Shown here: positions 1 to 64,000 of the stretch, piece by piece
Numbering within the stretch: the first letter of the stretch is position 1
How the letters are laid out: each line of letters begins with the position of its first letter
IMG/VR virus record: IMGVR_UViG_3300037067_019009
Location: 128,001-192,000 of that record
Origin: a virus
Lineage: Duplodnaviria; Caudoviricetes
Direction: 5' to 3' (one strand)
Length of the DNA stretch: 64,000 nucleotides
Notes under the pieces: generated by a model
Databases searched by the model: none
What the model was told of the DNA's origin: nothing
What the model saw: the letters and a program-made list of their open reading frames with translations, nothing else
Translations under genes and position numbers: made by a program

Positions 1-34
1 TGTTCATTTATATATCCTTTCTACATCAAAGTGC

Positions 35-69
35 GTAGGAGCCAGTAATATTTAGTTACCAGCTCCTAC
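35..69 (-). other. Intergenic stem-loop (14-bp stem with G-U pairs on the minus-strand RNA), possible processing or termination element
   Basis: Minus strand reads GTAGGAGCTGGTAA-CTAAATA-TTACTGGCTCCTAC, just after the stop at 78. Confidence 0.55.
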
Positions 70-77
70 AATAGTAG

Positions 78-269
78 TTATAGTAGATGGGTATAGCACA
101 CTGTGCAACACACTAACCCCTCAACCAACACTTGCTGGTGCTCAGTAAGACTCTCCATACCAAGAGCATCAGCTTGTGCACAACACTCATCATAGTAGTC
201 TACCAAGTCGGATTCCTTGATGTTTACCTCCTTCTCACACACTACACATTTCTTCTTTTCAGTTTTCAT
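78..269 (-). CDS. Small Cys-rich hypothetical protein (possible Zn-binding)
   Basis: CVVC and CCTVC motifs. Start moved to ATG 269, which follows an AGAAAGGA SD. Confidence 0.7.
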   Translation of the reverse strand: MKTEKKKCVVCEKEVNIKESDLVDYYDECCAQADALGMESLTEHQQVLVEGLVCCTVCYTHLL

Positions 270-353
270 TTTATTCATCCTTTCTGTTAAAAGTGACCAG
301 GATTTCAAACATGGCTCCTGGAAAGCCTATTAGATTTAGTCGCCAGCTCCTTG

Positions 354-593
354 TTACCGACCCTCCGTATAAGGGTCATCAGTAAGCAGGAATACCTCAC
401 AACACACCCAGCTACCTCTTTCATCTTCATGCCCAACACCAAAATCCTGGGCCTCAGTTACTGTGAAAAACAGGCCATCAAGCCCATCCCCCATAAACTG
501 CCTAACAATGTCCTCAGGAACAGTCGCGGAAACTTTAACCTCCGCGTCTTCTGGAAACGCCCTCAGCTGCTCCATCAACTCTTTTACTTTCAT
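354..593 (-). CDS. Small phage hypothetical protein
   Basis: MKVKELMEQLRAFPEDAEV N-terminus typical of small phage early proteins; AGAAAGGTGA SD. Confidence 0.75.
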   Translation of the reverse strand: MKVKELMEQLRAFPEDAEVKVSATVPEDIVRQFMGDGLDGLFFTVTEAQDFGVGHEDERGSWVCCEVFLLTDDPYTEGR

Positions 594-629
594 ATCAATC
601 ACCTTTCTTTTATATTTATCACGACAGAG

Positions 630-719
630 TTACTTCTCACCATAAGGTTTGATTCCAAGCACCTTACAAATAGCCCTCAGAATCATCCACACCACGAAGA
701 GTATCAGCATTAACGACAT
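630..719 (-). CDS. 29-aa membrane micro-protein (not in ORF track)
   Basis: MSLMLILFVVWMILRAICKVLGIKPYGEK; GAGGGGGTG SD; fills the gap between neighbouring genes. Confidence 0.6.
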   Translation of the reverse strand: MSLMLILFVVWMILRAICKVLGIKPYGEK

Positions 720-723
720 TATA

Positions 724-1314
724 TTACACCCCCTCTAAAGATACTTGAGACAGCAACTCCTTACCTTTCCTGGAGCTACAAGCTGATGCTACAGCCTGTA
801 GCATCATAACTCTGGTAAGTCTGGTATGCTTTGGAAGCATACTCTCAACATATTCTTTCATACCAGGAATACTCATCACTCTTGAGCGGCAAGTAACCCG
901 AGTGCCGTCAGGCAGACACCACTGAAAGAGGCCCAACTTACTACCGGAACTTCCAATAGTGGTTATCTTGTCATAACCTATACTAGCTGCTATTGTTCTA
1001 ACAGCAGCCAATATTTTAGCGGGAGAAACTTTTTCTACATGCCTAGCTCTATCCCGAGCTACCTGAGCCTGCATGGCATGTCCAGCTTTGCCTCCGGCCG
1101 CTTTAGCAACAACCTCCGCCGTAGACGCACGGTCCTTGGCAGCCTGTACTTCCACTCCAAGAGACACCACTTGCGTTTCCAGTGCCTCAATCCTGTTGAT
1201 TCCCTTGATAAGTAGGTTACCAAGGGACACAACCATTCGACGTAAAGTCTCTACGTCGTTGACAACTTTAGTGGCTTCCATAAGCTCACTAGTCTCCTCG
1301 CTAAGTGATTTCAT
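724..1314 (-). CDS. Hypothetical protein with coiled-coil N-terminus
   Basis: Start re-called at ATG 1314 after AGAAAGGAAGG SD; heptad-like N-terminal half. Confidence 0.7.
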   Translation of the reverse strand: MKSLSEETSELMEATKVVNDVETLRRMVVSLGNLLIKGINRIEALETQVVSLGVEVQAAKDRASTAEVVAKAAGGKAGHAMQAQVARDRARHVEKVSPAKILAAVRTIAASIGYDKITTIGSSGSKLGLFQWCLPDGTRVTCRSRVMSIPGMKEYVESMLPKHTRLTRVMMLQAVASACSSRKGKELLSQVSLEGV

Positions 1315-1330
1315 TTTATTTCCTTCCTTT

Positions 1331-1720
1331 CTAGTTATCGAAGATTCTAACCCCATCTTCGCCATGCATCAACATGGCGCGACGATTATCCCATAGTTTA
1401 GGCTCTCCCTCTCTCGCTATAGTAATATAGAACATCGTATCCAGCTTACTAGCCTTCGGTCGCGAACTCTTAGCCGGATTGAGCTGTAGGGCCTTTACCC
1501 TGAAGTATACATCTTCAAGATAAGTCGAGTAAGTCAGCATGCTGATTCCACCAGGAACATTCCTGCCGACGACGCTAACGTGCACCACTACGTCTTCCAG
1601 CATACCCTCTCGATTGATGAGGCGTGCCCTACGACCAGGAATAGTAGCCTCATACGTCGATCCTTGCACTGCTGCTGCTAATTCCTTCAGCAGCTCATTC
1701 AACCATTTCGGAGCCATCAT
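1331..1720 (-). CDS. Hypothetical protein
   Basis: 129-aa ORF with ATGA overlap to the upstream gene and AGGAAGGTGA SD. Confidence 0.7.
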   Translation of the reverse strand: MMAPKWLNELLKELAAAVQGSTYEATIPGRRARLINREGMLEDVVVHVSVVGRNVPGGISMLTYSTYLEDVYFRVKALQLNPAKSSRPKASKLDTMFYITIAREGEPKLWDNRRAMLMHGEDGVRIFDN

Positions 1721-2256
1721 AACTCACCTTCCTTTCTTGCCCAGCAGATGATATCATCTCTGCTGCTAACAACTCGATACCTAACATTGTATTTTTTGAG
1801 AAGCAGCTTCACTGCCTCTGTACAGTTATGCATGGATATCACAGCAAACTTGATATCCTCGGGGTACACCTTCCCTTTTATCTGCATCTCCATATATCGC
1901 AGATCATGAGAACTAGACCCACACAGCTCATTGAGGCTGTCTCCATTACAGACAGTGGCTCTGCACCTGATCCTTGTCTTCTTAAGAACCAAGATAGAGT
2001 CCCCGTAGTAACTAGGATCATAGAACCCATGAATTCTGCTAAACCCATAGCAGATATCTGTAGTCCCCCACAGATACAACTCAATTTCATCACGCTTCTC
2101 AAAATACACAGAACCTTGATTGTGATGATTTTGAAATCGCCCCCGATACCCGTGGGTTAAGATACTCTCCAGATCTTCGATTCTGAAAAGCAACATGGGC
2201 TCAAAATCCTTTCCGGGCTTTCTAACATCTATGAATTTGAGTCCATCTTCATTCAT
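1717..2256 (-). CDS. DUF3626-like protein (possible ADP-ribosyltransferase fold)
   Basis: Motif order ILTHGY..FQ..NQGS..R..E..LWG..YG..YGDS.LVLK..RATVCNGDS..YMEMQIKG.V..EDI resembles DUF3626 as recalled. Confidence 0.5.
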   Translation of the reverse strand: MNEDGLKFIDVRKPGKDFEPMLLFRIEDLESILTHGYRGRFQNHHNQGSVYFEKRDEIELYLWGTTDICYGFSRIHGFYDPSYYGDSILVLKKTRIRCRATVCNGDSLNELCGSSSHDLRYMEMQIKGKVYPEDIKFAVISMHNCTEAVKLLLKKYNVRYRVVSSRDDIICWARKEGEL

Positions 2257-2277
2257 ATGCTCATCCTTTCTGACAAT

Positions 2278-2320
2278 AAAAAGGACTGGGAGTTTAGTCC
2301 TTATTTCTCCCAGCCCCCCT
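2278..2320 (-). terminator. Rho-independent terminator-like hairpin
   Basis: Minus strand GGGCTGGGAG...CTCCCAGTCC followed by TTTTTATT. Confidence 0.6.
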
Positions 2321-2339
2321 ACAAGACATTCTATTATCT

Positions 2340-2825
2340 CTATGTTCGTTCCTCCTTTATCTCTCTCATTTTCTTAATGGCACAATCTTTGCAAATTGTA
2401 CCATTTTTCAGTTCGCCTGCTATAGTAGTATAACTACTATTAGCTGCAAGTGCAGAGGCTTCTATTCTTATGGTGGCGAATATAATGTTCGCCAACAAGC
2501 TCGCACGGTAAAATACATTACCACATTCCAAGCATTTACTGCTCTCTCTGCAGAATACTTCAGGTGCCCTACGAATAAGAGCCTCGACTAACTCTCCAGA
2601 GATCTTAACGGAGTAGGCAAAGTCATGCCTTTTACCACATTTGCAATCCCAAGACACAACTTCAAGGACTACAGTTTTACCTGTACTCTGCTCTATTCCC
2701 TCATAAGGGAACACTACAAAGTTATCCACTTTTGGATCAGACTTCGTAAACAGCTCTTTGTCACAGCCGGTTACCATATCAGGACAATACATACAGCCCT
2801 GAGGATGACACTTTCCTGTTTCCAT
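2340..2825 (-). CDS. Multi-CxxC zinc-binding protein
   Basis: CMYC, CKC, CLEC and CKDC motifs. Start re-called at ATG 2825 after AGAAAGGA SD. Confidence 0.65.
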   Translation of the reverse strand: METGKCHPQGCMYCPDMVTGCDKELFTKSDPKVDNFVVFPYEGIEQSTGKTVVLEVVSWDCKCGKRHDFAYSVKISGELVEALIRRAPEVFCRESSKCLECGNVFYRASLLANIIFATIRIEASALAANSSYTTIAGELKNGTICKDCAIKKMREIKEERT

Positions 2826-2842
2826 GATAGTACTTCCTTTCT

Positions 2843-2956
2843 TTACCTTTGTGCCGCCGTCAGCACCTGGGACATCGCGGAACATAGTCCATAGCCCATA
2901 TAACCAAGGACCACGGCAGTTCCTAAAACTACAACAAGAATCCATTTCCAGTTCAT
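2843..2956 (-). CDS. 37-aa membrane micro-protein (not in ORF track)
   Basis: MNWKWILVVVLGTAVVLGYMGYGLCSAMSQVLTAAQR; strong AGGAAAGGAG SD. Confidence 0.65.
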   Translation of the reverse strand: MNWKWILVVVLGTAVVLGYMGYGLCSAMSQVLTAAQR

Positions 2957-2974
2957 TTTTGCTCTCCTTTCCTA

Positions 2975-3328
2975 TCAAGCAAGCTTGTGTCCGCCTATCC
3001 AGCCTGTTTGGCTAGAAAACCTGACGGTTGGTATATAAGGAGTAGATACGTCGTCTAGTTCAGGCGAACTAGCATCGACTTCCTCCTCCATAGTTGTTTG
3101 CTGGAACTCGAATACTTCGAGATCCAACAAGTGTTCGATGTCTTCTCTTTTGTTATTGATACGTGGCATTTTAATTTCCTTCTTCACTACAATAGTTCTT
3201 TCCTTAACCTCGTCATACTCTAGGTCAGCCCTTACCTTGTCTTCTAAGTCAGGGCAATCACCGAGGAATCCTCGGCATCCTTCTCCAAACGATGTCCAGT
3301 AAGGACACTTCTTACTAATGCATGGCAT
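2975..3328 (-). CDS. Hypothetical protein, Cys-rich N-terminus and acidic C-terminus
   Basis: 117-aa ORF with GGAGGTG SD. Confidence 0.65.
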   Translation of the reverse strand: MPCISKKCPYWTSFGEGCRGFLGDCPDLEDKVRADLEYDEVKERTIVVKKEIKMPRINNKREDIEHLLDLEVFEFQQTTMEEEVDASSPELDDVSTPYIPTVRFSSQTGWIGGHKLA

Positions 3329-3332
3329 TGAA

Positions 3333-3476
3333 TCACCTCCGCACCTTTCGATTTGACATTACCGCGGTCACCCCAACGGCAGCCACGAGCACCGGTATGG
3401 CACATGCAGCAAATATGCCAAGCATCTTCACTGCCGCAAGCGCCACTAACCATGTGTTGTGTAATACAGTTTCCAT
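3333..3476 (-). CDS. 47-aa membrane micro-protein (not in ORF track)
   Basis: METVLHNTWLVALAAVKMLGIFAACAIPVLVAAVGVTAVMSNRKVRR; AAGGAGGT SD. Confidence 0.65.
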   Translation of the reverse strand: METVLHNTWLVALAAVKMLGIFAACAIPVLVAAVGVTAVMSNRKVRR

Positions 3477-3656
3477 TTACTTACCTCCTTTCTTTGTCTC
3501 CCAGTTGTCGCAGTCCAGCCGCGAGCAGTAGAACATCTTCTTGCGTTTGCCGTTGCCCATGATGACATCGGCTATATACGCACAGTTGCACCCCGCACAG
3601 AGGTCAGGGTCAATGATGTTCTTCACCTCGAGCTGGCTTTCCGCTCTGTTTTCCAT
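3477..3656 (-). CDS. 59-aa Cys-rich protein, first gene of the leftward operon (not in ORF track)
   Basis: MENRAESQ...LCAGCNC...YCSRLDCDNW...; AAGGAG SD. Confidence 0.7.
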   Translation of the reverse strand: MENRAESQLEVKNIIDPDLCAGCNCAYIADVIMGNGKRKKMFYCSRLDCDNWETKKGGK

Positions 3657-3753
3657 TTACTTCTCCTTGTGATACTTGCCTAATGGTCAAGACTTACTCA
3701 CTGAATGGGGTGGGGTCAAAAATTTCACCTACCCCCTACCCAATAAAAGTAGT

Positions 3754-3875
3754 CTACGACCTCGCAGTATGAAGTAATTACAGCTCGGTTAATATGGCTT
3801 AGTAGGACAAACATGACTTTGTATTGTGATAGGTATTACTATAGTGTACAGAGGATCTTATGCTACGACCTCGCA
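3754..3875. repeat. Direct repeat CTACGACCTCGCA (2 copies, 109 bp apart) in the divergent control region
   Basis: Identical 13-mers at 3754-3766 and 3863-3875, with partial similarity continuing downstream. Confidence 0.7.
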
Positions 3876-3994
3876 ATACTAAGCAGTTATGGTTAAGCTA
3901 TAAGGCTGTGATATAAGTACAACCTATTATTGTGATTCATATTTACAAAGGAAAAAGGGGTGGGGGTTGCGTTATTTAGTGAAGTAAAAAATAA

Positions 3995-4040
3995 AAAAAT
4001 ACGCGTGCGCGTGCATGAAAGGCCGCCGCTTGCCTATTAT
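3995..4040 (+). promoter_or_regulatory. Putative phage promoter AAAATA-N~30-TGCCTATTAT
   Basis: CTTGCCTATTAT at 4029-4040; the motif recurs at 7729, 44010 and 54169. Confidence 0.6.
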
Positions 4041-4087
4041 ATATACTGGCACTTGTATTTATTGTGGGTTAGGGGGAACTTTTTTGT

Positions 4088-4861
4088 ATGAGTAAAGAGA
4101 TTAACAAGTGGGCTGATTTTTGGTTGGACCGGGAAATCGGAGTTCACGAGTGTGGATTCGTTAAACTCATAGATTATATGGGCGGGGATTCTAGGGTAGT
4201 GGAAGCGGCCAGATGCTCTTTAGGCGGGATGTCTAAACCAACGAGTTCCAAAGAAGACCTTATCCAGTTTTTAATGAAGCACCGGCACCTTTCTCCTTTC
4301 GAGCAGACAGTTCTTACCTTTCAAATAAAGATGCCGATTTTTGTAGCAAGACAGCTAGTAAGGTATAGGACGGGTAGGATAAATGAGCAGTCGGCCAGGT
4401 ATTCTACTCTACCGAAGGAGTTCTATATTCCCGAGCACCTCGTTTCTAAAGACGGTGTGTCGATTGATGCCGACGACGCTAGTATAGTGATATCTACTAT
4501 GGAGGACGATCAAGACGAGACGGCCAGAAGCTACGAGTTCTATTTGGATTTGGGACTGGCCAGGGAACAGGCCAGGATAAACCTACCGGTTTCTACCTAT
4601 ACCACTATGATGTGGCAGATGGATCTTCGTAATCTTTTCCACTTCTTAGAGCAGAGGTTAAGCAGGCATGCCCAAAAAGAGATAAGGGACTATGCCGATG
4701 TCATAGGCTACCTGACTTGCGCGGTGGCTCCGTTATCCTACGCGGCGTTCACCGAACATGTCCTTCACTCCGTGACCCTTTCTGAAAACGAAGTAAAGAA
4801 CTTATATACAGCCCTATCCGAGGCTGGACTTAATCCAAGCTCCTTCGGGCTGGGGGTATAG
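4088..4861 (+). CDS. thyX: FAD-dependent thymidylate synthase
   Basis: HLSPFE, PIFVARQLVRYR-x7-SARY, EQARINLP, NLFHFL..RL..HAQKEIR motifs. Confidence 0.93.
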   Translation: MSKEINKWADFWLDREIGVHECGFVKLIDYMGGDSRVVEAARCSLGGMSKPTSSKEDLIQFLMKHRHLSPFEQTVLTFQIKMPIFVARQLVRYRTGRINEQSARYSTLPKEFYIPEHLVSKDGVSIDADDASIVISTMEDDQDETARSYEFYLDLGLAREQARINLPVSTYTTMMWQMDLRNLFHFLEQRLSRHAQKEIRDYADVIGYLTCAVAPLSYAAFTEHVLHSVTLSENEVKNLYTALSEAGLNPSSFGLGV

Positions 4862-4866
4862 GTGGT

Positions 4867-5019
4867 ATGGTATTTAAAACTATCAAACTCGAGGATTCGG
4901 TTTGCATGCGGTGCGGCAAGTTTCAACAGGCCACATGTAAACTATACTTAAAAGCACGAAAGGACAAGTGTATAGTTATAGCTTGTCCTTTGTTTGTAGC
5001 AATGCCTAAAGGTGATTAA
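4867..5019 (+). CDS. 50-aa Cys-rich protein (not in ORF track)
   Basis: MVFKTIKLEDSVCMRCGKFQQATC...CIVIACPLF; TAATG overlap with the next gene. Confidence 0.55.
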   Translation: MVFKTIKLEDSVCMRCGKFQQATCKLYLKARKDKCIVIACPLFVAMPKGD

Positions 5020-5486
5020 TGTTATATTACTATTTGATTAGTTTGATTTGGGTTTTAGTTAGTTTTTACGTGGGCACCGAAGCCGGTTTCCACGCGGCAT
5101 GGATTAAATACAGACGTTTACTTAAGACTCGTAAACGAAGGGAGGTGAGATTAGAAGTGTCATTTGATCTTTCCGATATCGTAAAGGTTCCAGTTGAAAT
5201 AGTTGGAGCCGTAGACGCCGAAGGAGCGCTTACCACAATTCCGCCGGACACTACGTTCGACTGGGAAATGATTCCCGTAAACGGAGATAACCCCGGAACA
5301 TTCGTGGTCGACGCGGACGACCAGACCAAAGGTGTCCTGGAAGTAGGTACCGCTGGAGACTCGGGTTATCTGAAGGTGACGGCTTACCTGCCGGATGGTA
5401 GTAGCATAGTCGGCCAGTCAGAGACATGGAACGCTGTTCCGAGCGCTCCAGTAGGGTTCAGGATTAATTTCGGGGATCCTATATAG
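5019..5486 (+). CDS. Membrane-anchored protein with acidic beta-rich domain
   Basis: Hydrophobic N-terminus, basic linker, acidic beta-strand-like C-terminus. Internal GGAGGTG SD before GTG 5157. Confidence 0.6.
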   Translation: MLYYYLISLIWVLVSFYVGTEAGFHAAWIKYRRLLKTRKRREVRLEVSFDLSDIVKVPVEIVGAVDAEGALTTIPPDTTFDWEMIPVNGDNPGTFVVDADDQTKGVLEVGTAGDSGYLKVTAYLPDGSSIVGQSETWNAVPSAPVGFRINFGDPI

Positions 5487-5509
5487 CATAGTTAGCTAAG
5501 AGGTGGCGT

Positions 5510-6424
5510 ATGAAAGTGTTGTTGGCATTATGTTTGGCTCTAGTCATTCCAAATGGTGAGCATCAGAGTGACCTGACCCGGCTGCATATGCGGGGGAAGG
5601 TCAGTAGTTGTATTGTAACACGAAGTGGCTATACGAACGAAACCGGCGTGTACTTACCTACGCCTCCTTATCTCTATGAAAAAATGTCCTTCGCTTCTGA
5701 TGGAAGCTATGACCTGCGCTTGGGAGGTTTCAGCCGCGAGGTGTACAGCCAGAATGGTGATCAGCTGCGTCTTAAACACTATAGAACAGTCCAGCGAGAC
5801 GGAACGTTTTTTGATTACGCCGATGGGTACCGATTCGAGATGGTGTCTAAGGACCCCGGCGAAGAACCGACGCCGCTGATTAAGTCCCTCACCTACGAGT
5901 ATCGTAATTATAACGAGGACAACCTTCTATCTATGGAGATACTCTACGATTTAGAGCTAAACTCACAGATAGTGAAGATCACTTATGGTTATGACTCTTC
6001 AAGAAGGGTGGCCACAAAGACGGTACTGCCATACGCGCAGTGGACTCCTAGCACCAGCATATTTACTTACTACCCAGATCACGTCGTAGAGAAAGTTTAT
6101 GGCGCTAGTCTGCAAGATAACGGCGTCATTACTTACTATTTAAGCACGTCGGGGTTGATTACTACGTCGCGTAAAGACGACGCATCGGGCAGTATGATAG
6201 AAAAACATATGATGAGCTATAATAGCCGCGGGGATTTGGTGGGTGACACTACCATAGGACCTGACTCTAAGGCCATATCTAGGACGGTGTGGCTCTACAG
6301 TTACGATTCGATAGGTAACTGGATAACCTGTAAAGAAATACGATACGACTATAGTGATAGTAAAACTACAGTCACGCCGATACGTTATGACTGTCGCAGC
6401 TTTGTGTACTACGCGCAGCTATAG
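5510..6424 (+). CDS. Secreted YD/RHS-like beta-hairpin repeat protein
   Basis: Signal peptide MKVLLALCLAL; LHMRGKV; YGYDSSRR, YNSRGDL and YSYDSIGNW repeats. Confidence 0.65.
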   Translation: MKVLLALCLALVIPNGEHQSDLTRLHMRGKVSSCIVTRSGYTNETGVYLPTPPYLYEKMSFASDGSYDLRLGGFSREVYSQNGDQLRLKHYRTVQRDGTFFDYADGYRFEMVSKDPGEEPTPLIKSLTYEYRNYNEDNLLSMEILYDLELNSQIVKITYGYDSSRRVATKTVLPYAQWTPSTSIFTYYPDHVVEKVYGASLQDNGVITYYLSTSGLITTSRKDDASGSMIEKHMMSYNSRGDLVGDTTIGPDSKAISRTVWLYSYDSIGNWITCKEIRYDYSDSKTTVTPIRYDCRSFVYYAQL

Positions 6425-6432
6425 GGAGGATA

Positions 6433-7536
6433 ATGGTTCCGCTTAATACCAAGAAAATGAATAACGCTTCCTACATGAGAGTAGGAACCAGGTTTACAGA
6501 ATACCCCGCTCTCTCCAAAAAGGCCCTCGACGAAGGCTTTTATCTTAACGGACTTAGATACTGGTACTCTATGTACGAGATGGCTGAGAATCATCCAGGA
6601 CATGAGTATGAAATGCCTATAGTAATCCATTACCTACAAGACACCTTCGGCATCACTAGAAGACACGCATACAAGATACTGCAGAGGAATGACGGCCTGT
6701 TCTGGCAGGTGACCCACTCTCTAGTCAGGAATGAGTCCGGAAGTGTCAGAATCTTTACGCTAGGGGCCGTTCTATCGATTGTAGGCCTGCCTGCATACAC
6801 GGAGGGCTGGAAGTCTCATGTCAACTGCCTGAGGGGGGGAACGTGCCGACAGTGGTCTTGGCAGACTATGCGTCGCTTCTACACCTATAAAGCTGGAACT
6901 CCCATATCGAGGACCACCCTGGAGAAGCTTACCGGCATACCAAGACGATCACAGCAGTTATATGATCGTAGACTGAAAGAACGCAGGGCCACGCACATAG
7001 AAGTGCTGGAATTGCACGACTCCGTAGAAAGCGCTAGAAAGGCTTACGAGGAGGGTGTAGATACGGGTAACTATAAGCCCTATGCCGTGTTCGTTGGAGC
7101 AGTCAACGTAAGCGCTTCCGCCCATAATGATGAGCCTGACGAGTCGGCCAGACTGATAGGTGTGTTTAGAAAGATGGGGAACGCCTATCTTGATGATAAG
7201 AGGAAACTCACATCAGGTAAAAACTATGAAAGAGTAGCTTACTACAAAGGGGCTGGTGTCTATCTCAGGGGGGTGTGTCCTGAGTTGCACACTTCAATCT
7301 CTATTATTAATAGGGACTTTGTAGAAGAGTCAAATCCAACGAAGCGAACTAACTATAGTATGAGTAAAAAACTGCAGTATTTGTTACCTTGGTTAATGAG
7401 GTCGCAAAGCGACTCAGTTCGCGGAGTGGAAAAACTAAGTGGATTCTCTCCACAGAGTACAACCACCAAGGGCGTGGTACCTTTATGGCAGTCTTCCTAC
7501 TCTTTATCTAAGCCCGATCCATGGGTTAGCCTATAG
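6433..7536 (+). CDS. Basic DNA-binding protein with HTH-like segments (regulator or replication initiator?)
   Basis: LQDTFGITRRHAYKILQR and ISRTTLEKLTGIPRRSQQLY resemble HTH motifs. Confidence 0.5.
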   Translation: MVPLNTKKMNNASYMRVGTRFTEYPALSKKALDEGFYLNGLRYWYSMYEMAENHPGHEYEMPIVIHYLQDTFGITRRHAYKILQRNDGLFWQVTHSLVRNESGSVRIFTLGAVLSIVGLPAYTEGWKSHVNCLRGGTCRQWSWQTMRRFYTYKAGTPISRTTLEKLTGIPRRSQQLYDRRLKERRATHIEVLELHDSVESARKAYEEGVDTGNYKPYAVFVGAVNVSASAHNDEPDESARLIGVFRKMGNAYLDDKRKLTSGKNYERVAYYKGAGVYLRGVCPELHTSISIINRDFVEESNPTKRTNYSMSKKLQYLLPWLMRSQSDSVRGVEKLSGFSPQSTTTKGVVPLWQSSYSLSKPDPWVSL

Positions 7537-7613
7537 CTAGGTCGCCCTTGGTCTATTACCAGATCACTTAGTATAGAGACGATTGTCTTAGTCGCCAGTA
7601 ATATAAGTAAGAG

Positions 7614-7667
7614 TATAGTACTATAACTGTACAGTTGTACACGTACACGGAGTTGAGTACATGTACT
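7614..7667. repeat. Three perfect 12-bp palindromes and six GTAC sites
   Basis: TATAGTACTATA 7614-7625, AACTGTACAGTT 7625-7636, AGTACATGTACT 7656-7667. Confidence 0.7.
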
Positions 7668-7693
7668 TAGTTAAGTCTTTAGGGGTTGGTATT

Positions 7694-7740
7694 AAAAATA
7701 GTTAGTGTGTTCCAGTTTTGTATGCTCACTTGCCTATAAT
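7694..7740 (+). promoter_or_regulatory. Putative phage promoter upstream of the operon leading into the glycosylation cluster
   Basis: AAAAATA 7694-7700 and CTTGCCTATAAT 7729-7740. Confidence 0.65.
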
Positions 7741-7745
7741 ATAGT

Positions 7746-8279
7746 GTGGTTGTGCTAGAAGATTTTCACGCTGTTACACATGTAACTGATGCAGGGGAAG
7801 TGGATATGGATATTAAGTTTACTGACACGGTAGATCCTAGTGGGTGGCCTGTAATATTGCTTTGGTATAAAGTTCTAGGTGTCTGGGTGTTGAACAGGCC
7901 CGAGTTTACTGAGTGTGAGCCTGAAACTCTAGAGCTTGCTGGTTCGGTCGTATGTGCCCCAGATAATAAACACCACCTGCTTTTTTGGTATCGTCCGAAT
8001 GGTGGAGGTTGGAGATATGCTATCGGGGAGTGGTCGTTTGTTGGTGGAGCGGATTGTCACTGGACCTCACTACCAGTTCCTATAGGAAAGAACGGCTACA
8101 TACGCACTACAGCCAATTTAGAAGAGTTGCGTGCTAAGACATGCATGTGTGGCAGATGCCAGGTAACTGTCGATGTTGGGGAGAATACTACCATACAGTT
8201 TTCCGGATTGATAAAGAGCGTAATGCCGCTAGAAATACTGATAATCGAAGACCCCACGTGGATAATGGAGGAGAGTTAA
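7746..8279 (+). CDS. Hypothetical protein (true start probably ATG 7807)
   Basis: Trp-rich beta-type ORF; GGGGAAG SD precedes ATG 7807. Confidence 0.6.
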   Translation: MVVLEDFHAVTHVTDAGEVDMDIKFTDTVDPSGWPVILLWYKVLGVWVLNRPEFTECEPETLELAGSVVCAPDNKHHLLFWYRPNGGGWRYAIGEWSFVGGADCHWTSLPVPIGKNGYIRTTANLEELRAKTCMCGRCQVTVDVGENTTIQFSGLIKSVMPLEILIIEDPTWIMEES

Positions 8280-8280
8280 A

Positions 8281-8892
8281 TTGGATATTTCCATAGATGT
8301 TGAACTGCTGGCAGTTCCTCCGGCTGAACTTACTAGTAACACTGAACGAAAAGACTGGGAAGGGTTCATATCGAGCTGGACGCTGGTGGACGCTAAGGAG
8401 GGAGCATGCTCCTGGGTAAAGGGCGACCTGGTGTCGGAGTTGCTGGTAACATTCGGCAACGAAAAGGGCCCCGATGGAGACACACCCCTCGAGAAGTTCG
8501 CCGTGGATATAGGCGTCAGGTCAAGAACCCTGAAACAGTATGCATGGGTGTCGCAAACATTCCCATCCAGAGGAGATAGGATGTTTGAAAATCTGAGCTG
8601 GAGCCACTTCAGAGCATGTGTGGCTGCTGAAAACCCGATGAGCTGGATAGAAAAAGCCAGCCAAGATGGCTGGTCGGTGGCAAGACTGACTGAGGAAATA
8701 AAGAATGCTACAGATAACCAAGCAGTCACGGATGGAATTCCGTGTACCTATTGCCAGGGGATGTTGCCGGAGTCCGGGTCCCTTCACCTAAGAAGGGATA
8801 ACCATACTGTAGGTAGTTACTGCAGCTGGAAATGTTTGCTTGCCTTCGGTCTCATACAGTGTAAGGAGGAGGATGCCGCGGAGTCATGCTAA
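8281..8892 (+). CDS. LmbU-like DNA-binding protein with C-terminal zinc finger
   Basis: SWVKGD, TLKQYAWVSQTF, LSWSHF, WIEKA..DGWSVARL motifs; CTYC...YCSWKC at the C-terminus. Confidence 0.6.
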   Translation: MDISIDVELLAVPPAELTSNTERKDWEGFISSWTLVDAKEGACSWVKGDLVSELLVTFGNEKGPDGDTPLEKFAVDIGVRSRTLKQYAWVSQTFPSRGDRMFENLSWSHFRACVAAENPMSWIEKASQDGWSVARLTEEIKNATDNQAVTDGIPCTYCQGMLPESGSLHLRRDNHTVGSYCSWKCLLAFGLIQCKEEDAAESC

Positions 8893-9416
8893 GAAACTTT
8901 GATGACGGTGAGAATAATGAATTTTTAAACGATCTAGGCGGCTTGGGAAACGATGAGTTGCTGGAGATTCCTATGGCGGGTCTCCCTGCCGATAGTACCG
9001 GAGATGAGTCCGGTGGTGATACGGTGAGCTTGTATACTGATGGGCTGGAAGATATGCCGAGATTTTCCCTCGGTCAGGTGGATGACTTTAACGATGAGTT
9101 TACTGATGAGGACTCGGATACTATGGAGAGGTTGAGTTTGTGGCTTGAGTGCCCGGCCTGTAATGATCCAAACACCATATGTCAGAAGGAGTTCGAGCAT
9201 TATTATAAAGTAGGTATGGCGAGAATATTTTATTTGTGCCATACGATTGCGACTATGATATCAGGGTCCAGAGCCGCGCTGAATCACATGGGAGCAGACA
9301 CAAGAGGAGATCTGGACCTCAGTATACTCTCCTCAATAGGAGAACTCAACCACATAAAGACTCTCATGCCGAAGTTGCTGGCCGCACAGGAGGAGCTTGA
9401 TTCCGATGCGCAGTAG
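8886..9416 (+). CDS. Acidic hypothetical protein
   Basis: D/E-rich N-terminal half, CPAC motif, AGGAGG SD. Confidence 0.65.
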   Translation: MLRNFDDGENNEFLNDLGGLGNDELLEIPMAGLPADSTGDESGGDTVSLYTDGLEDMPRFSLGQVDDFNDEFTDEDSDTMERLSLWLECPACNDPNTICQKEFEHYYKVGMARIFYLCHTIATMISGSRAALNHMGADTRGDLDLSILSSIGELNHIKTLMPKLLAAQEELDSDAQ

Positions 9417-9855
9417 ATATGTTTTGGGCTTTCTATTTAGCGATGATGGAGATGGCGTGCTTCTTCTTAGGAAGGCCAGGCCTGAGTGGCAGGAGGGCAA
9501 CTATAATGGCATAGGAGGCCATATAGAAGAAGTAGAAACCGATATCGAGGCGATGAGAAGAGAGTTCGCCGAAGAGACTGGGGTGTGGCCCGAAGGTATA
9601 GAGTGGGAGCCGACCATCATACTAGATGGTCCGGACTTCATAGTATATTGCTATCGCGCCTACAGCTCCGAGCTGATATCCATAGTGGATGGAAACACGA
9701 CTAACATGCATGATGAGCCTGTGGAGTTCTGGCCCATAGACCATCTACCTGAAAACAGGATACCCAATCTGGTGTGGTTGATTGAGATGTCTAATGATCA
9801 CGGTGGAATAGCTTTCCCGGTGATCGTCAGCTACAACGAGTATCAGGAAGGCTAG
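9397..9855 (+). CDS. Nudix hydrolase
   Basis: Canonical Nudix box GGHIEEVETDIEAMRREFAEETGV. Confidence 0.9.
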   Translation: MIPMRSRYVLGFLFSDDGDGVLLLRKARPEWQEGNYNGIGGHIEEVETDIEAMRREFAEETGVWPEGIEWEPTIILDGPDFIVYCYRAYSSELISIVDGNTTNMHDEPVEFWPIDHLPENRIPNLVWLIEMSNDHGGIAFPVIVSYNEYQEG

Positions 9856-9858
9856 TAA

Positions 9859-10842
9859 ATGCCAAAGAGCGCGTTGATAACTGGGATTACTGGCCAGGAC
9901 GGTTCTTACCTGGCGGAGTTGCTACTGGATAGAGGCTATGATGTGCATGGCCTTGTTCGTAGATCTTCAAGTTTCAATACTGCAAGGATAGACCACATTT
10001 ATAACTCTATAGAGAAACACTATGGAGATTTGACTGATGCTTGTGGGCTTAATAACTTAGTGTCAGATATTATGCCGAATGAGCTGTATAACTTCGGTGC
10101 GCAAAGCCATGTTAAGGTTAGTTTTGATGTTCCTGTTTATACTACGGAAAGCATAGCGATAGGAACTCTAAATCTTCTGGAAATAGTAAGAAGATATCCA
10201 AGCATAAAGCTTTATCAAGCATCTTCCTCAGAAATGTTTGGTTCTTCGCCTCCCCCTCAAAATGAGGGTACTCAGTTTTTACCACAAAGTTCCTATGCGT
10301 CCGCAAAAGTAAATGCTTATCATAATGCTAGGTTGTACAGAGAAGCATATGGATTATTTATTTGTAATGGAATACTGTTCAACCATGAAAGCGAGCGGAG
10401 AGGTGGAACTTTTGTTACTCGTAAGGTTACACGCGCCGCCACAAGAATCAAGTTGGGTTTGCAGGATAAGCTACTCTTAGGAAACTTGGAAGCTAAACGA
10501 GACTGGGGCCACGCAAAGGATTATGTAAAGGCCATGTATCTCATGATGCAGCATGACACACCCGATGACTTTGTTATAGCTACCGGAGAATCGCATTCGG
10601 TACAAGAGTTGGTGGAGTATGCCTTTGATTTATGCGAGTTGGACTGGAAAGAATACGTCGAGATTCACCATGATTTTGTAAGACCTGCAGATGTGAACTA
10701 CTTGTGCGGGGACTACTCCAAAGCTAAGAGGGTCTTAGGCTGGGAACCTACTGTAGACTTTTATACTCTTATAAAAAGTATGGTAGCTTGTGATATGGCC
10801 CTTGCTAGAAATGAAAAGCTTATAAGGGAGGCTGTTTCCTAG
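9859..10842 (+). CDS. gmd: GDP-mannose 4,6-dehydratase
   Basis: [64 protein letters not shown]. Confidence 0.97.
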
Positions 10843-11789
10843 TGAAGCAAAGAGTGTTATTGACTGGGGCAGGTGGGCTGCTTGGGTCAGCTATACAGCG
10901 AGTAGCTAGCAAGTTCGCTGACTTGGAAATAGTTCTGGTGACAAGAAAAGATGTAGACCTGCTTGATCTGGCGGCCGTTAGGGAGTTTTATGCTACGTGT
11001 CTTCCCATTGACACCGTAATACACTGCGCTGCCGTGTGTTCTGGTCTAGAGGCTAATATAGCATCACCCACATCCCTGCTATACGATAACATAGTTATTG
11101 ATAGAAATACCATAGTTACAGCAGACTCTTTTAATATTAGTAATCTTTTGTACATGAATAGTTCTAGCATATATCCTTTTGGTATTTATGATAAAGCTAT
11201 GAAGGAAAAAGACTTATTAACTGGGCCTCCTAGCCCGGAGAATTACGGATATGCTTACGCTAAGATCATAGGCGGGGAGGTTTGCAGGCAGATAACTAAT
11301 AGCAGTAGAGGCACACGCTATTATAAGAGTATAGTTATTGCAAGCCTATATGGTCCGTGCCATAAGTATGAGGGCACTGACGCTCACTTTGTAGTGGCGC
11401 CGATCACTAAAATACGTCAGGCTATGGAAAGCGGAAGTGGTTCTGTAGGCATTTGGGGGGATGGTAGTAATAGAAGAGAACTGGTTTATGTGGATGATTT
11501 TGCTGAGTATCTTCTTTATCTCTGCAGCAGTCACTTGGTAGAGATTATTCCTCAGTATTTGAATGTAGGAATCAACAAGGATTATTCTGTAACTGATTAC
11601 TATGAGGCGGTAGCCAAGGTGTTTGGGTACACAGGCAATTTTATATATGACACTACTAAGCCGTCAGGATGTAAGCATAGACTGTTGGATTCTACATTAG
11701 CGCTGGAGCGCTACCAGTGGTTTCCTAAGACTTCACTAAATGAAGGTATCAATAAAATATATTCTTATGGTCTTGGAAAAGGAAGGTAA
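10842..11789 (+). CDS. GDP-fucose synthase-like SDR, paralogue 1 (YxxxK intact, epimerase Cys replaced by Ser)
   Basis: GAGGLLG, SSSIYP, PENYGYAYAK, LYGP, IWGDGSNRRE.VYVDD. Confidence 0.85.
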   Translation: MKQRVLLTGAGGLLGSAIQRVASKFADLEIVLVTRKDVDLLDLAAVREFYATCLPIDTVIHCAAVCSGLEANIASPTSLLYDNIVIDRNTIVTADSFNISNLLYMNSSSIYPFGIYDKAMKEKDLLTGPPSPENYGYAYAKIIGGEVCRQITNSSRGTRYYKSIVIASLYGPCHKYEGTDAHFVVAPITKIRQAMESGSGSVGIWGDGSNRRELVYVDDFAEYLLYLCSSHLVEIIPQYLNVGINKDYSVTDYYEAVAKVFGYTGNFIYDTTKPSGCKHRLLDSTLALERYQWFPKTSLNEGINKIYSYGLGKGR

Positions 11790-12378
11790 TCGTTTGTCTA
11801 GAGTTTATGATGATTTGTTCGGACACTCCCCAACGTATGGTCAGTTGTATTACTCTCTGGTAAAAAAATTGCAGCCTAAGTTTGGATTGGAGCTTGGGGT
11901 GGATCGTGGGATGTCTGCTTATGCATATTTGTGTGGGTGCGATGGTATATTAGTCGGAGTAGACCTACTTTCATTGGATGAGCTTTATCCAGATCTTACT
12001 TACAACCCAAAATGGCTCGCTGCTGAGTTTGCTGATCAGTTTATATTCATGAATGGTTCCACTGAAAATGTAGTTCCAACCTTGCATGAGAAGTATGAGT
12101 TTGATTATGTGTATATAGATGCCCATTCGAATGACATTTCCACGTTTGGGGCGTGCGTTGCTCGTGATTTGGGTCTGTGCTATTCTCTAGTTTCTGATAA
12201 AGGACTAATAGTTATAGATGATTATAGCTGGAGTAGGGGGGTGGGGGATGTAATAAATGAATTTAAACACACCCACCCAGAGTGGGTAGAGTTTCATTTC
12301 CAAGATCTAGGTATGGGAAGTCACCAGACTAACGCGGCTCTATTAGCTAGGTATGATTTGCGCGAAGTAATGAAGTAG
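11740..12378 (+). CDS. Class I SAM methyltransferase (Methyltransf_24-like)
   Basis: LELGVDRGMS, FDYVYIDAH, GLIVIDDY. Start uncertain. Confidence 0.8.
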   Translation: MKVSIKYILMVLEKEGNRLSRVYDDLFGHSPTYGQLYYSLVKKLQPKFGLELGVDRGMSAYAYLCGCDGILVGVDLLSLDELYPDLTYNPKWLAAEFADQFIFMNGSTENVVPTLHEKYEFDYVYIDAHSNDISTFGACVARDLGLCYSLVSDKGLIVIDDYSWSRGVGDVINEFKHTHPEWVEFHFQDLGMGSHQTNAALLARYDLREVMK

Positions 12379-12387
12379 GGTTGTGTT

Positions 12388-13185
12388 ATGGAGATAGATG
12401 AACTAGTTGATGCAGCAGATAGGTTAAGGGGCACGATAGTCTGTATGGCTAGAGGTGCTGGCTCAGGACATGTGAGCAGCGCTCTATCTCAGTTGGATAT
12501 CTTAGTGACTCTTTATCTAGGAGGGATATTACGCATTGACTGGAAAGACCCTAAGCATGCCCATAGGGATAGATTTATATTAAGTAAGGGGCACGGTGCG
12601 ATAGGCTTGTATCCAATATTATGTGAAATGGGCCTGATATCATTTGAAGAGCTGCTCAGCTATGGTAAAGAGGGCAGTAAGCTGTGCCCTCATTGCTCGT
12701 CGGTTGTACCTGGCATAGAGGTTTCTACCGGGTCCCTTGGGCACGGATTACCTATAGCTACAGGAATGGCTGAAGCGGCGCATATAAACAATAGTAAGCA
12801 TTTAGTGTGTTGTTTGTTGGGGGACGGAGAGTTATTTGAGGGGTCTAATTGGGAAGCGGCTGCTTATGCTGGGAGCCGGGGACTGAGCAATCTTATGTGT
12901 ATAGTGGATAAGAATAATCAAGGATCTATGGGATTTACTGACACGTCAGATAGACTAGTTACTGACCTACCGAGTACACTTTCCCTAACAGAAAAATTCG
13001 TCTCCTTTGGTTTTGAGGCATATGAGGTTGATGGCCATTCTATAGAAGAGATGTTTGTGTTGTTTAAGTACCTGCGCGACGAGAGAACAGGTAATTGTCC
13101 CATAGTGGTGGCGGCTCACACCATAAAAGGAAAGGGATGCCAGATTATGGAAAACAAGAGGTTTTGGCATGGGAGAGTTCCTTAG
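12388..13185 (+). CDS. Transketolase-like protein, N-terminal ThDP-binding subunit
   Basis: SGHVSS, RDRFILSKGH, STGSLGHGL, LGDGE...N, HTIKGKG...WHG. Confidence 0.93.
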   Translation: MEIDELVDAADRLRGTIVCMARGAGSGHVSSALSQLDILVTLYLGGILRIDWKDPKHAHRDRFILSKGHGAIGLYPILCEMGLISFEELLSYGKEGSKLCPHCSSVVPGIEVSTGSLGHGLPIATGMAEAAHINNSKHLVCCLLGDGELFEGSNWEAAAYAGSRGLSNLMCIVDKNNQGSMGFTDTSDRLVTDLPSTLSLTEKFVSFGFEAYEVDGHSIEEMFVLFKYLRDERTGNCPIVVAAHTIKGKGCQIMENKRFWHGRVP

Positions 13186-14040
13186 ATGCGTGAGGCCTAC
13201 TTTTCTTGTTTGTATGATATCTTCTCAGAAGATGAAAATGTGGTATTTATAACTGCTGATACTGGGTGTACCGCACTTGATAAGATAGCCAATGCGTTTC
13301 CTGGCAGGTTTTTTAATGTGGGAATAGCAGAGCAGCAGATGATTGGCATGGCGGCGGGGCTGGCTTTGGAAGGCTTTACCGTCTATTGCTATGCCATTTC
13401 ACCATTTATAACGTCTAGATGCTATGAGTTTACAAAGCTTGATGTCTGTGTAAACAATCTACCAGTACATCTGGTAGGTCTGGGTTCAGCGCTAACGTAT
13501 ACTGCCATGGGGCCTACCCACCATTCTACTGAGGATATTGGCATCATGCGGGTGTTGCCGAACATGTCGGTGTACTCTCCCATAAATATCGAGACAGTTG
13601 CACCCCTAGCTAGATACGTACACTATAGGAATTGTCCTAGCTACACAAGACTCGAAAAGTCTGGATTACACCTGTATGATCGTACGTCGGAAGGTATGTT
13701 GGAGGACGGGTTTTGTTTAGTTAGTGCTGGTAGAAGTGATGTTTGTGTTATAACAACCGGCCTTTTAGCTAAGTCTGTGGTAGGTAAAGATTATGGGCAC
13801 ATAGATATGTTTAGGTTGTGGCCGGTAAGAGCTGAAAAACTGGTGGCTATATTATCTAACTATAGAGCAGTTATAACTTTAGAAGAAACTCTTCTGCCCG
13901 GTGGGCTAGGAAGTATCATCAGTGAGCTTTTCTGTGACTATGGTGTCAGCACACAACTGATTCGCAAGGGCCTTACTGATTTTATACACGGCTGGTGCAG
14001 CAGAGATAATATATGGTCGGAGAGGTGTTTAGGTGTCTAA
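13186..14040 (+). CDS. Transketolase-like protein, C-terminal subunit
   Basis: RFFNVGIAEQQMIGMAAGLA, GPTHHSTED, YTRL, TLEE..LPGGLGS. Confidence 0.92.
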   Translation: MREAYFSCLYDIFSEDENVVFITADTGCTALDKIANAFPGRFFNVGIAEQQMIGMAAGLALEGFTVYCYAISPFITSRCYEFTKLDVCVNNLPVHLVGLGSALTYTAMGPTHHSTEDIGIMRVLPNMSVYSPINIETVAPLARYVHYRNCPSYTRLEKSGLHLYDRTSEGMLEDGFCLVSAGRSDVCVITTGLLAKSVVGKDYGHIDMFRLWPVRAEKLVAILSNYRAVITLEETLLPGGLGSIISELFCDYGVSTQLIRKGLTDFIHGWCSRDNIWSERCLGV

Positions 14041-14959
14041 GGTATATGTTGCTGGTCATGCTGGAATGGTGGGATCGGCTGTTGTTAGAAACCTGGCGCG
14101 ATCCGATGAGTTAATAACAATATCCAGGGGACAGCTGGATCTATTAGACTACACCCGTACTTTTAGATTTCTCAAGTCCGAGAACCCCGATATAGTTATT
14201 GTAGCCGCCGCTAGGATTGGTGGTATACAAGAGAATATAGAGAAGCCGGTAGAGTTTCTGTATGACAACGTAGCTATAGGGACTAACCTTATCAAAGGTT
14301 GTTTGGAGAGCGGAGTAACAAAGCTTATTTATATTTGCAGCTCTTGTATGTACCCAAGAAATTATGGGACTACACTTAAGGAAGCAGACCTATTGGCTGC
14401 TCCCTTCGAGCCTACCAATGAAGCACATGCTCTAGCCAAAGTGGTTGGAGCTAGGCTCTGCGAGTACTGTAACAAAGAATATAATACAAGCTACAAAACG
14501 ATAATTTCCTGCAACCTGTATGGCCCAAATGACAACTACTCTCTAGAGCGAAGCCACCTCATGGCTGCAATAATACATAAACTTCATGAGGCTAAGGTCA
14601 ATAACTTACCCATAGTTACTATCTGGTCTGATGGTAGTGCACGCAGGGAGTTTCTTTACGTGGATGACTTAGCCAAGTTCATATGCAAAAATTTATGGTG
14701 TATGGAGAGCTGGCCCGACTATTTAAATATCGGAGCAGGTAAAGATATAAGTGTTGTAGATCTTTACAAGAAGGCAGCAGAGGTTATAGGCTATGCAGGC
14801 AGTTTCGACTTTGACTTAAAAAGGCCTATGGGAATGAGAAGTAAGATGCTGGATTGTAGTTTAGCCACGGAGCTTGGGTGGGAGGTAGCCACTGATTTAG
14901 ACACGGGAATAGCGTTAGCTTATCAAGAGTATCTTTTACAAAGGAGTAGGCAATGGTAA
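14033..14959 (+). CDS. fcl: GDP-L-fucose synthase-like protein, paralogue 2 (epimerase Cys and His present, catalytic Tyr replaced by His)
   Basis: VAGHAGMVGSA, AAARIGGI, SSCMYP, EPTNEAHALAK, NLYGPNDN, SHLM, RREFLYVDD. Confidence 0.85.
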   Translation: MSKVYVAGHAGMVGSAVVRNLARSDELITISRGQLDLLDYTRTFRFLKSENPDIVIVAAARIGGIQENIEKPVEFLYDNVAIGTNLIKGCLESGVTKLIYICSSCMYPRNYGTTLKEADLLAAPFEPTNEAHALAKVVGARLCEYCNKEYNTSYKTIISCNLYGPNDNYSLERSHLMAAIIHKLHEAKVNNLPIVTIWSDGSARREFLYVDDLAKFICKNLWCMESWPDYLNIGAGKDISVVDLYKKAAEVIGYAGSFDFDLKRPMGMRSKMLDCSLATELGWEVATDLDTGIALAYQEYLLQRSRQW

Positions 14960-15921
14960 GGGTAGGTTGCTGGTTTAGTTGGGAGCCGCACATGTTTACT
15001 TCCCCTCGTCCCATGGAAGGGCAGGGCAGGTATCCGGAGGTGGATTTCGATTCTGATGGGTATAGATTCACTTGCTGGAAAAGTTTAGGTGCACCGAGGG
15101 GTGTGGAGTTCATCGATTTTTCTGATGTAAATGATTACTCTACTCTTGATGCTGCGATATATGTGGAGTCTCCGGACTTTAACTCTCCTATTTATAAGGA
15201 AGTCAACTCTCCAAAATTTGTGTATATATCAGAGCCTCCGTGCATAGCTCCAAATAACTGGAGTAAGGCAACACATGACAAGTTTGACTATGTTTTTACT
15301 TCCAACACGGATCTAATAGACGGTAAGAAGTACTTCAGGCATACAGTGGCGCATAGATTTCCCGCTACTGTTCCCCAGGGACTAGAGGGCCGCGACCGTT
15401 TCTGCGTGCTAGTAGCGCACGGAGCGAAATCTTTTGGTGGCCCATCTATCAGCATATACCATGAAAGACATAATACAGCAAATTGGTTTTCTATGAATCA
15501 TCCAGAGGAACTAGATCTATACGGCATTGGTTGGCCGGGGTCTAATAGATGCTACAAAGGCGTGATGAATGAGCCTAAGACGGTGGCGTTTCAAAGATAT
15601 AAGTTCAGCATCTGTTACGAAAACACTAAAGATTTTCCCGGTTACGTCACGGAGAAGCTGCACCACTCACTAATAGCTGGGTGCATCCCTGTTTATTGGG
15701 GGGCTGCAGATGTAGCTAACACAGTACCTACCGAGTGTTTTATAGATAGAAGAAACTTTTCTAATCATGAGGAACTCTACAGTTTTTTGCACAGCATTAC
15801 GGATGAGGATTACATGCGCTATCAAAAAGCCATAGCGGCCTATATACTAGATCCAGGAAATATATACAAAGCTGAAAATAATGCCAGCTACATGATAGAT
15901 GTGCTGTTAGATAGAGTATAG
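14953..15921 (+). CDS. GT10-family (alpha-1,3/4-fucosyltransferase-like) glycosyltransferase
   Basis: GT10 signature YKFSICYEN...GYVTEKL..SL.AGCIPVYWG; EPP motif. Confidence 0.88.
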   Translation: MVRVGCWFSWEPHMFTSPRPMEGQGRYPEVDFDSDGYRFTCWKSLGAPRGVEFIDFSDVNDYSTLDAAIYVESPDFNSPIYKEVNSPKFVYISEPPCIAPNNWSKATHDKFDYVFTSNTDLIDGKKYFRHTVAHRFPATVPQGLEGRDRFCVLVAHGAKSFGGPSISIYHERHNTANWFSMNHPEELDLYGIGWPGSNRCYKGVMNEPKTVAFQRYKFSICYENTKDFPGYVTEKLHHSLIAGCIPVYWGAADVANTVPTECFIDRRNFSNHEELYSFLHSITDEDYMRYQKAIAAYILDPGNIYKAENNASYMIDVLLDRV

Positions 15922-15931
15922 GAAAATTAGA

Positions 15932-16495
15932 GTGAAGAATAGGAATACTTCTACAACACTACATTACTGTTTCAACTTGTACCCCAAGTACTATGAGGCT
16001 TTAGCCGCAGCTGTTAGGTATTTTAAGCCTTTACACGCATTAGAGATCGGGCTGTGGGTTGGGAGGTCAGCTTATGCGCTGCTAAACAACAGTCCCAATA
16101 GTACGTTGATTAGCATAGATCCTGTAAGTCACGAAGAAAGTACCGAGTTCTTGGAGAAAACTTTTCCGGGACGGTTCACTTATCGCCAGGGCTACTCTCC
16201 CGATGCTTTATACACCTTGAGAGGGAAAACTTTTGATTGGGTGTATATAGACGGAGAGCATACCGAGAAAGCTGTAACAGCCGATCTGCTAGGAGTAGTT
16301 CCACTGTTGGATAATGACGGGGTCATAGTGCTGGATGATTACAACATCACTGAAGTTAGGGAGGCGGTGGATATGTTTATGAAAGAGCATGCCGAGAAAA
16401 AATTATACTCTTTTAATGATTTAGGGTTTAGTGACTCGGGCTGTCCTTCACAAATTGTAGCTATCGTGGGTAAGGAGAGAGCTTTTGAATTATAA
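15932..16495 (+). CDS. Class I SAM methyltransferase (Methyltransf_24-like)
   Basis: LEIGLWVGRS, FDWVYIDGEH, GVIVLDDY. Confidence 0.85.
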   Translation: MKNRNTSTTLHYCFNLYPKYYEALAAAVRYFKPLHALEIGLWVGRSAYALLNNSPNSTLISIDPVSHEESTEFLEKTFPGRFTYRQGYSPDALYTLRGKTFDWVYIDGEHTEKAVTADLLGVVPLLDNDGVIVLDDYNITEVREAVDMFMKEHAEKKLYSFNDLGFSDSGCPSQIVAIVGKERAFEL

Positions 16496-17252
16496 CGAGC
16501 ATTCATTACTGGTTTCAGATATGGCGGATTACCTTAATATTTCTAGAGAGTACGTGCAAAAGTTGGTGAACGAGACTGCGTCTGCCTATGATAATAAAGA
16601 TCTCTGTGGAATAGCCACACAATGGAGGTGGATGTTTGGAGACCGTACTGGGTCTACAGATGAGTATCGTTACTTCTATGCTACGAATTTCTTATATCTA
16701 TTTGACCTGATTGGATTTGCTGGATGTTTTGATCCCAATTTGGGGCAAATACATAAGTACGCGAAGGGGAGGTGCTTAGACTATGGGAGTGGTATTGGCA
16801 CGGTAGCCCTTTGGTTAAGGGAACAACCAGGCATCTCAGACGTACATGCTATAGATGTGGCTGTCACACTTAACGACTTTCTGCGCTGGAGAGCGCGTAA
16901 GCACGGATTGGATATTGTGGTTTTAGACCCTATGGATAATTCAGAAAATAAACGTTTGCCACATAAGTCCCTGCGGGGGCAGTATGACTTTATATACGCT
17001 AGGGATGTATTTGAGCACGCCTGTGACCGGTTGGAGATACTACAAAGCCTAATGGAACATACTTCTCCTGGTGGGATTATTTGTGAGTCCAGTCCCATAT
17101 GGGATTTCGAAGCCATATGCAAACAGGATATTGCCATAAAGGATTATGACATTTGGGATCTGTTCAAAGATAAGGGATTTACTTTGGTGACTGAAAGCCG
17201 TACCCCATACATTTTCGCACCAGTATTTACTAAGTGCTGGAGGAAACCTTAG
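16485..17252 (+). CDS. Class I SAM methyltransferase
   Basis: LDYGSGIG, YDFIYARDVFEH, PGG. Confidence 0.85.
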   Translation: MNYNEHSLLVSDMADYLNISREYVQKLVNETASAYDNKDLCGIATQWRWMFGDRTGSTDEYRYFYATNFLYLFDLIGFAGCFDPNLGQIHKYAKGRCLDYGSGIGTVALWLREQPGISDVHAIDVAVTLNDFLRWRARKHGLDIVVLDPMDNSENKRLPHKSLRGQYDFIYARDVFEHACDRLEILQSLMEHTSPGGIICESSPIWDFEAICKQDIAIKDYDIWDLFKDKGFTLVTESRTPYIFAPVFTKCWRKP

Positions 17253-17998
17253 TGAGGATAGCTCTTTGTTTATCGGGTCAGCCTAGACTGCTGGAGGAGC
17301 AGTTCCCCTTTATAAAGTCCGCGATACTAGACTATGGCGGTGTAGATGTGTTTGCACACGCTTGGTACAATCCAGAAAACGCAGGTAACCACTACGAGCA
17401 TGCTCTGTGGCATAAGAGTTTTCCTGGTAGAACTGGAGGCATAGAGAAGTTTGGTGTAGATAAGGCCATACTGGATCTGTATAATCCGGTATCCTATGTC
17501 ATTGAGCCACAAGTAGATTTTACTAAGCAAGCAAAGACCTGCATGTCTCTGGTACACGCAAGAGGAGGCTGTTTATATAGTGATAGTTACAAGGTTTTTA
17601 CCTGCCCTTTAAGCATGTTTTACTCCATGTATAAGGTGTGCAATATCAAGAAAAGTTACGAGGAGGCAGGCGGGTTTGTTTATGACGTGGTGGTGCGTAG
17701 TAGATTTGATATGCACATACCTAAGCCCATCCCATTTAATAGTCTGGACTACTCAGTGATTTCTACGCCACTTACTATATGGACGCCCCGAGGAGGGGCT
17801 TGTGATCTATTGGGGGTTGGAACTTCACCTAACATGGATATTTATTGCGGAGTTTACCCCAATTTTGAAAGTTTGTGCGAAACTGCGGATATGTCTCTAC
17901 CGGAACCATGGGGCACTGAGTTCTTGCTGGCACAGCATCTAAACAAGCATAGTATTAGGATTTCCCCGTGTATTCCAGGAAGTAACGCTAACCCCTAA
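17252..17998 (+). CDS. Putative glycosyltransferase (IALCLSGQPR type)
   Basis: RIALCLSGQPR, DVFAHAW, SMFYS, YDVVVRSRFD motifs. GTG start after GGAGG SD. Confidence 0.65.
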   Translation: MRIALCLSGQPRLLEEQFPFIKSAILDYGGVDVFAHAWYNPENAGNHYEHALWHKSFPGRTGGIEKFGVDKAILDLYNPVSYVIEPQVDFTKQAKTCMSLVHARGGCLYSDSYKVFTCPLSMFYSMYKVCNIKKSYEEAGGFVYDVVVRSRFDMHIPKPIPFNSLDYSVISTPLTIWTPRGGACDLLGVGTSPNMDIYCGVYPNFESLCETADMSLPEPWGTEFLLAQHLNKHSIRISPCIPGSNANP

Positions 17999-17999
17999 T

Positions 18000-18009
18000 G
18001 GGGGGGGGG
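18000..18009 (+). repeat. G10 homopolymer inside a 9-codon bridging mini-ORF, bracketed by CCAGGAAGTAA direct repeats
   Basis: Repeats at 17975-17985 and 18017-18027. Confidence 0.7.
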
Positions 18010-18026
18010 AGGGAAACCAGGAAGTA

Positions 18027-18386
18027 ATGGATTATCCAAAGACTATATTTCTTGATATTGATGGCTGTGTATTAAAGCATGCCTCCGGTGTGCGTTCTAA
18101 TATAGAGGCTCCACCAACCTTACTACCAGGAGTGCTTGAGAAGCTCACTGAATGGGATGCTAAAGGTTATAAGATAGTGCTTACTACAGGTCGTAGAGAA
18201 AGTGAGCGAAGCATTACAGAGAAACACCTTAGTCAGCTGGGGGTATTCTATGATTGTCTATTGATGTCTTTGCCTAGAGGGCAGCGGGTAGTAATTAATG
18301 ATGCAAAGCCTGATCATACAGGCGAACTTACAGCGTGGGGTGTTACGATTGAGAGGGATGCCGGCTTAGCGGGAGTATGCGTTTAA
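18027..18386 (+). CDS. HAD-family phosphatase (minimal, capless)
   Basis: FLDIDG, LTTGR and IND motifs. Confidence 0.85.
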   Translation: MDYPKTIFLDIDGCVLKHASGVRSNIEAPPTLLPGVLEKLTEWDAKGYKIVLTTGRRESERSITEKHLSQLGVFYDCLLMSLPRGQRVVINDAKPDHTGELTAWGVTIERDAGLAGVCV

Positions 18387-18411
18387 GCATAAGTTACTAG
18401 GAGAGAAGCGC

Positions 18412-18762
18412 ATGATAGTAGTTGTAAAGATGTGGGGGTTAGAGGAGGTAGTAGAGACAAATCCCAAATACACTTTGAAACGCATAACTATGCATTCTGG
18501 TAAAAGGTGCAGTCTTCAGTACCATGAAGTTAAAACTGAGACTATTTATAATATCAGTGGGACACTGCTTGTTACTATTGAGGGAGTGGAGCATACTTTG
18601 TCTCCTGGGGATTATTGTACTATATTGCCAGGGGAGATCCATAGAATGTCGGCGGTAGAAGGGAATTGTGTATATATCGAAGCATCTACTAGTGAATTAG
18701 GCGATGTCGTTAGATTAGAGACTGATTATCCTGGAGCGGATGTAGACTATGCTAATTCATAA
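18412..18762 (+). CDS. Cupin, sugar-isomerase-like
   Basis: KMWG.E, SLQYHEVKTET, PGEIHR, EAST..L.DVVRL. Confidence 0.8.
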   Translation: MIVVVKMWGLEEVVETNPKYTLKRITMHSGKRCSLQYHEVKTETIYNISGTLLVTIEGVEHTLSPGDYCTILPGEIHRMSAVEGNCVYIEASTSELGDVVRLETDYPGADVDYANS

Positions 18763-20332
18763 AACTCCCACTGTACTTATAACTACATCCGGTACTGGAT
18801 CCAGACTTGGAGAGCTTACAAGCTACACTAATAAGTCGTTGGTGCGTGTCGGCTGTAAACCAGCGCTCTCTTATATAATAGAGTCTTATCCTAATGCCCA
18901 CTTCGTAATAACTCTCGGTTATAAGGGAGACCTAGTAAAGCAGTATATAGAAGTTGCACACCCGGGCGTAGATGTTACATATGTAACGGTAAATAACTAC
19001 GAGGGTCCGGGGTCCAGCTTGGTACACTCTATGCTGGCTGCTAGGCGCTACCTACAAGAACCTTTTATCTTTCATGCTGGAGATACAATAGTGTCTCCTC
19101 CGTCCACCGATGTTGCGTATAACTGGGTAGCAGCTGGTCCTAAAGCCGACTCTAGCGTGTATAGAACTCTTGTCGTTAAACATCTACGTACCGGAACTAA
19201 ACTTGTGTCCGTGGCAGAGAAGGGAAGCCTGTTTCCCGCTCCTTCTCATATAGGAGTGGTGGGTATTTATGAGTATGATTCTTTCTGGAAAGAAGCAGAA
19301 GCCTTAGCGTGCGCAGCGGCAGACAGTTCACTATCTGACGCACATGTTATAAATGCCATGCTATCAGCAGGGGCTGAGTTTGCAGTGTTGGGTGGCTGTA
19401 ACGATTGGTTGGATATAGGTAATGCCCACTCACTAGAAGAAGCCAGAGCATGTATACCAGATCGTATGGATAACCTGGATAAGGTAGATCAGTCTGTCTA
19501 TATAGTAGGTGACCGGGTTGTAAAGTTTTTCTCGGAGGAGAAAAGTAACCGGAACCGAGTAGAGAGGGCAAACATGTTAGCCGGTGTTATACCGGATATC
19601 CTAGGCTCTACTAAGAATTTCTTTTCTTATAGAAAAGCAGAGGGAAGTTTACTAGATTCTTCCATGTATCCATATGAGATGGAGGATTTTTTAGCTTGGT
19701 GCAAAGAGTGTCTTTGGATTCCACTTAACCCGCAGCCGCCTGATATACAACCATTGTGTACTAAGTTTTACAAGGCTAAAACACTTTCCAGAATAGCAGA
19801 TTTTTATGATAAAGCACACGTTGCAGATACTTCTGAGAGTATAAATGGTATCCTAGCCGACTCGTTGGCTTGTTATCTTAATGATCTGGACTGGGATAGA
19901 GTTACAAGTGGGATAGCTACTGAAAGATTTCATGGCGATTTACACTTCTCTAACGTGTTTTCTACGAATGAGGGATATAAACTGATAGACTGGAGAGAAG
20001 ATTTTGCTGGTGAGCTTGGCTATGGAGATGTCTATTATGATTTAGCTAAGTTGAATCATGGAATGATTGTTTCGCATACGATAGTGAAGAATAACTTATT
20101 TTCTATAGAAAATACTCCTGGTGGGATTTACTATGATATGTGCAGACCACATCGATTGGTTGCATGCCAGAAAGAGTTCTATTCCTTCTTAGAGAAAGAG
20201 GGGTATGATGTGTGGAAAGTAGACGTAATAACAGCTCTTATCTTTTTAAATATATGCTCTCTTCATCACTCCCCGTATGATATGTTTCTTTATTACCTGG
20301 GAAAAGATATGCTCAGGCAGGAGGTATCGTAA
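18749..20332 (+). CDS. Bifunctional NTP-sugar nucleotidyltransferase plus APH/choline-kinase-like phosphotransferase
   Basis: N-terminal SGTGSRL...NKSL and WLDIGN; C-terminal FHGDLHFSN, LIDWR, YYDLAKL. Confidence 0.82.
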   Translation: MLIHKTPTVLITTSGTGSRLGELTSYTNKSLVRVGCKPALSYIIESYPNAHFVITLGYKGDLVKQYIEVAHPGVDVTYVTVNNYEGPGSSLVHSMLAARRYLQEPFIFHAGDTIVSPPSTDVAYNWVAAGPKADSSVYRTLVVKHLRTGTKLVSVAEKGSLFPAPSHIGVVGIYEYDSFWKEAEALACAAADSSLSDAHVINAMLSAGAEFAVLGGCNDWLDIGNAHSLEEARACIPDRMDNLDKVDQSVYIVGDRVVKFFSEEKSNRNRVERANMLAGVIPDILGSTKNFFSYRKAEGSLLDSSMYPYEMEDFLAWCKECLWIPLNPQPPDIQPLCTKFYKAKTLSRIADFYDKAHVADTSESINGILADSLACYLNDLDWDRVTSGIATERFHGDLHFSNVFSTNEGYKLIDWREDFAGELGYGDVYYDLAKLNHGMIVSHTIVKNNLFSIENTPGGIYYDMCRPHRLVACQKEFYSFLEKEGYDVWKVDVITALIFLNICSLHHSPYDMFLYYLGKDMLRQEVS

Positions 20333-21117
20333 TGCCTAGTTTGGTTTCTATAATAGTGCCGTGTTTTAACTGCGCGGAGTTTTTACCAGATCTGGTAGAA
20401 AGCATACACAACCAAACCTATAAAAACTGGGAGCTAATCCTAGTAGACGACAACAGCACGGATAAATCTTCTATAGAGACGGAGACGGGCCTAATTGACA
20501 AATACTGCAGTGAAAATAGGGGCCTGGTTATACAAAGAGATACCAATGAGTTTATGACCAGAGCTAAAGAGACTGGTAGGCAGGAAGCGTGTGGGGACTA
20601 TATGCTCTACGTAGACCCAGACGATAAACTATTACCCACCTTTCTTAGCAAAACTGTTAGTCTGTTGGACGCAGAAGAGGATATAGTAGTAGCTTATACC
20701 AATTACCAGTGCTTTGGGGGCACTAACGCAATTATACACCAAAGTGATTTTTCGGTAGAACTTCTAAAAAGAGGATGTATAATTACAAGTTGTAGTTTAT
20801 TTAGAAGAGCTGCATTGGATCATGCTATCGATGCGGGGTATCGCTATGATTATTGTAGAAATATTGGTGGAGAGGATTGGGACTTCTGGTTAACCTTAGC
20901 GGAACTTGGATACACCGCTAAAAGAATACCGGAGGTATTATTTCTTTACAGAAGACATCCGGGGCAGTCTATTAATAGGGTAGACATGAACTGTCTTCCT
21001 TACTTAATATTAAGGCATCCACAGCTATATTCAGAGGCAGAGGGTGCTGGAGCTAGGCAGTATATGGCGTATAAGCATCCGGAAGAGCTAGCTAGTAGCA
21101 GGCCTTTAATACAGTGA
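20332..21117 (+). CDS. GT2 glycosyltransferase
   Basis: VSIIVPCFN, VDDNSTD, VDPDD, EDWDFW, YRRH. Confidence 0.92.
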   Translation: MPSLVSIIVPCFNCAEFLPDLVESIHNQTYKNWELILVDDNSTDKSSIETETGLIDKYCSENRGLVIQRDTNEFMTRAKETGRQEACGDYMLYVDPDDKLLPTFLSKTVSLLDAEEDIVVAYTNYQCFGGTNAIIHQSDFSVELLKRGCIITSCSLFRRAALDHAIDAGYRYDYCRNIGGEDWDFWLTLAELGYTAKRIPEVLFLYRRHPGQSINRVDMNCLPYLILRHPQLYSEAEGAGARQYMAYKHPEELASSRPLIQ

Positions 21118-21776
21118 AAGCATTTGTAAATAACTTCAACCACTTTACATGGACTAAAAGTCTTGTAGAAAATTTATACAGGCTTGGCGCGGAGCCGGTA
21201 ATTGTGGATAATGCATCTACCTATCCTCCTCTAATAGAGTGGTATGATTCTACCCCCTGTGAGATTATAAGATTAGAGACCAACACAGGCCACCTGGCTC
21301 CATGGAGTAGCGGTTCAGTAAATAGAATAGCTACTGGGTACTACATAGTGACGGACTCAGATCTAGATATCTCAGAGGTTCCTAACGATACTGTATCGCA
21401 TCTTATTGATGGCTACAATAAACATAAGGTAGTGAAGTGTGGGTTAAGTATAAGAATAGACGATCTTCCTGAAACTAAGATGGGGCAGGTGGCAAGAACT
21501 TGGGAAGCACATTTTTGGGCAAGGCCTACAGGAGATGGGTTCTTTCATGCAGACATAGATACTACTTTTGCTGTATACCATAAGGATAAAGAACCCACAC
21601 GGGTGTATCCGGCTTTGCGTGCTAATTCTCCATATACAGCTAGACACATGCCCTGGTATATTACTCCACATAATATTACTGAGGAGTTTGAGTATTTTAT
21701 GGCTACTACAAGTAAGAGTGAGACTTCTTCATGGAATGAATTAGTAGCTACTATTTATGAAGGGAGTAACGAATGA
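21114..21776 (+). CDS. GT-A/GT2-like glycosyltransferase (paralogue of 22540-23214)
   Basis: IVDNASTYPPL, TDSD, DTTFA, ARHMPWY. Confidence 0.8.
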   Translation: MKAFVNNFNHFTWTKSLVENLYRLGAEPVIVDNASTYPPLIEWYDSTPCEIIRLETNTGHLAPWSSGSVNRIATGYYIVTDSDLDISEVPNDTVSHLIDGYNKHKVVKCGLSIRIDDLPETKMGQVARTWEAHFWARPTGDGFFHADIDTTFAVYHKDKEPTRVYPALRANSPYTARHMPWYITPHNITEEFEYFMATTSKSETSSWNELVATIYEGSNE

Positions 21777-22540
21777 AAACACTCGTAGCTACAACTCTAT
21801 GGGTGCCGGATAGGGCAGAGTTTAGGTTAAGGTTGGTTACTCGCCACCTAGAGCATTTAGGACTATATACTGGGGATTGGGATTTGCACATTGTTGATAA
21901 CTGCGGAATCCTTGCAGATGAAGTATCTGCTGTTACACGTGCAGCGGAAGATTGTGGAAGACTAGTAACACTGAACTGCAGGTACGACAATCCTGGGTGG
22001 TGTACAGCTAGGAATCTTGCGCTTACTAGATTCTGGGAGGGTAATTATGACCAGATTATTTTGATGGACTGCGACTCCTGGTGCACCGATCTATCATGGA
22101 TAGAACTAGCTCAAGGGGCATCTAAGCTGCTCCCGGCGTACACACTTATATTCCCCGGTTCATATATACAGGGGACCTGCTATATAGGAGAGTTCAGATT
22201 CGAGGTAGTCAGGGATTGGTACGGGAATGTAAACGTTTTAACCAGAGACGCCGTTGCTACGGTTGGTGGTTATGATGGTGTGACCTATCCTTGGGCGTGG
22301 GGTTTTCATGACCTTGATTATGGAGTACGCCTCAAGAAAGCTGGTATGTTGTCTAAAGCAGGTAATCGATATTTGTCGCTTTGCGCTGGGTGCTCTGACG
22401 AGCACGATGAAGAGTACACACAAAAGCTGGCCACCATCAAAGGAGAGATTAGCCGTAAATCTTTTGTATTTTTTGATAGAGTGAGGAAGATAGAGCGTGG
22501 AGAAGCTCCGGTGTTCGTTGACTACAGAGTGTTACCGTAA
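21773..22540 (+). CDS. GT-A glycosyltransferase (GT2/GT7-like)
   Basis: IVDN, ARNLAL, MDCD, VGGYD...WGFHDLDY. Confidence 0.8.
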   Translation: MKTLVATTLWVPDRAEFRLRLVTRHLEHLGLYTGDWDLHIVDNCGILADEVSAVTRAAEDCGRLVTLNCRYDNPGWCTARNLALTRFWEGNYDQIILMDCDSWCTDLSWIELAQGASKLLPAYTLIFPGSYIQGTCYIGEFRFEVVRDWYGNVNVLTRDAVATVGGYDGVTYPWAWGFHDLDYGVRLKKAGMLSKAGNRYLSLCAGCSDEHDEEYTQKLATIKGEISRKSFVFFDRVRKIERGEAPVFVDYRVLP

Positions 22541-23214
22541 TGATGCCGGTCATCATAAATAATCGAGACCGTTTAGTGTGGCCTAAGGCCATGATAGGCG
22601 AGATTCAACGGATGGGTGATGTTCATATTATTATTGTGGATAACGCATCCACCTACCCACCGCTACTGGAGTGGTACGTTTCTGCTCCGTGTGAGGTGGT
22701 CATGCTCAAAGATAATCTAGGTCCTCGAGCGCCTTGGACGTCAGGTGTTATTTCTGGACTGACGAAGGATGTTTATATAGTAACGGATCCTGATCTGGAC
22801 CTCTCTGGCCTGCCCGCCAATACTATAGCCTATTTAGATAATGGTCTTAGCAAGCCGGGAGTATGGAAAGTGGGATTGTCCCTGAGACTTGATGATCTAC
22901 CAAATACTTCTATAGCTAACGCGGCTAAGAACTGGGAGCAGAGATTTTGGGGGTGCTACACTGGCGATGGTTACTATGTGGCTCCGGTAGATACCACGTT
23001 TGCCTTGTATAATCGAAAGACAGTACCGGAGGATATAGGGGGCTTTATAAACGGAGCTCTCAGGGCCGCACCCCCGTATTCAGCAAGGCACTTGCCCTGG
23101 TACCTTACGCCAGATACCGTGACGGAGGAGGAAAAACACTATTTATCCGCGGCCACATGCGGAACCTCAGGTTCCTTTTGGAACCAGAGTATAAAAAACA
23201 TTCTTGGTGTTTAA
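22540..23214 (+). CDS. GT-A/GT2-like glycosyltransferase (paralogue of 21114-21776)
   Basis: IVDNASTYPPL, TDPD, DTTFA, ARHLPWY. Confidence 0.8.
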   Translation: MMPVIINNRDRLVWPKAMIGEIQRMGDVHIIIVDNASTYPPLLEWYVSAPCEVVMLKDNLGPRAPWTSGVISGLTKDVYIVTDPDLDLSGLPANTIAYLDNGLSKPGVWKVGLSLRLDDLPNTSIANAAKNWEQRFWGCYTGDGYYVAPVDTTFALYNRKTVPEDIGGFINGALRAAPPYSARHLPWYLTPDTVTEEEKHYLSAATCGTSGSFWNQSIKNILGV

Positions 23215-23225
23215 TAATTTTGGAT

Positions 23226-23870
23226 ATGGGTGATGAAAGCCCAAGGATTTTCTTGGCTATTTATACGTTTGATAAGAAGTCTTATTGTGATGAGGAGTTT
23301 TTCGGAAAAATAAAAGCTCTGACTTACACGAATAAAGAAATTCATGTGGTGGATAACTCCACTACTGGTGGGTATACCACACGATTAGCTGAACTACTCG
23401 ATGGTACAGATTCAGAGATTTCGCATTTGGATATTGTCGTGCCACCAGGTTGTAGTAAGACACATGAGCATATAACCCAGTCTGCTAATCTTCTACGTGA
23501 TAAGTTTTTGGGTGGCGGGTGTGACTATTTCTTTACTGTAGAATCTGATGTATTTCTTCCGAGTAATGCTATAGAGGCTCTTTTAGAAAAAGTGGGCTCT
23601 TATGATATATTTGGTGGGCTCTACTACGAGGGCCGGTACCCTAAGGAGTGGTATGAAGAGGAGCATTCGGAAATAGAGGAAATGTCCCATGTACTTTCTG
23701 GATGTACGCTATATAGTAGGAGATCGATTGAGCAGGTGGCTTTTAGGTACGACCCCACGTTTTTAGTTGGCTACCCTGATGCCTTCATTAGCCATGATAT
23801 ATTTGGTTTGGGGTATAAATGCGCTATGTACACTGGAGTTAAGTGTGAGCATAAGCGCGGGGGGTGGTAG
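23226..23870 (+). CDS. GT-A glycosyltransferase
   Basis: VVDNS, VESD, SGCTL, PD and C-terminal H. Start re-called at ATG 23226. Confidence 0.72.
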   Translation: MGDESPRIFLAIYTFDKKSYCDEEFFGKIKALTYTNKEIHVVDNSTTGGYTTRLAELLDGTDSEISHLDIVVPPGCSKTHEHITQSANLLRDKFLGGGCDYFFTVESDVFLPSNAIEALLEKVGSYDIFGGLYYEGRYPKEWYEEEHSEIEEMSHVLSGCTLYSRRSIEQVAFRYDPTFLVGYPDAFISHDIFGLGYKCAMYTGVKCEHKRGGW

Positions 23871-23982
23871 CTTACAACCAATTAACGAAAATATCCCTAA
23901 AATACCACAGTCTGTTAGCTCAATCCGTGGCAAAAAAAGACCACTTTATATATGACACTTTTAGGATAGTGTATTAAAAACC

Positions 23983-24780
23983 TTGGGTAAAACTAATAAA
24001 ACAAACCCCGAGCGCCTCCCAGCTCTATATATCGACTTCTCCAAACCGGTTGAAGATAACATAGTTTACCCCCTTTCCCCAGCCACCAAGTCCAACTCTA
24101 TTCAGTTAATGGCTAGAAGCGCAGGTAAGAAGGCTGACGGATGGGAGACTGCTTCCATAAAACTTGTAGATGCTCAGCATGGTCTATATAGTGACATCCC
24201 TATGCTGTGCATGGGAAAAGCAGTTTCCGGCGGATGTGAGTATTCGAAGTTTTGTCCTTATTCGGAAGAAGAAGTTAATGAACGGTTTATAGGCATTAAC
24301 TGCCCGGTTGAAGTAGTTGAAGCGTTTAAACTGTTCGCAGGTTACATAGTAGATCTTGATATAAAACCTTCTGACTTTACCGATATCCAGACTGTAGTAG
24401 ATATAGTCAGGCTGCATCTACAAATACGCAGGTGTGACCTCTATATGAAAAGTAGGCCCATCTGGCAGGAGAACGTGGCTGGAGTTGTGCAGAGTTCGGG
24501 TAAGGCTAAATATAACAAAGTAGTAGGGGTAGGGCACACTATGTCTAGGGAGCTTCGTGGCGACCTAGATAGAAAATATCAGCAGCTTGTAGCCACAAGA
24601 GAAAGTAAAGTCAAAGCCGAGGTTGCCACTGGCAACGCCCAGAAAGATATGGCGACGGTCATGGCAAATATATATGCGGCGGCGGCTAAGGTTAATAAAA
24701 ACAAAGAAGATAAAGTAAAGAAATTGAAAGACACATCTACTGTAGACGCTGAGTTCGAAGTCTCTAGTGATGAAGATTGA
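23983..24780 (+). CDS. Putative terminase small subunit
   Basis: Upstream of TerL; four-Cys cluster followed by a helical region. Confidence 0.5.
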   Translation: MGKTNKTNPERLPALYIDFSKPVEDNIVYPLSPATKSNSIQLMARSAGKKADGWETASIKLVDAQHGLYSDIPMLCMGKAVSGGCEYSKFCPYSEEEVNERFIGINCPVEVVEAFKLFAGYIVDLDIKPSDFTDIQTVVDIVRLHLQIRRCDLYMKSRPIWQENVAGVVQSSGKAKYNKVVGVGHTMSRELRGDLDRKYQQLVATRESKVKAEVATGNAQKDMATVMANIYAAAAKVNKNKEDKVKKLKDTSTVDAEFEVSSDED

Positions 24781-24799
24781 AGGTAGGAGCTGAATAGTA

Positions 24800-25204
24800 A
24801 TGGCTGGTAAGCTTGATTTTATGCGGGGCGTGTTTGGTGACCTATATAAGGCGGGACGAAAAACAGCTGCTGAGCAGGCAGTGGCTGCAGCAGATGCGAG
24901 TACTTTTGTTAAGTCTGGTATGAATGCGGTAGAAAGGGAGGCAGCACGCCGAGCCTTTTTAGCCTATAGGTATAAAAATTATGCGAAGGGTATAGGTTTG
25001 CACGCGGCGGTGGGTGCTGCTGTTGGTGGAGGCTACGCGTCTTATAGAGGGGATAATGTGTTTGGTGGAGCATGGCGCGGAGCTAAGTATGGAGCATTAG
25101 CTGGTTTAGGGGGAAGCGCTGTACGTAATATAAAAAATCTTAAACCTGTGGGTAGATTTGCACTTTCTGCATATAGAGAAATGCGTGGGCCAGGAATACA
25201 CTAG
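24800..25204 (+). CDS. Gly/Ala-rich basic protein with hydrophobic segments (virion or ejection protein?)
   Basis: AAVGAAVGGG and GALAGLGG glycine-zipper-like segments. Confidence 0.55.
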   Translation: MAGKLDFMRGVFGDLYKAGRKTAAEQAVAAADASTFVKSGMNAVEREAARRAFLAYRYKNYAKGIGLHAAVGAAVGGGYASYRGDNVFGGAWRGAKYGALAGLGGSAVRNIKNLKPVGRFALSAYREMRGPGIH

Positions 25205-25255
25205 ATGCTGCCATTACACGCTATGTAATCCTCAATTAGTGGGCTACTTTTAGCA

Positions 25256-25744
25256 ATGGGATTATCCACAAGATTAGCAGAACAACTATCAAAAGCCGCG
25301 GAGGGCATGCTCGTAGCTGGAGTGAAGGCGGGAGAAGGCCTTCATGGCGTTTCAGGCAGGGCGATGCGAGGTATTGGTAAACAGGTATCTAAAGGCCTGT
25401 TTAATACTTATAGGGCAGAAATAGACCTATATAAGAAAGCGGGATCGTTCCTGATGTCTGGCGGTAGGGGGGCGGGTAGGATGTTAGCACGCGGGCCAAA
25501 CGGCACTACTCTACCTTGGATAGTTGGAGGAGAAGTAAACCCAGTTATACAAAAGAGGCTTATACCAGCTGGATTAGCGGCAGGTGTGGGCTTGGGGACT
25601 TATTCTTCCATGCAGGCTCAAGCATCAGCTCCAGATAGTCCAGGAAACATAGCCGTTAATGGCAACCTCGAGATAAGCACTCCCGGCATGCTTGACGCCA
25701 CGGGCTCCATGGTATTTTCTATGCATAAGAGAGGCAGAGGCTAA
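25256..25744 (+). CDS. Gly-rich protein (virion or ejection protein?)
   Basis: AGLAAGVGLG segment; lies within the packaging gene block. Confidence 0.55.
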   Translation: MGLSTRLAEQLSKAAEGMLVAGVKAGEGLHGVSGRAMRGIGKQVSKGLFNTYRAEIDLYKKAGSFLMSGGRGAGRMLARGPNGTTLPWIVGGEVNPVIQKRLIPAGLAAGVGLGTYSSMQAQASAPDSPGNIAVNGNLEISTPGMLDATGSMVFSMHKRGRG

Positions 25745-26151
25745 TGGGAGCGATATCCTCAGTACTTAAAGCTGCGAGCTCTAAATACGGCATCGTTGCG
25801 GTGACTGCTTATTCCGGGGCAAGCGAGCTGAAAAATCGTGAGCCGGGTAAAAGCGCCGTAGGCATAGTAGCCAAAACAGCCGCTGAAATGGCCATGTGGT
25901 ACGCTATCCCCGTGGTGGGTCAGGTGGTGCTGGGCGCGGAGCTTTTGTACTCAGTGGCCTCCTTAGCCAACCAGATTCACGCTAAAAATTCATCTTATAT
26001 TCGTACTGCACGCCAATCCTTTTCTCATTCATTCACTCATACTGATGCTACCTACCAGGCCCAGCAGCGTGGTATTGCTATGATAGGCAAACACAATGGG
26101 CTGCTAGGCTCCGAGGCTGGTATGATGGCCAGCCTTTACTCTCGCCGCTGA
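25744..26151 (+). CDS. Ala-rich hydrophobic protein (virion or ejection protein?)
   Basis: Central hydrophobic helix; TAATG coupling to the previous gene. Confidence 0.55.
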   Translation: MGAISSVLKAASSKYGIVAVTAYSGASELKNREPGKSAVGIVAKTAAEMAMWYAIPVVGQVVLGAELLYSVASLANQIHAKNSSYIRTARQSFSHSFTHTDATYQAQQRGIAMIGKHNGLLGSEAGMMASLYSRR

Positions 26152-26247
26152 GTATAGACTCAGCTGTTTCCTCCCCTCCTCCCTAAAAGGGCGGCATTGT
26201 TCTCTCCTCGAGTTCGGTGCCGCCCCCACGTATAGAGATAGTACATA

Positions 26248-27918
26248 ATGAAGGATTTCGCAAACTTACCAGATTCCGAACTAGTAGCTCTCGCTGAGTT
26301 CATGGATAACCCCCAGCTCTGGATAGAGGCATGTCTTAGAAATCCACTGACGAACGAGCCTCTGAGATTCAACTATGTACAGAGAAAGTTTTTTTCTACA
26401 AAACGAAAAAACAAGGTACTCAGGATACATAGGAGAGCTGGTAAAAGTTGGCTGTTGGCCTCTTATGCTATATGGTATGCGTTTACTCATGCTAGCAGAC
26501 AGGTGATGATAATTTGCCCGGACTCTAGTAAAGTGGAAACTATCTTCAATGCCATAGATGATTTCATCAGGGTCTCCCCTGGAATAGCTCAGTCCGTACA
26601 TGAGCGGCAGAAGACTCCCGCAAGAAGGAAGTTTACTAATGGTTCGCTTATAGCAGGATTCACTACTGGGGCCAGATCTAACTCTAAGGGTGAGTCTGTA
26701 AGAAGTAAGTCGGCTGATGTGGTGATAATAGATGAAGCCGCTTATCTCAGGGAAGAGGATTGGGCGGCCATACTACCCATTATGACGGGTGATTCGGAGC
26801 GAGTAGGGAAAGTAATCTGTTTGATAAGTTCTACTCCGACGTCTGAGCGTGGGCACTACTATATGTATTGCACCAAAGACTTTTCTGATATTAAGGAGTC
26901 TCAGCGTTGGGATCAGATACACGTATCTGTTTTTGATAATCCTGATTTTGATGAAGATGCTCGGGCAACGATAAGGGCCATGCACACTGAAGAGGAGCTT
27001 CGTCAGGAGTGGGAAGCCGAATTCCCTGACGTTGGAGAAGGAGTATTCAAGCGCAGTTATATTGATCGGGCGGGTAGGGCGTTTTACTATTACGATGCCG
27101 ATAAACAGGAAACTATACCTAAGACTGCCATAAGGACTATGGGAGTAGATTGGGATAAGGTGCAGGCTGGACCTAATATAGTAGTACTGGAATTGGATCC
27201 CAAAGCCGAGTTTTATAGAGTTTGTTACCGAGAAGAAATCCCTAGGACCGAGTATTCTCTTACCATTGCGGTAGAGAGGATAATCGAGTTAAACACAATA
27301 TTCAATCCCTCGTATATCTACGTGGATAGAGGGTATGCTGAACAGGCTGTAGAAACATTGCACCTGCACGGGGCTAAGCACCCGGATACCGGACTCGCTA
27401 AAAAAGTGCGTGGGGTGTCGTTTTCTGAAAACGTGGAGGTTATGGATCCATTTACCGGTGAGGCCGTGAAGAAAAGGATAAAGCCCTACATGGTCAATAT
27501 TCTGGTAAAGTGGTTCGAAGACAATAGCATTGTTTATCCGGCCTCTGATAAGCAGTTCATCACACAACTAGAAGAGTTCAAAGTAGTGCGCACAACCGAT
27601 AATCATATTACTTACTCTTCAGTTAATGAACACATAATAGATGCTTGTATGTTAGCTGCTTATGCGATGCATGAAAACTACACTGACCCATTTAGATTTA
27701 CTCCCGCGGAAGACTCCTATCTAATGCCGATACCCGATGTGGTTCCACCTGCCGTGGGAGAGGCGCAGGGGAGAGCCATATTCGGGCCCATAATGGATCG
27801 GGCTTACCGGGCAGAAAGTTTTACTACGAGAAAGCTTCCTATCGGGTATGGTAGGGGGTTTACCAGAGATGCGGATGCTCAGCACGGCACGGACCTTCCA
27901 ACAAGAAGTAGTTTCTAG
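26248..27918 (+). CDS. terL: Terminase large subunit
   Basis: Walker A RRAGKS, Walker B VIIDEAA, SSTP coupling motif, nuclease GVDW and YVDRGY, C-terminal HIIDA. Confidence 0.93.
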   Translation: MKDFANLPDSELVALAEFMDNPQLWIEACLRNPLTNEPLRFNYVQRKFFSTKRKNKVLRIHRRAGKSWLLASYAIWYAFTHASRQVMIICPDSSKVETIFNAIDDFIRVSPGIAQSVHERQKTPARRKFTNGSLIAGFTTGARSNSKGESVRSKSADVVIIDEAAYLREEDWAAILPIMTGDSERVGKVICLISSTPTSERGHYYMYCTKDFSDIKESQRWDQIHVSVFDNPDFDEDARATIRAMHTEEELRQEWEAEFPDVGEGVFKRSYIDRAGRAFYYYDADKQETIPKTAIRTMGVDWDKVQAGPNIVVLELDPKAEFYRVCYREEIPRTEYSLTIAVERIIELNTIFNPSYIYVDRGYAEQAVETLHLHGAKHPDTGLAKKVRGVSFSENVEVMDPFTGEAVKKRIKPYMVNILVKWFEDNSIVYPASDKQFITQLEEFKVVRTTDNHITYSSVNEHIIDACMLAAYAMHENYTDPFRFTPAEDSYLMPIPDVVPPAVGEAQGRAIFGPIMDRAYRAESFTTRKLPIGYGRGFTRDADAQHGTDLPTRSSF

Positions 27919-27925
27919 GTGTAGC

Positions 27926-27968
27926 TGGCCGGGGGAAGTTCCCCCATCCTCCCCACTTCTTCCGGCCA
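27926..27968 (+). other. GC-rich stem-loop after terL
   Basis: TGGCCGGGGGAAG...CTTCTTCCGGCCA with a C-rich loop and no U-tract. Confidence 0.55.
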
Positions 27969-27980
27969 CTACTAATACTT

Positions 27981-29390
27981 ATGGACATTACAGAGTTTTT
28001 AAAAAAACCCTCACTTGCTTATAATCCACGGACCTCCACTCTTGAGTCGCCGACCATGACGCTCACCGAGCTGGCTATAAAGGAAGGCACGGTGACCACC
28101 GTTCCCGAGGCCAGAGTAGCTATACGCGATAGTATAATCAAAGATACCGCCCGCCTTACGAATACTCGAGACGCAATCTTTGCCACTATTGAGGACGAGA
28201 GTGTGGTCCTGCAAACAGAGGTGGCTTCGGTAGCAGGGAAGTCCTATGTGACTAGAGGCGATTATATTAGCGGGTTGCTGAGTCAGGATCCAGGTGCAGT
28301 AATGGCTCGTGAGGCGTATGAGACTTATCATTCCAGTTATTATAACCAGGGGCATCCTGGCAATCTAATCACTGGAATAATAGAGCGGTTTAAGTGCGAT
28401 CTCGCGGGAAGTCTTGATATCCTCGGAAGTGAACTTCTTTCTGATGATTATTTGACGGCGTTAGGCAGCGCTGGAATGTTTACCGGCAACCCGGAGGCGG
28501 TCAAGGTCCTAGCTATTATAGATAGCGATGCCAGAGAGGCTTATGAGCTCAGGCTTGAGATCCTTCGTTGTGGGCGTGCTACTCAGGAAGCCATGCGGGC
28601 TAATTGGATTCTGCTTTTAGGACTGAACGCGGAGTTTGTTTTCTCTACTCGTAGAGAATTGGAAGACCTTTTGGACATGCTTCGTAAGATGAGAAGCGTC
28701 CTTAAACTTTGTTACGCTATTCATGGTACGGAGTTTCAAAGCCTCCTGGAGTATACAAGAAACTACGCTACAAACCAGGCCATGGATTTAGCTCTTTATG
28801 AGGTATACGAGGCTGCGTCCAGAGCTAGGAACGAGCTTATATTTCCGGTTGTTAACTGGATAGTAGTTCATGGGAACAGTCCCGTGTACTTACCGGCTGA
28901 GCAGAGATCGTTACTAGATTTGATAGCAAACACGGTTTCAGATTTGGCCGGTAGGTCTATCGATAGTCTTGTTGATCTCAGGATTCGCAAGCAACAAAGG
29001 ACTTCTCTGCACGTAGCCAGTGTTGGTAAAGTGAAGTCTATGCTCTATATGCGTGGCTTGATAATGAAACTGGATGTTTTAATATCTATGCTTCCTCAAG
29101 TCATAAGCGGAGTATTAGATCCGGAATGGGCGCACACATGTTTATCAGGCGGCGGTGATGTACCAGCCACCGACGGGTGGGATGAGCGTGTTTCTCAAGA
29201 AGAGAAAGAAGAAGTCGGGTTTGACCCCCTAGTGGTAGGAGAGGTCACTAATGTTCCACAAGACCTTTATCCTGTGGTGTTTGCCGATCAGTTTTCGTCA
29301 GACTCCTCGGCAATGGGGTCAGGGTCCGATGGAAGTGGTTTTGTGCAAGCTTGGATAAAGGCTCAATCAGAGCTTTCAAATCGGGGGTAA
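27981..29390 (+). CDS. Helical hypothetical protein (probable virion or morphogenesis protein)
   Basis: 469-aa ORF between TerL and portal. Confidence 0.6.
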   Translation: MDITEFLKKPSLAYNPRTSTLESPTMTLTELAIKEGTVTTVPEARVAIRDSIIKDTARLTNTRDAIFATIEDESVVLQTEVASVAGKSYVTRGDYISGLLSQDPGAVMAREAYETYHSSYYNQGHPGNLITGIIERFKCDLAGSLDILGSELLSDDYLTALGSAGMFTGNPEAVKVLAIIDSDAREAYELRLEILRCGRATQEAMRANWILLLGLNAEFVFSTRRELEDLLDMLRKMRSVLKLCYAIHGTEFQSLLEYTRNYATNQAMDLALYEVYEAASRARNELIFPVVNWIVVHGNSPVYLPAEQRSLLDLIANTVSDLAGRSIDSLVDLRIRKQQRTSLHVASVGKVKSMLYMRGLIMKLDVLISMLPQVISGVLDPEWAHTCLSGGGDVPATDGWDERVSQEEKEEVGFDPLVVGEVTNVPQDLYPVVFADQFSSDSSAMGSGSDGSGFVQAWIKAQSELSNRG

Positions 29391-29402
29391 GTCAGCGGGA
29401 GG

Positions 29403-29933
29403 ATGTGTTGGATGCTGAGAGATTTATTTACATGGAAATCCACTATACGTAAACTTAGGGATGAGTTACAAAAGGTGGTTCTAGTCAGTGAAGCGGCCAT
29501 TATAGATAGAGATAATTTAGCCCAGGAAGCAAAAGAACTAAAAGATTCCGCTGTGTATGCTACGTCCGAAATGGATCGGGTGAGCCATGTTAAGGCTTGT
29601 TTACAGGACAAGGAATGCTTGGTGGGCGGAAGGCCTTTCATAGAAGCTGGTTTGTATAACTGGCTGAATATAAATAACCCGATATACCTGGATTTTCTTT
29701 TCCCCGATGTTCCACTGGCTATTTTAGTTAAGCCTAATATGGATGTATGTCCAGGTGCGTATAAGCATACCGATGTTAGAGTAGGGAACAGGATTTCGCA
29801 GGAAGCCGCGTATGTAACTGTAGTGTGCCATAGAGCGGGAGTTCCTCTTATGGTGGTAGAGCCAGAAGACAAAACTGACGTGTACACTATTGCTCTTAAA
29901 GTAAGAAAAGCCTTAGAGTCGTGGAAGGAGTAG
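29403..29933 (+). CDS. Hypothetical protein, degenerate Vsr/DUF559-like nuclease fold
   Basis: WL..NNPIYLDFLFPDVPLAILV...CHRAGVPLMVV; the expected catalytic Glu is absent. Confidence 0.4.
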   Translation: MCWMLRDLFTWKSTIRKLRDELQKVVLVSEAAIIDRDNLAQEAKELKDSAVYATSEMDRVSHVKACLQDKECLVGGRPFIEAGLYNWLNINNPIYLDFLFPDVPLAILVKPNMDVCPGAYKHTDVRVGNRISQEAAYVTVVCHRAGVPLMVVEPEDKTDVYTIALKVRKALESWKE

Positions 29934-29940
29934 TAGACAA

Positions 29941-31587
29941 TTGGCTATAATTGAAACAAACTTACCACTCCGTCCAATAACTGGTTTCAGACGTATAGAC
30001 GCCACGGAAGCCAGTTACTCTATTCCAAGAATAGGCAACCCTTCTCCTGAGATGGATTATGGGTTTTCTAGGGCACACTCACTTCTTAACGGAAATTCTC
30101 GCACTCTGAAAGATATACAGAATGGCTACATGACTGATGGTTATATTCATCAGGCCGTAAGCAGATATGCGGAAAAGGTTATAAAAGAGGGCTACTACTT
30201 TTCAGGCGAGGAAGCTCCGGTAAAATACCTACAGACTCGTCTTGATATGATGACCGTGGCGACTGGAGAATTTTTCTTCACCCCAATACTTGAAGCCCTA
30301 CGAGACTATATCAAGTACGCTAATGGTTACCTACTAAAGGCCAGATATGACAGCTCGGTTGTGTTATCGGGTCCCAAGGTTAAAGGGATCAGACGTATAC
30401 AGGGAATTAATGGTAAAGGCCCAATTGGGGGGTACTACAGCGTTTCTCCTCTTCATGTGAGCCCTAAAACTGAATACGTTAATGGCGTGTCTACTCAGAC
30501 CGGGTGGTACATCGATAGCTGTGTTTCTGGCATGAAGACTGTGGATAAAGATGACCTTATCCACATAACGTACGATAAACAATCTGGTAGCATTAGTGGG
30601 ATTCCGTGGGTCATACCAGCGTTGGAAGACGTAAGAGCGCTTAGGGCGCTGGAAGAGATGGTCATACAGCTTGTATTTAAAAGCCTCAACCCACTAATAC
30701 ATCATGAGGTGCCTGATTCCACGGGAACCGGAAGAGGCAGACAAGAAGATGTAACTCGAACCGCGCAAAAACATGATGTAATGGCCGTTAACGGCTACAT
30801 TATTACTCCTCCTGGCCACAAGATTCAGATGATTGGAGCTGAGTCCAAGGCCCTACGAGCCGAAGGCTACCTAAAAATGCTCCGTTATAGAGTGTACGCT
30901 GCTCTTGGGGTCAATCCAGTAATGATGGGAGAGGCAAGTACCACTGGAGTCGGAGTTACTGAAGGCTTTACTGCCATCATGCACGACAGGGTGCGGTTCT
31001 TTCAGAAAGAATTTGCAGACGCGCTTACTTACGGTATGCTTTGGGAGTTGTTGGAGGAGGGGGGTTACTCCCCAGCGATGAACTCAGTGGATCGTGCGTA
31101 CTGGGTGTTTAACGAAGTAGACATAGATCGTAGGATAAAGGAAGAGTCCAACAACTTACTCAAATATCATGGAAACGCCATAACGGAACCAGAGCTTCGA
31201 GCGACGCTTAAGATGTCCCCAATTGCTGAATCTGATAGAAAAGACATGTACCTGAACTTAGTTCAAATTCCGCAGATTACCGCCCAAGCTTCAGCTAGAG
31301 GAAGCGCCTACCAAAATGCTACACAAGAGGCGGCAACTAATATAAGCATAGACGGACTTAAAGCATTCTTGACCCCCAGTGTTACTTCCGGTGTTATTGA
31401 TTCCGAGCATTTATGCCTTCAGGCAAAAGGCTACGCGGATGCACATGGATTTGATTTCATGGTTAAAGACTCTATAAATGACGCTATTGTTTTGTTTTGT
31501 GCTTCTACATCCGAATCGGATTCCATAGTTGAAAAAGTTAGTAAGCTGCATGCTTATCTGGATGTATATGCACAGACTTTCGGTTAG
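29941..31587 (+). CDS. Portal protein
   Basis: 548 aa; DYIKYANGYL, DLIHI...GIPWVIPALED, VYAALGV motifs; position between TerL and protease. Confidence 0.85.
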   Translation: MAIIETNLPLRPITGFRRIDATEASYSIPRIGNPSPEMDYGFSRAHSLLNGNSRTLKDIQNGYMTDGYIHQAVSRYAEKVIKEGYYFSGEEAPVKYLQTRLDMMTVATGEFFFTPILEALRDYIKYANGYLLKARYDSSVVLSGPKVKGIRRIQGINGKGPIGGYYSVSPLHVSPKTEYVNGVSTQTGWYIDSCVSGMKTVDKDDLIHITYDKQSGSISGIPWVIPALEDVRALRALEEMVIQLVFKSLNPLIHHEVPDSTGTGRGRQEDVTRTAQKHDVMAVNGYIITPPGHKIQMIGAESKALRAEGYLKMLRYRVYAALGVNPVMMGEASTTGVGVTEGFTAIMHDRVRFFQKEFADALTYGMLWELLEEGGYSPAMNSVDRAYWVFNEVDIDRRIKEESNNLLKYHGNAITEPELRATLKMSPIAESDRKDMYLNLVQIPQITAQASARGSAYQNATQEAATNISIDGLKAFLTPSVTSGVIDSEHLCLQAKGYADAHGFDFMVKDSINDAIVLFCASTSESDSIVEKVSKLHAYLDVYAQTFG

Positions 31588-31638
31588 GTAACTAACCCGC
31601 ACATCTGGCCACAACAAACTTCACACTACGAGGGACAA

Positions 31639-31968
31639 ATGCCTGGATATATGTTTTTTATAGCTGGGGTGATCGGTGCTATAGTATCCGCTAACCTTAG
31701 AGACGGAGGCCTAGAGCTTCCTACGATCGTACAGTTAAGGAATGGGACAGGTAAAAAGCTGTGCTTAGGATGTTTGGTTGGACTGATATGCGGTGGGTTT
31801 GCTGGATATTACGCTGACAATACTTGGTTAAACGCCGGTATTTGGGGATTCGGTGGCCAGTACTTTATCGAGAGTGGCGGCAGAAAGCTGATAACTACTG
31901 TTACCGATGTAGTTAGCGGCAAGGATAGTGGGGCGAAAGGAGGAGACAATAGTATTGCCGCGCAGTAA
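31639..31968 (+). CDS. DUF4257-like small multi-TM protein, holin candidate
   Basis: AGVIGAIV..GLELP..LGCLVGLICGGFAG..GFGG pattern; 2-3 hydrophobic segments. Confidence 0.55.
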   Translation: MPGYMFFIAGVIGAIVSANLRDGGLELPTIVQLRNGTGKKLCLGCLVGLICGGFAGYYADNTWLNAGIWGFGGQYFIESGGRKLITTVTDVVSGKDSGAKGGDNSIAAQ

Positions 31969-31988
31969 CACGAATATCAGTGAGGTGA

Positions 31989-32903
31989 ATGATGGATGAG
32001 ATGCGGAGGTACTTTGAGTCTATAACGCTCCCGGTGCCTACAAGATACGAAGACCTAAGACATGTTACCGAAAGTTTTGGCGACGACCTTCCGTTTGCCA
32101 TATTTCCCGAAATACATGTTATTACGGCAGATAAAGTTACGAAAAACTATACCTACTACCCCTACAAGTCTTTGAAGGGGGATCCTAATGCTGGCACAGG
32201 CATCACTTCTTTTTACTACCCATATAACGTACCGATCATAAAAGATCACAACACAAGCGGAGGTTTCTTCGGTGGGGAGGGCTGCGCTCCTTATGGAAGG
32301 GTATATCACGCCGCTTTGAAACAGCCAAAGAACGCTTCTAAGTGGGTGCAGGCAGTGCCTGCTATAACAGATCCTTGGGCGATAGAGATGATTCTCACGA
32401 AAAGATTCCTGACTGTTTCATTAGGAAGCGAGACGGATGAGGTTAAGTGCTCTATTTGTATGGCGCAGCTTGGGGAGAAGAAGGCCCCTAATATGATCGA
32501 GGTGGGTAGGTGCGATCACTATAGAGGCGAGGTCTATGACGAGGGATTGTGCTATTGGGTTATAGGTCCTATCAAAGCTTTGGAGACCAGTTTTGTAAAC
32601 GAGCCCGCTGATGATGAAGCTGGTGTAGTTAGGCCTGACATAGGTGAGGCCGCTAGGGCTCTCATAGTTGGAACAGATGGAGAAACCCTTCTAGACATGG
32701 CTACCAGTAGTAAGGAATCGGCAGAGGCTTATAGGTCTACTTCTCTTTGTGTGAGTAAGGAGACTTTCAATACGATCATGAAGAGAGCAGAAAAGTCTAG
32801 AAAAGCGTATGAATACGCCGTTGGTGAAACACCTAGGCTAGGCCACCTGACGGTGGATGAAGATAAGATCATGGCCTTTCATTCTAAGTTGAGAGGCTAC
32901 TAA
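31989..32903 (+). CDS. Prohead maturation protease
   Basis: PIIKDH, GRV, TVSLG, CSIC...CDH insertion, ETSFVNEPAD. Confidence 0.85.
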   Translation: MMDEMRRYFESITLPVPTRYEDLRHVTESFGDDLPFAIFPEIHVITADKVTKNYTYYPYKSLKGDPNAGTGITSFYYPYNVPIIKDHNTSGGFFGGEGCAPYGRVYHAALKQPKNASKWVQAVPAITDPWAIEMILTKRFLTVSLGSETDEVKCSICMAQLGEKKAPNMIEVGRCDHYRGEVYDEGLCYWVIGPIKALETSFVNEPADDEAGVVRPDIGEAARALIVGTDGETLLDMATSSKESAEAYRSTSLCVSKETFNTIMKRAEKSRKAYEYAVGETPRLGHLTVDEDKIMAFHSKLRGY

Positions 32904-32965
32904 ACGCCAAGCGCGAAAGGAGGCAGGCGTTGGACTATTATGTATAATCCATCGCCTTACTAAGT

Positions 32966-34294
32966 ATGAAGAAATTTTATGCTCTTCGTCTGGTGGATTC
33001 GGCCTATCAGGTAGAGTTTCCTTTCTATTGTATGGACGCGGAGTCTAAGGAAGAGGTTGAGCAGGCCATAGATGCCATTAATCACTCTAACTTGACTCCG
33101 GAACAAGTTAGCGGAATGCTCGGAGTTATATTAGCTAATATTGACGATGAGTTATTTTCTTCGGAGGAGAAGACCAACCTGTTTGGTGAAATAACTCCCG
33201 CTGAAGAGACGGCTCCGTATGCGATAGAATTAGGCGAAAACACCATACCACTTTTGTATAATTTCATTCCAAACGCCATAGATGGCGAATGTGTAGAATG
33301 GAAGTATACTGTTGCCGCGGAAAATTCTCATGAGCTGGAGGATCTTAAGGAGAAGCTGGCAGAGGCTGAGAGGGCAATGGAGGCCGCAATGAGCTTTGAT
33401 GAGGCGGTTGTTCCATTCCAAAACCTCCCCCTTGCGGAAGACAGTACGACATGGGATCAAGAGGATGCCAGAGCTAAGCTTAAGGACTGGGCTAACGGGG
33501 ATATGTCCAAATATAAGAGGGGGTTTGTATGGTATGACGCCGAAAAAGCTGATAACTACACATCTTATAAGTTCCCCATAGCCACTATTATTAATAGTAA
33601 GCTGACAGCTGTTCCGGGAGCAATATCCGCAGCCGCTGGCAGACTCGCGGGTTCTAAGATTCCAGCGGGAGATAAGCCTGGGGTCAAGGCCCATCTTAAC
33701 AAGTACTATAAGAAGATGGGTAAGCCTTATCCTGGTGAGTCGTATGAGGATATGGAGTTTGCTGCCGGCACACTGGATGCTGATAATATCATCAAGGAAG
33801 CCGTAGCTAAAAAAACTTCTGAACTGGAAAGTAAGGTTGATTCCCTCAACGAGACTGTATCACAGAAAGATTCCATGATAGCCTCACTTCAAGAGGCCGC
33901 AGTGGAGCTTAAAGCCTACAAGCATTACTCACTTGCTAGAGAAGCTGCCGAACTTGCTAGCAAGCTTGAGAAGCCTGTGGCTAAAGACAAGTTACTAGAT
34001 GACCTTTGTGCGCTGTTTGTAACGAGGACCGATGAATCACTCAAAGATACCATTGCCGACCTCAAACTAGAGCTGGATTCAGTAGATGAATCGGGTAGTT
34101 CTATTAAGGTAGAGTCAATTACTAACCCTCTTGGTGTAGTCGCTGACGCTGGCGCCAGCGGGTCTGATCCAATAGTTCCAGACGAAACCTTTACGCAGAC
34201 TCTGCAGGAGACTATAGAGGAGTCTGAAGACGACGTGTACACGGTGTACCTTCAAAGGCTAAATCAGGGACGAGATAAGAAAGCTAGCGCTTAA
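32966..34294 (+). CDS. Scaffold-like protein with inserted globular domain
   Basis: Acidic coiled coils flank WD..A...YKRGFVWYD...YKFPIA...AVP.AI.AAAG.L...HL.KYY; lies between protease and capsid genes. Confidence 0.6.
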   Translation: MKKFYALRLVDSAYQVEFPFYCMDAESKEEVEQAIDAINHSNLTPEQVSGMLGVILANIDDELFSSEEKTNLFGEITPAEETAPYAIELGENTIPLLYNFIPNAIDGECVEWKYTVAAENSHELEDLKEKLAEAERAMEAAMSFDEAVVPFQNLPLAEDSTTWDQEDARAKLKDWANGDMSKYKRGFVWYDAEKADNYTSYKFPIATIINSKLTAVPGAISAAAGRLAGSKIPAGDKPGVKAHLNKYYKKMGKPYPGESYEDMEFAAGTLDADNIIKEAVAKKTSELESKVDSLNETVSQKDSMIASLQEAAVELKAYKHYSLAREAAELASKLEKPVAKDKLLDDLCALFVTRTDESLKDTIADLKLELDSVDESGSSIKVESITNPLGVVADAGASGSDPIVPDETFTQTLQETIEESEDDVYTVYLQRLNQGRDKKASA

Positions 34295-34314
34295 TCTTTT
34301 AAAGGAGAAATTAA

Positions 34315-35703
34315 ATGCCACTACTTGGTACTAACAAGCTTACTGGTCACGTTTGGCCAGGACAGCTGGAATGCTACAAGATTGAAGCTCCCGGCGAAGA
34401 GTGGGTTGTAGATCCGGCTCTTCCGATACTCAGCTATGATCCGAGGTTTGTCTCGGATGCCATAGTCATTGGTCGTGGTAAATTGGTAGGTCCTAAATCT
34501 ACCGCAACCGCCACCTCCTCGGGCATAACCCAGAGTTATGGGGCTGACCACAAGACATACCTTACAATAGCCGACGGAATTAATGTCGCGCCTGTTGGGT
34601 ATGCCCCGTACAATATTTTAAAAGACTGGAACAGTCGTACTAATGGTATGGCTCCAATTATGGCCAGAGACCACGCCATATCTGTTCCATACCTGAGCAT
34701 AGCCAGCAGCGCGGAGACTTCTAACTCTGCGTTTGGAGAGCTTACTCAGGGCGATAAGGTTACCGCGCACCCTGGCTACACCGTCAGCGCGGCGACAGCG
34801 TCTGATCCGCGCTTAAAAGGAATGATAGTAAAGTGGGTTCCAGAGACGGTATACACGGAGACCTACACAGGTGCTACTTCCGGTACAACGGTAGTTTTAG
34901 CGGATGCTCCGTATCAGTGCTTTGAGCCTACATTACTTGGAGGCTATACTGCAGCCGGAGCGTACGTTACACCATCGACCGCAACAACCAGCTGGAGCGC
35001 TACCGCGGGAAGCGACGGCCTTGGCCGCTGGACTGCTACTTTTGCCTCAGGCATTTTAGAGATTATCTATGCTTATGGGCAGAAGGCCAGCATGATTGCC
35101 GGAGAGGTGTATGGTCTCGAGACCTTGGACGACCTTCCTGGCTATTTGAAGTGGGTTAAAGATAACTTTGGCGCATGGAGCTTGCCTCTCATGTACCCAA
35201 ATAACTCGACGTCTACTTCTACTACTCCCGCCAGCTCCGCCATGCTTTCTTTGGGTAATGGAGCGTTCTCGTTCGCTAAGGACGGAACCTCGCCAGTCTA
35301 TACGAGAATCGATGCGTCCAAGCCGATTACCGTTAAGCTTGCTACCGGTTGCATCTACGCGGACGAAAACAATGATCTTCAGACGACTTCGGCGTTGACT
35401 ACCCTACCGGCGGCTGATTTTGAGGGTGCTGATTATACGCAAGGTAAGAACTATAATATCAACCCTATCACTGGTACGATCCAGTTCTTCGGGGTTTATG
35501 ATTCGGATATGGGCGCTTTGGAGACAGACGACTTCACGGTTACCTTCTATGCCGAGTCTACGGCTACTAGCCGAAGCGCTAATGTGTATGAGCCTAGGGG
35601 CCTTGTTGGACTTACTGATGGCTCGCTGAACGGCGTTGTGGGTACTGAGCCTCAGTACAACCTCACTGGAGCGATTGGTATCCTGAGGGTCGCCATCCAC
35701 TAA
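34315..35703 (+). CDS. Ser/Thr-rich capsid decoration or structural protein
   Basis: Directly upstream of the major capsid gene; strong AAGGAG SD; many S/T runs. Confidence 0.6.
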   Translation: MPLLGTNKLTGHVWPGQLECYKIEAPGEEWVVDPALPILSYDPRFVSDAIVIGRGKLVGPKSTATATSSGITQSYGADHKTYLTIADGINVAPVGYAPYNILKDWNSRTNGMAPIMARDHAISVPYLSIASSAETSNSAFGELTQGDKVTAHPGYTVSAATASDPRLKGMIVKWVPETVYTETYTGATSGTTVVLADAPYQCFEPTLLGGYTAAGAYVTPSTATTSWSATAGSDGLGRWTATFASGILEIIYAYGQKASMIAGEVYGLETLDDLPGYLKWVKDNFGAWSLPLMYPNNSTSTSTTPASSAMLSLGNGAFSFAKDGTSPVYTRIDASKPITVKLATGCIYADENNDLQTTSALTTLPAADFEGADYTQGKNYNINPITGTIQFFGVYDSDMGALETDDFTVTFYAESTATSRSANVYEPRGLVGLTDGSLNGVVGTEPQYNLTGAIGILRVAIH

Positions 35704-35735
35704 ACAAGTAAGGGGAGTGGTTCTATCTGCTCCCC

Positions 35736-36899
35736 ATGACTACCATAAAGGAGAAATCAATGAAAAAGCTTTTCGAGGAAATCCTCCATGAGGCTCAGAA
35801 GCCGAAGTCCGTTCAGATCGGAGATAAAGTAATTGATGAGAAGACCATAGAAAAGAACGTTGGGGTCATCTTATCACTCATGTCGACTTCTGGAGAAAGC
35901 CTGGGGCTGCCTCATGTTGATATGAGGGAGGCTTTGGGCGCGGCTGATGCCTCTATCCTATTCCCAAGGGCGATAGATCTACAGCTGATCAAGCCTATTG
36001 AGCCCGCGCCACTAGCGTCTACGCAGTTGGCAAAGGTTATTACTATAGATAGCGGTGCTCGTTCGGTTGTATTCCCTACGCTCGGAGCCGTACGCGGCGC
36101 TGAGATCGGAGATACGCAGAATTATCCCGAAGTTCATCCAGGTTTTGCGGAAAACACTACGGAAGTTAAGACCAAAAAGCATGGTCTTATGATCCCTGTT
36201 TCGGAGTATGTCATTTCAGAGTCCATGTGGGACGTGTTAGCACTCTTCTTGGAGTGTGGACGAAATGCTATGGTAAGGCTTAAGGAAGAGAAGTGCTTCA
36301 AGGAGCTGACGCTCAATTCCCATGTGGTATTTGATAACGATATCTCTGACACTGATGCTCAGACTACGGGCACTGACATTACCGGAGGCCTGAACTATAC
36401 AATAACCTGGCTCGACTTGGTCGATATGGTATCCGTGCTTCTGGCTAATGAGTTCAACCCAACTGACGTTTGTATACACCCGCTACTCTGGTCGGCGTTT
36501 GCTAAGGATCCCATCCTTTCTTACCAGGTAGTGCAGTCGGGTAATGTGGGACAGTTCTTCCAGGCTGCTGGAGCACAAGGACTTAGCACGTCGATGCCGG
36601 TTCCGTATAATCTGAATGTGAGTCCTTATATCGATTACACGGCAAGCGACACAGTCCAGTCTTTGACTGGTCCATCGACTAGTATTCATATTCTCGACAG
36701 AAGCAGCTCTTTAGTTCTTCTGGTGAAGGAAGCTCTTTCTACGGACGAGTTCACCGACCCATATCGAGACATAAGGAATATCAAAATCAAGGAGTACTAT
36801 GGCGTTGGAACTCTCAACGCTGGTAAGGCCTCCGTAGTTGCTAAGAAGGTAAGAGTAGCAGTTAACGCTGCGCCGCTCTATACGATAAGGACTATCTAG
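35736..36899 (+). CDS. Major capsid protein (HK97-like)
   Basis: 387 aa; AEIGDTQNYPE, KKHGL.I.VSE..ISES.WD, IHPL.W, IKEYYGVG; followed by a hairpin. Confidence 0.85.
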   Translation: MTTIKEKSMKKLFEEILHEAQKPKSVQIGDKVIDEKTIEKNVGVILSLMSTSGESLGLPHVDMREALGAADASILFPRAIDLQLIKPIEPAPLASTQLAKVITIDSGARSVVFPTLGAVRGAEIGDTQNYPEVHPGFAENTTEVKTKKHGLMIPVSEYVISESMWDVLALFLECGRNAMVRLKEEKCFKELTLNSHVVFDNDISDTDAQTTGTDITGGLNYTITWLDLVDMVSVLLANEFNPTDVCIHPLLWSAFAKDPILSYQVVQSGNVGQFFQAAGAQGLSTSMPVPYNLNVSPYIDYTASDTVQSLTGPSTSIHILDRSSSLVLLVKEALSTDEFTDPYRDIRNIKIKEYYGVGTLNAGKASVVAKKVRVAVNAAPLYTIRTI

Positions 36900-36911
36900 T
36901 TCTACTGACAT

Positions 36912-36941
36912 GGGGTGGGCATGCCCCACCCCTCTCTATTC
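36912..36941 (+). terminator. Hairpin after the major capsid gene
   Basis: GGGGTGGG-CATGC-CCCACCCC followed by TCTCTATT. Confidence 0.6.
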
Positions 36942-36957
36942 CTAAACGGAGCACACT

Positions 36958-38523
36958 TTGGTAGATTTTTCCAGCTCATACTATCCCGCCATCATATCTA
37001 CACTTCCTGCTGCCACCAGTACGGGTATTTCCAGAGACACCGAAATTGAAATCAGATTTTCTCTGGATATAGCCTTGCCTCATGACTATGAGGAAGACGA
37101 GGCTGGACTAAACGCGCAGCTTAACGAGCTGGTTACTCTATTTCCTACCGCATCTCCGATGAAGCTCCCCGTGGTATTTGCGGACTATGATACGTCGCAC
37201 TACCTACTTACCATTGCTCCTTCTGCTGATCTGACTCCAGGCGAGACGTACACTATTATATGTTCTAGAGAGTTCAGATCCGTGGGCGGGAGGGGGATGA
37301 CCGATGACTATACCTGGTCATTCACTGTAGATGACTATGGGGTTGATAAGGTATTGCTTATCGACCCGGCAGACAATACGTATTATGCCTCGGTTCCGAC
37401 ACTTTCTTGGTATGCCGCTAGCGGAGCTAGCAGATACACGATAGAGATAGCTGATACTCTGGTTTTTTCTTCCGCGGATATAGTTTACACTGCTAGTGTG
37501 TCCGGAACTTCGCTAGATAATATATCAGCTTCGGAGTTCAGAGACGGAACCACATACTACTGGAGAGTCTGTGGATTGGATGCTGATGGGGGACCCGGCC
37601 CATGGAGCGATACCAGAGCATTCAGGATAGACTCTACTCCAGATACCGCTCCTGCCTCCAGGGTAAGGGATGTTTTTACACCCTTCGCGGTTTCTGTGCT
37701 CTACCCGGAGCAGGAAAGCGTCGTATCCGTCGGTGCCTTGTCCCCTGTAGTTACGTTTTCCAGAGATGTAGACGCAAGTTCTCTCACTGGAAAAGTTACT
37801 TTGTCTGTTACACATGTAGACGGAGAATCGGTTGCCTCGTCTACGATATCGTCGCTTGCTGGCACTGTCTCCGACGCTGTCGTGCTATTCGACCCTATAA
37901 CAGTAGAGAGCAATAAACTATACACCATTATTCTTGCTCCAGGCATCTCTTCTACGGACGGTAAACTATTATCTTCCGCCACTAAGTTGGTGTTCACTGG
38001 GCCGTATGTCCCTCTTTACTCATCGTCTGATGCTGTGCGGAGTCTATACGGAGAGTTCTTGTCTATTTATTCTGACGCTGATATCGTGTTTCAGCTGCAT
38101 CGAAACTCCGTATTGTGCAATAAGATGATAGATGATGCCGCGGCGGCTGCTACCACTATTACTCTAGGTAGCGGAACGTTACTCGAGGACCTGTTGACCC
38201 AGAAGGAAGTCACCTACGAAATAAGGCACTTTGTTGAAATTCGTACAGCCTACTGCCTAATACAGAATTATCAATTTCAGCTACTTAGAGAAGTCGACAG
38301 GCGCACTCAAGTAGATACGTATACAGCTGAGACAGGCGCCAGGCTTCTTCAAGAGATAGCCGATATATTGGCTAAGCTGAAAGATGACATGACTGATGCT
38401 GAGGTCAGCGTTGTGTCTGGTGGAGCTCCTTATCCAGAGGTCGGTGTAAGGTCCAGCAGGTGGAGGGTGGCAAATCTCTATGATGATTGGTCCACGGCCA
38501 GGTTGAGAAGAGGAAAGTTTTAG
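36958..38523 (+). CDS. Ig-like (Big_5) and FN3 domain protein with C-terminal head-tail adaptor-like region
   Basis: IEIRFS...LTPGETYTI...YTWSFT; TTYYWRV...GPWS; second Ig-like unit; helical C-terminus. Confidence 0.7.
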   Translation: MVDFSSSYYPAIISTLPAATSTGISRDTEIEIRFSLDIALPHDYEEDEAGLNAQLNELVTLFPTASPMKLPVVFADYDTSHYLLTIAPSADLTPGETYTIICSREFRSVGGRGMTDDYTWSFTVDDYGVDKVLLIDPADNTYYASVPTLSWYAASGASRYTIEIADTLVFSSADIVYTASVSGTSLDNISASEFRDGTTYYWRVCGLDADGGPGPWSDTRAFRIDSTPDTAPASRVRDVFTPFAVSVLYPEQESVVSVGALSPVVTFSRDVDASSLTGKVTLSVTHVDGESVASSTISSLAGTVSDAVVLFDPITVESNKLYTIILAPGISSTDGKLLSSATKLVFTGPYVPLYSSSDAVRSLYGEFLSIYSDADIVFQLHRNSVLCNKMIDDAAAAATTITLGSGTLLEDLLTQKEVTYEIRHFVEIRTAYCLIQNYQFQLLREVDRRTQVDTYTAETGARLLQEIADILAKLKDDMTDAEVSVVSGGAPYPEVGVRSSRWRVANLYDDWSTARLRRGKF

Positions 38524-38525
38524 TT

Positions 38526-39029
38526 ATGCAAACCCTGGACAGGTTTTCTGCCTTCCTTTACAAGCATGCTCCATGGGTCATTTACATAAGGCGGGATGAA
38601 AATTTCACCTGCCAGTATTGTAGTCCTGACCCTAATGCTGGCGAAGGGGATCCTACATGTCCGATGTGCATGGGGACCGGATATCCAGTTACTTTAGAAA
38701 AGGTCAAGGTTCTTATTGCCAAAGCCAACAGGACAGCAAGACCCAACTCAGATAATCTTCCTGGACTAGTCTCGTTAGGGGAAATACGCGCCTATTTTAC
38801 TAAAGATGATCTTCCAAAGCAAGGAGATTATTTGTTAGAGGTGGAGTGGACCGTAGACTCCGACTACGTGGAGTCTGTGGGTGAGCCGGTTTCCATTATT
38901 CATGCTTATAAAGTGGACACTCTAGAGCCCCAGTATGACGAAGATATACTATACTTCTCCGGCGTTCTAGATGTTATGGACACTAAGAAGGCCCCACTGG
39001 AGAAAGCTCTCTTTACGAGGAATCAGTAA
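38526..39029 (+). CDS. Putative head-closure/neck protein with Zn motif
   Basis: CQYC...CPMCMGTGY; position in the neck region. Start re-called at ATG 38526. Confidence 0.55.
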   Translation: MQTLDRFSAFLYKHAPWVIYIRRDENFTCQYCSPDPNAGEGDPTCPMCMGTGYPVTLEKVKVLIAKANRTARPNSDNLPGLVSLGEIRAYFTKDDLPKQGDYLLEVEWTVDSDYVESVGEPVSIIHAYKVDTLEPQYDEDILYFSGVLDVMDTKKAPLEKALFTRNQ

Positions 39030-39033
39030 GTAA

Positions 39034-40524
39034 GTGATTGATCTACTATTAATTGGTACTGGCGGGGATGGACCTGATTCCGTTCCCATTCTCATAGAAT
39101 CCATAGACCAAGCGTACGATGTGTTTGGGGGGTACTGTTGGGATTGGGTGGACCTGACCTCGTCTTCAGCGAGTGCCCAACTTTCTCATACGCCGATCTC
39201 CGACTTCTCGACTTTTGTCGAGGAGGATGGAGAGTTGGTGGATTACCCTCTGTACACTCTCGAGGCTAGTGGAGACATCATAACTTTTGAGCCTACGGGA
39301 GAAGAGGTATCCGTAGCGCTGAGGTACTTGGCGGCACAAGAAGATACCGCGCTGTATAAAGGTGTGGCAGAAGCCATGACCACAGTTAATCGGCCAGTCG
39401 CTTGTTTCAGGTTAGGTACCGGATCTAAGGCAACACTCGGTATTCAGGTAGGAAGTTCTGAGCTTTTACTTCGTTCTTATTATAATGGTGTATTTTATAA
39501 TACAACATTAGTCAGATCTGCTACGGGAGAGGATGGCTACCAATACCTGTGTATTCGTCCTCCCGCGAGTAAGGGGCTCGAGCGCCAGTATAAGATCACC
39601 TCTGGGCTTTTGGTAAGCGAACTTGCTGATGCTATTGACCTGGACTGGGCCAAGGGGTATTCTCCGATTCGAGCCTCATACACCAATGGGGCCGACAATG
39701 TGGTGGTAGAAAGTACCCTTTCTTGTTATCTCACAGGAGGGGCGGATGGTGCTGCCGCGTCTGGAGATTATAGTGATGCCCTAAGTATCATGGATTTGGC
39801 GACTACCAAAGTGGTCACGCTTGTAGGTAAGACATTCGATGATGTGGCTGGAGTACTTACAGATAGCTTCTTTGAAGATATCGGATACCCAGTCATGTTT
39901 GTTCAGGGCGCTTACTACGATCCTGAAACTTTGGCTTCAGCGTATGCTTCTGGATTAGTAGATAACAAAACTATTTCTAATTGGATGCTTTCTTTGGTAG
40001 CTGGGGAAGGTACCTACGATTATCAACCTAGGGGTTCCTATTGGGGAAGCTTGGCTACGTCGTATGCAGCGCTGTTCGCGGCGTCCAATACCGGAACCAC
40101 TAGGAAGTCTTTCAGTGTATCTGCTACAAGGCCTGGATTTTCTGCTTCACTTCTAGATATGCTATCTTCCTATGGCTATATCGCTCCAACGGCAAGTGTT
40201 TCTGGAGGGCATGTAGTTTACAGGGGGATCACATCTAATGCAAACTGTTCCGCCATAATACCAATTACTTATGGGTTAGTAGTGCGCGGACTTCAGCCTG
40301 TTCTAGAGCCGTGCATAGGACAAGCGGAGGTTGATAAGTCGCTGATAGAAACAGCGGTCACGGAACTTCTTTCAAGTATATCCACTATAAGTGACTATAG
40401 CTTTACAGTTACATATTTTCCAGGAAAAGTTTTAGTGGAAATTACAATATTCATTGTTGGAGAAGTAGAGTCTATAACGTTTTCTGTGGGAGTAGTGACT
40501 AGTGGAATATCTACAGTCTCCTAA
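39034..40524 (+). CDS. Tail sheath-like protein (second paralogue)
   Basis: LLIGTGGDGP..P...FG...FRLG N-terminus resembles 41321; LTGGADG; sheath-like C-terminus. Confidence 0.7.
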   Translation: MIDLLLIGTGGDGPDSVPILIESIDQAYDVFGGYCWDWVDLTSSSASAQLSHTPISDFSTFVEEDGELVDYPLYTLEASGDIITFEPTGEEVSVALRYLAAQEDTALYKGVAEAMTTVNRPVACFRLGTGSKATLGIQVGSSELLLRSYYNGVFYNTTLVRSATGEDGYQYLCIRPPASKGLERQYKITSGLLVSELADAIDLDWAKGYSPIRASYTNGADNVVVESTLSCYLTGGADGAAASGDYSDALSIMDLATTKVVTLVGKTFDDVAGVLTDSFFEDIGYPVMFVQGAYYDPETLASAYASGLVDNKTISNWMLSLVAGEGTYDYQPRGSYWGSLATSYAALFAASNTGTTRKSFSVSATRPGFSASLLDMLSSYGYIAPTASVSGGHVVYRGITSNANCSAIIPITYGLVVRGLQPVLEPCIGQAEVDKSLIETAVTELLSSISTISDYSFTVTYFPGKVLVEITIFIVGEVESITFSVGVVTSGISTVS

Positions 40525-41308
40525 TTGTGTGCCTCTTGTACTTGCTGATTGCATCAAGACTTCGGCACTCAGGGGCGTTGTGTTTACTCAAGAGTATCCA
40601 GACTCCCCGGTAAAGATTCCTACGATAGTATGGAGAGTGTACCACAGAACTCCAGGAAATGAAGGTAAGGAAAAGTATGGTCCTAGAGCAAGAGGTGGGC
40701 AGCACAATATAAACCACTCTACCGTAGTGCATTACTGGGCGCAATGGAATACTGTAATATACCAATTCGATTTATTCCATGCAACAAATGCAGCGGTAGA
40801 TGAACTTATGGAGAAGTTCGAGTTGTTTGCCAAAGAAGTTTCATCCGCTTTGAAGAACATAGGAATAGAGTATTTCGGGTTTTACGAACAACTTCAAGAC
40901 TACACACTTCCCACCCCTAAGGAAGTTCCAAGCAGGAGCCTGCGGTATTTGGCTACGTTTTCGGTTACGCTTCCTCTATATATACCACGTATCAGGCAGA
41001 TAGACCGGTTCGTAGCTGTTAACACCTTAGGTAAAAGCTTTGAGGAAAACTCCTTGTCTTTGGTTAGGGGAGACGAGGATGTAGATAATATCAATCTTCC
41101 GCTCGCTGCTATCACTATGATTGCCGACCAACCACTACCTCCAGCCCCTGACTATATAGCCGGGATAGACTACGAGCTTACGGTGGCAGAGAATGGACAC
41201 TCGACAGATATTACTTGGACGCTTGCAGGCAAGCGCCCAGCGGCCGGCTCTACATATTATGTTATGTATGGCGACGTAGACGCATTCACGTATACGACTA
41301 TTACGTAA
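40502..41308 (+). CDS. Putative tail completion/terminator protein
   Basis: Lies before the sheath gene; YQFDLF...VDELMEKFE pattern. Confidence 0.55.
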   Translation: MEYLQSPNCVPLVLADCIKTSALRGVVFTQEYPDSPVKIPTIVWRVYHRTPGNEGKEKYGPRARGGQHNINHSTVVHYWAQWNTVIYQFDLFHATNAAVDELMEKFELFAKEVSSALKNIGIEYFGFYEQLQDYTLPTPKEVPSRSLRYLATFSVTLPLYIPRIRQIDRFVAVNTLGKSFEENSLSLVRGDEDVDNINLPLAAITMIADQPLPPAPDYIAGIDYELTVAENGHSTDITWTLAGKRPAAGSTYYVMYGDVDAFTYTTIT

Positions 41309-41320
41309 GGAGAAACTATT

Positions 41321-43213
41321 ATGGCTTTAGACAATATACCGTCCATGACTCTGCATATAGGGGATGGCGGACTGATTACCGTGGTTGACGAGAGGCCTAT
41401 TACAGATTCCGTTTTAATCATCGGAAATGCAGTTGATGGGCCTACAGATAGGCCAGTCAGTGTGAATTCCAGAACAGTGGAATCTCTTTTCGGTCCACTG
41501 ATATTCAATGACAGCTACGCTCCCAGTTCCGATAAGCCTTATTTAAAAGGTAAGTTTAATGGAAACACGCTTGTAAAGGCGTTTTATGAAATAGCGGCCG
41601 GAGGCTGCGCTGATATTTATTTATATCGCGTTGGAGGAACTGCTGCTACGGCTTATAGGTGTACTGGAGATACCTACCCCACCACAATAACCACAAGACC
41701 CGCCAGTTCGGATCTTGGCTTTACCATCGACGCTATATATCCAGGAGATGTATATAACGATGTTTTACTGACACTGACTCTCTCCTCGACGTCTAGTGGG
41801 GTGGCAGATATCACCGCTGCTGTGTTGGACATAACGCAGGCTGGAGATACCAATGGCACGACTACATACTGTGATGCTCGAAAAGGCGCGACTGTGTCGT
41901 ATAACTTGATTACGAACTCTAAGCGAATGATGGACTTCTTCTACGAGGTTAACTCTGATCCACTGAACAAGACAATTCGATTGTATATTGCCGGATCGAC
42001 TTCTCTTGAAGATTCCGCGATCAGCGGCATCGCCGCGGGGCTTTTAGCTTCTTTACCGGCCTCAGCGTTTCCATTAGATGAAGAGGAATATTATTTCAGG
42101 CTTTCCGGGGGAGTGAATGGCACTCGACTAGATGATTACTCAACCACAGGAAGTAAGGGAGTGTCGGGACTGTATGCTGATCTTCTGGAAGAGGATACAG
42201 GAGCATTTGATATGCTGCAGTCCGTAGAAGCGGATATTTGCTATCTAGCATGCTTGTACGCTGATGAGAATGTAGGTACCGCGCTGGCTCCTGAGTCGGT
42301 GGTAAAAGAGTTTGCTGAGGCGCTTCACGTAGCATCCGTTGAGAACTACCCTATGCGTGGAGTTATAGGCATATCCACACTAGGAGGGTCCTACACGAGG
42401 GCGGCTGTTTCCGCTAGAGTTGGAGAACTAATAGTATCAGCGGATAATGGGGTGCTTTTAAACTCTGCCGGTAAGGTGAAGCTGGGCACTTATACTAGCC
42501 AGTCCGCTGGAGATACTACCTTGTTCGACGGGGTAGATGAAGACACAGGAGAAAATGTAGACTATGGCCGCTATCTTCAAATAGTGGCAGGACCGGACGC
42601 CGTTCTTTCACAGGCCAAACTTGGAACCTATTTAGATTCTCCGGCTGGTTTATACGCTGGGTTGCTACCGACTGTAGCACCGTCTAGAGCGGCTACGAAT
42701 CTTACGCTCCCAGGACTCCAGGGACTTGCTTTTGACTATACGAGACGGGAAGTTAATAAGCTTGCTGGTGGGCAGCCTTGGGACGACGTAACGTCGACCA
42801 GTGGAAAGGGCGGCTCTTACGTAGTATTGAGGCGTAACGCGACAAGAGACATAGTTATCAACTTAGACAACACCTGCGCGGGCCGAGAATCGGATTACGC
42901 CAATGATCAGGTGCTCAACGTGGTTAACACAGTAGCTAGTGGCGTTAAAAGTATAGTCAGCCCGTTCTTCGGGCACGGTAACCAGACTGGTACTATTCAG
43001 GCGATGCGCACGCAGCTGAGAAACTTCCTGAACACCATGTCAGAGCAAGGTATAATCGCTGGTGGGGAAGGCAACGGCTACGAGCTGGCTGTCGAATCCA
43101 GCAGTCTTGATGCAGTTATCGGACGCGTCAGAATAAGTCTACTTCTCAGACCTGCTATGCAGATCAAAGAAGTGTTAGTTGTAATCAATGTCGCTCCACC
43201 GGCAGGCCAGTAA
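41321..43213 (+). CDS. Tail sheath protein
   Basis: IIGNAVDGP, LSGGVNG, AGLYAGL, PFFG, LRPAMQIKEV C-terminus. Confidence 0.85.
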   Translation: MALDNIPSMTLHIGDGGLITVVDERPITDSVLIIGNAVDGPTDRPVSVNSRTVESLFGPLIFNDSYAPSSDKPYLKGKFNGNTLVKAFYEIAAGGCADIYLYRVGGTAATAYRCTGDTYPTTITTRPASSDLGFTIDAIYPGDVYNDVLLTLTLSSTSSGVADITAAVLDITQAGDTNGTTTYCDARKGATVSYNLITNSKRMMDFFYEVNSDPLNKTIRLYIAGSTSLEDSAISGIAAGLLASLPASAFPLDEEEYYFRLSGGVNGTRLDDYSTTGSKGVSGLYADLLEEDTGAFDMLQSVEADICYLACLYADENVGTALAPESVVKEFAEALHVASVENYPMRGVIGISTLGGSYTRAAVSARVGELIVSADNGVLLNSAGKVKLGTYTSQSAGDTTLFDGVDEDTGENVDYGRYLQIVAGPDAVLSQAKLGTYLDSPAGLYAGLLPTVAPSRAATNLTLPGLQGLAFDYTRREVNKLAGGQPWDDVTSTSGKGGSYVVLRRNATRDIVINLDNTCAGRESDYANDQVLNVVNTVASGVKSIVSPFFGHGNQTGTIQAMRTQLRNFLNTMSEQGIIAGGEGNGYELAVESSSLDAVIGRVRISLLLRPAMQIKEVLVVINVAPPAGQ

Positions 43214-43232
43214 GGAATAAAGGAGAAGTCTA

Positions 43233-43937
43233 ATGAGTTTTAGAGTCGCTAAAACAGTTCCATCCGGAAATGCTATATCCATAGCTGGAGACAGTGCGAG
43301 CCGTATATATCAAGCATATAGTGGGTGTGATACCATTGCACACATCAACGACGTACAGATTGGCACTCTTGAAGGCATAACCATCTCTATCACAAGAGAA
43401 GTAGTTCCTCAATATACGATGAATGGGCGGGATCCTAAGGGATTCGTCAAAGGCAAACGTGGTATCGCGGGAACACTGTCGTTTTCGACGTTTGACAGGC
43501 ACGCCCTTATTTACGACGCTTTCAGGTCCAAGTTCAACGGCACCGGTCCTGGAATGCGTTATGGAAGTACTAGACTTATAGAGCTGCTTGATTCCACGCA
43601 GCAGTACGCTACCGGTGACAGATACGGCGATCCGGTAACGGTTGATGCTGGAAGAGCAATAAGCAGCCTAAACTACGGAGGCCGAGCGGACATCCAAGAG
43701 TTCATGCGAAGTCGTGTAGTGCAGTACTCCGATGAGATTCCACCATTCAATATTACCCTAACTATGATAAACGATAGTGGGGCCGCCTCTTACTTGACCG
43801 TGGAGGGGGTTGTAATCGTAAACGAGGCTTACGGGGTTAGTATCGACGACTTGACTTCCTCTAGCGCGTTTACTTACGTAGCACGGAAAGTGACCCCGCT
43901 TACATCTCTTACTGACTTCTTTTACCCAATAAGTTAA
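43233..43937 (+). CDS. Tail tube-like protein
   Basis: YSGCD, ITISITREVVP, KGKRGIAGTL, DEIPPFNIT, GVSIDD; follows the sheath gene. Confidence 0.72.
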   Translation: MSFRVAKTVPSGNAISIAGDSASRIYQAYSGCDTIAHINDVQIGTLEGITISITREVVPQYTMNGRDPKGFVKGKRGIAGTLSFSTFDRHALIYDAFRSKFNGTGPGMRYGSTRLIELLDSTQQYATGDRYGDPVTVDAGRAISSLNYGGRADIQEFMRSRVVQYSDEIPPFNITLTMINDSGAASYLTVEGVVIVNEAYGVSIDDLTSSSAFTYVARKVTPLTSLTDFFYPIS

Positions 43938-43957
43938 GAGTTGGTATGTAGTTCTTT

Positions 43958-44000
43958 TAAGGCACCAAAGAAAAAATATTTCCGCGGTGCCTTATTTTTT
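43958..44000 (+). terminator. Rho-independent terminator overlapping a promoter
   Basis: TAAGGCACC...GGTGCCTTA followed by TTTTTT. Confidence 0.65.
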
Positions 44001-44020
44001 GTGTGCCTGCTGCCTATAAT
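43972..44020 (+). promoter_or_regulatory. Putative phage promoter
   Basis: AAAAATA 43972-43978 and CTGCCTATAAT 44010-44020. Confidence 0.6.
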
Positions 44021-44032
44021 ATATAATGGAGC

Positions 44033-44647
44033 GTGCGTATGCGCTACGATCAGTATTATGATACCCACTCAGCCGTAGAACTTGCGGCATATTTACTTCC
44101 TCCTCACGGCACGGGACTGGGAACAGATCCAATTCCTTTTGGAACCTTATCTCTTTTATCCATATCTACCCACAGAGATAAGTTCCCAGTCTCAGCCCTT
44201 TCGCGTGTACGTCCCAGGGGGTTTACTTCAGGACACTCTACCATCGCTGGAACACTAGCTTTCAACACAGTAGACAGGGCTATGTTTACCAGGATAACCG
44301 ACGAAGCGAACGCTTCTTACTTTACAGACCATGTAAAGGCCGATGAACTTCCTCTGTTTGATATATCTATAGTGCTGGTGAATGAGTTTGGGCGTGCAAG
44401 CTACTCTACTGTCATTGGTGTTACTTTGTTGGATTGTGGAGTCACCTACTCTCTAGAAAATATATTACTTACTGAGAATTATTCGTATATGGCGCTGGAT
44501 TACGTTCCGCTGCAGCCGTTACTTGGCTACCGTGGAGAGAAAACATCAGCAACTAGGAGCTGGATACAAACAGTTACTGACGATGTTCCCCTGTCCAGCT
44601 CCACTAGTAGCGAGGGTACACTTATAGTGATACCTCCGGTGGTGTAA
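44033..44647 (+). CDS. Tube-fold paralogue (possible tube initiator or baseplate protein)
   Basis: SISTHRDKFPV, RGF..G..TIAGTL, DELPLFDI; similar to 43233. Confidence 0.62.
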   Translation: MRMRYDQYYDTHSAVELAAYLLPPHGTGLGTDPIPFGTLSLLSISTHRDKFPVSALSRVRPRGFTSGHSTIAGTLAFNTVDRAMFTRITDEANASYFTDHVKADELPLFDISIVLVNEFGRASYSTVIGVTLLDCGVTYSLENILLTENYSYMALDYVPLQPLLGYRGEKTSATRSWIQTVTDDVPLSSSTSSEGTLIVIPPVV

Positions 44648-44650
44648 AGC

Positions 44651-45484
44651 ATGTTTCCAAAGACTGGTTTTGTAAAAGGTACTTACCGTGCCCCATCTTA
44701 CACATATGCAAAGGATGTGCCTAAGTGGGTGATGGTGGATCAGTTCAACTCGAGCTACTACTCAGGCCTGGATATATCAGTGTACTTCGGCGCGGTGTAC
44801 ATGGATGAAGTCATAAGTCTGCAATACCAAGAGGTAGAGCAGGTAAAGCCCAACTTTAGTTATGCTAGCTATACGTATAATAGCATATCGAGGGGAGCGC
44901 GACTAGTAACGGGCAGCTTTACCATAAACTTTAAGGAGTCCGGTTACCTATATAACCTGTTAAAAACTTTACGTAATACCGGTACTATGGAGGCCAACCT
45001 ACAAAGGATGTATAGCGGGGAAGCCGATTACCCATATTCTAAGGAAGCTAAAGATCGGCTGGAGAAGGTTTCCGTGGTTCAGGATGCATTAGCTAATGAC
45101 TTCACTTTAGAAGATTTCGTAGCTATAGCGTCATCTGGCTCGAAAGTGTACAACAAAGATAACTATCAAGAGGTTATGGATCAGCTCGACACGGCTATAT
45201 GGGAGCCCGCAGCACACTACAATGACAGGGACGTAGTGACAAAGCGCAATTCAGAAACTAAGCGTGGGGTTGACTTGGATACCGCTAAATTTCGGGGGCC
45301 GTCTTTAGGCTTCGATGTAATAATAAAGTATGGCCAACCGGAGGATGCCGGAAAGGGCAAACCCGGTTGGGGAACCATTGAAACTGTAAGGGGCTGCCAC
45401 ATAACGGGAGTCTCCAAAACGATAGACGATACGGGCAAGAACACCTTGGAAGTCTACTCGTTTGTTGGGCAGACTGTAGAATAA
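44651..45484 (+). CDS. Tube-fold paralogue (possible tube initiator or baseplate protein)
   Basis: YYSGLDI, RGARLVTGSFTINF, FDVIIKYG, EVYSFVG. Confidence 0.6.
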   Translation: MFPKTGFVKGTYRAPSYTYAKDVPKWVMVDQFNSSYYSGLDISVYFGAVYMDEVISLQYQEVEQVKPNFSYASYTYNSISRGARLVTGSFTINFKESGYLYNLLKTLRNTGTMEANLQRMYSGEADYPYSKEAKDRLEKVSVVQDALANDFTLEDFVAIASSGSKVYNKDNYQEVMDQLDTAIWEPAAHYNDRDVVTKRNSETKRGVDLDTAKFRGPSLGFDVIIKYGQPEDAGKGKPGWGTIETVRGCHITGVSKTIDDTGKNTLEVYSFVGQTVE

Positions 45485-45496
45485 GGGAGGACGTAT

Positions 45497-46198
45497 TTGA
45501 TTTACGAAGATATAAACAGCTGTAGTGGGTGTAGGGTTACACCAAACTCTAGGCCGTTATTCACTCATATAGTAGAGAAGCCTAGGGTAGAAAGAGAATA
45601 TGATGATATCGTAGCTACATTCTTTCCTAGGCTTAAAGATAAGCTACCAGAACTTACCGATGATCTTTACATGGAACTCGCTAGGGCAGCAAGGCAGCTG
45701 GCGGGCTGCCCTAAACCAGATGAGGTGCCTTACACCAAGTATTTCGACGTTTATGGGATGCGGGGATGTGCAGCCGAGTATGAAGCAGTCCCTGCTGAAT
45801 GCAGCCTCTCTCCTGAGACTTTTCATATCCAGTTGGATCTTTTATGCACTTCCACGCCAGATGGTGAAGCTGACGATATCTGTGATTACATAGGGGCTGT
45901 GCTCATGGGATCTCCAATAGTGCTGCCACAAATAAAAGCTGCAGAGGCCTATATTCGGTATGGTGGCATACTTACCTCCGCGGGTAGTTATGTCTATGAG
46001 CCGCTGGAGAACAGCGAGGCAGCAGATGTTATCGCCGATACTTGTATACTTGGGTACGCGTCTGGATGCCCTGTTACAGTGTGCCTGTTTACGTCAGTTA
46101 CGGGCGAACCTGAACTAGTCGCGGAGGCCTACGCTACGTTTCCATCGCCGAACTCTGCGTATGTAACGGTGGGGTATATGAATCTGGCGCCTAGTTAG
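45497..46198 (+). CDS. Hypothetical protein
   Basis: 233 aa; TTG start after GGGAGG SD. Confidence 0.65.
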   Translation: MIYEDINSCSGCRVTPNSRPLFTHIVEKPRVEREYDDIVATFFPRLKDKLPELTDDLYMELARAARQLAGCPKPDEVPYTKYFDVYGMRGCAAEYEAVPAECSLSPETFHIQLDLLCTSTPDGEADDICDYIGAVLMGSPIVLPQIKAAEAYIRYGGILTSAGSYVYEPLENSEAADVIADTCILGYASGCPVTVCLFTSVTGEPELVAEAYATFPSPNSAYVTVGYMNLAPS

Positions 46199-46205
46199 CA
46201 GCCCC

Positions 46206-46475
46206 TTGTGGCTAACACATATATGTATAGGAGGAAAACCTGTGAATGTAGACGAGATGAAAAGGCTTAGGCAAGAACTGGATCGGGCCATAGAGGAAGC
46301 AAAGAAGGCTCCGGCCACTATATCATCTATAGTGGCCATACTCGAAAGGATAGAGAAGCTTCTGGAAAAGGAGCGTATTACCAGTATTCCATGTCCCTAT
46401 CCGGTTCCGTATCCTGCGCCATGGACCAACCCGTGGCACCAACCATACTATGTTACGTGGTACACGAGAACATAG
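46206..46475 (+). CDS. Small coiled-coil protein with Pro/Tyr/Trp-rich tail
   Basis: Start probably GTG 46242 after AGGAGG SD. Confidence 0.6.
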   Translation: MWLTHICIGGKPVNVDEMKRLRQELDRAIEEAKKAPATISSIVAILERIEKLLEKERITSIPCPYPVPYPAPWTNPWHQPYYVTWYTRT

Positions 46476-46563
46476 TATTATGACGGTGGATTGGATGTAC
46501 GTATCGTCAGTAGCAGCAATAGCTAGCGAGTTGTAGCTCTATGAGGAGAAGGAGAAACAGATT

Positions 46564-47235
46564 TTGGATTTTTTAACTCAAGAACAAATTGATACTTTGA
46601 AGAAAGAGTATGGTAAACTTTATAAAGTTCCTATATGCGGGACTGATTACATTATCCGTCCGGTGTACAAAGCTGATTGGGAAATAGTCACTAAACTTGC
46701 TGCGGATAACCCCAGTGTAGGAATGCCGGAGTTAGATGAGAAGCTCGTAGACATCGCGTTAATTGGACCCAAGCCGGATGTTACCAAAGGCGGGTGGGCC
46801 ATAGTGCCGGCGGGAGTTATTCCCACACTGTCGAAATGGATACAGGCGAAGAGTGGGTTCCTGGTTCCTGATCTCGCCGGGCAGCAGGAGATTTCCAGCG
46901 AGCCTATAGGTGGGGACGCTGTCTCTATTTATGGTAAACCGTCAGATGAAGACGTTGCCACGGCTAAGACACAAAGCAGTCTCAAACTAAACCTGGTCAG
47001 GATAGATGACGATTACTATATCATACGACCTCTTTTGCGACAAGAGTGGAGGGCGATTATGAAGTCCGCTCCTGAGGACTCAGGAGAAAGGGACTACCTT
47101 ATAGCACAGAGGTCAGTTGTTTGGCCTAAGAAGGTTAACTGGGACGAGACGCCAGCCGGGTATTGCTCTAGCATAACTGGGGCCGTAATGAATATTTCCG
47201 GATACTCGGGAGTTACCTCTGTAGAAGAGTTGTAA
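46564..47235 (+). CDS. Tail assembly chaperone-like protein with two tandem domains
   Basis: LTQEQIDTLKKEYG; YIIRP...W...PAG...SG(F/Y) occurs twice. Confidence 0.65.
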   Translation: MDFLTQEQIDTLKKEYGKLYKVPICGTDYIIRPVYKADWEIVTKLAADNPSVGMPELDEKLVDIALIGPKPDVTKGGWAIVPAGVIPTLSKWIQAKSGFLVPDLAGQQEISSEPIGGDAVSIYGKPSDEDVATAKTQSSLKLNLVRIDDDYYIIRPLLRQEWRAIMKSAPEDSGERDYLIAQRSVVWPKKVNWDETPAGYCSSITGAVMNISGYSGVTSVEEL

Positions 47236-47238
47236 AGC

Positions 47239-47799
47239 ATGGTTACATATGTAACCAGTGTATTAGGAAAAGATTATCGATATAGGTTGGTTACCCGGCG
47301 TGAACTCCGCACTCTTTTTGAGGAGGCGCAAGGGGATCATATTCTATTCGAGGATCTGGTATTCTCGTTGTCTGTAGTAGAAACCCCAGAGGACTTTCCA
47401 GGTTTGGACGAGTGTTTAGCTGGGGTGCCGACAGCTGTCGTCGAGCAGGTGCTGGCGAATAGCGGCTATGCTCCCGCCGCAAGTAGCGGGGAGGGCGTAA
47501 GGCTTACTCCGCCAGAAGAAAAAGCTTTAGAGTGGGTCAGGGGGGCGCAGAGTCGAGTAGATATGCTTATCTGCTTTTGCTTCCCCGGAATTACTTTGAA
47601 TTCACTAGAGGATATGAATCCTGAGGAGTACCAGAAATATGTAGCTGGGGCTCACATAGTAGCCAGAAGCCTTTATGGTATGGATATAGCAGCGTTTTTA
47701 GATCCAGACTCCGATGGGGCATCTCCTGCTTCAGCGCGTTCTCCTCATCCCCCTGGGCCAATCGAGCCCTCGGGATCGCCAAACTACCTTTTCGAGTAA
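47239..47799 (+). CDS. Tail assembly chaperone-like protein 2
   Basis: Third copy of the same domain (YRYRLVTRRE...LAGVP...NSGY) plus a C-terminal extension. Confidence 0.6.
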   Translation: MVTYVTSVLGKDYRYRLVTRRELRTLFEEAQGDHILFEDLVFSLSVVETPEDFPGLDECLAGVPTAVVEQVLANSGYAPAASSGEGVRLTPPEEKALEWVRGAQSRVDMLICFCFPGITLNSLEDMNPEEYQKYVAGAHIVARSLYGMDIAAFLDPDSDGASPASARSPHPPGPIEPSGSPNYLFE

Positions 47800-47801
47800 A
47801 T

Positions 47802-47835
47802 AAAGGGGACTTGCCTTATGGTGAGTCCCTTTTTT
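47802..47835 (+). terminator. Rho-independent terminator
   Basis: AAAGGGGACTTGCC-TTAT-GGTGAGTCCCTTT followed by TTT. Confidence 0.7.
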
Positions 47836-47842
47836 AATAAAT

Positions 47843-50800
47843 ATGGAAACTTATCAAAAGCGAGAGCATAGTAATAGCCTAGCTAAATGGGGAGCCTCCG
47901 CTGGCGCGGTGGCTGCTCTTGTAGTGGGACGTAAAAAGATAGCTGCCTACGCTGTCGGTGGGCTGGAAAAAGTCGCGGCTAACCTAGCAAAAAGTGAACG
48001 AAGTCATGCCGAGTTTGCTGTTACGCGTTGGGTTAGAGACTTGGAGCAGACTGGCGAATCTTTGCGTAATGCCGCCGCTGTACAAGTTGGGCAGGCCAGG
48101 ATGGAGAAGATCCTGTCCACTGGTATAGAAGAAGAGCTTCCTGCTTGGGGAGCCCAACACATAAAAGCTCTGTTTGGAGCTAAAGGTGAGCACTCTTGGA
48201 TTTTTGCTGGGGCTCGGCGAGGTGTTCCAGAGATCTCCGGCTATCTGGAGTCCCCAGAGTTTGCTGACATGGTTGAGGCCGCAGGTGGTGTAGCTTCGGC
48301 TACTAGAGCGATTCTACGGGCTAGGCAAGCAGCCAATGTAGGGGATCTTTTTACTTCCGGCGGACTTCCAGAAAACGTGGAGCGGCAGTTAGCGAACGCT
48401 CTTCGCGTACATGAGAAACATGCATGGGGGGAGTTCGAGCGTCTAGCCGAGCCCGCTGCCTTTGGCGTTCATAATGCCGGTAAGGTGGGGTGGGGAAGGC
48501 AGCTACTATATGCGAGTGGAACTAAGGAAGCCACCTTATCTGAAGTAGAAGGGATGCTGAGTTCGGGGTCTGTCTCAGAAGGCATGCGCGAGTCTCTTAA
48601 CAGATTATTAGGTGATAAGAGAACCATAGAAGAGATCGGGAAGCGCGTAGGGGCAAGCCAGGAGAGGGTAGAGCAAGTAGTTCGCAACCTGCGTGTAGAG
48701 GGGTTGTACAATACAGAGGCTGGGCTAAAAGACCTGCGGGGTCTTTCTGAAGGCATGGCCGGGCTACATGACTATCTAGGTACCCACTTTCAAATACCCA
48801 TAATACCCTACATATCTGGTTTCAACCCACTCAGCATGGCTCCATGGCTCGCCAAGTCTGGGGCCCCCAAGTCTGCGTTTATCGGTTTTAATGAGACCGA
48901 AAAGCAGCTTGGACTTCTAGACAAACTGCGGCCTGGAATGAATCTTTCCGTCTATCAAGGAAAGGCTGTTGGAGTTAGGTTCGTAGAGGGGGGAGTGGAG
49001 ACGGCCTCTGAAGTCGAGGGCACTGTAAGATTGTTGCAGTCCGGCGCTGGGGGATTTCAGAGTAGGGTTGTAGAGAATTTGCTGGCCTCCACAAACCAGG
49101 AACCAATCGGCGGAGTCAGGGGCTTTTTTGGGTTCGGGCAGCACCAGCCCTCACTACTGAGTAAGTTGGGATCGATTTTCAGTAAGTACAGTGATCCAAG
49201 ATATCCCTCCACGGCACTAGAGCTAATATACGGACAGGGTAAGGACGCACCAGAAGAAGCCGTTAGATCCATAACAAGTTTTCTGAAACGCCGAGGACGC
49301 ATTTCATCTGAGGCTATAGAGCGCCTGGTTTCGGAATCTCCGGGGGTAACTAAGGGCTCACCCATTGATGAGGTGCTTAAGAACTTCTCTAGTGATGAGG
49401 CAGTAAAAGAATTCTTTTTCAAATATCGTAGAGGCTTACCCGAAGAATATCTTGGAGCATCAGGTAGTCTTCGTAATTTGTTAAAGGATTTTGATGCGGA
49501 TCCCCTTGGGGTGATCGGGCGCAAAAAGATATTAGCGGATACGGACTTCTTCACTATAAATCTCCTCGGCTCCCCCGATCCGATAAGTGGCGTGGACTTG
49601 ATGCGCCAGGCTCTGCTGGATGAGTACGTATTAAAATACGGAGATCCGATGTGGTCGAACGCTAAGCCACTCCTTGAAAGCTTGAAGGGCCTTGGGCTAA
49701 CTGATAAGGAGTTAGTGGAAGCGGAATCTTTTGTGCACGGCGCTAATCTTTCTAGGTTACTGGGAAGAGGATCATACAAAGATGCTATTTCGTATATGAC
49801 CGAGGGTACCCAGTCAGGAAGTGTGCAGCGTACAGCCGAGCAGTTAGTTAACACAAAGCTATCCATTCTGGAGCCATTTACCAAGCCTAGTAAGGTTGAG
49901 GGCTTGCCGGAAGTCTTTGCTATTCGTGAAGGCGAGAGCATTCTTGCGTACATAAACAGAAGCATAAAAGAAGGCAAGTCGGTTCGGGAAATTTTAGAAG
50001 AGTTGCCAAGATCCGCTGTGGTGCAGCAGGGCATACCGGCTTTCTTTAAAGGAATAAAGGATCCGGTGAACTTTACGACTGGGTCCCTTCCATCTTACTT
50101 CATGGCGGAGAGACTCAATACCTCCATAGCGGATTACGGGCTTGGTCTTTCTCCTGAGCACTTAGGCAGTGGCTGGGATATACTGTCCGGTCTCATATTT
50201 AAGAGGGTGCTGCCTGGTTGGGCAGCCTACGAAGCGTGGAACTATCTAAACTATGAGTCTGAAAACGATTTCGGGACGAGCCCAAAAGATGTTATTACCA
50301 ATGTCAGAGCTAGAGCCAGGATAGCTAGAGCTCATCTTACGGGGTGGATGCGGGCGGATGATCTATTCCCGGGATTTGATCGCAACCCCATACTTGCTCC
50401 GATATTATCAAAAGGCAATGTAGATGAAGAGCTTCAGCAGTTGTCTTCCGGCTACGAACCGGTAAGGCAAGGCAGGTACTGGATGTTTGGAACCGGTACG
50501 CCTTTCACCGGTGGAAAGATCCAGTACTATCTACCAGACCCGTACCAGAGAGCTCACTCCAACTGGGAGTCTGCCGATAATGCTGATCTGTCTACTGCCA
50601 GATCGTGGTCTCATTCCATACTACCGACACCTCGTTACCCACTCAGTTTCGTAGAGCACTTCGCAGATCCTTACTGGTGGGAGTCCGCTCATTCTATGGG
50701 ATCTAATCCTGACAGGCCCTATGTTATTTCCGGGCCAATGAGTGACCCCAGTACTCCATGGGGACCAATAGTAAATAGCACGATAGGGCAAGTGCTAAAA

Positions 50801-53800
50801 CCAACTAGGGTTTTGTACCCAGAGTACGATCCTAGAAACATGAAGAGCGGGACAGCTTACTATGGCTATACGCCTACTGAGGATGATTACCTGCTAGAGT
50901 ATGAGCGGAATGAGGGGGACGACTACTCCTATGATGACCTTATACTCTCTGGTCCTACAGCCGCTAGAACTATGCCTGCAGGCGCTGTACAGCTGGCTAG
51001 CGTTGGTGGGAGATATGGAGGTGGTTATGGGTCGGCTGGAATTGGGTATGGCGGCGCGGGAGAAGGCGGCTATGGCGGCATAGGGACCGGCGGTGGCGGA
51101 GGTTATGGAAATCTTACATCCGGCAGAGCGGTAGTAAGTATGGGGCGCGGCGCCGCTTATCTAGGCACCTCTGGAGGAGGACGAGCCAGACTTAAATATC
51201 CTCATGGCGCTGAAATAGTTGGTTATCTAGGAGATCCTACTGACACAGAATATCCAGATGTGGTAGGACAGTCAGCCTCCAGTCTTAGGGAGCTGGCTGG
51301 TATTTATGGTTGGGGAACGGCTGTACTCACTGGAACAAACGATACTTATGGCCTGAGGATGGACGATCCAAGTGCGGCTTATGGTGCTGGAGCAAGATAC
51401 TGGAGCGCTAACATTGGTGGCTTGGGAGGAGTCGCTAGTGAAATTGGTAGAAGATTTTTATACAAAAGGCCAAAGACTGCCGAGTATTACGATCCGGTGC
51501 CGAACTCTCTGGCCGACACATGGCTGCCAGGTTCAAGCTACTTCACTAATTTTCAGCGTGGAGACCCATATGCTGATAACAATGGTTTGTTGAGGCTTCC
51601 AGGAGAGGCTTACGAAAGGGCGCATGGAGTAAAGCTCATGCTTACACGTGCGAGCTCAGTAGGAAAATCCCCTAATGAACTGCTGCTCGAGCTTATACAC
51701 CAGAAAGAGCCCCTGGATGAGGAAGCGGAAAAGATAACAGGTTTGGGTACGCAGCTGCACAAAGTTATCCAGTCCCAGTGGAGACGGCAAGGGGTGCTAC
51801 TCGCGTCTGAAGTTCCTATTTTCGATGACAAAGTTGGAGTGTCCGGCCACATGGACGCGGTTCTTAATTGGAATGGCAGTCCGGTGATAGCTGAAATAAA
51901 GACTATGTCGGAGAAAAGGTACAATATGGGTGGGCTTTTCCCTGAACATCAGGAACAGCTTAATTTCTATATGCATACCACAGGAATAAGCAGGGGATTG
52001 ATGGTGTACGTTAATAGAGATGATGCAAGGGATGTAAGGACCACTTGGATGGATTACTCCCCTGGGCTGTACGCCTCTACGATGAACAAGTTGAATTCCG
52101 TGCGCAGACAGGCCAAGTCTTTAGTCGATTCTGGAGTCATCTCTAGGGCAGATCTATATGATGATATAACGCGCTTCGAAATTCTTAGCGATGTTGCGGC
52201 ATATAGTGATGAGTTCTATGGCATGCGGGATTACCTGAGCCATCAACGACAAGTAGGACAACTCGATGACGCTCAGTTTGAAAGGTTTAAGGCCGCTAAA
52301 AAGCGGGCCATGCACTCCAAAGAAAAATACAACCTAGATTCCTACCGATTTGCTGGCAGCAGTACTACACAGAAGAGTTACGTAGTGGATAGGATAGTTG
52401 ATCCTAATACCATACTAGTTGAGGGCAGCGATACTCCGATACGTCTGGCCGGGGTGAGAGGATCTGGCGAGCGTATAGCGGAATACTTCTCCAAGCACCA
52501 CATGGACGGCGGAAACTTGATTCGTGGGTTACTTGGGATGGAGGATGAAGAGTTTTCGTCCCCAGCTGAGGAAATGTATGCTAGGGTGTATGGTATTCGG
52601 AAAGGTTCTGAGATCGATGTGGGGGTAAGCACGGATCCAGAGGAGCAGTACGGCAAAGACATGTTCGGGACGGAGCGTGTTGTCCTCTACCATAATGGCG
52701 TTAACATTAGCCATGACATGCTTATGCGCGGGTTGGCGGTTGAAAAAGAAACCGACTATTCATCTGCTGGAGTAGAAGCAAGATTTACTCCAATCCAAAG
52801 AGGGTTCGGTACCCTGTATGAAGAACTGGCTCACGCGGATACGCCATTCAATACCAAGCTCTCCAAGGTAAGGAGCCCGGTGGAGGAGTATATTAGAACT
52901 CAGGTATATGGGAAGCTGGGAACCTCGTGGTCGCACCCCATAGCCTCCTTCATTACTCCAACAATAGAGGCTTACGCGGTCAGGGATCCAATACTTGCCG
53001 GTGTTTCCATGGCGGCATTTGCTTCGATGTTCGGTAGAACCAAAAGCATGAAGGGCAAACTGGCTTTAGTTGGTTTGGCCGCTGGAGCTGCGGCTTCCTT
53101 GGGATTGAAGGCTCATGAGTTAAGTACAGGGGAGCCATGGATACCAAAGAGGGTACGCAAACGGCGAGAAATTGAAGAGTACTACGATATCTTAAAGTAC
53201 ACGAAGTACATGGGTCTGTACGAATACGCTAAGAGAGAAGCGAAAAGTAAAGAGTCTTTCGATGTAGAGGGTTTCCTGTTGGAGGAGGCCACGGCAGGAG
53301 ACGAGCGTAATCGCATACGTAGGGGCTTAGTTAAACGTAAGGCTAAGTTGAAGCACGATATGATGTCGTCTACTCCTACTCCAGCCGAGCAGCTTCGTTC
53401 AATAAACTCTAAGATAAAAGCGCCCGGTGACAAGTCCGTTAAACTGACAAACAAAGACCAGCTCAAGATAATAAATCAAGAGATCAACAGCATAGCTGGC
53501 TATAGAAAAGACGTGTCCCTTGGACCGTGGGCTTCCCAAGCCATACTATACAAACAGATGGCTGACCGTACTATGTATGCTGCGGAACCCACTGATTTTA
53601 GGACTATGATGGGAGCTCTGCCTAAGTACGAGCGTGAGATTCTAATCAAGGCCATAGCTAATTCCACACCAGAAGAGCGCAAGCGTTTATATGGTCTTTT
53701 ACCTGATTATGAGAAGCGCCTCCTCGGTCCACATTTAGGGTTCTCCGACAAACTGCAGCGAATGGAGTTAGCGGAGTACTTTAAAACTCATACGCTCCCT

Positions 53801-54148
53801 AGCAAAGACTGGGAGGGGTGGAGAGAAGACGTTCCCTTGGAAGCGCTAAAGATACGCACCATACGCTATGAAGGATTGGATCCGATGGACTTCGGTGTTT
53901 ATCCGCAGGTAGTCGAACAGGTTGATAGGACTGCCGCGAATGTGGAAGTGCCTACAGTGAATGGTAAAGGTTCTGATATAGAGAACGCGTTAGCCGATGT
54001 ACTTGCGGGCCAGGGGCTGTCCAATCTAAACGTCCATGTGAGAGTTGTTCCGGACAGGCAGTCTCACGAGGATGTTATCGATGTTAATATGGATATTCGT
54101 CACGATAGGAGAGCAGACTTAGTCTCTGCCCTACGAAAATACTACTAG
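47843..54148 (+). CDS. 2101-aa virion protein at the tape-measure position, with PD-(D/E)XK nuclease and SNase-like domains
   Basis: Follows the chaperones. GTQLH...E...GHMD...EIKT...QLNFY (~51640-52130); VDRIVDPNT...IRLAGV...GLA (~52380-52740); Gly-rich linker and hydrophobic segments. Confidence 0.75.
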   Translation: METYQKREHSNSLAKWGASAGAVAALVVGRKKIAAYAVGGLEKVAANLAKSERSHAEFAVTRWVRDLEQTGESLRNAAAVQVGQARMEKILSTGIEEELPAWGAQHIKALFGAKGEHSWIFAGARRGVPEISGYLESPEFADMVEAAGGVASATRAILRARQAANVGDLFTSGGLPENVERQLANALRVHEKHAWGEFERLAEPAAFGVHNAGKVGWGRQLLYASGTKEATLSEVEGMLSSGSVSEGMRESLNRLLGDKRTIEEIGKRVGASQERVEQVVRNLRVEGLYNTEAGLKDLRGLSEGMAGLHDYLGTHFQIPIIPYISGFNPLSMAPWLAKSGAPKSAFIGFNETEKQLGLLDKLRPGMNLSVYQGKAVGVRFVEGGVETASEVEGTVRLLQSGAGGFQSRVVENLLASTNQEPIGGVRGFFGFGQHQPSLLSKLGSIFSKYSDPRYPSTALELIYGQGKDAPEEAVRSITSFLKRRGRISSEAIERLVSESPGVTKGSPIDEVLKNFSSDEAVKEFFFKYRRGLPEEYLGASGSLRNLLKDFDADPLGVIGRKKILADTDFFTINLLGSPDPISGVDLMRQALLDEYVLKYGDPMWSNAKPLLESLKGLGLTDKELVEAESFVHGANLSRLLGRGSYKDAISYMTEGTQSGSVQRTAEQLVNTKLSILEPFTKPSKVEGLPEVFAIREGESILAYINRSIKEGKSVREILEELPRSAVVQQGIPAFFKGIKDPVNFTTGSLPSYFMAERLNTSIADYGLGLSPEHLGSGWDILSGLIFKRVLPGWAAYEAWNYLNYESENDFGTSPKDVITNVRARARIARAHLTGWMRADDLFPGFDRNPILAPILSKGNVDEELQQLSSGYEPVRQGRYWMFGTGTPFTGGKIQYYLPDPYQRAHSNWESADNADLSTARSWSHSILPTPRYPLSFVEHFADPYWWESAHSMGSNPDRPYVISGPMSDPSTPWGPIVNSTIGQVLKPTRVLYPEYDPRNMKSGTAYYGYTPTEDDYLLEYERNEGDDYSYDDLILSGPTAARTMPAGAVQLASVGGRYGGGYGSAGIGYGGAGEGGYGGIGTGGGGGYGNLTSGRAVVSMGRGAAYLGTSGGGRARLKYPHGAEIVGYLGDPTDTEYPDVVGQSASSLRELAGIYGWGTAVLTGTNDTYGLRMDDPSAAYGAGARYWSANIGGLGGVASEIGRRFLYKRPKTAEYYDPVPNSLADTWLPGSSYFTNFQRGDPYADNNGLLRLPGEAYERAHGVKLMLTRASSVGKSPNELLLELIHQKEPLDEEAEKITGLGTQLHKVIQSQWRRQGVLLASEVPIFDDKVGVSGHMDAVLNWNGSPVIAEIKTMSEKRYNMGGLFPEHQEQLNFYMHTTGISRGLMVYVNRDDARDVRTTWMDYSPGLYASTMNKLNSVRRQAKSLVDSGVISRADLYDDITRFEILSDVAAYSDEFYGMRDYLSHQRQVGQLDDAQFERFKAAKKRAMHSKEKYNLDSYRFAGSSTTQKSYVVDRIVDPNTILVEGSDTPIRLAGVRGSGERIAEYFSKHHMDGGNLIRGLLGMEDEEFSSPAEEMYARVYGIRKGSEIDVGVSTDPEEQYGKDMFGTERVVLYHNGVNISHDMLMRGLAVEKETDYSSAGVEARFTPIQRGFGTLYEELAHADTPFNTKLSKVRSPVEEYIRTQVYGKLGTSWSHPIASFITPTIEAYAVRDPILAGVSMAAFASMFGRTKSMKGKLALVGLAAGAAASLGLKAHELSTGEPWIPKRVRKRREIEEYYDILKYTKYMGLYEYAKREAKSKESFDVEGFLLEEATAGDERNRIRRGLVKRKAKLKHDMMSSTPTPAEQLRSINSKIKAPGDKSVKLTNKDQLKIINQEINSIAGYRKDVSLGPWASQAILYKQMADRTMYAAEPTDFRTMMGALPKYEREILIKAIANSTPEERKRLYGLLPDYEKRLLGPHLGFSDKLQRMELAEYFKTHTLPSKDWEGWREDVPLEALKIRTIRYEGLDPMDFGVYPQVVEQVDRTAANVEVPTVNGKGSDIENALADVLAGQGLSNLNVHVRVVPDRQSHEDVIDVNMDIRHDRRADLVSALRKYY

Positions 54149-54180
54149 GGCGAAATATTCTGTGTCTACTTGCCTATAAT
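54136..54180 (+). promoter_or_regulatory. Putative phage promoter
   Basis: AAAATA 54136-54141 and CTTGCCTATAAT 54169-54180. Confidence 0.62.
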
Positions 54181-54238
54181 AAATTGTGGCCACGCTTAGG
54201 AGGAAATTGTTCTGAATACAGTAGATACGCAAGAGAAA

Positions 54239-55264
54239 GTGAGATTAGGCCTAGATGAGGGGCTACCTGCAATACAACTGATGAAGTTGGTTCCTGGGCG
54301 CACCCCAGGGCAGAAAGCCGCTAACCTTAGAGATATAGTCAGGGACCTAATTAATCGTGGAGAATTGGCTCCATCTAAGGCTGTCATAGCTAGCCCCGAG
54401 CGGGGGTATGCTGATTTATCTTACTCTGAGGTTCTGGAGGAGTACAACGCTCTAATCAAGCGCGATGCTGTTCCAGTAGAAAAAGTTCCATATGTGTCAG
54501 TGTCTTCTAAGGAAACCACCATAGTTATTGGAGATCTGCACACACCAGAGCACAGGATGGATTTACTCATGCGTATTGCTAAAGAGCATGAGGGGTCTAG
54601 GCTTATAATAGCCGGTGACTTAATGGATTTTCAAAGATTTTCTAAGTTCACTAAAAATGTAAGGTCAGCGAACCGTAGTCTCGAGCAGCGTATGTCAGTG
54701 GTGGAACTTCTTAAGACAGGGACGGCTGTTGTAGACATACTCCGTCATTACTTTTCGGACGTCGTAATAAAGCGTGGTAACCATGATATACGTCTAGCTT
54801 CAATGTTGTCCCAGTGTTTCTCAGATGGAGCAGAACTCGCGGACTTTTTATTCGAGTCCATGTTTGCGAATATGCCAAATGTTTCCATGATGAGTTCTGC
54901 TATAGAAGATTTCTTTATGCTGAAGCGCGGAGACGCTTGGGTTGGGCACTGGGATTGTATCTCCGCTAAAGTAACTAATCGCGGCGCTAACGAGGCAGTC
55001 GATTGGATGTTGGATAATGACTACATAACAGCTCAAGGGGAATGGAATGTTCTGATACAATTGCACACGCATCTAGCCAGTCTTGGAATACATAGAGGTA
55101 AACTGGCTATCGAGTGCGGGTGTATGTCTAGGATGCAGGATTATACGTGGGAAAAGCCAGGGAAGTACAGATATCCAAGGAATGGCTACTTTGAGCTAGT
55201 GCAGTACGATGGGATAACGGATTGGGAGGAGAGTAGGCTTCGTCTTTTGAGGACGAAAGAGTAG
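54239..55264 (+). CDS. Calcineurin-like metallophosphoesterase
   Basis: GDLH, AGDLMD, GNHD, VGH, HTH motifs. The true start may be the in-frame CTG 54212 after AGGAGG. Confidence 0.85.
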   Translation: MRLGLDEGLPAIQLMKLVPGRTPGQKAANLRDIVRDLINRGELAPSKAVIASPERGYADLSYSEVLEEYNALIKRDAVPVEKVPYVSVSSKETTIVIGDLHTPEHRMDLLMRIAKEHEGSRLIIAGDLMDFQRFSKFTKNVRSANRSLEQRMSVVELLKTGTAVVDILRHYFSDVVIKRGNHDIRLASMLSQCFSDGAELADFLFESMFANMPNVSMMSSAIEDFFMLKRGDAWVGHWDCISAKVTNRGANEAVDWMLDNDYITAQGEWNVLIQLHTHLASLGIHRGKLAIECGCMSRMQDYTWEKPGKYRYPRNGYFELVQYDGITDWEESRLRLLRTKE

Positions 55265-55277
55265 CCTAATAAACATC

Positions 55278-56195
55278 ATGACGAGTACTATTTTTTATAC
55301 ATGGTCAGGATTAGCTGACGCTTTACTTGCTATGGGAGCAGTGAGAAGTTACTGTAAGGCGTTCAATACCACGGTAGATGTTGCTGTGTCTGAGGAGAGC
55401 CTGATGCCTATTCTAACTAATGCATGGTTTGTTAGAAAAGTCATACATGTGGCCGCCGGGCAAGAGATAGATACAAGTAGCTACGAGTCTACCGTAGACG
55501 TCACGGATGTCGATAGGGCAGTTTGCGTGGAGGCCGAACTTCAACTCCGTAGAGAAAGAAAAGCTGTAATAGACGCCGAGATAACTAAGGTAGCAGAGAA
55601 GCTTGATGTTGCGGAGGACAAAATACAAAAACCGCCGGAGTATCCCATGCTTGAAAGGGACACGCCCACCTGGAATAAGTTAATGGGGTATGTGCATTCT
55701 ATCCACACACAGCTCAATGTGGATTTCGAATTAGATGAGCATCGGCCTCTTATGCCTTCTGTTCCCGGAATAGCCGAAAGGACTAGAAAATGGCTCAACG
55801 CGAACAGGCAGGATATCCGGCCTGGTATTCCTTTTATATTGGTTCAAGGACTGGACTGGCTTGATTCCTACGGCATGGAGTTTATTTATCCCGACTGTAT
55901 GGAGTGTATAGTCGTAGACGATCTGGATCTCAGCTTAGTGGTGGGTCTGGTGTCACACAAATTGTGCGCTGCCGTAGCTGGTCCGGTATCTGGAGGCCTT
56001 TCCTATCTAGGATGGGCGGCCAACGTGCAACTAATTATAGAGTTCATCAATAAGGATGTAGAACCTTATTGGCAGTTGTCCAGGCATGACAACGCGGTAT
56101 CCTTTAAGATAGATGACGCGGATAAGGCAATTATGCTGTCTAGAAGCTTAGCCGCTATTTACGAGAAGCGGCTTGGTGTGGAGGTAGTTTTATAG
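55278..56195 (+). CDS. GT9-like (GT-B) glycosyltransferase, divergent
   Basis: SGLADALLAMGAV...PILTNAWFVRKVI at the N-terminus and AGPVSGGLSYLGWAA near the C-terminus resemble GT9 motifs. Confidence 0.45.
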   Translation: MTSTIFYTWSGLADALLAMGAVRSYCKAFNTTVDVAVSEESLMPILTNAWFVRKVIHVAAGQEIDTSSYESTVDVTDVDRAVCVEAELQLRRERKAVIDAEITKVAEKLDVAEDKIQKPPEYPMLERDTPTWNKLMGYVHSIHTQLNVDFELDEHRPLMPSVPGIAERTRKWLNANRQDIRPGIPFILVQGLDWLDSYGMEFIYPDCMECIVVDDLDLSLVVGLVSHKLCAAVAGPVSGGLSYLGWAANVQLIIEFINKDVEPYWQLSRHDNAVSFKIDDADKAIMLSRSLAAIYEKRLGVEVVL

Positions 56196-56196
56196 T

Positions 56197-56763
56197 ATGA
56201 AGGTACTAATAGACCCAGGTCATGGTGGAAAAGACTCCGGCGCCTTTAGCGCTGGGGTGGCAGAGGAAAACATAGTGTTGGAGTTTGCCGCAATGTTAGG
56301 GCACTTTTTAAGAGAGCAGGGAGTGAAAACGTCGTTCACTAGAACAGATGATAGATTCATCGAAGTGATGGATAGGGCCGATACTATCAGTGAGGGAGAT
56401 GTTCTTATCTCGTGTCATGTTAACTCGGCTGCTAATTCCTCTGCAAATGGGGTGTCTGTGTGGTATCACGGAGGACAAGCGGACTCCAAAGATTTGGCCA
56501 GTTCGGTGTTGACGGCTATTCTGAGTACAGGATTTTTAAGGAAATACAACGCTGGGGTCATAGCCGATACTACGAGATATCCAAAAGGTGGGTTTGGGGT
56601 GTTGCGAGAGGCTACAGAAAGACGGGCTGCCGGCGCCGTGTTGGTGGAGCTGGGATTTATATGCAATCCCAGTGACCGTAGAGTTATGACTGATTCTAGA
56701 AAGAGGAATCTTATGGCCATGGCTTCAGCTAAGGCCATTACGGACTGGATCACTAGCCGCTAG
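56197..56763 (+). CDS. N-acetylmuramoyl-L-alanine amidase (Amidase_3), endolysin
   Basis: IDPGHGGKDSGA, E, ISCHVNS, AVLVELGFI; no cell-wall-binding domain. Confidence 0.93.
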   Translation: MKVLIDPGHGGKDSGAFSAGVAEENIVLEFAAMLGHFLREQGVKTSFTRTDDRFIEVMDRADTISEGDVLISCHVNSAANSSANGVSVWYHGGQADSKDLASSVLTAILSTGFLRKYNAGVIADTTRYPKGGFGVLREATERRAAGAVLVELGFICNPSDRRVMTDSRKRNLMAMASAKAITDWITSR

Positions 56764-56789
56764 TTACATGAAGGGGAGGATACCATAAC

Positions 56790-57641
56790 TTGTTAAACTG
56801 TGAGGAAAGGGTGCTTTACAGTAATTATGGACGGGATGATGGGCATAGGATATACTGCTGCGATGCTTTTGCTTTTCTAAAACAAGAAGCGGCAGACACG
56901 CGCAAACTTAGAAGTTCTGGTAATGAGGTTGGCTACCGGACAATTGTAACCAGTCCACGTTACAATACTGGAAAGGCTTACGGTAGGATAAATGACCGTA
57001 CGTCTCGTGGAGTCTACCTGGAAGAGATGGAAAAAGCGGGAGAGCTACTTTACGAAGTAGCGGCTGACGATTGTGTTTTCTTCTTAAACGTGGGAGACGA
57101 TTCCGAGTGGCCAGACCGCAGTTGGCAGGTAATGAATGCTTACCGCTTTGCTGGCTGGGATCTAGTCCAGACTCTGGTCTGGACCAAGCATCAGTCGGGT
57201 AGGGGGCATTTTACCCCCATACTGGGAACCAAGCATGTTACTAGCGTGACTGAAAATATTTTTATCATGGTAAAGGATCTAAGATTCTACACACTGGATA
57301 GACTCGCAGTTGGTGTGGAGTACACGGACAAGAGCAACATAGACAGATTTAACGTTGGTCAGGATCTTAGGTGCAGGGGGAACTTGTGGTTTATTCCTTA
57401 CGAGACCACTGGCCGCTCTCACAAAAAGGGGCGCCCGGCCACGTTTCCGGTGAACCTTCCTAAGATGTGTATAAAACTAAATGGCTGCAAGTACCCGGTT
57501 CTTGATCCCTTTGCTGGGTCGCTGACGACCGCTGTAGCGTGTGAGGAGCTTGAGTTACCATATACAGTATTGGAGTCCTCAGAGCAGGCGGTAGAATTTG
57601 GCATCCAGAGGATACTTAAGGTGTCTAAGTATGGAGACTAA
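56790..57641 (+). CDS. DNA N4-cytosine/N6-adenine methyltransferase (beta-class motif order)
   Basis: VTSPRY before PATFP and VLDPFAGS.TT. Confidence 0.82.
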   Translation: MLNCEERVLYSNYGRDDGHRIYCCDAFAFLKQEAADTRKLRSSGNEVGYRTIVTSPRYNTGKAYGRINDRTSRGVYLEEMEKAGELLYEVAADDCVFFLNVGDDSEWPDRSWQVMNAYRFAGWDLVQTLVWTKHQSGRGHFTPILGTKHVTSVTENIFIMVKDLRFYTLDRLAVGVEYTDKSNIDRFNVGQDLRCRGNLWFIPYETTGRSHKKGRPATFPVNLPKMCIKLNGCKYPVLDPFAGSLTTAVACEELELPYTVLESSEQAVEFGIQRILKVSKYGD

Positions 57642-57951
57642 TTACGAAATAGAACAGATAGGGGGGGCCGAAAAAGAGATCTACCGAATAGAAACGGCGG
57701 CAGGTTCTATTTTTAACTGTGAGTTCAAGCCCACGCTTAGGGTAGTTGAGTGTGAAAGCAGCAGTGAATATGGAGATGTGTTCTTAGAGGGATGGGCAGT
57801 CTCCGTTGGAAGGCAGATAAGATTCGTAGGTATAGCCGCGACACCGGAAGTTGGGGGTCTGGTTACAGTGTCGGACTATCGACCGGTGGATGGGCAGGAT
57901 GACATGGAAAGGGATAGCGAATTAATAACGAATGTCAGGCGACTACGTTAG
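57631..57951 (+). CDS. Hypothetical protein
   Basis: Start re-called at ATG 57631. Confidence 0.55.
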   Translation: METNYEIEQIGGAEKEIYRIETAAGSIFNCEFKPTLRVVECESSSEYGDVFLEGWAVSVGRQIRFVGIAATPEVGGLVTVSDYRPVDGQDDMERDSELITNVRRLR

Positions 57952-58058
57952 AAAGGGACATAGTTAAAATAAAACCAACACACGAATATAATAACATCCC
58001 AGAAGAGTGGACTAGCCCATATGATTGGGCCTACTTCTGTAGACTGGACACGACAGAG

Positions 58059-58559
58059 GTGGGAGAGGCCGCGAGAGTGGCGAGAAAAGACGCGGAGTTT
58101 TTCAGAGGCACGGGCTATGCTTCGTATGCGTATAATTGTGGGCCTGTAGAAAAAGCGGGGGAGCAGGTTGTTCGTAGGTTTTTCGACTACTTTAGCATAC
58201 GATACACTAAGAACGGAGACCCCTACCTTCCCCCGTTTATAGTTAGTGGGCTTAATATAGATGTGCATACCAGGGCCTTAAAATTCAAAGAGCAGTACGA
58301 TCATTATGGACTAACCGGAGGAAATCTGAATATAGAGAGGTTTCCTGGAATAGTTCCAGAGTTGGGGTTGCTGCGGTCTGCCGACATCTATGTTTTCTGC
58401 GGATTTGATGTGTGCAGCTATGAGGGTTTTTTGTTTGGGTGGACGGACAGTGGGACTCTAGCTGAGGTGGAACTATCTACCGGGTGCAAATACCCCGCGA
58501 AATTTGTAAAGCTATCAAAACTTTATAGTCCCCATTCATTGTTAGATGAGTTATGTTAA
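58059..58559 (+). CDS. Hypothetical protein, possibly degenerate PD-(D/E)XK fold
   Basis: AGE..V..FF, IDVHT, YVFC, GW motifs. The frame is open upstream to an AGAAAGGG SD near 57950, so the start may be non-canonical. Confidence 0.5.
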   Translation: MGEAARVARKDAEFFRGTGYASYAYNCGPVEKAGEQVVRRFFDYFSIRYTKNGDPYLPPFIVSGLNIDVHTRALKFKEQYDHYGLTGGNLNIERFPGIVPELGLLRSADIYVFCGFDVCSYEGFLFGWTDSGTLAEVELSTGCKYPAKFVKLSKLYSPHSLLDELC

Positions 58560-58927
58560 GTTTGGTTCGGTCAGGTATAGTAAGGTATGGTTTAGTCATG
58601 GAGGTAAAAACAAAAATGGAAAACACCAGAGCAGCCACTAACGATTGTAATAAGACGGTAGACGTTCTTTATAATTACTACGTGAGTGCACACGAATTAT
58701 TGGGAGTACATGGCAGTACGCTAGAGGGGCGCATTAAAACTTTAGTTGAGATCATAATGCCCCCTGGGCAGCAACTAGATGCTCTCAAATCCCAACTAAC
58801 AGACACTCTGTGGAGAGCACTCAATGATATGCGAGAGACTCTCCATGGGATGTACACTCGTAGTTTGGACCAACTTGGTGTGGATGCGGGAAATGTTATT
58901 CCGCCATCAGGCCAAGGGGTAGGTTAA
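58553..58927 (+). CDS. Helical hypothetical protein
   Basis: Likely start ATG 58616 after GGAGGT SD. Confidence 0.6.
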   Translation: MLSLVRSGIVRYGLVMEVKTKMENTRAATNDCNKTVDVLYNYYVSAHELLGVHGSTLEGRIKTLVEIIMPPGQQLDALKSQLTDTLWRALNDMRETLHGMYTRSLDQLGVDAGNVIPPSGQGVG

Positions 58928-58966
58928 TTTAACTGACTCTGGCCGAACCAATTTCAGTAATATAGG

Positions 58967-59006
58967 ATAGCCGTGGTGGGGGTAACTTTGCCACGGCTGT
59001 ATTTTC
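58967..59006 (+). terminator. Terminator-like hairpin
   Basis: ATAGCCGTGG...CCACGGCTGT followed by ATTTTC. Confidence 0.6.
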
Positions 59007-59010
59007 AAAT

Positions 59011-62000
59011 ATGCCGATATATGATTACACAAGAGTATCAGTAGGAGATAAGGTTAGAGATAACCAGACGCTGGAAGAGGGCACTATTGTCGATATGCAG
59101 GCGATGGGCCAGTGGACAGTGCTGATTACCATCGTAGTGGGTCTCTCCGGGATACAGAAAAAGCTGCTGGTTCAAGTAGAAAGGCCTACGGGAATCGGAG
59201 GTTTAGCCACGACCTCTCCAATCTCCACTCTGGAAGTCAGGGCTGACGAGCTGGGTAAGGCCGGGCAGAAGGTTGTAGCTAAAGCTAAACCTGATAGCAT
59301 TACACCACAAGTTGCAGTAGAGGCTAGGGGCGCGGCGGGAGGGATAAGCCCAGCTAAGCTTGTAGGTAAGTCTAAGCTGGAAGAGCTTAGGCTTTATGTA
59401 GATAAGACTTATCTCGACAGGCGCATAAATGGGGTAGAGAAGGAAAAGATTCTCTCTCTCATGGACGATTTAGCGCGTCTTCCGAAGAGCAGACAGGAAA
59501 GCCTCTTACGAGAGATAATACACGGGCCTGACGAGTCTGGTGTTAAAGCCGCTATCAACTCGGCACTCGCCGAGGCAGGAAAGACTACTTACTCTGAAGA
59601 ATCTATCGCCACATTTGATTTGCTTGTGACCAGGCATAGTTCACTTATAGGAGCTGAGGCTGAGCATATAGCCTTTAAGTCGTCCATTGATATGGGCAAG
59701 CGTGCGAGTATGCTCGGCGGGTTGTCAATGGATTATACGGGCACAGCGGCTCCTATGATAAGGGATATATCCGAGGCCTTATCAGCAGGCGTGGATCCCA
59801 GGGATTTAGTTGAAGATCTGTTTCAGATTCATAGAGGTAACTTATCTCCCGGTAGGCTTGGTGAGCACACATCTGCTCTTGAGGGAGTCCTGTCCGGTGG
59901 TAGATGGTACGATCCATGGTGTATTCGCGATACGGCATGGGATTTAGCGTTAGAGCTGGAAGAAGCGTTTCCTGGACATACTAAGGTATATAGCCCTAAT
60001 GAATTTGCTGATGCTGAGTATGAGAAGAAGTTGTCCAGAGAAGGTGGCACACTTCAACCATTCTTTGAATCAAGGGCAGAGAATGCTACGCTGCGGTCTA
60101 TGCATCGGGCTGGTACTAGGCCGAGTGGTTTTCTCCCTACTGCTGGGGTGTCCGTAGCGCAGTACAACGAGGGTGTACTTGGTAAACTTATTAGCGGACA
60201 GCCTATGGTGGTTGAGCATGAAGGTCTGATGTTCAGAATTACTGGAGCCGCACAGCCGATAGTAGGTAAGGAGCCTTATCTTATAGGGGAGCTACTAAGC
60301 CGCGTGGATCCCAGCAAGGTCGGCATTATGACCGAGGTTTCCGTGGCCGGAGAGGCAGGAATCGGTACTGTGCATGAGCTACTATCTAGATTTGTAGGCG
60401 GAGAAGGCTACTCCGTTTGGGCCGAGTACTTGACGGGAAAAGATCCTATCTCTAACTTATCAGCTGCTATTGAGAACTTTGTTCCTAAGCCAGAAGATCC
60501 TAGGTTTGAGGAATTTTTATCTGCCTCTTATGGTGATGCAAGAGATCCTGAGGCTTTGTTCAGATCTAAGGTAATGTCGAAGATCAGGAAATCTGGCATA
60601 CCTCAGAGACTCCTTGAGGATGTAGATCTTCTTACTAGGGAACCTGTAATACTGTCCAGTATTTATGATGATGCCTTCGTGCTTTATTATAAAAAGGCAT
60701 TGGAAGAGGCTTACCGTACGCCAGGCCCAGTTGATTTAGGAGCCGTGTTTAATCGTGTATTCGAATCCAAAGAAACAGATGCCATAATATCTCTTCTGAC
60801 TCGTAGGGCTGTTATGGGACAGATTGACGTAGACGCCGATGTGTCTCTCTTCGCCGAGCTCACTAAGACTAACGAAGGATTTGAAGACTATCTTACTAGG
60901 GAAGCAGAGATGCAGCCCATTACAGGGGGCCGGCGGGACGACCCAGTATCGGAGCTTATGAAAAAGGCTTCTCCCGTGCAAGAAGGAATAGACTACAGAA
61001 AAATCCTTCTTGACATGGATCTACATGGGATTACGTTGACCGCGGAAGATATGACTGCGTCTATGTCGAAGAGCAGGTTCAACGAACTTCTTTTTCAAGG
61101 ATTGGCGAATGAGGCCGAATTCACTACTGTCAATGGCAAGCTGGTTTTGATCCCGAAAGATCTTCCATTATTTTTGAGGCGTTTATCAGAGATCGATACT
61201 CTTTCTGGTGGATCGATAGCTGAGGCATTTAAGCTTTCCTACACCACTATAAATGGTAAAGCTGTTCTGGCTGTTCCTGTTGTAAACGTAGAAACTGGTA
61301 CTGGGTATAAAGCCGCGGGGCATGCCTCCACTGGGGAAACTATATTGGAAGAACAACGAGGCAGGGGTCGACTTTTGATAAGCGGGGAGCCAGTAACAGT
61401 AGAGCTTCCATGGCATGCTGGATTAAAAGAGCGCCCTGTGTACAATACTTCTTATACGGCAATAGCCGGAGCCGCCGTGCCAGGAGAAGCTGCTCCGATC
61501 TATAAAGTAGCCGCGGGTTATATATCTAGCGCTACCACTCCTATCGAGTATACAGCCGAGATCCGCAGGCTGCTGGACGTTGTAGAAGGTAAGCAACGCA
61601 CCATTTTAGGAATAGACATCGAAGCCAGTATGGATCCCTATAGTTTTGGTAGAGTATGGGAGGCCGGGGTTCAGGCTTATACGAGAGAGGGAGAGGGTAA
61701 ATTCGCTACGGCGGGCGGTAAGTTATTCACTACTAGGTCTATTACCAAAGAAGAGGCTAGAGGCATGGAAGTGGTGCAAGTCGGTAGCGAGTCCGAGGTA
61801 ATAGAAAGAGTTTATAAGGAACTTCGAGGACATCCTGATGCCTACAGTCTGATTCATAATGAGGTGTACGATTTTCCACAGTTGGCTAAGAGGGCGGAAG
61901 CTCTCGGTATGCCCGAAGAGGTAGTGGGGTATTTCAAATCCCAGACCGCGGATAGAGTCATCGACACTATGCGCACGTCCACCCCACTGTGGAACCCCAA

Positions 62001-64000
62001 TCTGGAAAGCTACTCTCTAGAAAACGTAGCGAAGGCCGCGGGTGTGCGTGAGCTGGCGTGGGTGGAGGAGCATAGGGCTCCAGCTGACATCCAGACTATG
62101 GTAGATGTTTTTAATGAGCAGCTGTTTGGGAAAGGCAGGAAGGCCACCCTAGCTAATCTGCAATCTCTGGATTTATCTGAAGGCTTAGGAGGTCTTAGCC
62201 AAGAAGCCGTTGCCGGTAAGTACTACTGGAATCCAAGAATGGGTAGGCTCTATACATTTGGGATGGAAGTCGAAGGTGGAAGAGCTTTATACGCTCGTGT
62301 TCCTTTATATGATCCATCAATGGATCCTACATTGTCCCCCATAGCTATGCTTTTTGAGGAAGTGCATGGCTATCCGAACTTACCAAACGTGCCTTACGCG
62401 TATATAACACAGCCATGGGTGACAGGTAGGGAGCTATCGGCTAACTTCAAAGAGGTCACGGCGGAAGAGGGACGGGCTCTATCACAGCGCAAGGTGGAAG
62501 ACCTTGCCATGAAGCGAATACGCGAGATAGAGAACACGGGGTCTGGTGTTTCCGCTGAGCTGGAACGTATACGACTTGCCCATGAGTTCATAGAAGGTAA
62601 GTCAGCGTTGCTTACTCCAGAAGTCATGGACGTGGTACAGCAAGAGGTCGCGAGTAAGTTTCCCGGGATGCGGGAACGAGCTCCCGGTGGGCTGCTTGAT
62701 CAGGCATATAGAGAAGCGCTGGATAAGGCCATCTCTAAGAAGGCGGCGTTGTCATCGGACATGATTGACTGGGTGACACACTATGTACAAGATCCGAGGA
62801 TGCTTGACCAGCTCATGTGGATGGAGGAGAACTACTTCGGAAGTAGCACCTATAGAAATATTCTAGCCCCAGTATACAACGCGCTAGAAAATACTGAGTT
62901 GTCACCTCAAGATAGGAGCTATCTATCCAAAACCTTTTTCTCTAAGTTATCTGGCGTGACAAAGAGACCGGAACGTACGGTGGAAGTAGACCCAGCAAAC
63001 CGTAGGATAGCTTTTATGGTAGAGGAGTTCGGTGAGGCCGAGACTATACGGATAGGAGGCGCCGCGGAGGCCGCGTCGGACGTAGAAAGGGTAGCCAATA
63101 GATACGTTAAGACTACATCGTCCGAGCGCTTAGCCAGACTGTTGGAAGGGAAGCTTTCTCCGCGCCAATTGACGGACTTTCTTATTCATAGGAATATATC
63201 TATTCTTCCTAGGGCTGCTGCCGATGTGGTGATTTCTAGTATAAGAGACGTAGAAATTTTCGAATCTTTACGCCGCGGTCTTACTCCGTTCGCAAAAAAA
63301 ATTGGGGGCAGAAAACTTTATAATGCTTTCGCCGTTGGACCGGAAGAAACTTATGAAGAGCTCCTCAGGATAGGAAGCAAGGCCGACCTGACCAAGTCTC
63401 AGTTGTCTTTGCTTGAGGAAGCGGACTTCACTGATTATGGCGCTGATTGGTTAGCGGAAGCTGGTAAGACCGAAGAAGCCACGTCTGTCATGCGAGAGAT
63501 GCTCGAAGAGATTCACAACCCTAATGTGCCGTCTCCTATGGTGAGTGCCTCGGAGCGTACGGCCTTTCCATCTGGTGATCAAATACCTTACGCCCTCCGA
63601 GGCCGAAGAAGCCTAGAATCGGCCACAGAGGAAGCTATAAGAAGGCATCTTAGAGACAATCCAGACGATCCTACCGCCGCCATAAACGCCGCGAAACGAG
63701 AGATAATCAGGGCGGCCCACAAGGTGTACACTGATCCCAAAGCATTGTCTCTTTTCGATTCTACGGGACAAGAAGCCTTAGCGGGCCTACTAGGTATCCC
63801 AGCCCTTGAAAACGCCACCAGCATAAATGACATAGCAGATCTCGTCGTTCCTACCGGAAGGCATTCTGGAAGAAAGCTTGGAGACTTAACCAAAGCGGAC
63901 CTGCGAGACTTGGTAAGGTATGAGGGGCTCAGTGAGGAGTTCAGGGATACTATTCGCGGCTTCATAAAGGAACCTTCCGTAGAGATACCTTTTGAGCCTA
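59011..64000 (+). CDS. Giant protein (>1660 aa, truncated by the window edge, absent from ORF track) with a DEDDh 3'-5' exonuclease domain
   Basis: Frame appears open from ATG 59011 to the end. GIDIEAS (D at 61615), HNEVYDF (61855) and HRAPAD (62071) match ExoI, ExoII and ExoIII. Confidence 0.85.
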   Translation, partial: MPIYDYTRVSVGDKVRDNQTLEEGTIVDMQAMGQWTVLITIVVGLSGIQKKLLVQVERPTGIGGLATTSPISTLEVRADELGKAGQKVVAKAKPDSITPQVAVEARGAAGGISPAKLVGKSKLEELRLYVDKTYLDRRINGVEKEKILSLMDDLARLPKSRQESLLREIIHGPDESGVKAAINSALAEAGKTTYSEESIATFDLLVTRHSSLIGAEAEHIAFKSSIDMGKRASMLGGLSMDYTGTAAPMIRDISEALSAGVDPRDLVEDLFQIHRGNLSPGRLGEHTSALEGVLSGGRWYDPWCIRDTAWDLALELEEAFPGHTKVYSPNEFADAEYEKKLSREGGTLQPFFESRAENATLRSMHRAGTRPSGFLPTAGVSVAQYNEGVLGKLISGQPMVVEHEGLMFRITGAAQPIVGKEPYLIGELLSRVDPSKVGIMTEVSVAGEAGIGTVHELLSRFVGGEGYSVWAEYLTGKDPISNLSAAIENFVPKPEDPRFEEFLSASYGDARDPEALFRSKVMSKIRKSGIPQRLLEDVDLLTREPVILSSIYDDAFVLYYKKALEEAYRTPGPVDLGAVFNRVFESKETDAIISLLTRRAVMGQIDVDADVSLFAELTKTNEGFEDYLTREAEMQPITGGRRDDPVSELMKKASPVQEGIDYRKILLDMDLHGITLTAEDMTASMSKSRFNELLFQGLANEAEFTTVNGKLVLIPKDLPLFLRRLSEIDTLSGGSIAEAFKLSYTTINGKAVLAVPVVNVETGTGYKAAGHASTGETILEEQRGRGRLLISGEPVTVELPWHAGLKERPVYNTSYTAIAGAAVPGEAAPIYKVAAGYISSATTPIEYTAEIRRLLDVVEGKQRTILGIDIEASMDPYSFGRVWEAGVQAYTREGEGKFATAGGKLFTTRSITKEEARGMEVVQVGSESEVIERVYKELRGHPDAYSLIHNEVYDFPQLAKRAEALGMPEEVVGYFKSQTADRVIDTMRTSTPLWNPNLESYSLENVAKAAGVRELAWVEEHRAPADIQTMVDVFNEQLFGKGRKATLANLQSLDLSEGLGGLSQEAVAGKYYWNPRMGRLYTFGMEVEGGRALYARVPLYDPSMDPTLSPIAMLFEEVHGYPNLPNVPYAYITQPWVTGRELSANFKEVTAEEGRALSQRKVEDLAMKRIREIENTGSGVSAELERIRLAHEFIEGKSALLTPEVMDVVQQEVASKFPGMRERAPGGLLDQAYREALDKAISKKAALSSDMIDWVTHYVQDPRMLDQLMWMEENYFGSSTYRNILAPVYNALENTELSPQDRSYLSKTFFSKLSGVTKRPERTVEVDPANRRIAFMVEEFGEAETIRIGGAAEAASDVERVANRYVKTTSSERLARLLEGKLSPRQLTDFLIHRNISILPRAAADVVISSIRDVEIFESLRRGLTPFAKKIGGRKLYNAFAVGPEETYEELLRIGSKADLTKSQLSLLEEADFTDYGADWLAEAGKTEEATSVMREMLEEIHNPNVPSPMVSASERTAFPSGDQIPYALRGRRSLESATEEAIRRHLRDNPDDPTAAINAAKREIIRAAHKVYTDPKALSLFDSTGQEALAGLLGIPALENATSINDIADLVVPTGRHSGRKLGDLTKADLRDLVRYEGLSEEFRDTIRGFIKEPSVEIPFEP

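Follow-up and report, generated by a model that had tools for sequence, protein, structure and literature searches.

Two altered relatives of the GDP-fucose synthase Fcl, encoded together with an atypical two-piece transketolase, suggest, but do not prove, that an uncultured jumbo phage makes an unusual, possibly carbon-branched, fucose-type sugar. The window, by which we mean the whole stretch of 64,000 nucleotides analysed here, is a section of a 212-kb tailed-phage record, and its sugar genes, including both Fcl paralogues, are phage genes. We tentatively interpret them as a phage-encoded GDP-sugar tailoring operon that elaborates the Gmd-Fcl-GT10 cassette common among phages, an interpretation, with the pathway steps that we infer below, that we regard as quite possible though short of probable.

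Organisation of the sugar operon

The genes form a tight operon in which neighbours overlap or abut (Table 1); paralogue 2 overlaps TK-C by 8 bases and the GT10 gene by 7, and no strong terminator-like site was found on the + strand between 9397 and 18200, the stretch containing this finding's genes. A NUDIX gene stands at the operon head, and its product is a possible candidate for a Gmm-like GDP-sugar hydrolase. Gmd, a genuine GDP-mannose 4,6-dehydratase, yields GDP-4-keto-6-deoxy-D-mannose as its product and shares 51-56% identity with the Gmd genes of other transketolase-carrying phage loci. The arrangement described in the sequence-only reading, in which a split transketolase separates two Fcl paralogues, was recovered, with Gmd 5' and GT10 3' of the set, and the coordinates and residues given there for both paralogues proved correct to the base. 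A Methyltransf_24 gene also lies between paralogue 1 and TK-N, directly 5' of the latter, and genes of this Methyltransf_24/TylF-like type are found inside or adjoining the transketolase pair in phage loci L098, L099, L102, L103, L105, L107 and L109. GT10 is the likely user of an L-configured GDP-sugar, and its homologues are also present in the transketolase loci L097, L100, L106 and L110.

Table 1. Genes of the phage sugar operon and of the module downstream of it, with their positions in the window
Product	Position	Strand	Evidence
NUDIX hydrolase	9397..9855	+	Pfam NUDIX, E 8e-11; NCBIfam matches to generic NUDIX only
Gmd, GDP-mannose 4,6-dehydratase	9859..10842	+	TIGR01472, 448 bits, above cut-off 415; GDP_Man_Dehyd, E 1e-121
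Fcl-like paralogue 1 (P0001, 315 aa)	10842..11789	+	NF047922, 212 bits, below cut-off 500
Methyltransf_24 (TylF-like) SAM methyltransferase	11740..12378	+	Pfam PF13578, E 5e-7
TK-N, ThDP/PP-domain half of split transketolase-like enzyme	12388..13185	+	Transketolase_N, E 7e-29
TK-C, Pyr-domain half of split transketolase-like enzyme	13186..14040	+	Alignment to 6YAJ
Fcl-like paralogue 2 (P0002, 308 aa)	14033..14959	+	NF047922, 324 bits, below cut-off 500
GT10-family (fucosyltransferase-like) glycosyltransferase	14953..15921	+	Glyco_transf_10, E 2e-14
SAM methyltransferase, Methyltransf_24	15932-16495	+
SAM methyltransferase, Methyltransf_23/12/11	16485-17252	+
PMI-like cupin, HAD phosphatase, NTP-transferase fused to APH-like kinase	18027-20332

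Catalytic residues of the two Fcl-like enzymes

Both paralogues are full-length and collinear with GDP-fucose synthase (GFS, also GMER, Fcl or WcaG; E. coli 1BWS and 1E6U, human 4BKP), with E values of 1e-52 for paralogue 1 against 1BWS and 2e-77 for paralogue 2 against 8DU0. Both carry the glycine-rich NADP motif, and their Gmd-Fcl-GT10 context is typical of phage fucose cassettes; unlike GFS, both score below the NCBIfam equivalog cut-off, and in each the five-residue catalytic set is short of one member. In paralogue 1, S109 (AGC, 11166-11168) aligns with Cys109 of GSSCIYP in E. coli GFS, while S107 together with Y137 and K141, the latter two within YAYAK at 11250-11264, preserves the Ser/Tyr/Lys triad; H182, which aligns with His179 of E. 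coli Fcl, is likewise retained. In paralogue 2, H132 (CAT, 14426-14428) aligns with the Tyr of NEAYAIAK in 8DU0, the site of E. coli Fcl Tyr136, and S103, C105 (in SSCMYP), K136 and H175 (equivalent to His179) are all retained. On these alignments, we read paralogue 1 as the partner that reduces and paralogue 2 as an epimerase whose reduction is crippled.

The sister sequence of paralogue 1, P0279, also has Ser at the Cys109 site, and the cysteine is missing in 31 of 149 related cluster representatives. At the Tyr136 site of paralogue 2, Tyr is present in all 119 nearest homologues, and the 161 other viral Fcl genes retrieved from IMG/VR without exception read S/T-C-Y-K-H, so that neither Ser-for-Cys nor His-for-Tyr occurs in these 161 viral genes or among those 119 homologues. 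Each substitution lies one base from the canonical codon (AGC from TGC, CAT from TAT), as had been cautioned, yet there is practically no chance that errors of sequencing or assembly produced them: three assemblies of different origin contain the locus proteins, with identical residues (JGI, 80 kb from Logan and 3 kb from ENA, the first being the 212-kb record), and the ENA copy is a distinct variant that differs by A249E. His132 is common to all three, and it is thus not a sequencing error.

Alternatively, paralogue 2 could be a pseudoenzyme or scaffold, a copy in decay or without catalysis whose Tyr-to-His change is a recent inactivating mutation serving no designed role, the work being left to paralogue 1 and the transketolase; this we consider rather improbable. 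The change is of a single base, His occurs at the site in no homologue, and Tyr is found there in the closest relatives, P0004 and P0005; paralogue 2 departs at 8 of 69 columns of at least 95% conservation, its branch is about 1.7 times longer than those of its sisters, and the three near-identical sequences available are too few to measure purifying selection. Against decay, the reading frame is unbroken, with translational coupling to the genes on either side, the remaining catalytic residues and the glycine-rich motif are retained, and His persists in the A249E variant strain. Without paralogue 2, moreover, the phage record would hold no enzyme with an intact epimerisation dyad, and loss of Tyr with the Cys/His dyad kept recurs independently, in six Y-to-F cluster representatives and in Tyr-less SDRs of transketolase loci. 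Fcl/GME-like SDRs that lack Tyr and keep Lys are found in 7 other transketolase loci, all in transketolase clades neighbouring that of the window.

According to published mutant data, neither of the two substitutions amounts to a clean loss of function. In GFS, Cys acts as the base for epimerisation at both C3 and C5; the human Y143F enzyme reduces about 100-fold more slowly, so that reduction becomes rate-limiting, with epimerisation little changed and about 3% activity left, GDP-fucose still being made, while human C116S still epimerises C3 and yields about 70% D-altro product, the 6-deoxy-D-altrose form (PMC12362431). Since paralogue 1 keeps His179, the loss affects just one member of its epimerisation dyad, and, given C116S, the enzyme need not be reductase-only. 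In paralogue 2, His might donate a proton more effectively than Phe plus water does, in which case this paralogue may simply be a fucose synthase that works slowly. The substitutions are real and rare, and experiments assign the affected residues to epimerisation (Cys) and reduction (Tyr), but the labels "epimerase-only" and "reductase-only" given earlier are too clean. A different catalytic residue is replaced in each enzyme, these two being the only Fcl-family enzymes in the phage record, where no canonical GDP-fucose synthase copy was found. The idea of complementary losses, which implies duplication with a subsequent split of functions, is weakened, the paralogues coming from different Fcl lineages. 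They share only 37% identity, are not sisters, a point that weighs against the proposed pathway, and are not recent duplicates.

Cysteine-less Fcl homologues that are pure C4 reductases are known from Campylobacter jejuni, namely DdahC, with a T/H dyad, and MlghC, with a Y/R dyad (PMC7949155). The T110/H180 pair of DdahC resembles S109/H182 of paralogue 1, in that a hydroxyl residue and His replace Cys/His, and paralogue 1 also has the Ser/Tyr/Lys triad. DdahC and MlghC act, however, on GDP-heptoses together with RmlC-type cupin epimerases, whereas the phage Gmd is a hexose-type equivalog and no RmlC-type epimerase was found in the phage record. Nor is paralogue 1 close to them: its match to C. 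jejuni chains annotated as GFS, such as 7ANC and 7M13, which we take to be the DdahC/MlghC enzymes, has an E value of about 1e-27.

It is also conceivable, although on balance unlikely, that two ordinary products arise from the operon side by side, the transketolase acting on another intermediate or making a precursor. Paralogue 1 would then convert the Gmd product as a 3-epimerase/4-reductase to GDP-6-deoxy-D-altrose, or as a plain 4-reductase to GDP-D-rhamnose or GDP-6-deoxy-D-talose, and paralogue 2 would be a slow but working GDP-L-fucose synthase feeding the adjacent GT10. The Ser/His dyad of paralogue 1 and its position abutting Gmd would fit, as would the residual activity of Y143F, the overlap of paralogue 2 with GT10, and the finding that 24 of 160 viral Fcl loci combine a GT10 homologue with Gmd and canonical Fcl. 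Canonical Fcl genes, furthermore, adjoin the same class of transketolase at L106, L108 and L060, which means that a Tyr-less partner is not obligatory. Left unexplained are the translational coupling of the transketolase pair between the paralogues, the loss of canonical Fcl when all other viral Fcl genes examined are canonical, and the recurrence of Tyr-less Fcl-like SDRs with this transketolase super-clade.

The split transketolase and its relatives

In alignments to known structures, the transketolase-like enzyme has kept its ThDP and catalytic residues and lost most of its sugar-phosphate site. TK-N retains H28, H69, H102, the GDG motif (D146), N176 and H261 (aligned to 6YAK and human TK 3MOS). 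TK-C retains R2, E49 and H112, which correspond to R358, E411 and H473 of E. coli TktA; in the same numbering, the changed contacts are C28 (S385), G100 (H461), M108 (D469) and K158 (R520). Of 117 TK-C genes used for comparison, 27 had the canonical H...D signature and 90 did not; the window's enzyme is of the non-canonical class. Canonical split transketolases fall into a nearly monophyletic group of their own, and an extended SDR lies within 6 kb of the transketolase at 44 non-canonical loci as against 0/22 canonical ones; DegT, RmlC, radical SAM and methyltransferase genes show the same pattern. Judged by these residues and neighbours, the phage transketolase is not a pentose-phosphate enzyme, and its class is tied to nucleotide-sugar genes.

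That it is instead an auxiliary metabolic gene with no direct link to Fcl, boosting pentose-phosphate flux or supplying fructose-6-P or sedoheptulose-7-P to a downstream sugar-activation module of HAD phosphatase, cupin and nucleotidyltransferase-kinase, seems to us very improbable. Such a module is present (Table 1), cupins homologous to the window's lie directly 5' of TK-N in L086 and L089, and some non-canonical loci carry APH kinases, NTP transferases and SIS isomerases. This explanation is opposed by the altered active site, where H461 is Gly, D469 is Met and S385 is Cys, so that of five contacts to sugar phosphate and substrate three are replaced, and where R520 is a Lys, by a score far under the NCBIfam transketolase cut-off (219 versus 488 bits), and by the lack of nucleotide-sugar neighbours at any of the 22 canonical loci.

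The window's transketolase clade (support 1.0) takes in L084, where a 4,6-dehydratase-like SDR and an Fcl-like gene precede the transketolase, and L096, where an Fcl-like gene does; the closest relative of the window's enzyme comes after a 4,6-dehydratase-like gene. In phage loci L098, L099, L103, L105 and L107 the gene order is RmlC, TK-N, MT24, TK-C, SDR and DegT, except that MT24 is TylF-like in L103 and follows the SDR in L107; Gmd comes next after DegT in all of these but L103. The order in L108 is Fcl, TK-N, TK-C, SDR. Among relatives, a normal YxxxK is present in the SDR that immediately follows TK-C, and the same slot in the window is occupied by the Tyr-less paralogue 2, an observation that counts against the proposed pathway. 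No DegT was found in the phage record, where Gmd and the two paralogues are the only three extended SDRs.

A possible route to a branched GDP-sugar

In the pathway that we propose, Gmd would supply GDP-4-keto-6-deoxy-D-mannose; paralogue 2, with its Cys/His dyad intact, would epimerise C3 and C5, its Tyr-to-His change slowing or removing hydride transfer so that the 4-keto group persists long enough for use. The transketolase-like enzyme would then add a ThDP-bound two-carbon unit to the keto sugar, producing a tertiary alcohol, and paralogue 1, with Ser/Tyr/Lys intact and Ser for Cys, would perform the remaining NADPH reduction. The product may be methylated by the TylF-like methyltransferases and transferred to a phage or host glycan by GT10 and downstream GT2 enzymes. 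The seven other deviations of paralogue 2 and its long branch, which also fit decay, likewise tell against this pathway. The division of labour between the two Fcl-like enzymes put forward in the sequence-only reading is plausible, but C2 branching by the transketolase is something that we only infer.

For YerE, it is established that 4-keto NDP-sugars are branched in a ThDP-dependent manner, and the same has been proposed for split-gene transketolases; no transketolase has been demonstrated to accept a keto sugar or to carry out C2 branching, which for miharamycin and amipurimycin is a proposal only (PMC12247030). The logic proposed here resembles that of YerE/YerF in yersiniose A and of YerE-like enzymes, with an NDP-4-keto-6-deoxyhexose, ThDP-dependent C2 addition to the ketone and reduction by an SDR. 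YerE, however, is a decarboxylase-type (AHAS-like) member of the ThDP enzymes that works with pyruvate and CDP-sugars, whereas the phage enzyme, of the transketolase superfamily, is encoded by two genes and lies in a GDP-sugar context. The transketolases of miharamycin and amipurimycin and 13 further Streptomyces candidates, compared here by description, also consist of two genes, and keto-sugar branching by hydroxyacetyl transfer is suggested for them by gene context (PMC12247030); these, unproven in vitro, sit in actinomycete antibiotic clusters, and the phage enzyme in a glycan operon. Two observations are new: the order of epimerase, transketolase and SDR genes in related phages, and the recurrence of Tyr-less Fcl-like SDRs in neighbouring transketolase clades.

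Residue states of two Fcl-like proteins in a phage glycan block

The window covers bases 128001-192000 of an IMG/VR virus record of 212,668 bases, which CheckV estimates to be 84% complete, and the terminase, portal, head and sheath genes found in the window identify the genome as that of a jumbo tailed phage and not of a bacterium. A glycan block of co-oriented genes, most of which abut or overlap, separates thyX from the packaging genes. GT10 is followed by two methyltransferases and a gene without an assigned function, and further along the block there are a HAD phosphatase, a PMI-like cupin and a nucleotidyltransferase fused to an APH-like kinase, together with several GT2-type genes. A consensus scan of the + strand detected no strong terminator-like site in 9397-18200, the span of the operon genes under study, and weak matches (5-6 pairs) start from 18227.

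Coordinates of genes and residues in and around the glycan block (window positions)
Feature	Position	Strand	Remark
thyX	4088-4861
203-aa ORF	8281-8892		upstream of the glycan operon
NUDIX	9397-9855	+	glycan block
Gmd	9859-10842	+	TIGR01472, 448 bits (cut-off 415)
Fcl-like paralogue 1	10842-11789	+
Ser109 codon (AGC), paralogue 1	11166-11168
YAYAK, paralogue 1	11250-11264
Methyltransf_24	11740-12378	+
TK-N	12388-13185	+
TK-C	13186-14040	+
Fcl-like paralogue 2	14033-14959	+
His132 codon (CAT), paralogue 2	14426-14428
GT10	14953-15921	+
HAD phosphatase, PMI-like cupin, NTP-transferase-kinase fusion	18027-20332
Large terminase	26248-27918		just downstream of glycan block
Portal	29941-31587		just downstream of glycan block
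Major head protein	35736-36899		just downstream of glycan block
Tail sheath	41321-43213		just downstream of glycan block

Several features of the surroundings were recorded alongside. The G+C content is 0.41-0.45 across the glycan block (10001-24000) versus 0.46-0.50 in the downstream structural genes, a contrast consistent with an outside origin of the block. The PMI-like cupin weakly matches the C-terminal isomerase part of GMP-PMI, and its three-gene module may supply GDP-mannose or another NDP-sugar without a mutase step; small cupins homologous to it lie immediately 5' of TK-N in two phage loci (L086 and L089). The upstream 203-aa ORF weakly matches the LmbU regulator family (E 9e-10, below cut-off) and also DUF1016_N.

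Aligned with the E. coli GDP-L-fucose synthase (GFS) 1BWS (E 1e-52), paralogue 1 reads NSSSIYP opposite GSSCIYP. Its reduction triad is complete (S107, Y137 and K141, the last two within the retained YAYAK), and the Cys109/His179 epimerisation dyad is incomplete, with Ser109 replacing Cys109 and H182 aligned to His179. Paralogue 2, compared with the solved GFS 8DU0 (E 2e-77), retains SSCMYP and RSHL and thereby a full epimerisation dyad (C105, H175), and it carries NEAHALAK opposite NEAYAIAK; S103 and K136 of the reduction triad are present, with His132 in place of Tyr136. Both alignments are unambiguous at the catalytic motifs, and the positions that the sequence-only reading had assigned to these motifs proved correct when re-read against the sequence. 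Neither protein reaches the 500-bit cut-off of the Fcl equivalog model NF047922, paralogue 1 scoring 211.9 bits and paralogue 2 scoring 324 bits. The pair is known from three near-identical sequences: both proteins were recovered in JGI, Logan and ENA assemblies, and His132 persists in the ENA copy, an A249E variant. Sequencing error as the source of the substitutions is therefore excluded, and we assign it a negligible probability.

Rarity, origin and expected effect of the substitutions

Two IMG/VR scans returned the S/T-C-Y-K-H set in 161 of 161 viral Fcl genes; their loci contained Gmd in 114 cases, GT10 in 24 and a transketolase in only 3, where, as for the transketolase loci below, the sets were picked by similarity and the counts are associations, not unbiased frequencies. 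A second Fcl-like gene was seen in a single viral Fcl locus (L288), both copies being canonical. The normal phage module thus consists of Gmd, a canonical Fcl and sometimes GT10, and the operon in the window extends it. The phage record holds only three extended SDR genes, namely Gmd and the two paralogues, and since both Fcl members are substituted it is without a fully equipped fucose synthase; neither an RmlC-type epimerase (dTDP_sugar_isom homologue) nor DegT was found in the record.

Cys is missing in 31 of the 149 cluster representatives that come nearest to paralogue 1 (Ala in 14, Ser in 7, Thr in 3, and others). Tyr is replaced by Phe in seven representatives, six of which retain Ser, Cys, Lys and His, and by Gln in one; Cys loss is not rare in the wider Fcl family, and Tyr loss is rarer. 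Tyr136, Cys109, Lys140 and His179 do not vary across the 119 homologues nearest to paralogue 2. Conservation of both substitutions in homologues, proposed earlier as a check, was found for one of them: Ser109 is shared by P0279, the sister of paralogue 1 (support 1.0 in a FastTree phylogeny), which has Tyr at the His179 position, but His at the Tyr136 site occurs only in paralogue 2 among the homologues examined.

The two paralogues share 37% identity. P0004 and P0005, both with Tyr at the 136 site, are the sisters of paralogue 2 in the tree (support 0.91). A recent duplication within the phage followed by subfunctionalisation is ruled out by this identity and by the different, well-supported sister of each protein. 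The paralogues are not sisters, and complementary losses after a duplication, as the sequence-only reading had it, are therefore not their history. Two distinct Fcl lineages were instead brought together in one operon, with Ser109 as an old trait of the small clade of paralogue 1 and His132 as a recent change within this phage lineage. The branch of paralogue 2 is approximately 1.7 times longer than those of its sisters, and the protein departs at 8 of the 69 columns in which conservation is 95% or higher; that paralogue 2, with its dyad intact, is a decaying copy is nonetheless improbable in our estimate.

Studies of related enzymes indicate what the substitutions may do. The Y143F mutant of human GFS retains about 3% activity, with GDP-fucose as its sole product, hydride transfer being rate-limiting and epimerisation barely changed; C116S lowers kcat about 1000-fold and yields around 70% of a D-altro product (GDP-D-altrose in print, which we take to be the 6-deoxy compound), arising when premature reduction follows C3 epimerisation, with 30% GDP-fucose, and C116A and H186A are inactive (PMC12362431). 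The passage of PMC8787198 that cites Lau and Tanner (2008) gives a matching result for E. coli C109S. Neither DdahC (T110/H180) nor MlghC (Y108/R180), two Fcl homologues from C. jejuni, has epimerase activity, and both are reductases (PMC7949155). These precedents make it reasonable to regard paralogue 1 as the putative reducing member and paralogue 2 as a putative epimerase with crippled reduction. The roles proposed in the earlier reading are thus plausible, but its division into an epimerase-only and a reductase-only enzyme is too clean, given the activity that Y143F retains and the C3 epimerisation that C116S still performs, and judged from sequence alone neither paralogue would be a clean single-function enzyme. 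Two ordinary products could also be made in parallel, with the transketolase acting elsewhere, a reading that we consider rather unlikely. Paralogue 1 resembles DdahC and MlghC in its intact SYK triad and non-Cys residue at 109, with an S/H dyad versus T/H in DdahC (PMC7949155). The C. jejuni systems differ in having an RmlC-type cupin partner, of which the phage record has no homologue, and in acting on GDP-heptose, whereas the Gmd of the window passes the hexose equivalog model.

A non-canonical split transketolase and its genomic neighbours

The split transketolase-like (TK) enzyme lies between the two paralogues. TK-N, its PP-domain half, retains three N-terminal histidines (H28, H69, H102), the GDG motif (D146), the Asn N176 and the WHG histidine H261, and TK-C, the Pyr-domain half, retains the first Arg, the cofactor-activating Glu E49 and the last His H112; the ThDP GDG...N motif, activating Glu and catalytic histidines of canonical transketolase (EC 2.2.1.1) are thus all present. 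The sugar-phosphate and substrate contacts R358, S385, H461, D469 and R520, in E. coli transketolase numbering, read R, C, G, M and K in TK-C, versus His at H461 in the 27 canonical split TKs of the comparison set, nearly all of which have Asp at D469 and Arg at R520. A role as a metabolic supply enzyme is, with the sugar-phosphate site degenerate, very improbable. A heptose pathway, with the TK supplying sedoheptulose-7-P, was set aside because of this degenerate site and the hexose-type Gmd. The best score against the NCBIfam transketolase equivalogs is 219.5 bits for a cut-off of 488, which a half-length protein cannot reach in a full-length model, so the shortfall carries little weight.

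TK-C genes were found in 117 loci, with a canonical signature in 27 and a non-canonical one in 90, and when 166 loci were placed in a concatenated tree, the 30 canonical ones were nearly monophyletic. An extended SDR lies within 6 kb of the TK in 44 non-canonical loci versus 0 of 22 canonical ones. DegT (23 loci), B12-radical SAM (14), Methyltransf_24 (10), Zn-ADH (10), RmlC (9), APH kinase (9), NTP transferase (9) and the sugar transferase Bac_transf (9) likewise occur at non-canonical and never at canonical loci. A separate non-canonical subclass with the TK-C signature RNEGLHK was seen in bacterial MAG loci L020, L021, L024, L038, L064, L065, L075 (from Akkermansia muciniphila) and L077; its neighbours include Zn-ADH (L020), APH kinase (L021), SIS isomerase (L064) and a methyltransferase (L038), and it probably serves a different pathway.

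The closest TK-N homologues, P0155 and P0163 among them, share 53-55% identity. Scans of genomes, metagenomes and viruses for the loci of the nearest homologues gave no relative above 51% identity, and scans of viral contigs with TK-N alone and with paralogue 1 alone gave no match. The TK of the window forms a clade (support 1.0) with L084, L128 and L096. The order in L084 is Fcl-like gene, 4,6-dehydratase-like SDR, TK-N, TK-C, GT2-like and GT47-like, and in L096 it is methyltransferase, Fcl-like, TK-N, TK-C and GT. The TK of L084 is the closest relative of that in the window, and the Fcl-like gene beside it (8093-9064) is split over two frames into ORFs of 176 and 130 aa, which may reflect a frameshift, an internal stop or misassembly.

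In the phage group L098, L099, L103, L105 and L107 an RmlC-type epimerase comes first, followed by TK-N, Methyltransf_24, TK-C, UXS/RmlB-like SDR and DegT, except that the methyltransferase is TylF-like in L103 and follows the SDR in L107; Gmd comes next after DegT in all but L103, with 52-56% identity to that of the window. L108 has a canonical Fcl, TK-N, TK-C and an SDR. These orders thus make an epimerase incapable of reduction, then a TK, then an SDR a recurring layout. A Methyltransf_24 or TylF-like gene sits between the TK halves in L098, L099, L102, L103 and L105 (about 10760-11330 in L098 and L099) and in L109 (8654-9157), and the homologous family in the window lies just 5' of TK-N.

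An HMM search across all TK loci found 12 further Fcl/GME-like SDRs with Lys and without Tyr (GVGWTK, PGWAK, IGLVK and similar), in L085, L086, L104, L130, L142, L145 and L156, all of which fall in TK clades adjacent to that of the window. The Tyr-to-His change in the window seems to have led to this Tyr-less state independently. Besides an ordinary split TK pair, L104 (8773-9989) and L085 (4275-5416) carry a miniature two-gene ThDP enzyme (E1_dh-like, about 220 aa; Transket_pyr-like, about 180 aa) whose genes flank Tyr-less Fcl-like SDRs, and these loci would hold a second, smaller ThDP enzyme; in L096 (3748-4422) the E1-like gene alone was seen. The viral contig L109 has two transketolase-like pairs (7918-10044 and 11590-12712) set among radical SAM genes, and the TK-C of one pair is short.

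A candidate sugar-branching route

From the observed gene identities, residue states and associations we tentatively suggest, as the model with the most support and with a confidence somewhat short of even, that the operon redirects the GDP-fucose pathway once the 4-keto sugar is formed. Gmd would make the 4-keto-6-deoxy sugar from GDP-mannose, paralogue 2 would epimerise it with the 4-keto group retained, the TK would form a C-C bond on the keto sugar, and paralogue 1 would then reduce the product, to be modified by the methyltransferases and transferred by the GT10 and GT2 enzymes. The branching chemistry, its position and the donor are what we infer. QncN/L and NapB/D are types of glycolyl-unit donor; a donor of this kind was set aside because the cluster has no lipoyl/E2 and no carrier-protein gene.

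To our knowledge, ThDP-dependent keto-sugar branching is proven for YerE-like enzymes only; for transketolases it is a hypothesis drawn from two antibiotic clusters, and we know of no assay of such an enzyme. Gene context suggests that the window may encode C-C bond formation of the YerE/YerF type on an NDP-4-keto-6-deoxyhexose followed by SDR reduction, although its Pfam matches are Transketolase_N and Transket_pyr, unlike the TPP_enzyme_N/M/C domains of the AHAS-like decarboxylase superfamily. TK-type branching has been proposed, and never demonstrated, for miharamycin and amipurimycin, which have split-gene TKs (PMC12247030), and this ThDP review was all that literature searches yielded on transketolases in O-antigen, capsule or phage glycan clusters. 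More doubtfully, the operon could represent the first TK-type sugar-branching pathway, and in a phage: a Tyr-less epimerase and a Cys-less reductase would bracket ThDP-dependent C2 addition to GDP-4-keto-6-deoxy-L-galactose, giving a methylated C-branched L-fucose analogue that GT10 would place on the virion or host surface.

The operon is a compact natural test case, with GDP-mannose as a cheap, well-defined substrate, no fully equipped fucose synthase, and two Fcl variants that would show which steps precede and follow the transketolase. If both paralogues make ordinary 6-deoxyhexoses, it would be a modest variation on phage fucose cassettes. If the chemistry is shown, the large class of 'transketolases' that phages and many bacterial phyla carry in glycan loci would gain a first function, the repeated occurrence of Tyr-less Fcl-like SDRs would be explained, hydroxylated tertiary alcohols would have one more biocatalyst, and a new sugar would come to light on the surface of a phage or on one that a phage has modified.

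Follow-up and report, generated by a model that had tools for sequence, protein, structure and literature searches.

The locus raises the question of what a DNA nuclease would be doing inside a giant protein encoded among the tail genes of a phage. The window, the whole 64,000-nucleotide stretch analysed here, comes from the 213-kb genome of an uncultured contractile-tailed phage. A reading made from the sequence alone had pointed to a 2101-aa open reading frame in tape-measure position, carrying an intact-looking RecB/Cas4-type nuclease followed by a degenerate staphylococcal nuclease (SNase) domain.

Family identity and gene neighbourhood

The following genes and regions frame the question:

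46564..47799, + strand: two tail-chaperone-like genes (46564-47235 and 47239-47799), homologues of gp143/gp144 (BLASTP)
47843..54148, + strand: 2101-aa ORF, homologue of 0305phi8-36 gp145 (tblastn/BLASTP)
53120..54145, + strand: C-terminal region, aa ~1760-2101, conserved in the gp145 family (family alignments)
59011..64000, + strand, ending at 64476 beyond the window: second giant ORF, 1821 aa, in the position of gp146, the annotated tape measure

The phage is a jumbo myophage resembling 0305phi8-36, and the 2101-aa ORF encodes its giant protein of the gp145 family. This protein shares 31% identity with gp145 of Bacillus thuringiensis phage 0305phi8-36 over aa 735-2099 (tblastn/BLASTP), and its membership of the family is borne out by full-length homology, by synteny and by the scaffold motifs RLPGEAYE, RFEILSDVAPYS and AHLDTP..TK. 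The chaperone-like pair, which ends 44 nt upstream of the start codon, matches gp144 (BLASTP E 3e-10 and 7e-4) and gp143 (E 1e-4), and the order of sheath, tube paralogues, chaperone pair, 2101-aa gene and second giant is kept both in isolates and in IMG/VR loci. The protein contains no cysteine, against about 28 expected (P ~7e-13), and its homologues hold 0-1; such a composition fits an extracellular, translocated protein. Elsewhere, the same genome encodes a separate, canonical four-Cys PDDEXK_1 (Cas4-like) nuclease.

In regard to the tape-measure position claimed for the gene, its place directly downstream of the chaperone pair stands, but in 0305phi8-36 the tape measure was assigned to the next giant, gp146. 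Hardies et al. made this assignment on tail-length grounds and placed the chaperones "one gene removed" from gp146 (PMC2147016). The 2101-aa protein is helical over aa 701-1000 and hydrophobic over aa 1717-1758, yet disordered over aa 1002-1129, while the AlphaFold model shows aa 1230-1720 to be globular rather than one long helix, with two globular domains making up aa 1263-1649. The lengths of the two giant proteins co-vary (Spearman 0.76, n=30, uncorrected for relatedness). The 2101-aa protein may not be the tape measure. As for the second giant ORF, it carries a probable DEDD-type exonuclease segment; BLAST gave no similarity between it and gp146, and its aa 350-850 yielded no RNA-polymerase signal by sequence, despite the presence of an IDVDAD motif.

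A PD-(D/E)XK nuclease without an Fe-S cluster

51629..52144, + strand: aa 1263-1434, a PD-(D/E)XK nuclease domain (Cas4/lambda-exonuclease/RecB type) lacking Fe-S cysteines (profiles and AlphaFold model)
Catalytic set of the nuclease, + strand: H1306 (51758), D1338 (51854), E1351 (51893), K1353 (51899), Q1372 (51956), Y1376 (51968)

The domain is a Cas4/lambda-exonuclease-type PD-(D/E)XK nuclease with the full catalytic set and without an Fe-S cluster. PHROG 1706 (Cas4-like) matches aa 1269-1396 with E 5.8e-19 and TIGR00372 cas4 matches with E 3.5e-8, while the family profile matches Cas4 SSO0001 (4ic1) with E 7e-4; 4ic1 and SNase are the only PDB matches of that profile. The AlphaFold model of the domain (pLDDT >90) shows a restriction-endonuclease-like alpha-beta core and superposes on 4ic1 with Z 14.8 and rmsd 2.7 A over 149 aligned residues, on lambda exonuclease with Z ~14 and on MGME1 with Z 13.4. 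Its structural neighbours (Cas4, lambda exonuclease, RecE, MGME1 and Dna2) are all DNA-end-directed exonucleases. Since the PHROG, cas4 and PDB profile matches and the model alignments agree, the match is not due to chance. With a single sequence as query, Pfam gave only sub-threshold PD-(D/E)XK matches for the window protein, which stays under the PDDEXK_1 gathering cut-off (15 vs 22 bits) and under the Cas4 cut-off of TIGR00372 (33.5 vs 65 bits); its homologue P0026 passes PDDEXK_1 with 24.6 bits.

Residue by residue, D1338, E1351 and K1353 align with GRADA and EIKT of SSO0001, and QLNFY, holding Q1372 and Y1376, aligns with QLQIY of 4ic1, so that the RecB-family QxxxY motif is present. Among 177 diverse relatives (28-50% identity), 171 (97%) have an intact D/(D,E)/K triad, and H, Q and Y are each retained in 174/177. 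The three nuclease members without K also lost Q and Y, and in P0023, P0027 and P0106 the domain is still present with a decayed site. Retention of the triad and of H, Q and Y at such divergence reads, in sequence terms, as the signature of a working active site. Cysteine is absent from the domain in 43/43 homologues, and the missing Fe-S cluster is accounted for by the exclusion of cysteine from the whole protein. Cas4 proper was rejected as an identity for the domain, which lacks the Fe-S cysteines and scores under the cut-off.

The sequence-only reading had thus placed the D of GHMD and the E of EIKT at exactly the right nucleotides, and its complete catalytic set without Fe-S cysteines is upheld by the profiles and by the fold. 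It had proposed domain parsing with AlphaFold as a check, which confirmed the PD-(D/E)XK fold, and had named, among the grounds for abandoning the idea, a lack of activity together with a lack of conservation of the catalytic residues; the retained triad contradicts the latter.

The SNase-like domain

52361..52789, + strand: SNase-fold (OB-fold) pseudo-nuclease domain, aa 1507-1649 (family profile, AlphaFold model)
SNase residue replacements, + strand: D21 by N1522 (52406), D40 by R1539 (52457), R87 by T1610 (52670)

The family profile matches residues 6-110 of staphylococcal nuclease (E 0.004), and the model superposes on that enzyme with Z 10.6 and rmsd 2.5 A over 107-109 of ~130 residues, the OB-fold being shared over residues 6-124. 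Homologue P0032 passes Pfam SNase (PF00565; 28 bits vs a cut-off of 21); for the window protein, Pfam gave no SNase match up to E 10. The motifs DPNT, VRGSGE and DMFGT, taken from the sequence alone as degenerate SNase motifs, do align with DGDT, VDTPE and DKYGR. Apart from the three replacements listed above, R35 is retained as R1534, and the equivalent of E43 is G1542, with E at +1. Because the Ca2+ and catalytic residues are replaced both here and throughout the family, with the canonical catalytic set found in 0/189 family sequences, the domain is a pseudo-nuclease. An active SNase was rejected on the same grounds. The loss of the Ca2+ site and of the catalytic arginine from this family-wide SNase-fold domain is ancient, and the domain is most likely a nucleic-acid-binding or structural module. 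The proposed contrast between an intact nuclease and a degenerate SNase (171/177 against 0/189) therefore holds.

Hinge, scaffold borders and hydrophobic segments

50846..51229, + strand: disordered Gly-rich hinge, aa 1002-1129 (AlphaFold pLDDT <50, model residues 302-429)
51000-51190, + strand: Gly/Tyr-rich core of the hinge, aa ~1053-1116 (translation)
51560..51616, + strand: scaffold motif GDPY...RLPGEAYE, N-terminal border of the nuclease insert, kept in members without the nuclease
52151..52207, + strand: scaffold motif DLYD..RFEILSDVA.YS, C-terminal border of the nuclease insert, conserved
52991..53116, + strand: Gly/Ala-rich hydrophobic glycine-zipper-like segments, aa 1717-1758 (translation, hydropathy)

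Both flanking features expected from the sequence, a Gly-rich hinge upstream of the nuclease and a hydrophobic stretch downstream, were recovered, the latter with a hydropathy peak at aa 1739-1758. Homologues P0026 and P0043 have sub-threshold Pfam glycine-zipper 2TM matches at the corresponding site. A helical linker (aa ~1435-1500) begins at the C-terminal border motif. Upstream of the nuclease, the conserved aa 701-1229 were modelled (pLDDT 68); the model of this region found no solved relative (Foldseek best E 1.5; wide structure search best Z 3.7), and the ESM Atlas offered nothing usable for aa 700-1060. In homologue P0050, a subtilase domain is situated just upstream of the nuclease insertion point, approximately where the hinge sits in the window protein. 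Inteins were also observed in several homologues, at the scaffold motifs bordering the nuclease (P0002 positions 18 and 211-224).

Distribution and inheritance of the nuclease insert

A search for related loci in IMG/VR with the single window protein returned nothing, while an alignment of the DLYD..RFEILSDVA.YS region used as the query returned 80 family loci. The nuclease insert is present in 7/80 of these and absent from 73/80; the nuclease was found in >200 clusters of giant proteins. On a scaffold tree of 101 rows, its presence or absence changes five times, compared with ~32 changes when labels are shuffled, and nuclease identity co-varies with scaffold identity (Spearman 0.66). Within the seven-row clade of the window protein, the catalytic residues have decayed in two members, P0023 and P0027. 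Judged from these comparisons, the nuclease is an optional, mostly vertically inherited insert, and a dispensable one, given its absence from 73/80 loci and its decay in P0023 and P0027.

Comparison with known systems

The closest counterpart, 0305phi8-36 gp145, occupies the same position after gp143/gp144 and has a PD-(D/E)XK as well as an SNase-like domain, but ~60 additional residues are inserted between its catalytic D and its DIK motif. In 0305phi8-36 the two giant genes are adjacent; here they are separated by a 4.9-kb block comprising six or seven genes. Neither the gp145 record nor PMC2147016 annotates or discusses a nuclease. Likewise, no nuclease in gp145 or in a tape measure emerged from our literature search, and no paper was found on phages WH1, KLEB27-3 and MTATph1.

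Among nucleases, Sulfolobus Cas4 SSO0001 (4ic1) and the Cas4 of Cas4-Cas1-Cas2 (7mi5) share the fold of the window domain (Z 14.8 and 14.7), and the motifs G.xDA, (E/D)IKT and QxxxY align residue-for-residue with Cas4 and with free-standing phage Cas4-like exonucleases (PHROG 1706/1990). Cas4, however, has a four-Cys Fe-S cluster, while the window domain has no cysteine and a TIGR00372 score below the cut-off, and the Cas4-like exonucleases are free proteins of ~200-300 aa, whereas the window domain is embedded in a 2101-aa protein with no CRISPR or recombinase context. The Fe-S-free PD-(D/E)XK core is shared with lambda exonuclease, LHK-Exo, RecE and MGME1 (Z 13-14, 150-178 residues), whose sequence similarity to the window domain is undetectable without structure.

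The closest published precedent for a nucleic-acid enzyme in a giant tail-internal protein is gp96 of Thermus phage P23-45, a single chain of tape measure and virion RNA polymerase that is considered to enter the cell along with the DNA (PMC10770324). There, the polymerase is N-terminal in a proven siphovirus tape measure, while here a putative nuclease lies mid-protein in a myovirus. Giant, modular, virion-delivered proteins with exchangeable enzymatic domains are also known from T5 pb2, the phiIPLA35 TMP and the "polyvalent proteins" (PMC5512222). The cargo of T5 pb2 and the phiIPLA35 TMP is muralytic, in contrast to the nuclease of the gp145 family (a subtilase in one member), and the polyvalent-protein survey does not mention the gp145 family or RecB/Cas4 and SNase domains (PMC5512222).

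Proposed role and alternative explanations

For 0305phi8-36 gp145, an orthologue sharing 31% identity, the database record gives the name "virion structural protein" and the remark "identified as virion protein by mass spectrometry"; a virion structural protein is also how WH1 gp096 is annotated. Since a tail-module protein contains an intact-looking nuclease domain, the particle probably carries a ready-made nuclease; the virion location of the window protein, its ejection and its substrate are what we infer. The reading that we favour, holding it with about even confidence, is that of a virion-borne, probably ejected, accessory DNA-end nuclease within a gp145-family giant protein. According to this model, the 2101-aa protein would sit in the tail or baseplate channel beside the leading DNA end and would exit the particle with the DNA at infection, its hydrophobic glycine-zipper segments engaging the membrane. 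The pre-made nuclease would then act with Mg2+ on DNA ends in the cell, ahead of phage gene expression, and might attack host or defence-related DNA or optionally trim the incoming genome ends. The sequence-only reading had suggested that a nuclease delivered with the genome would serve end processing, host DNA attack or counter-defence. An accessory role is likelier than an essential assembly function because many lineages do without the insert and a separate Cas4-like nuclease is encoded in the genome. Several points weigh against it: folded 20-kDa domains in several copies would fit the lumen of a tail tube poorly, a linear genome entering together with an end-directed nuclease would itself be threatened by it, and the insert is missing from most loci, with the window protein itself under the Pfam and NCBIfam cut-offs.

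It is also conceivable, although quite improbable, that the two giant tail-module proteins form a virion-delivered machine for DNA-end processing. The Fe-S-free nuclease would form a ring at the cytoplasmic exit of a channel made by the hydrophobic segments. The leading end of the genome would pass through this ring during entry and undergo 5'-3' resection, with the dead SNase OB-fold holding it. The other strand would be left to the second giant, whose probable 3'-5' DEDD exonuclease would trim it. In this way, the incoming genome would already be fit for recombination, or able to withstand host end-dependent nucleases, ahead of any gene expression.

Alternatively, the nuclease could process the ends of the phage's own genome as an essential step of entry. 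Its 5' resection of the terminal repeats during exit from the tail would let the genome circularise or recombine without new protein synthesis. The end-directed activity of all structural neighbours agrees with this, as does the fact that in lambda-like phages a tail-internal protein adjoins the leading DNA end. The genome of 0305phi8-36 is described as non-permuted with a 6.5-kb terminal repeat (PMC3357382). We nevertheless find this explanation doubtful, as an insert missing in most of the family and several times lost or decayed is hard to square with an essential step, and a separate canonical recombination-type nuclease exists in the same genome. That same decay, in members such as P0023, P0027 and P0106 that keep the domain, would suit a structural, DNA-end-holding or oligomerisation module forming a ring like the lambda exonuclease and Cas4 toroids, with no cleavage in vivo, and the adjacent SNase fold is a pseudo-enzyme across the family. 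The 97% retention of D/E/K, together with H, Q and Y, at 28-50% identity makes a purely structural use unlikely.

Virion-borne depolymerases are common. Hardies et al. reported an SNase domain in the BtI1 prophage, situated on its baseplate hub (PMC2147016). These observations could speak for a nuclease acting outside the cell, which after contraction would clear extracellular or wall DNA at the tail tip, or for one that degrades host DNA in the producer cell late in infection, before assembly. We regard both as quite unlikely for a domain situated in the middle of 2101 aa and flanked by membrane-type hydrophobic segments, whose fold class requires free DNA ends and Mg2+ and whose gene lies among tail-internal genes rather than fibre genes. 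Finally, the insert might be a selfish, homing-endonuclease-like element at a conserved gene site, comparable to the inteins that occupy the same scaffold motifs in several homologues. This is highly improbable, as Hint or splicing motifs are absent, the nearest relatives are exonucleases and not homing enzymes, and the insert has mostly been inherited vertically, diverging together with the scaffold and long retaining its catalytic residues. A mobile homing cassette was rejected because of this vertical inheritance.

Significance

To our knowledge, phage-tail enzymes are nearly always wall-degrading, and among nucleic-acid enzymes fused to a tail-internal protein, the virion RNA polymerase of P23-45 alone has been studied well. 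The arrangement of a nuclease in a giant virion protein extends over hundreds of clusters from uncultured jumbo phages and to cultured Bacillus phages such as 0305phi8-36. As this phage and its host can be cultured, and its gp145 has the same domains, the favoured reading of an ejected accessory nuclease is directly testable. The gp145 family can be regarded as one scaffold that swaps its cargo, be it a nuclease, a subtilase or inteins. If the nuclease is active and ejected, these phages would deliver a nuclease along with their genome, which would bear on host takeover, on the escape from end-dependent defences and on the survival of linear genomes upon entry.

Gene order around the giant protein

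The window belongs to a single IMG/VR virus record of 212,668 bp, in which the following features bear on the 2101-aa giant protein.

41321-43213: tail sheath gene, upstream of the giant ORF
43233-45484: two tail-tube paralogues and a gp142-like gene, after the sheath gene
between the gp142-like gene and the giant ORF: a pair of small genes with homology to gp143/gp144, the split tail chaperones of Bacillus thuringiensis phage 0305phi8-36
47843-54148 (+): gp145-like giant ORF, 2101 residues
within 54239-58927: metallophosphoesterase (phrog_221, and weakly matching phrog_1745, 'DNA transfer protein')
56197-56763: endolysin-like gene, in the block between the giants
56790-57641: DNA methyltransferase, in the same block
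59011-64000, ending at 64476 past the window (C1:187011-192476 of the whole genome record): second giant ORF in the gp146 position, 1821 aa, one Cys

The giant ORF shares 31% identity over aa 735-2099 with gp145 of 0305phi8-36, which is listed as virion structural in its GenBank record, with the annotation 'identified as virion protein by mass spectrometry' that we cite second-hand. The order of sheath, tube, chaperones, gp145-like giant, second giant and hub is shared by Bacillus phage WH1, Moorella phage MTATph1 and almost all of the 80 IMG/VR loci retrieved via a scaffold motif of the protein. A 4.9-kb block (54239-58927) lies between the two giants of the window; in most other family loci the giants abut. 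A gap of similar size was observed in the closest relatives, loci L002 and L003.

In the sequence-only reading the protein was placed in the tape-measure position, and this stands insofar as the gene occupies the usual tape-measure site and encodes hydrophobic segments. A simple tape-measure reading is, however, disfavoured, because Hardies et al. assigned the 0305phi8-36 tape measure, from tail length, to gp146, the next giant gene (PMC2147016), because the protein's mid-part is globular or disordered and forms no extended helix, and because complete second-giant ORFs range from about 1000 to 2800 aa, the gp145-like length varying much less. In 0305phi8-36 the chaperones lie a single gene away from the tape measure (Hardies et al., PMC2147016). 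Lengths of the gp145-like and the following giant ORF are correlated across loci L002-L081 (Spearman 0.76, n=30, uncorrected for kinship), which is compatible with both giants being tail-internal. We use the label of a putative tape-measure-position virion protein.

The second giant, to which the nearest IMG/VR relative of the window, L002, has a homologous ORF, shows at aa ~920-1035 weak matches to the family-B polymerase exonuclease domain and TREX1 (E 0.016-0.1), consistent with a possible DEDD 3'-5' exonuclease. No RNA polymerase was matched by sequence in this protein, despite an IDVDAD (DxDxD) motif at aa 606. Short gp145-like forms (~1400-1650 aa) were observed together with short second giants (~1000-1630 aa).

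The nuclease and SNase-like domains

The same reading described a PD-(D/E)XK nuclease without Fe-S cysteines, followed by a degenerate SNase domain and a hydrophobic stretch. All of its residues and coordinates are correct (D1338 starts at nt 51854, E1351 at nt 51893), and the nuclease is borne out by profile matches and by the AlphaFold model. The domain lacks cysteine in 43/43 homologues. PHROG 1706 (Cas4-like) matches aa 1269-1396 with E 5.8e-19, and TIGR00372 matches with E 3.5e-8, its 33.5 bits being below the 65-bit cut-off. A phmmer search against PDB sequences led to Cas4 SSO0001 (4ic1), where GHMDA/EIKT/QLNFY align to GRADA/EIKT/QLQIY, and a profile of 25 family members matched only two kinds of solved proteins, Cas4 and staphylococcal nuclease. 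The nuclease-domain match is far beyond chance. The model covers aa 1230-1720 with a mean pLDDT of 81, exceeding 90 over the nuclease.

Structural matches of the nuclease model (aa 1263-1434)
Cas4 4ic1: Z 14.8, rmsd 2.7 A over 149 residues
Cas4 in Cas4-Cas1-Cas2: Z 14.7
Lambda exonuclease / LHK-Exo: Z about 14
MGME1: Z 13.4
Dna2: Z 11

Cas4 proper is defined by its Fe-S cluster, whereas the embedded domain cannot bind one, since none of the 43 homologues has a cysteine there. The whole giant protein has 0 cysteines in 2101 residues, where about 28 are expected (P about 7e-13), and 22 homologues of about 2000 aa in the range P0003-P0051 have 0-1 each. A separate, free-standing and canonical PDDEXK_1 nuclease (268 aa, 70.8 bits) is encoded outside the window at C1:47549-48277 (-), locus L082; it carries the Cas4/AddB-type four-cysteine pattern and has no detectable sequence similarity to the embedded domain.

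At E <=1e-3 an exhaustive domain search gave 632 representative clusters, and at E <=1e-10 it gave 219; the best 150 are mostly proteins of at least 1500 aa in which the domain falls around residues 1200-1800. Among 177 aligned sequences (28-50% identity), the D + (D/E) + K triad is complete in 171, while H1306, Q1372 and Y1376 are each kept in 174. Three of the six exceptions carry a conservative D-to-E change, and the other three lack K together with Q and Y. A pattern in which a handful of members lose these residues together and all others keep them strictly is the one that a working enzyme shows. The decayed homologues P0023 and P0027 belong to the window protein's own seven-row clade of the scaffold tree, so activity can be lost.

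The SNase domain was likewise confirmed as degenerate, its fold being matched by profile and model and its catalytic/Ca2+-site equivalents replaced. The family profile matches residues 6-110 of staphylococcal nuclease (E 0.004), the model of aa 1507-1649 superposes on it with Z 10.6 (rmsd 2.5 A, 107-109 residues), and homologue P0032 exceeds the Pfam SNase threshold (28 bits vs 21).

Alignment equivalents of SNase residues in the window protein
D21: N1522
R35: R1534, kept
D40: R1539
E43: G1542, with E1543 adjoining
R87: T1610

The canonical residue set occurs in 0/189 family sequences, 144 of which have T or S in place of R87. The domain is an old, family-wide pseudo-nuclease of conserved fold, whose simplest role would be to bind nucleic acid or to serve as a structural module. 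The expected hydrophobic segments downstream were found at aa 1717-1758; they are rich in Gly/Ala and of membrane type.

Conservation within the family is highest at aa 701-1000 (49943-50842; motifs GYEPVR.GR.W and DRPY..SG), a segment predicted with good confidence as a mostly helical domain with no detectable solved structural relative. A sigma-70 region 4 / helix-turn-helix-like segment was observed towards the N-terminus, at aa 249-280 (48587-48682), below the Pfam cut-off (E 0.0024-0.0034).

Architecture and inheritance of the insert

Local domain mapping showed that some homologues pass directly from RLPGEAYE to DLYD..RFEILSDVAPYS, and the 170-residue nuclease is therefore an insert between two scaffold motifs. 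Only 7/80 loci have it. The giant protein is of similar size in all 80 (median 2077 aa). On a scaffold-only FastTree of 101 rows with several long branches, insert presence requires 5 changes vs about 32 with shuffled labels, and every member of the window protein's 19-row clade has the insert. When sequences are compared in pairs, identity of the insert rises with that of the scaffold (Spearman 0.66), and the two means are equal (37% and 36%). The tree fit and this co-variation speak against a roaming cassette. Since changes on the tree are few, insert and scaffold co-vary and only 7/80 loci hold the domain, the insert is an inherited, integral and dispensable module.

Homologue P0050, which lacks the nuclease, contains a full subtilase (Peptidase_S8, Pfam E 1.6e-63, aa 991-1252) just upstream of the nuclease insertion point of other members, so that the scaffold bears another kind of enzymatic cargo here. 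Furthermore, inteins occupy four conserved scaffold sites in other members, two of them flanking the nuclease. Large insertions in P0007, P0014, P0016, P0017, P0020, P0030 and P0047, at positions 18, 211-224, 441 and 462 counted within aa 1230-1720, are ~400-520 aa long, with one of ~180 aa in P0016, and interrupt conserved scaffold motifs; most insertion-bearing homologues have LAGLIDADG/Hint intein Pfam domains. None of these seven has an insertion inside the nuclease catalytic motifs.

Possible role and precedents

Most likely, the giant protein would sit within the channel of the tail or baseplate and exit with the DNA. The predicted nuclease would then attack DNA ends inside the cell ahead of phage gene expression, and the SNase-like fold would help it to hold nucleic acid. 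The lack of an Fe-S cluster would fit a protein that survives outside cells and probably refolds after passage. Given that many members lack the module or have it in decayed form, and that the genome has a separate replication-type nuclease, we favour an accessory over an essential role, which could be host- or defence-related DNA attack or, alternatively, optional trimming of the incoming genome ends.

We found no mention in the literature of a nuclease in gp145 or a tape-measure-position protein. The jumbo-phage survey PMC7824862 mentions neither Cas4 nor SNase, names 0305phi8-36 only for its RNA polymerase and notes one other nuclease of restriction fold that is associated with virions, the head completion protein of T4 gp4 type; the gp145 family is outside the coverage of the polyvalent-protein survey PMC5512222. 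The published precedent for such cargo is P23-45 gp96, in which a tape measure carries a fused virion RNA polymerase believed to act at the entry pore (PMC10770324). The predicted nuclease of the gp145 family would add to the known enzymatic cargo of giant tail proteins.
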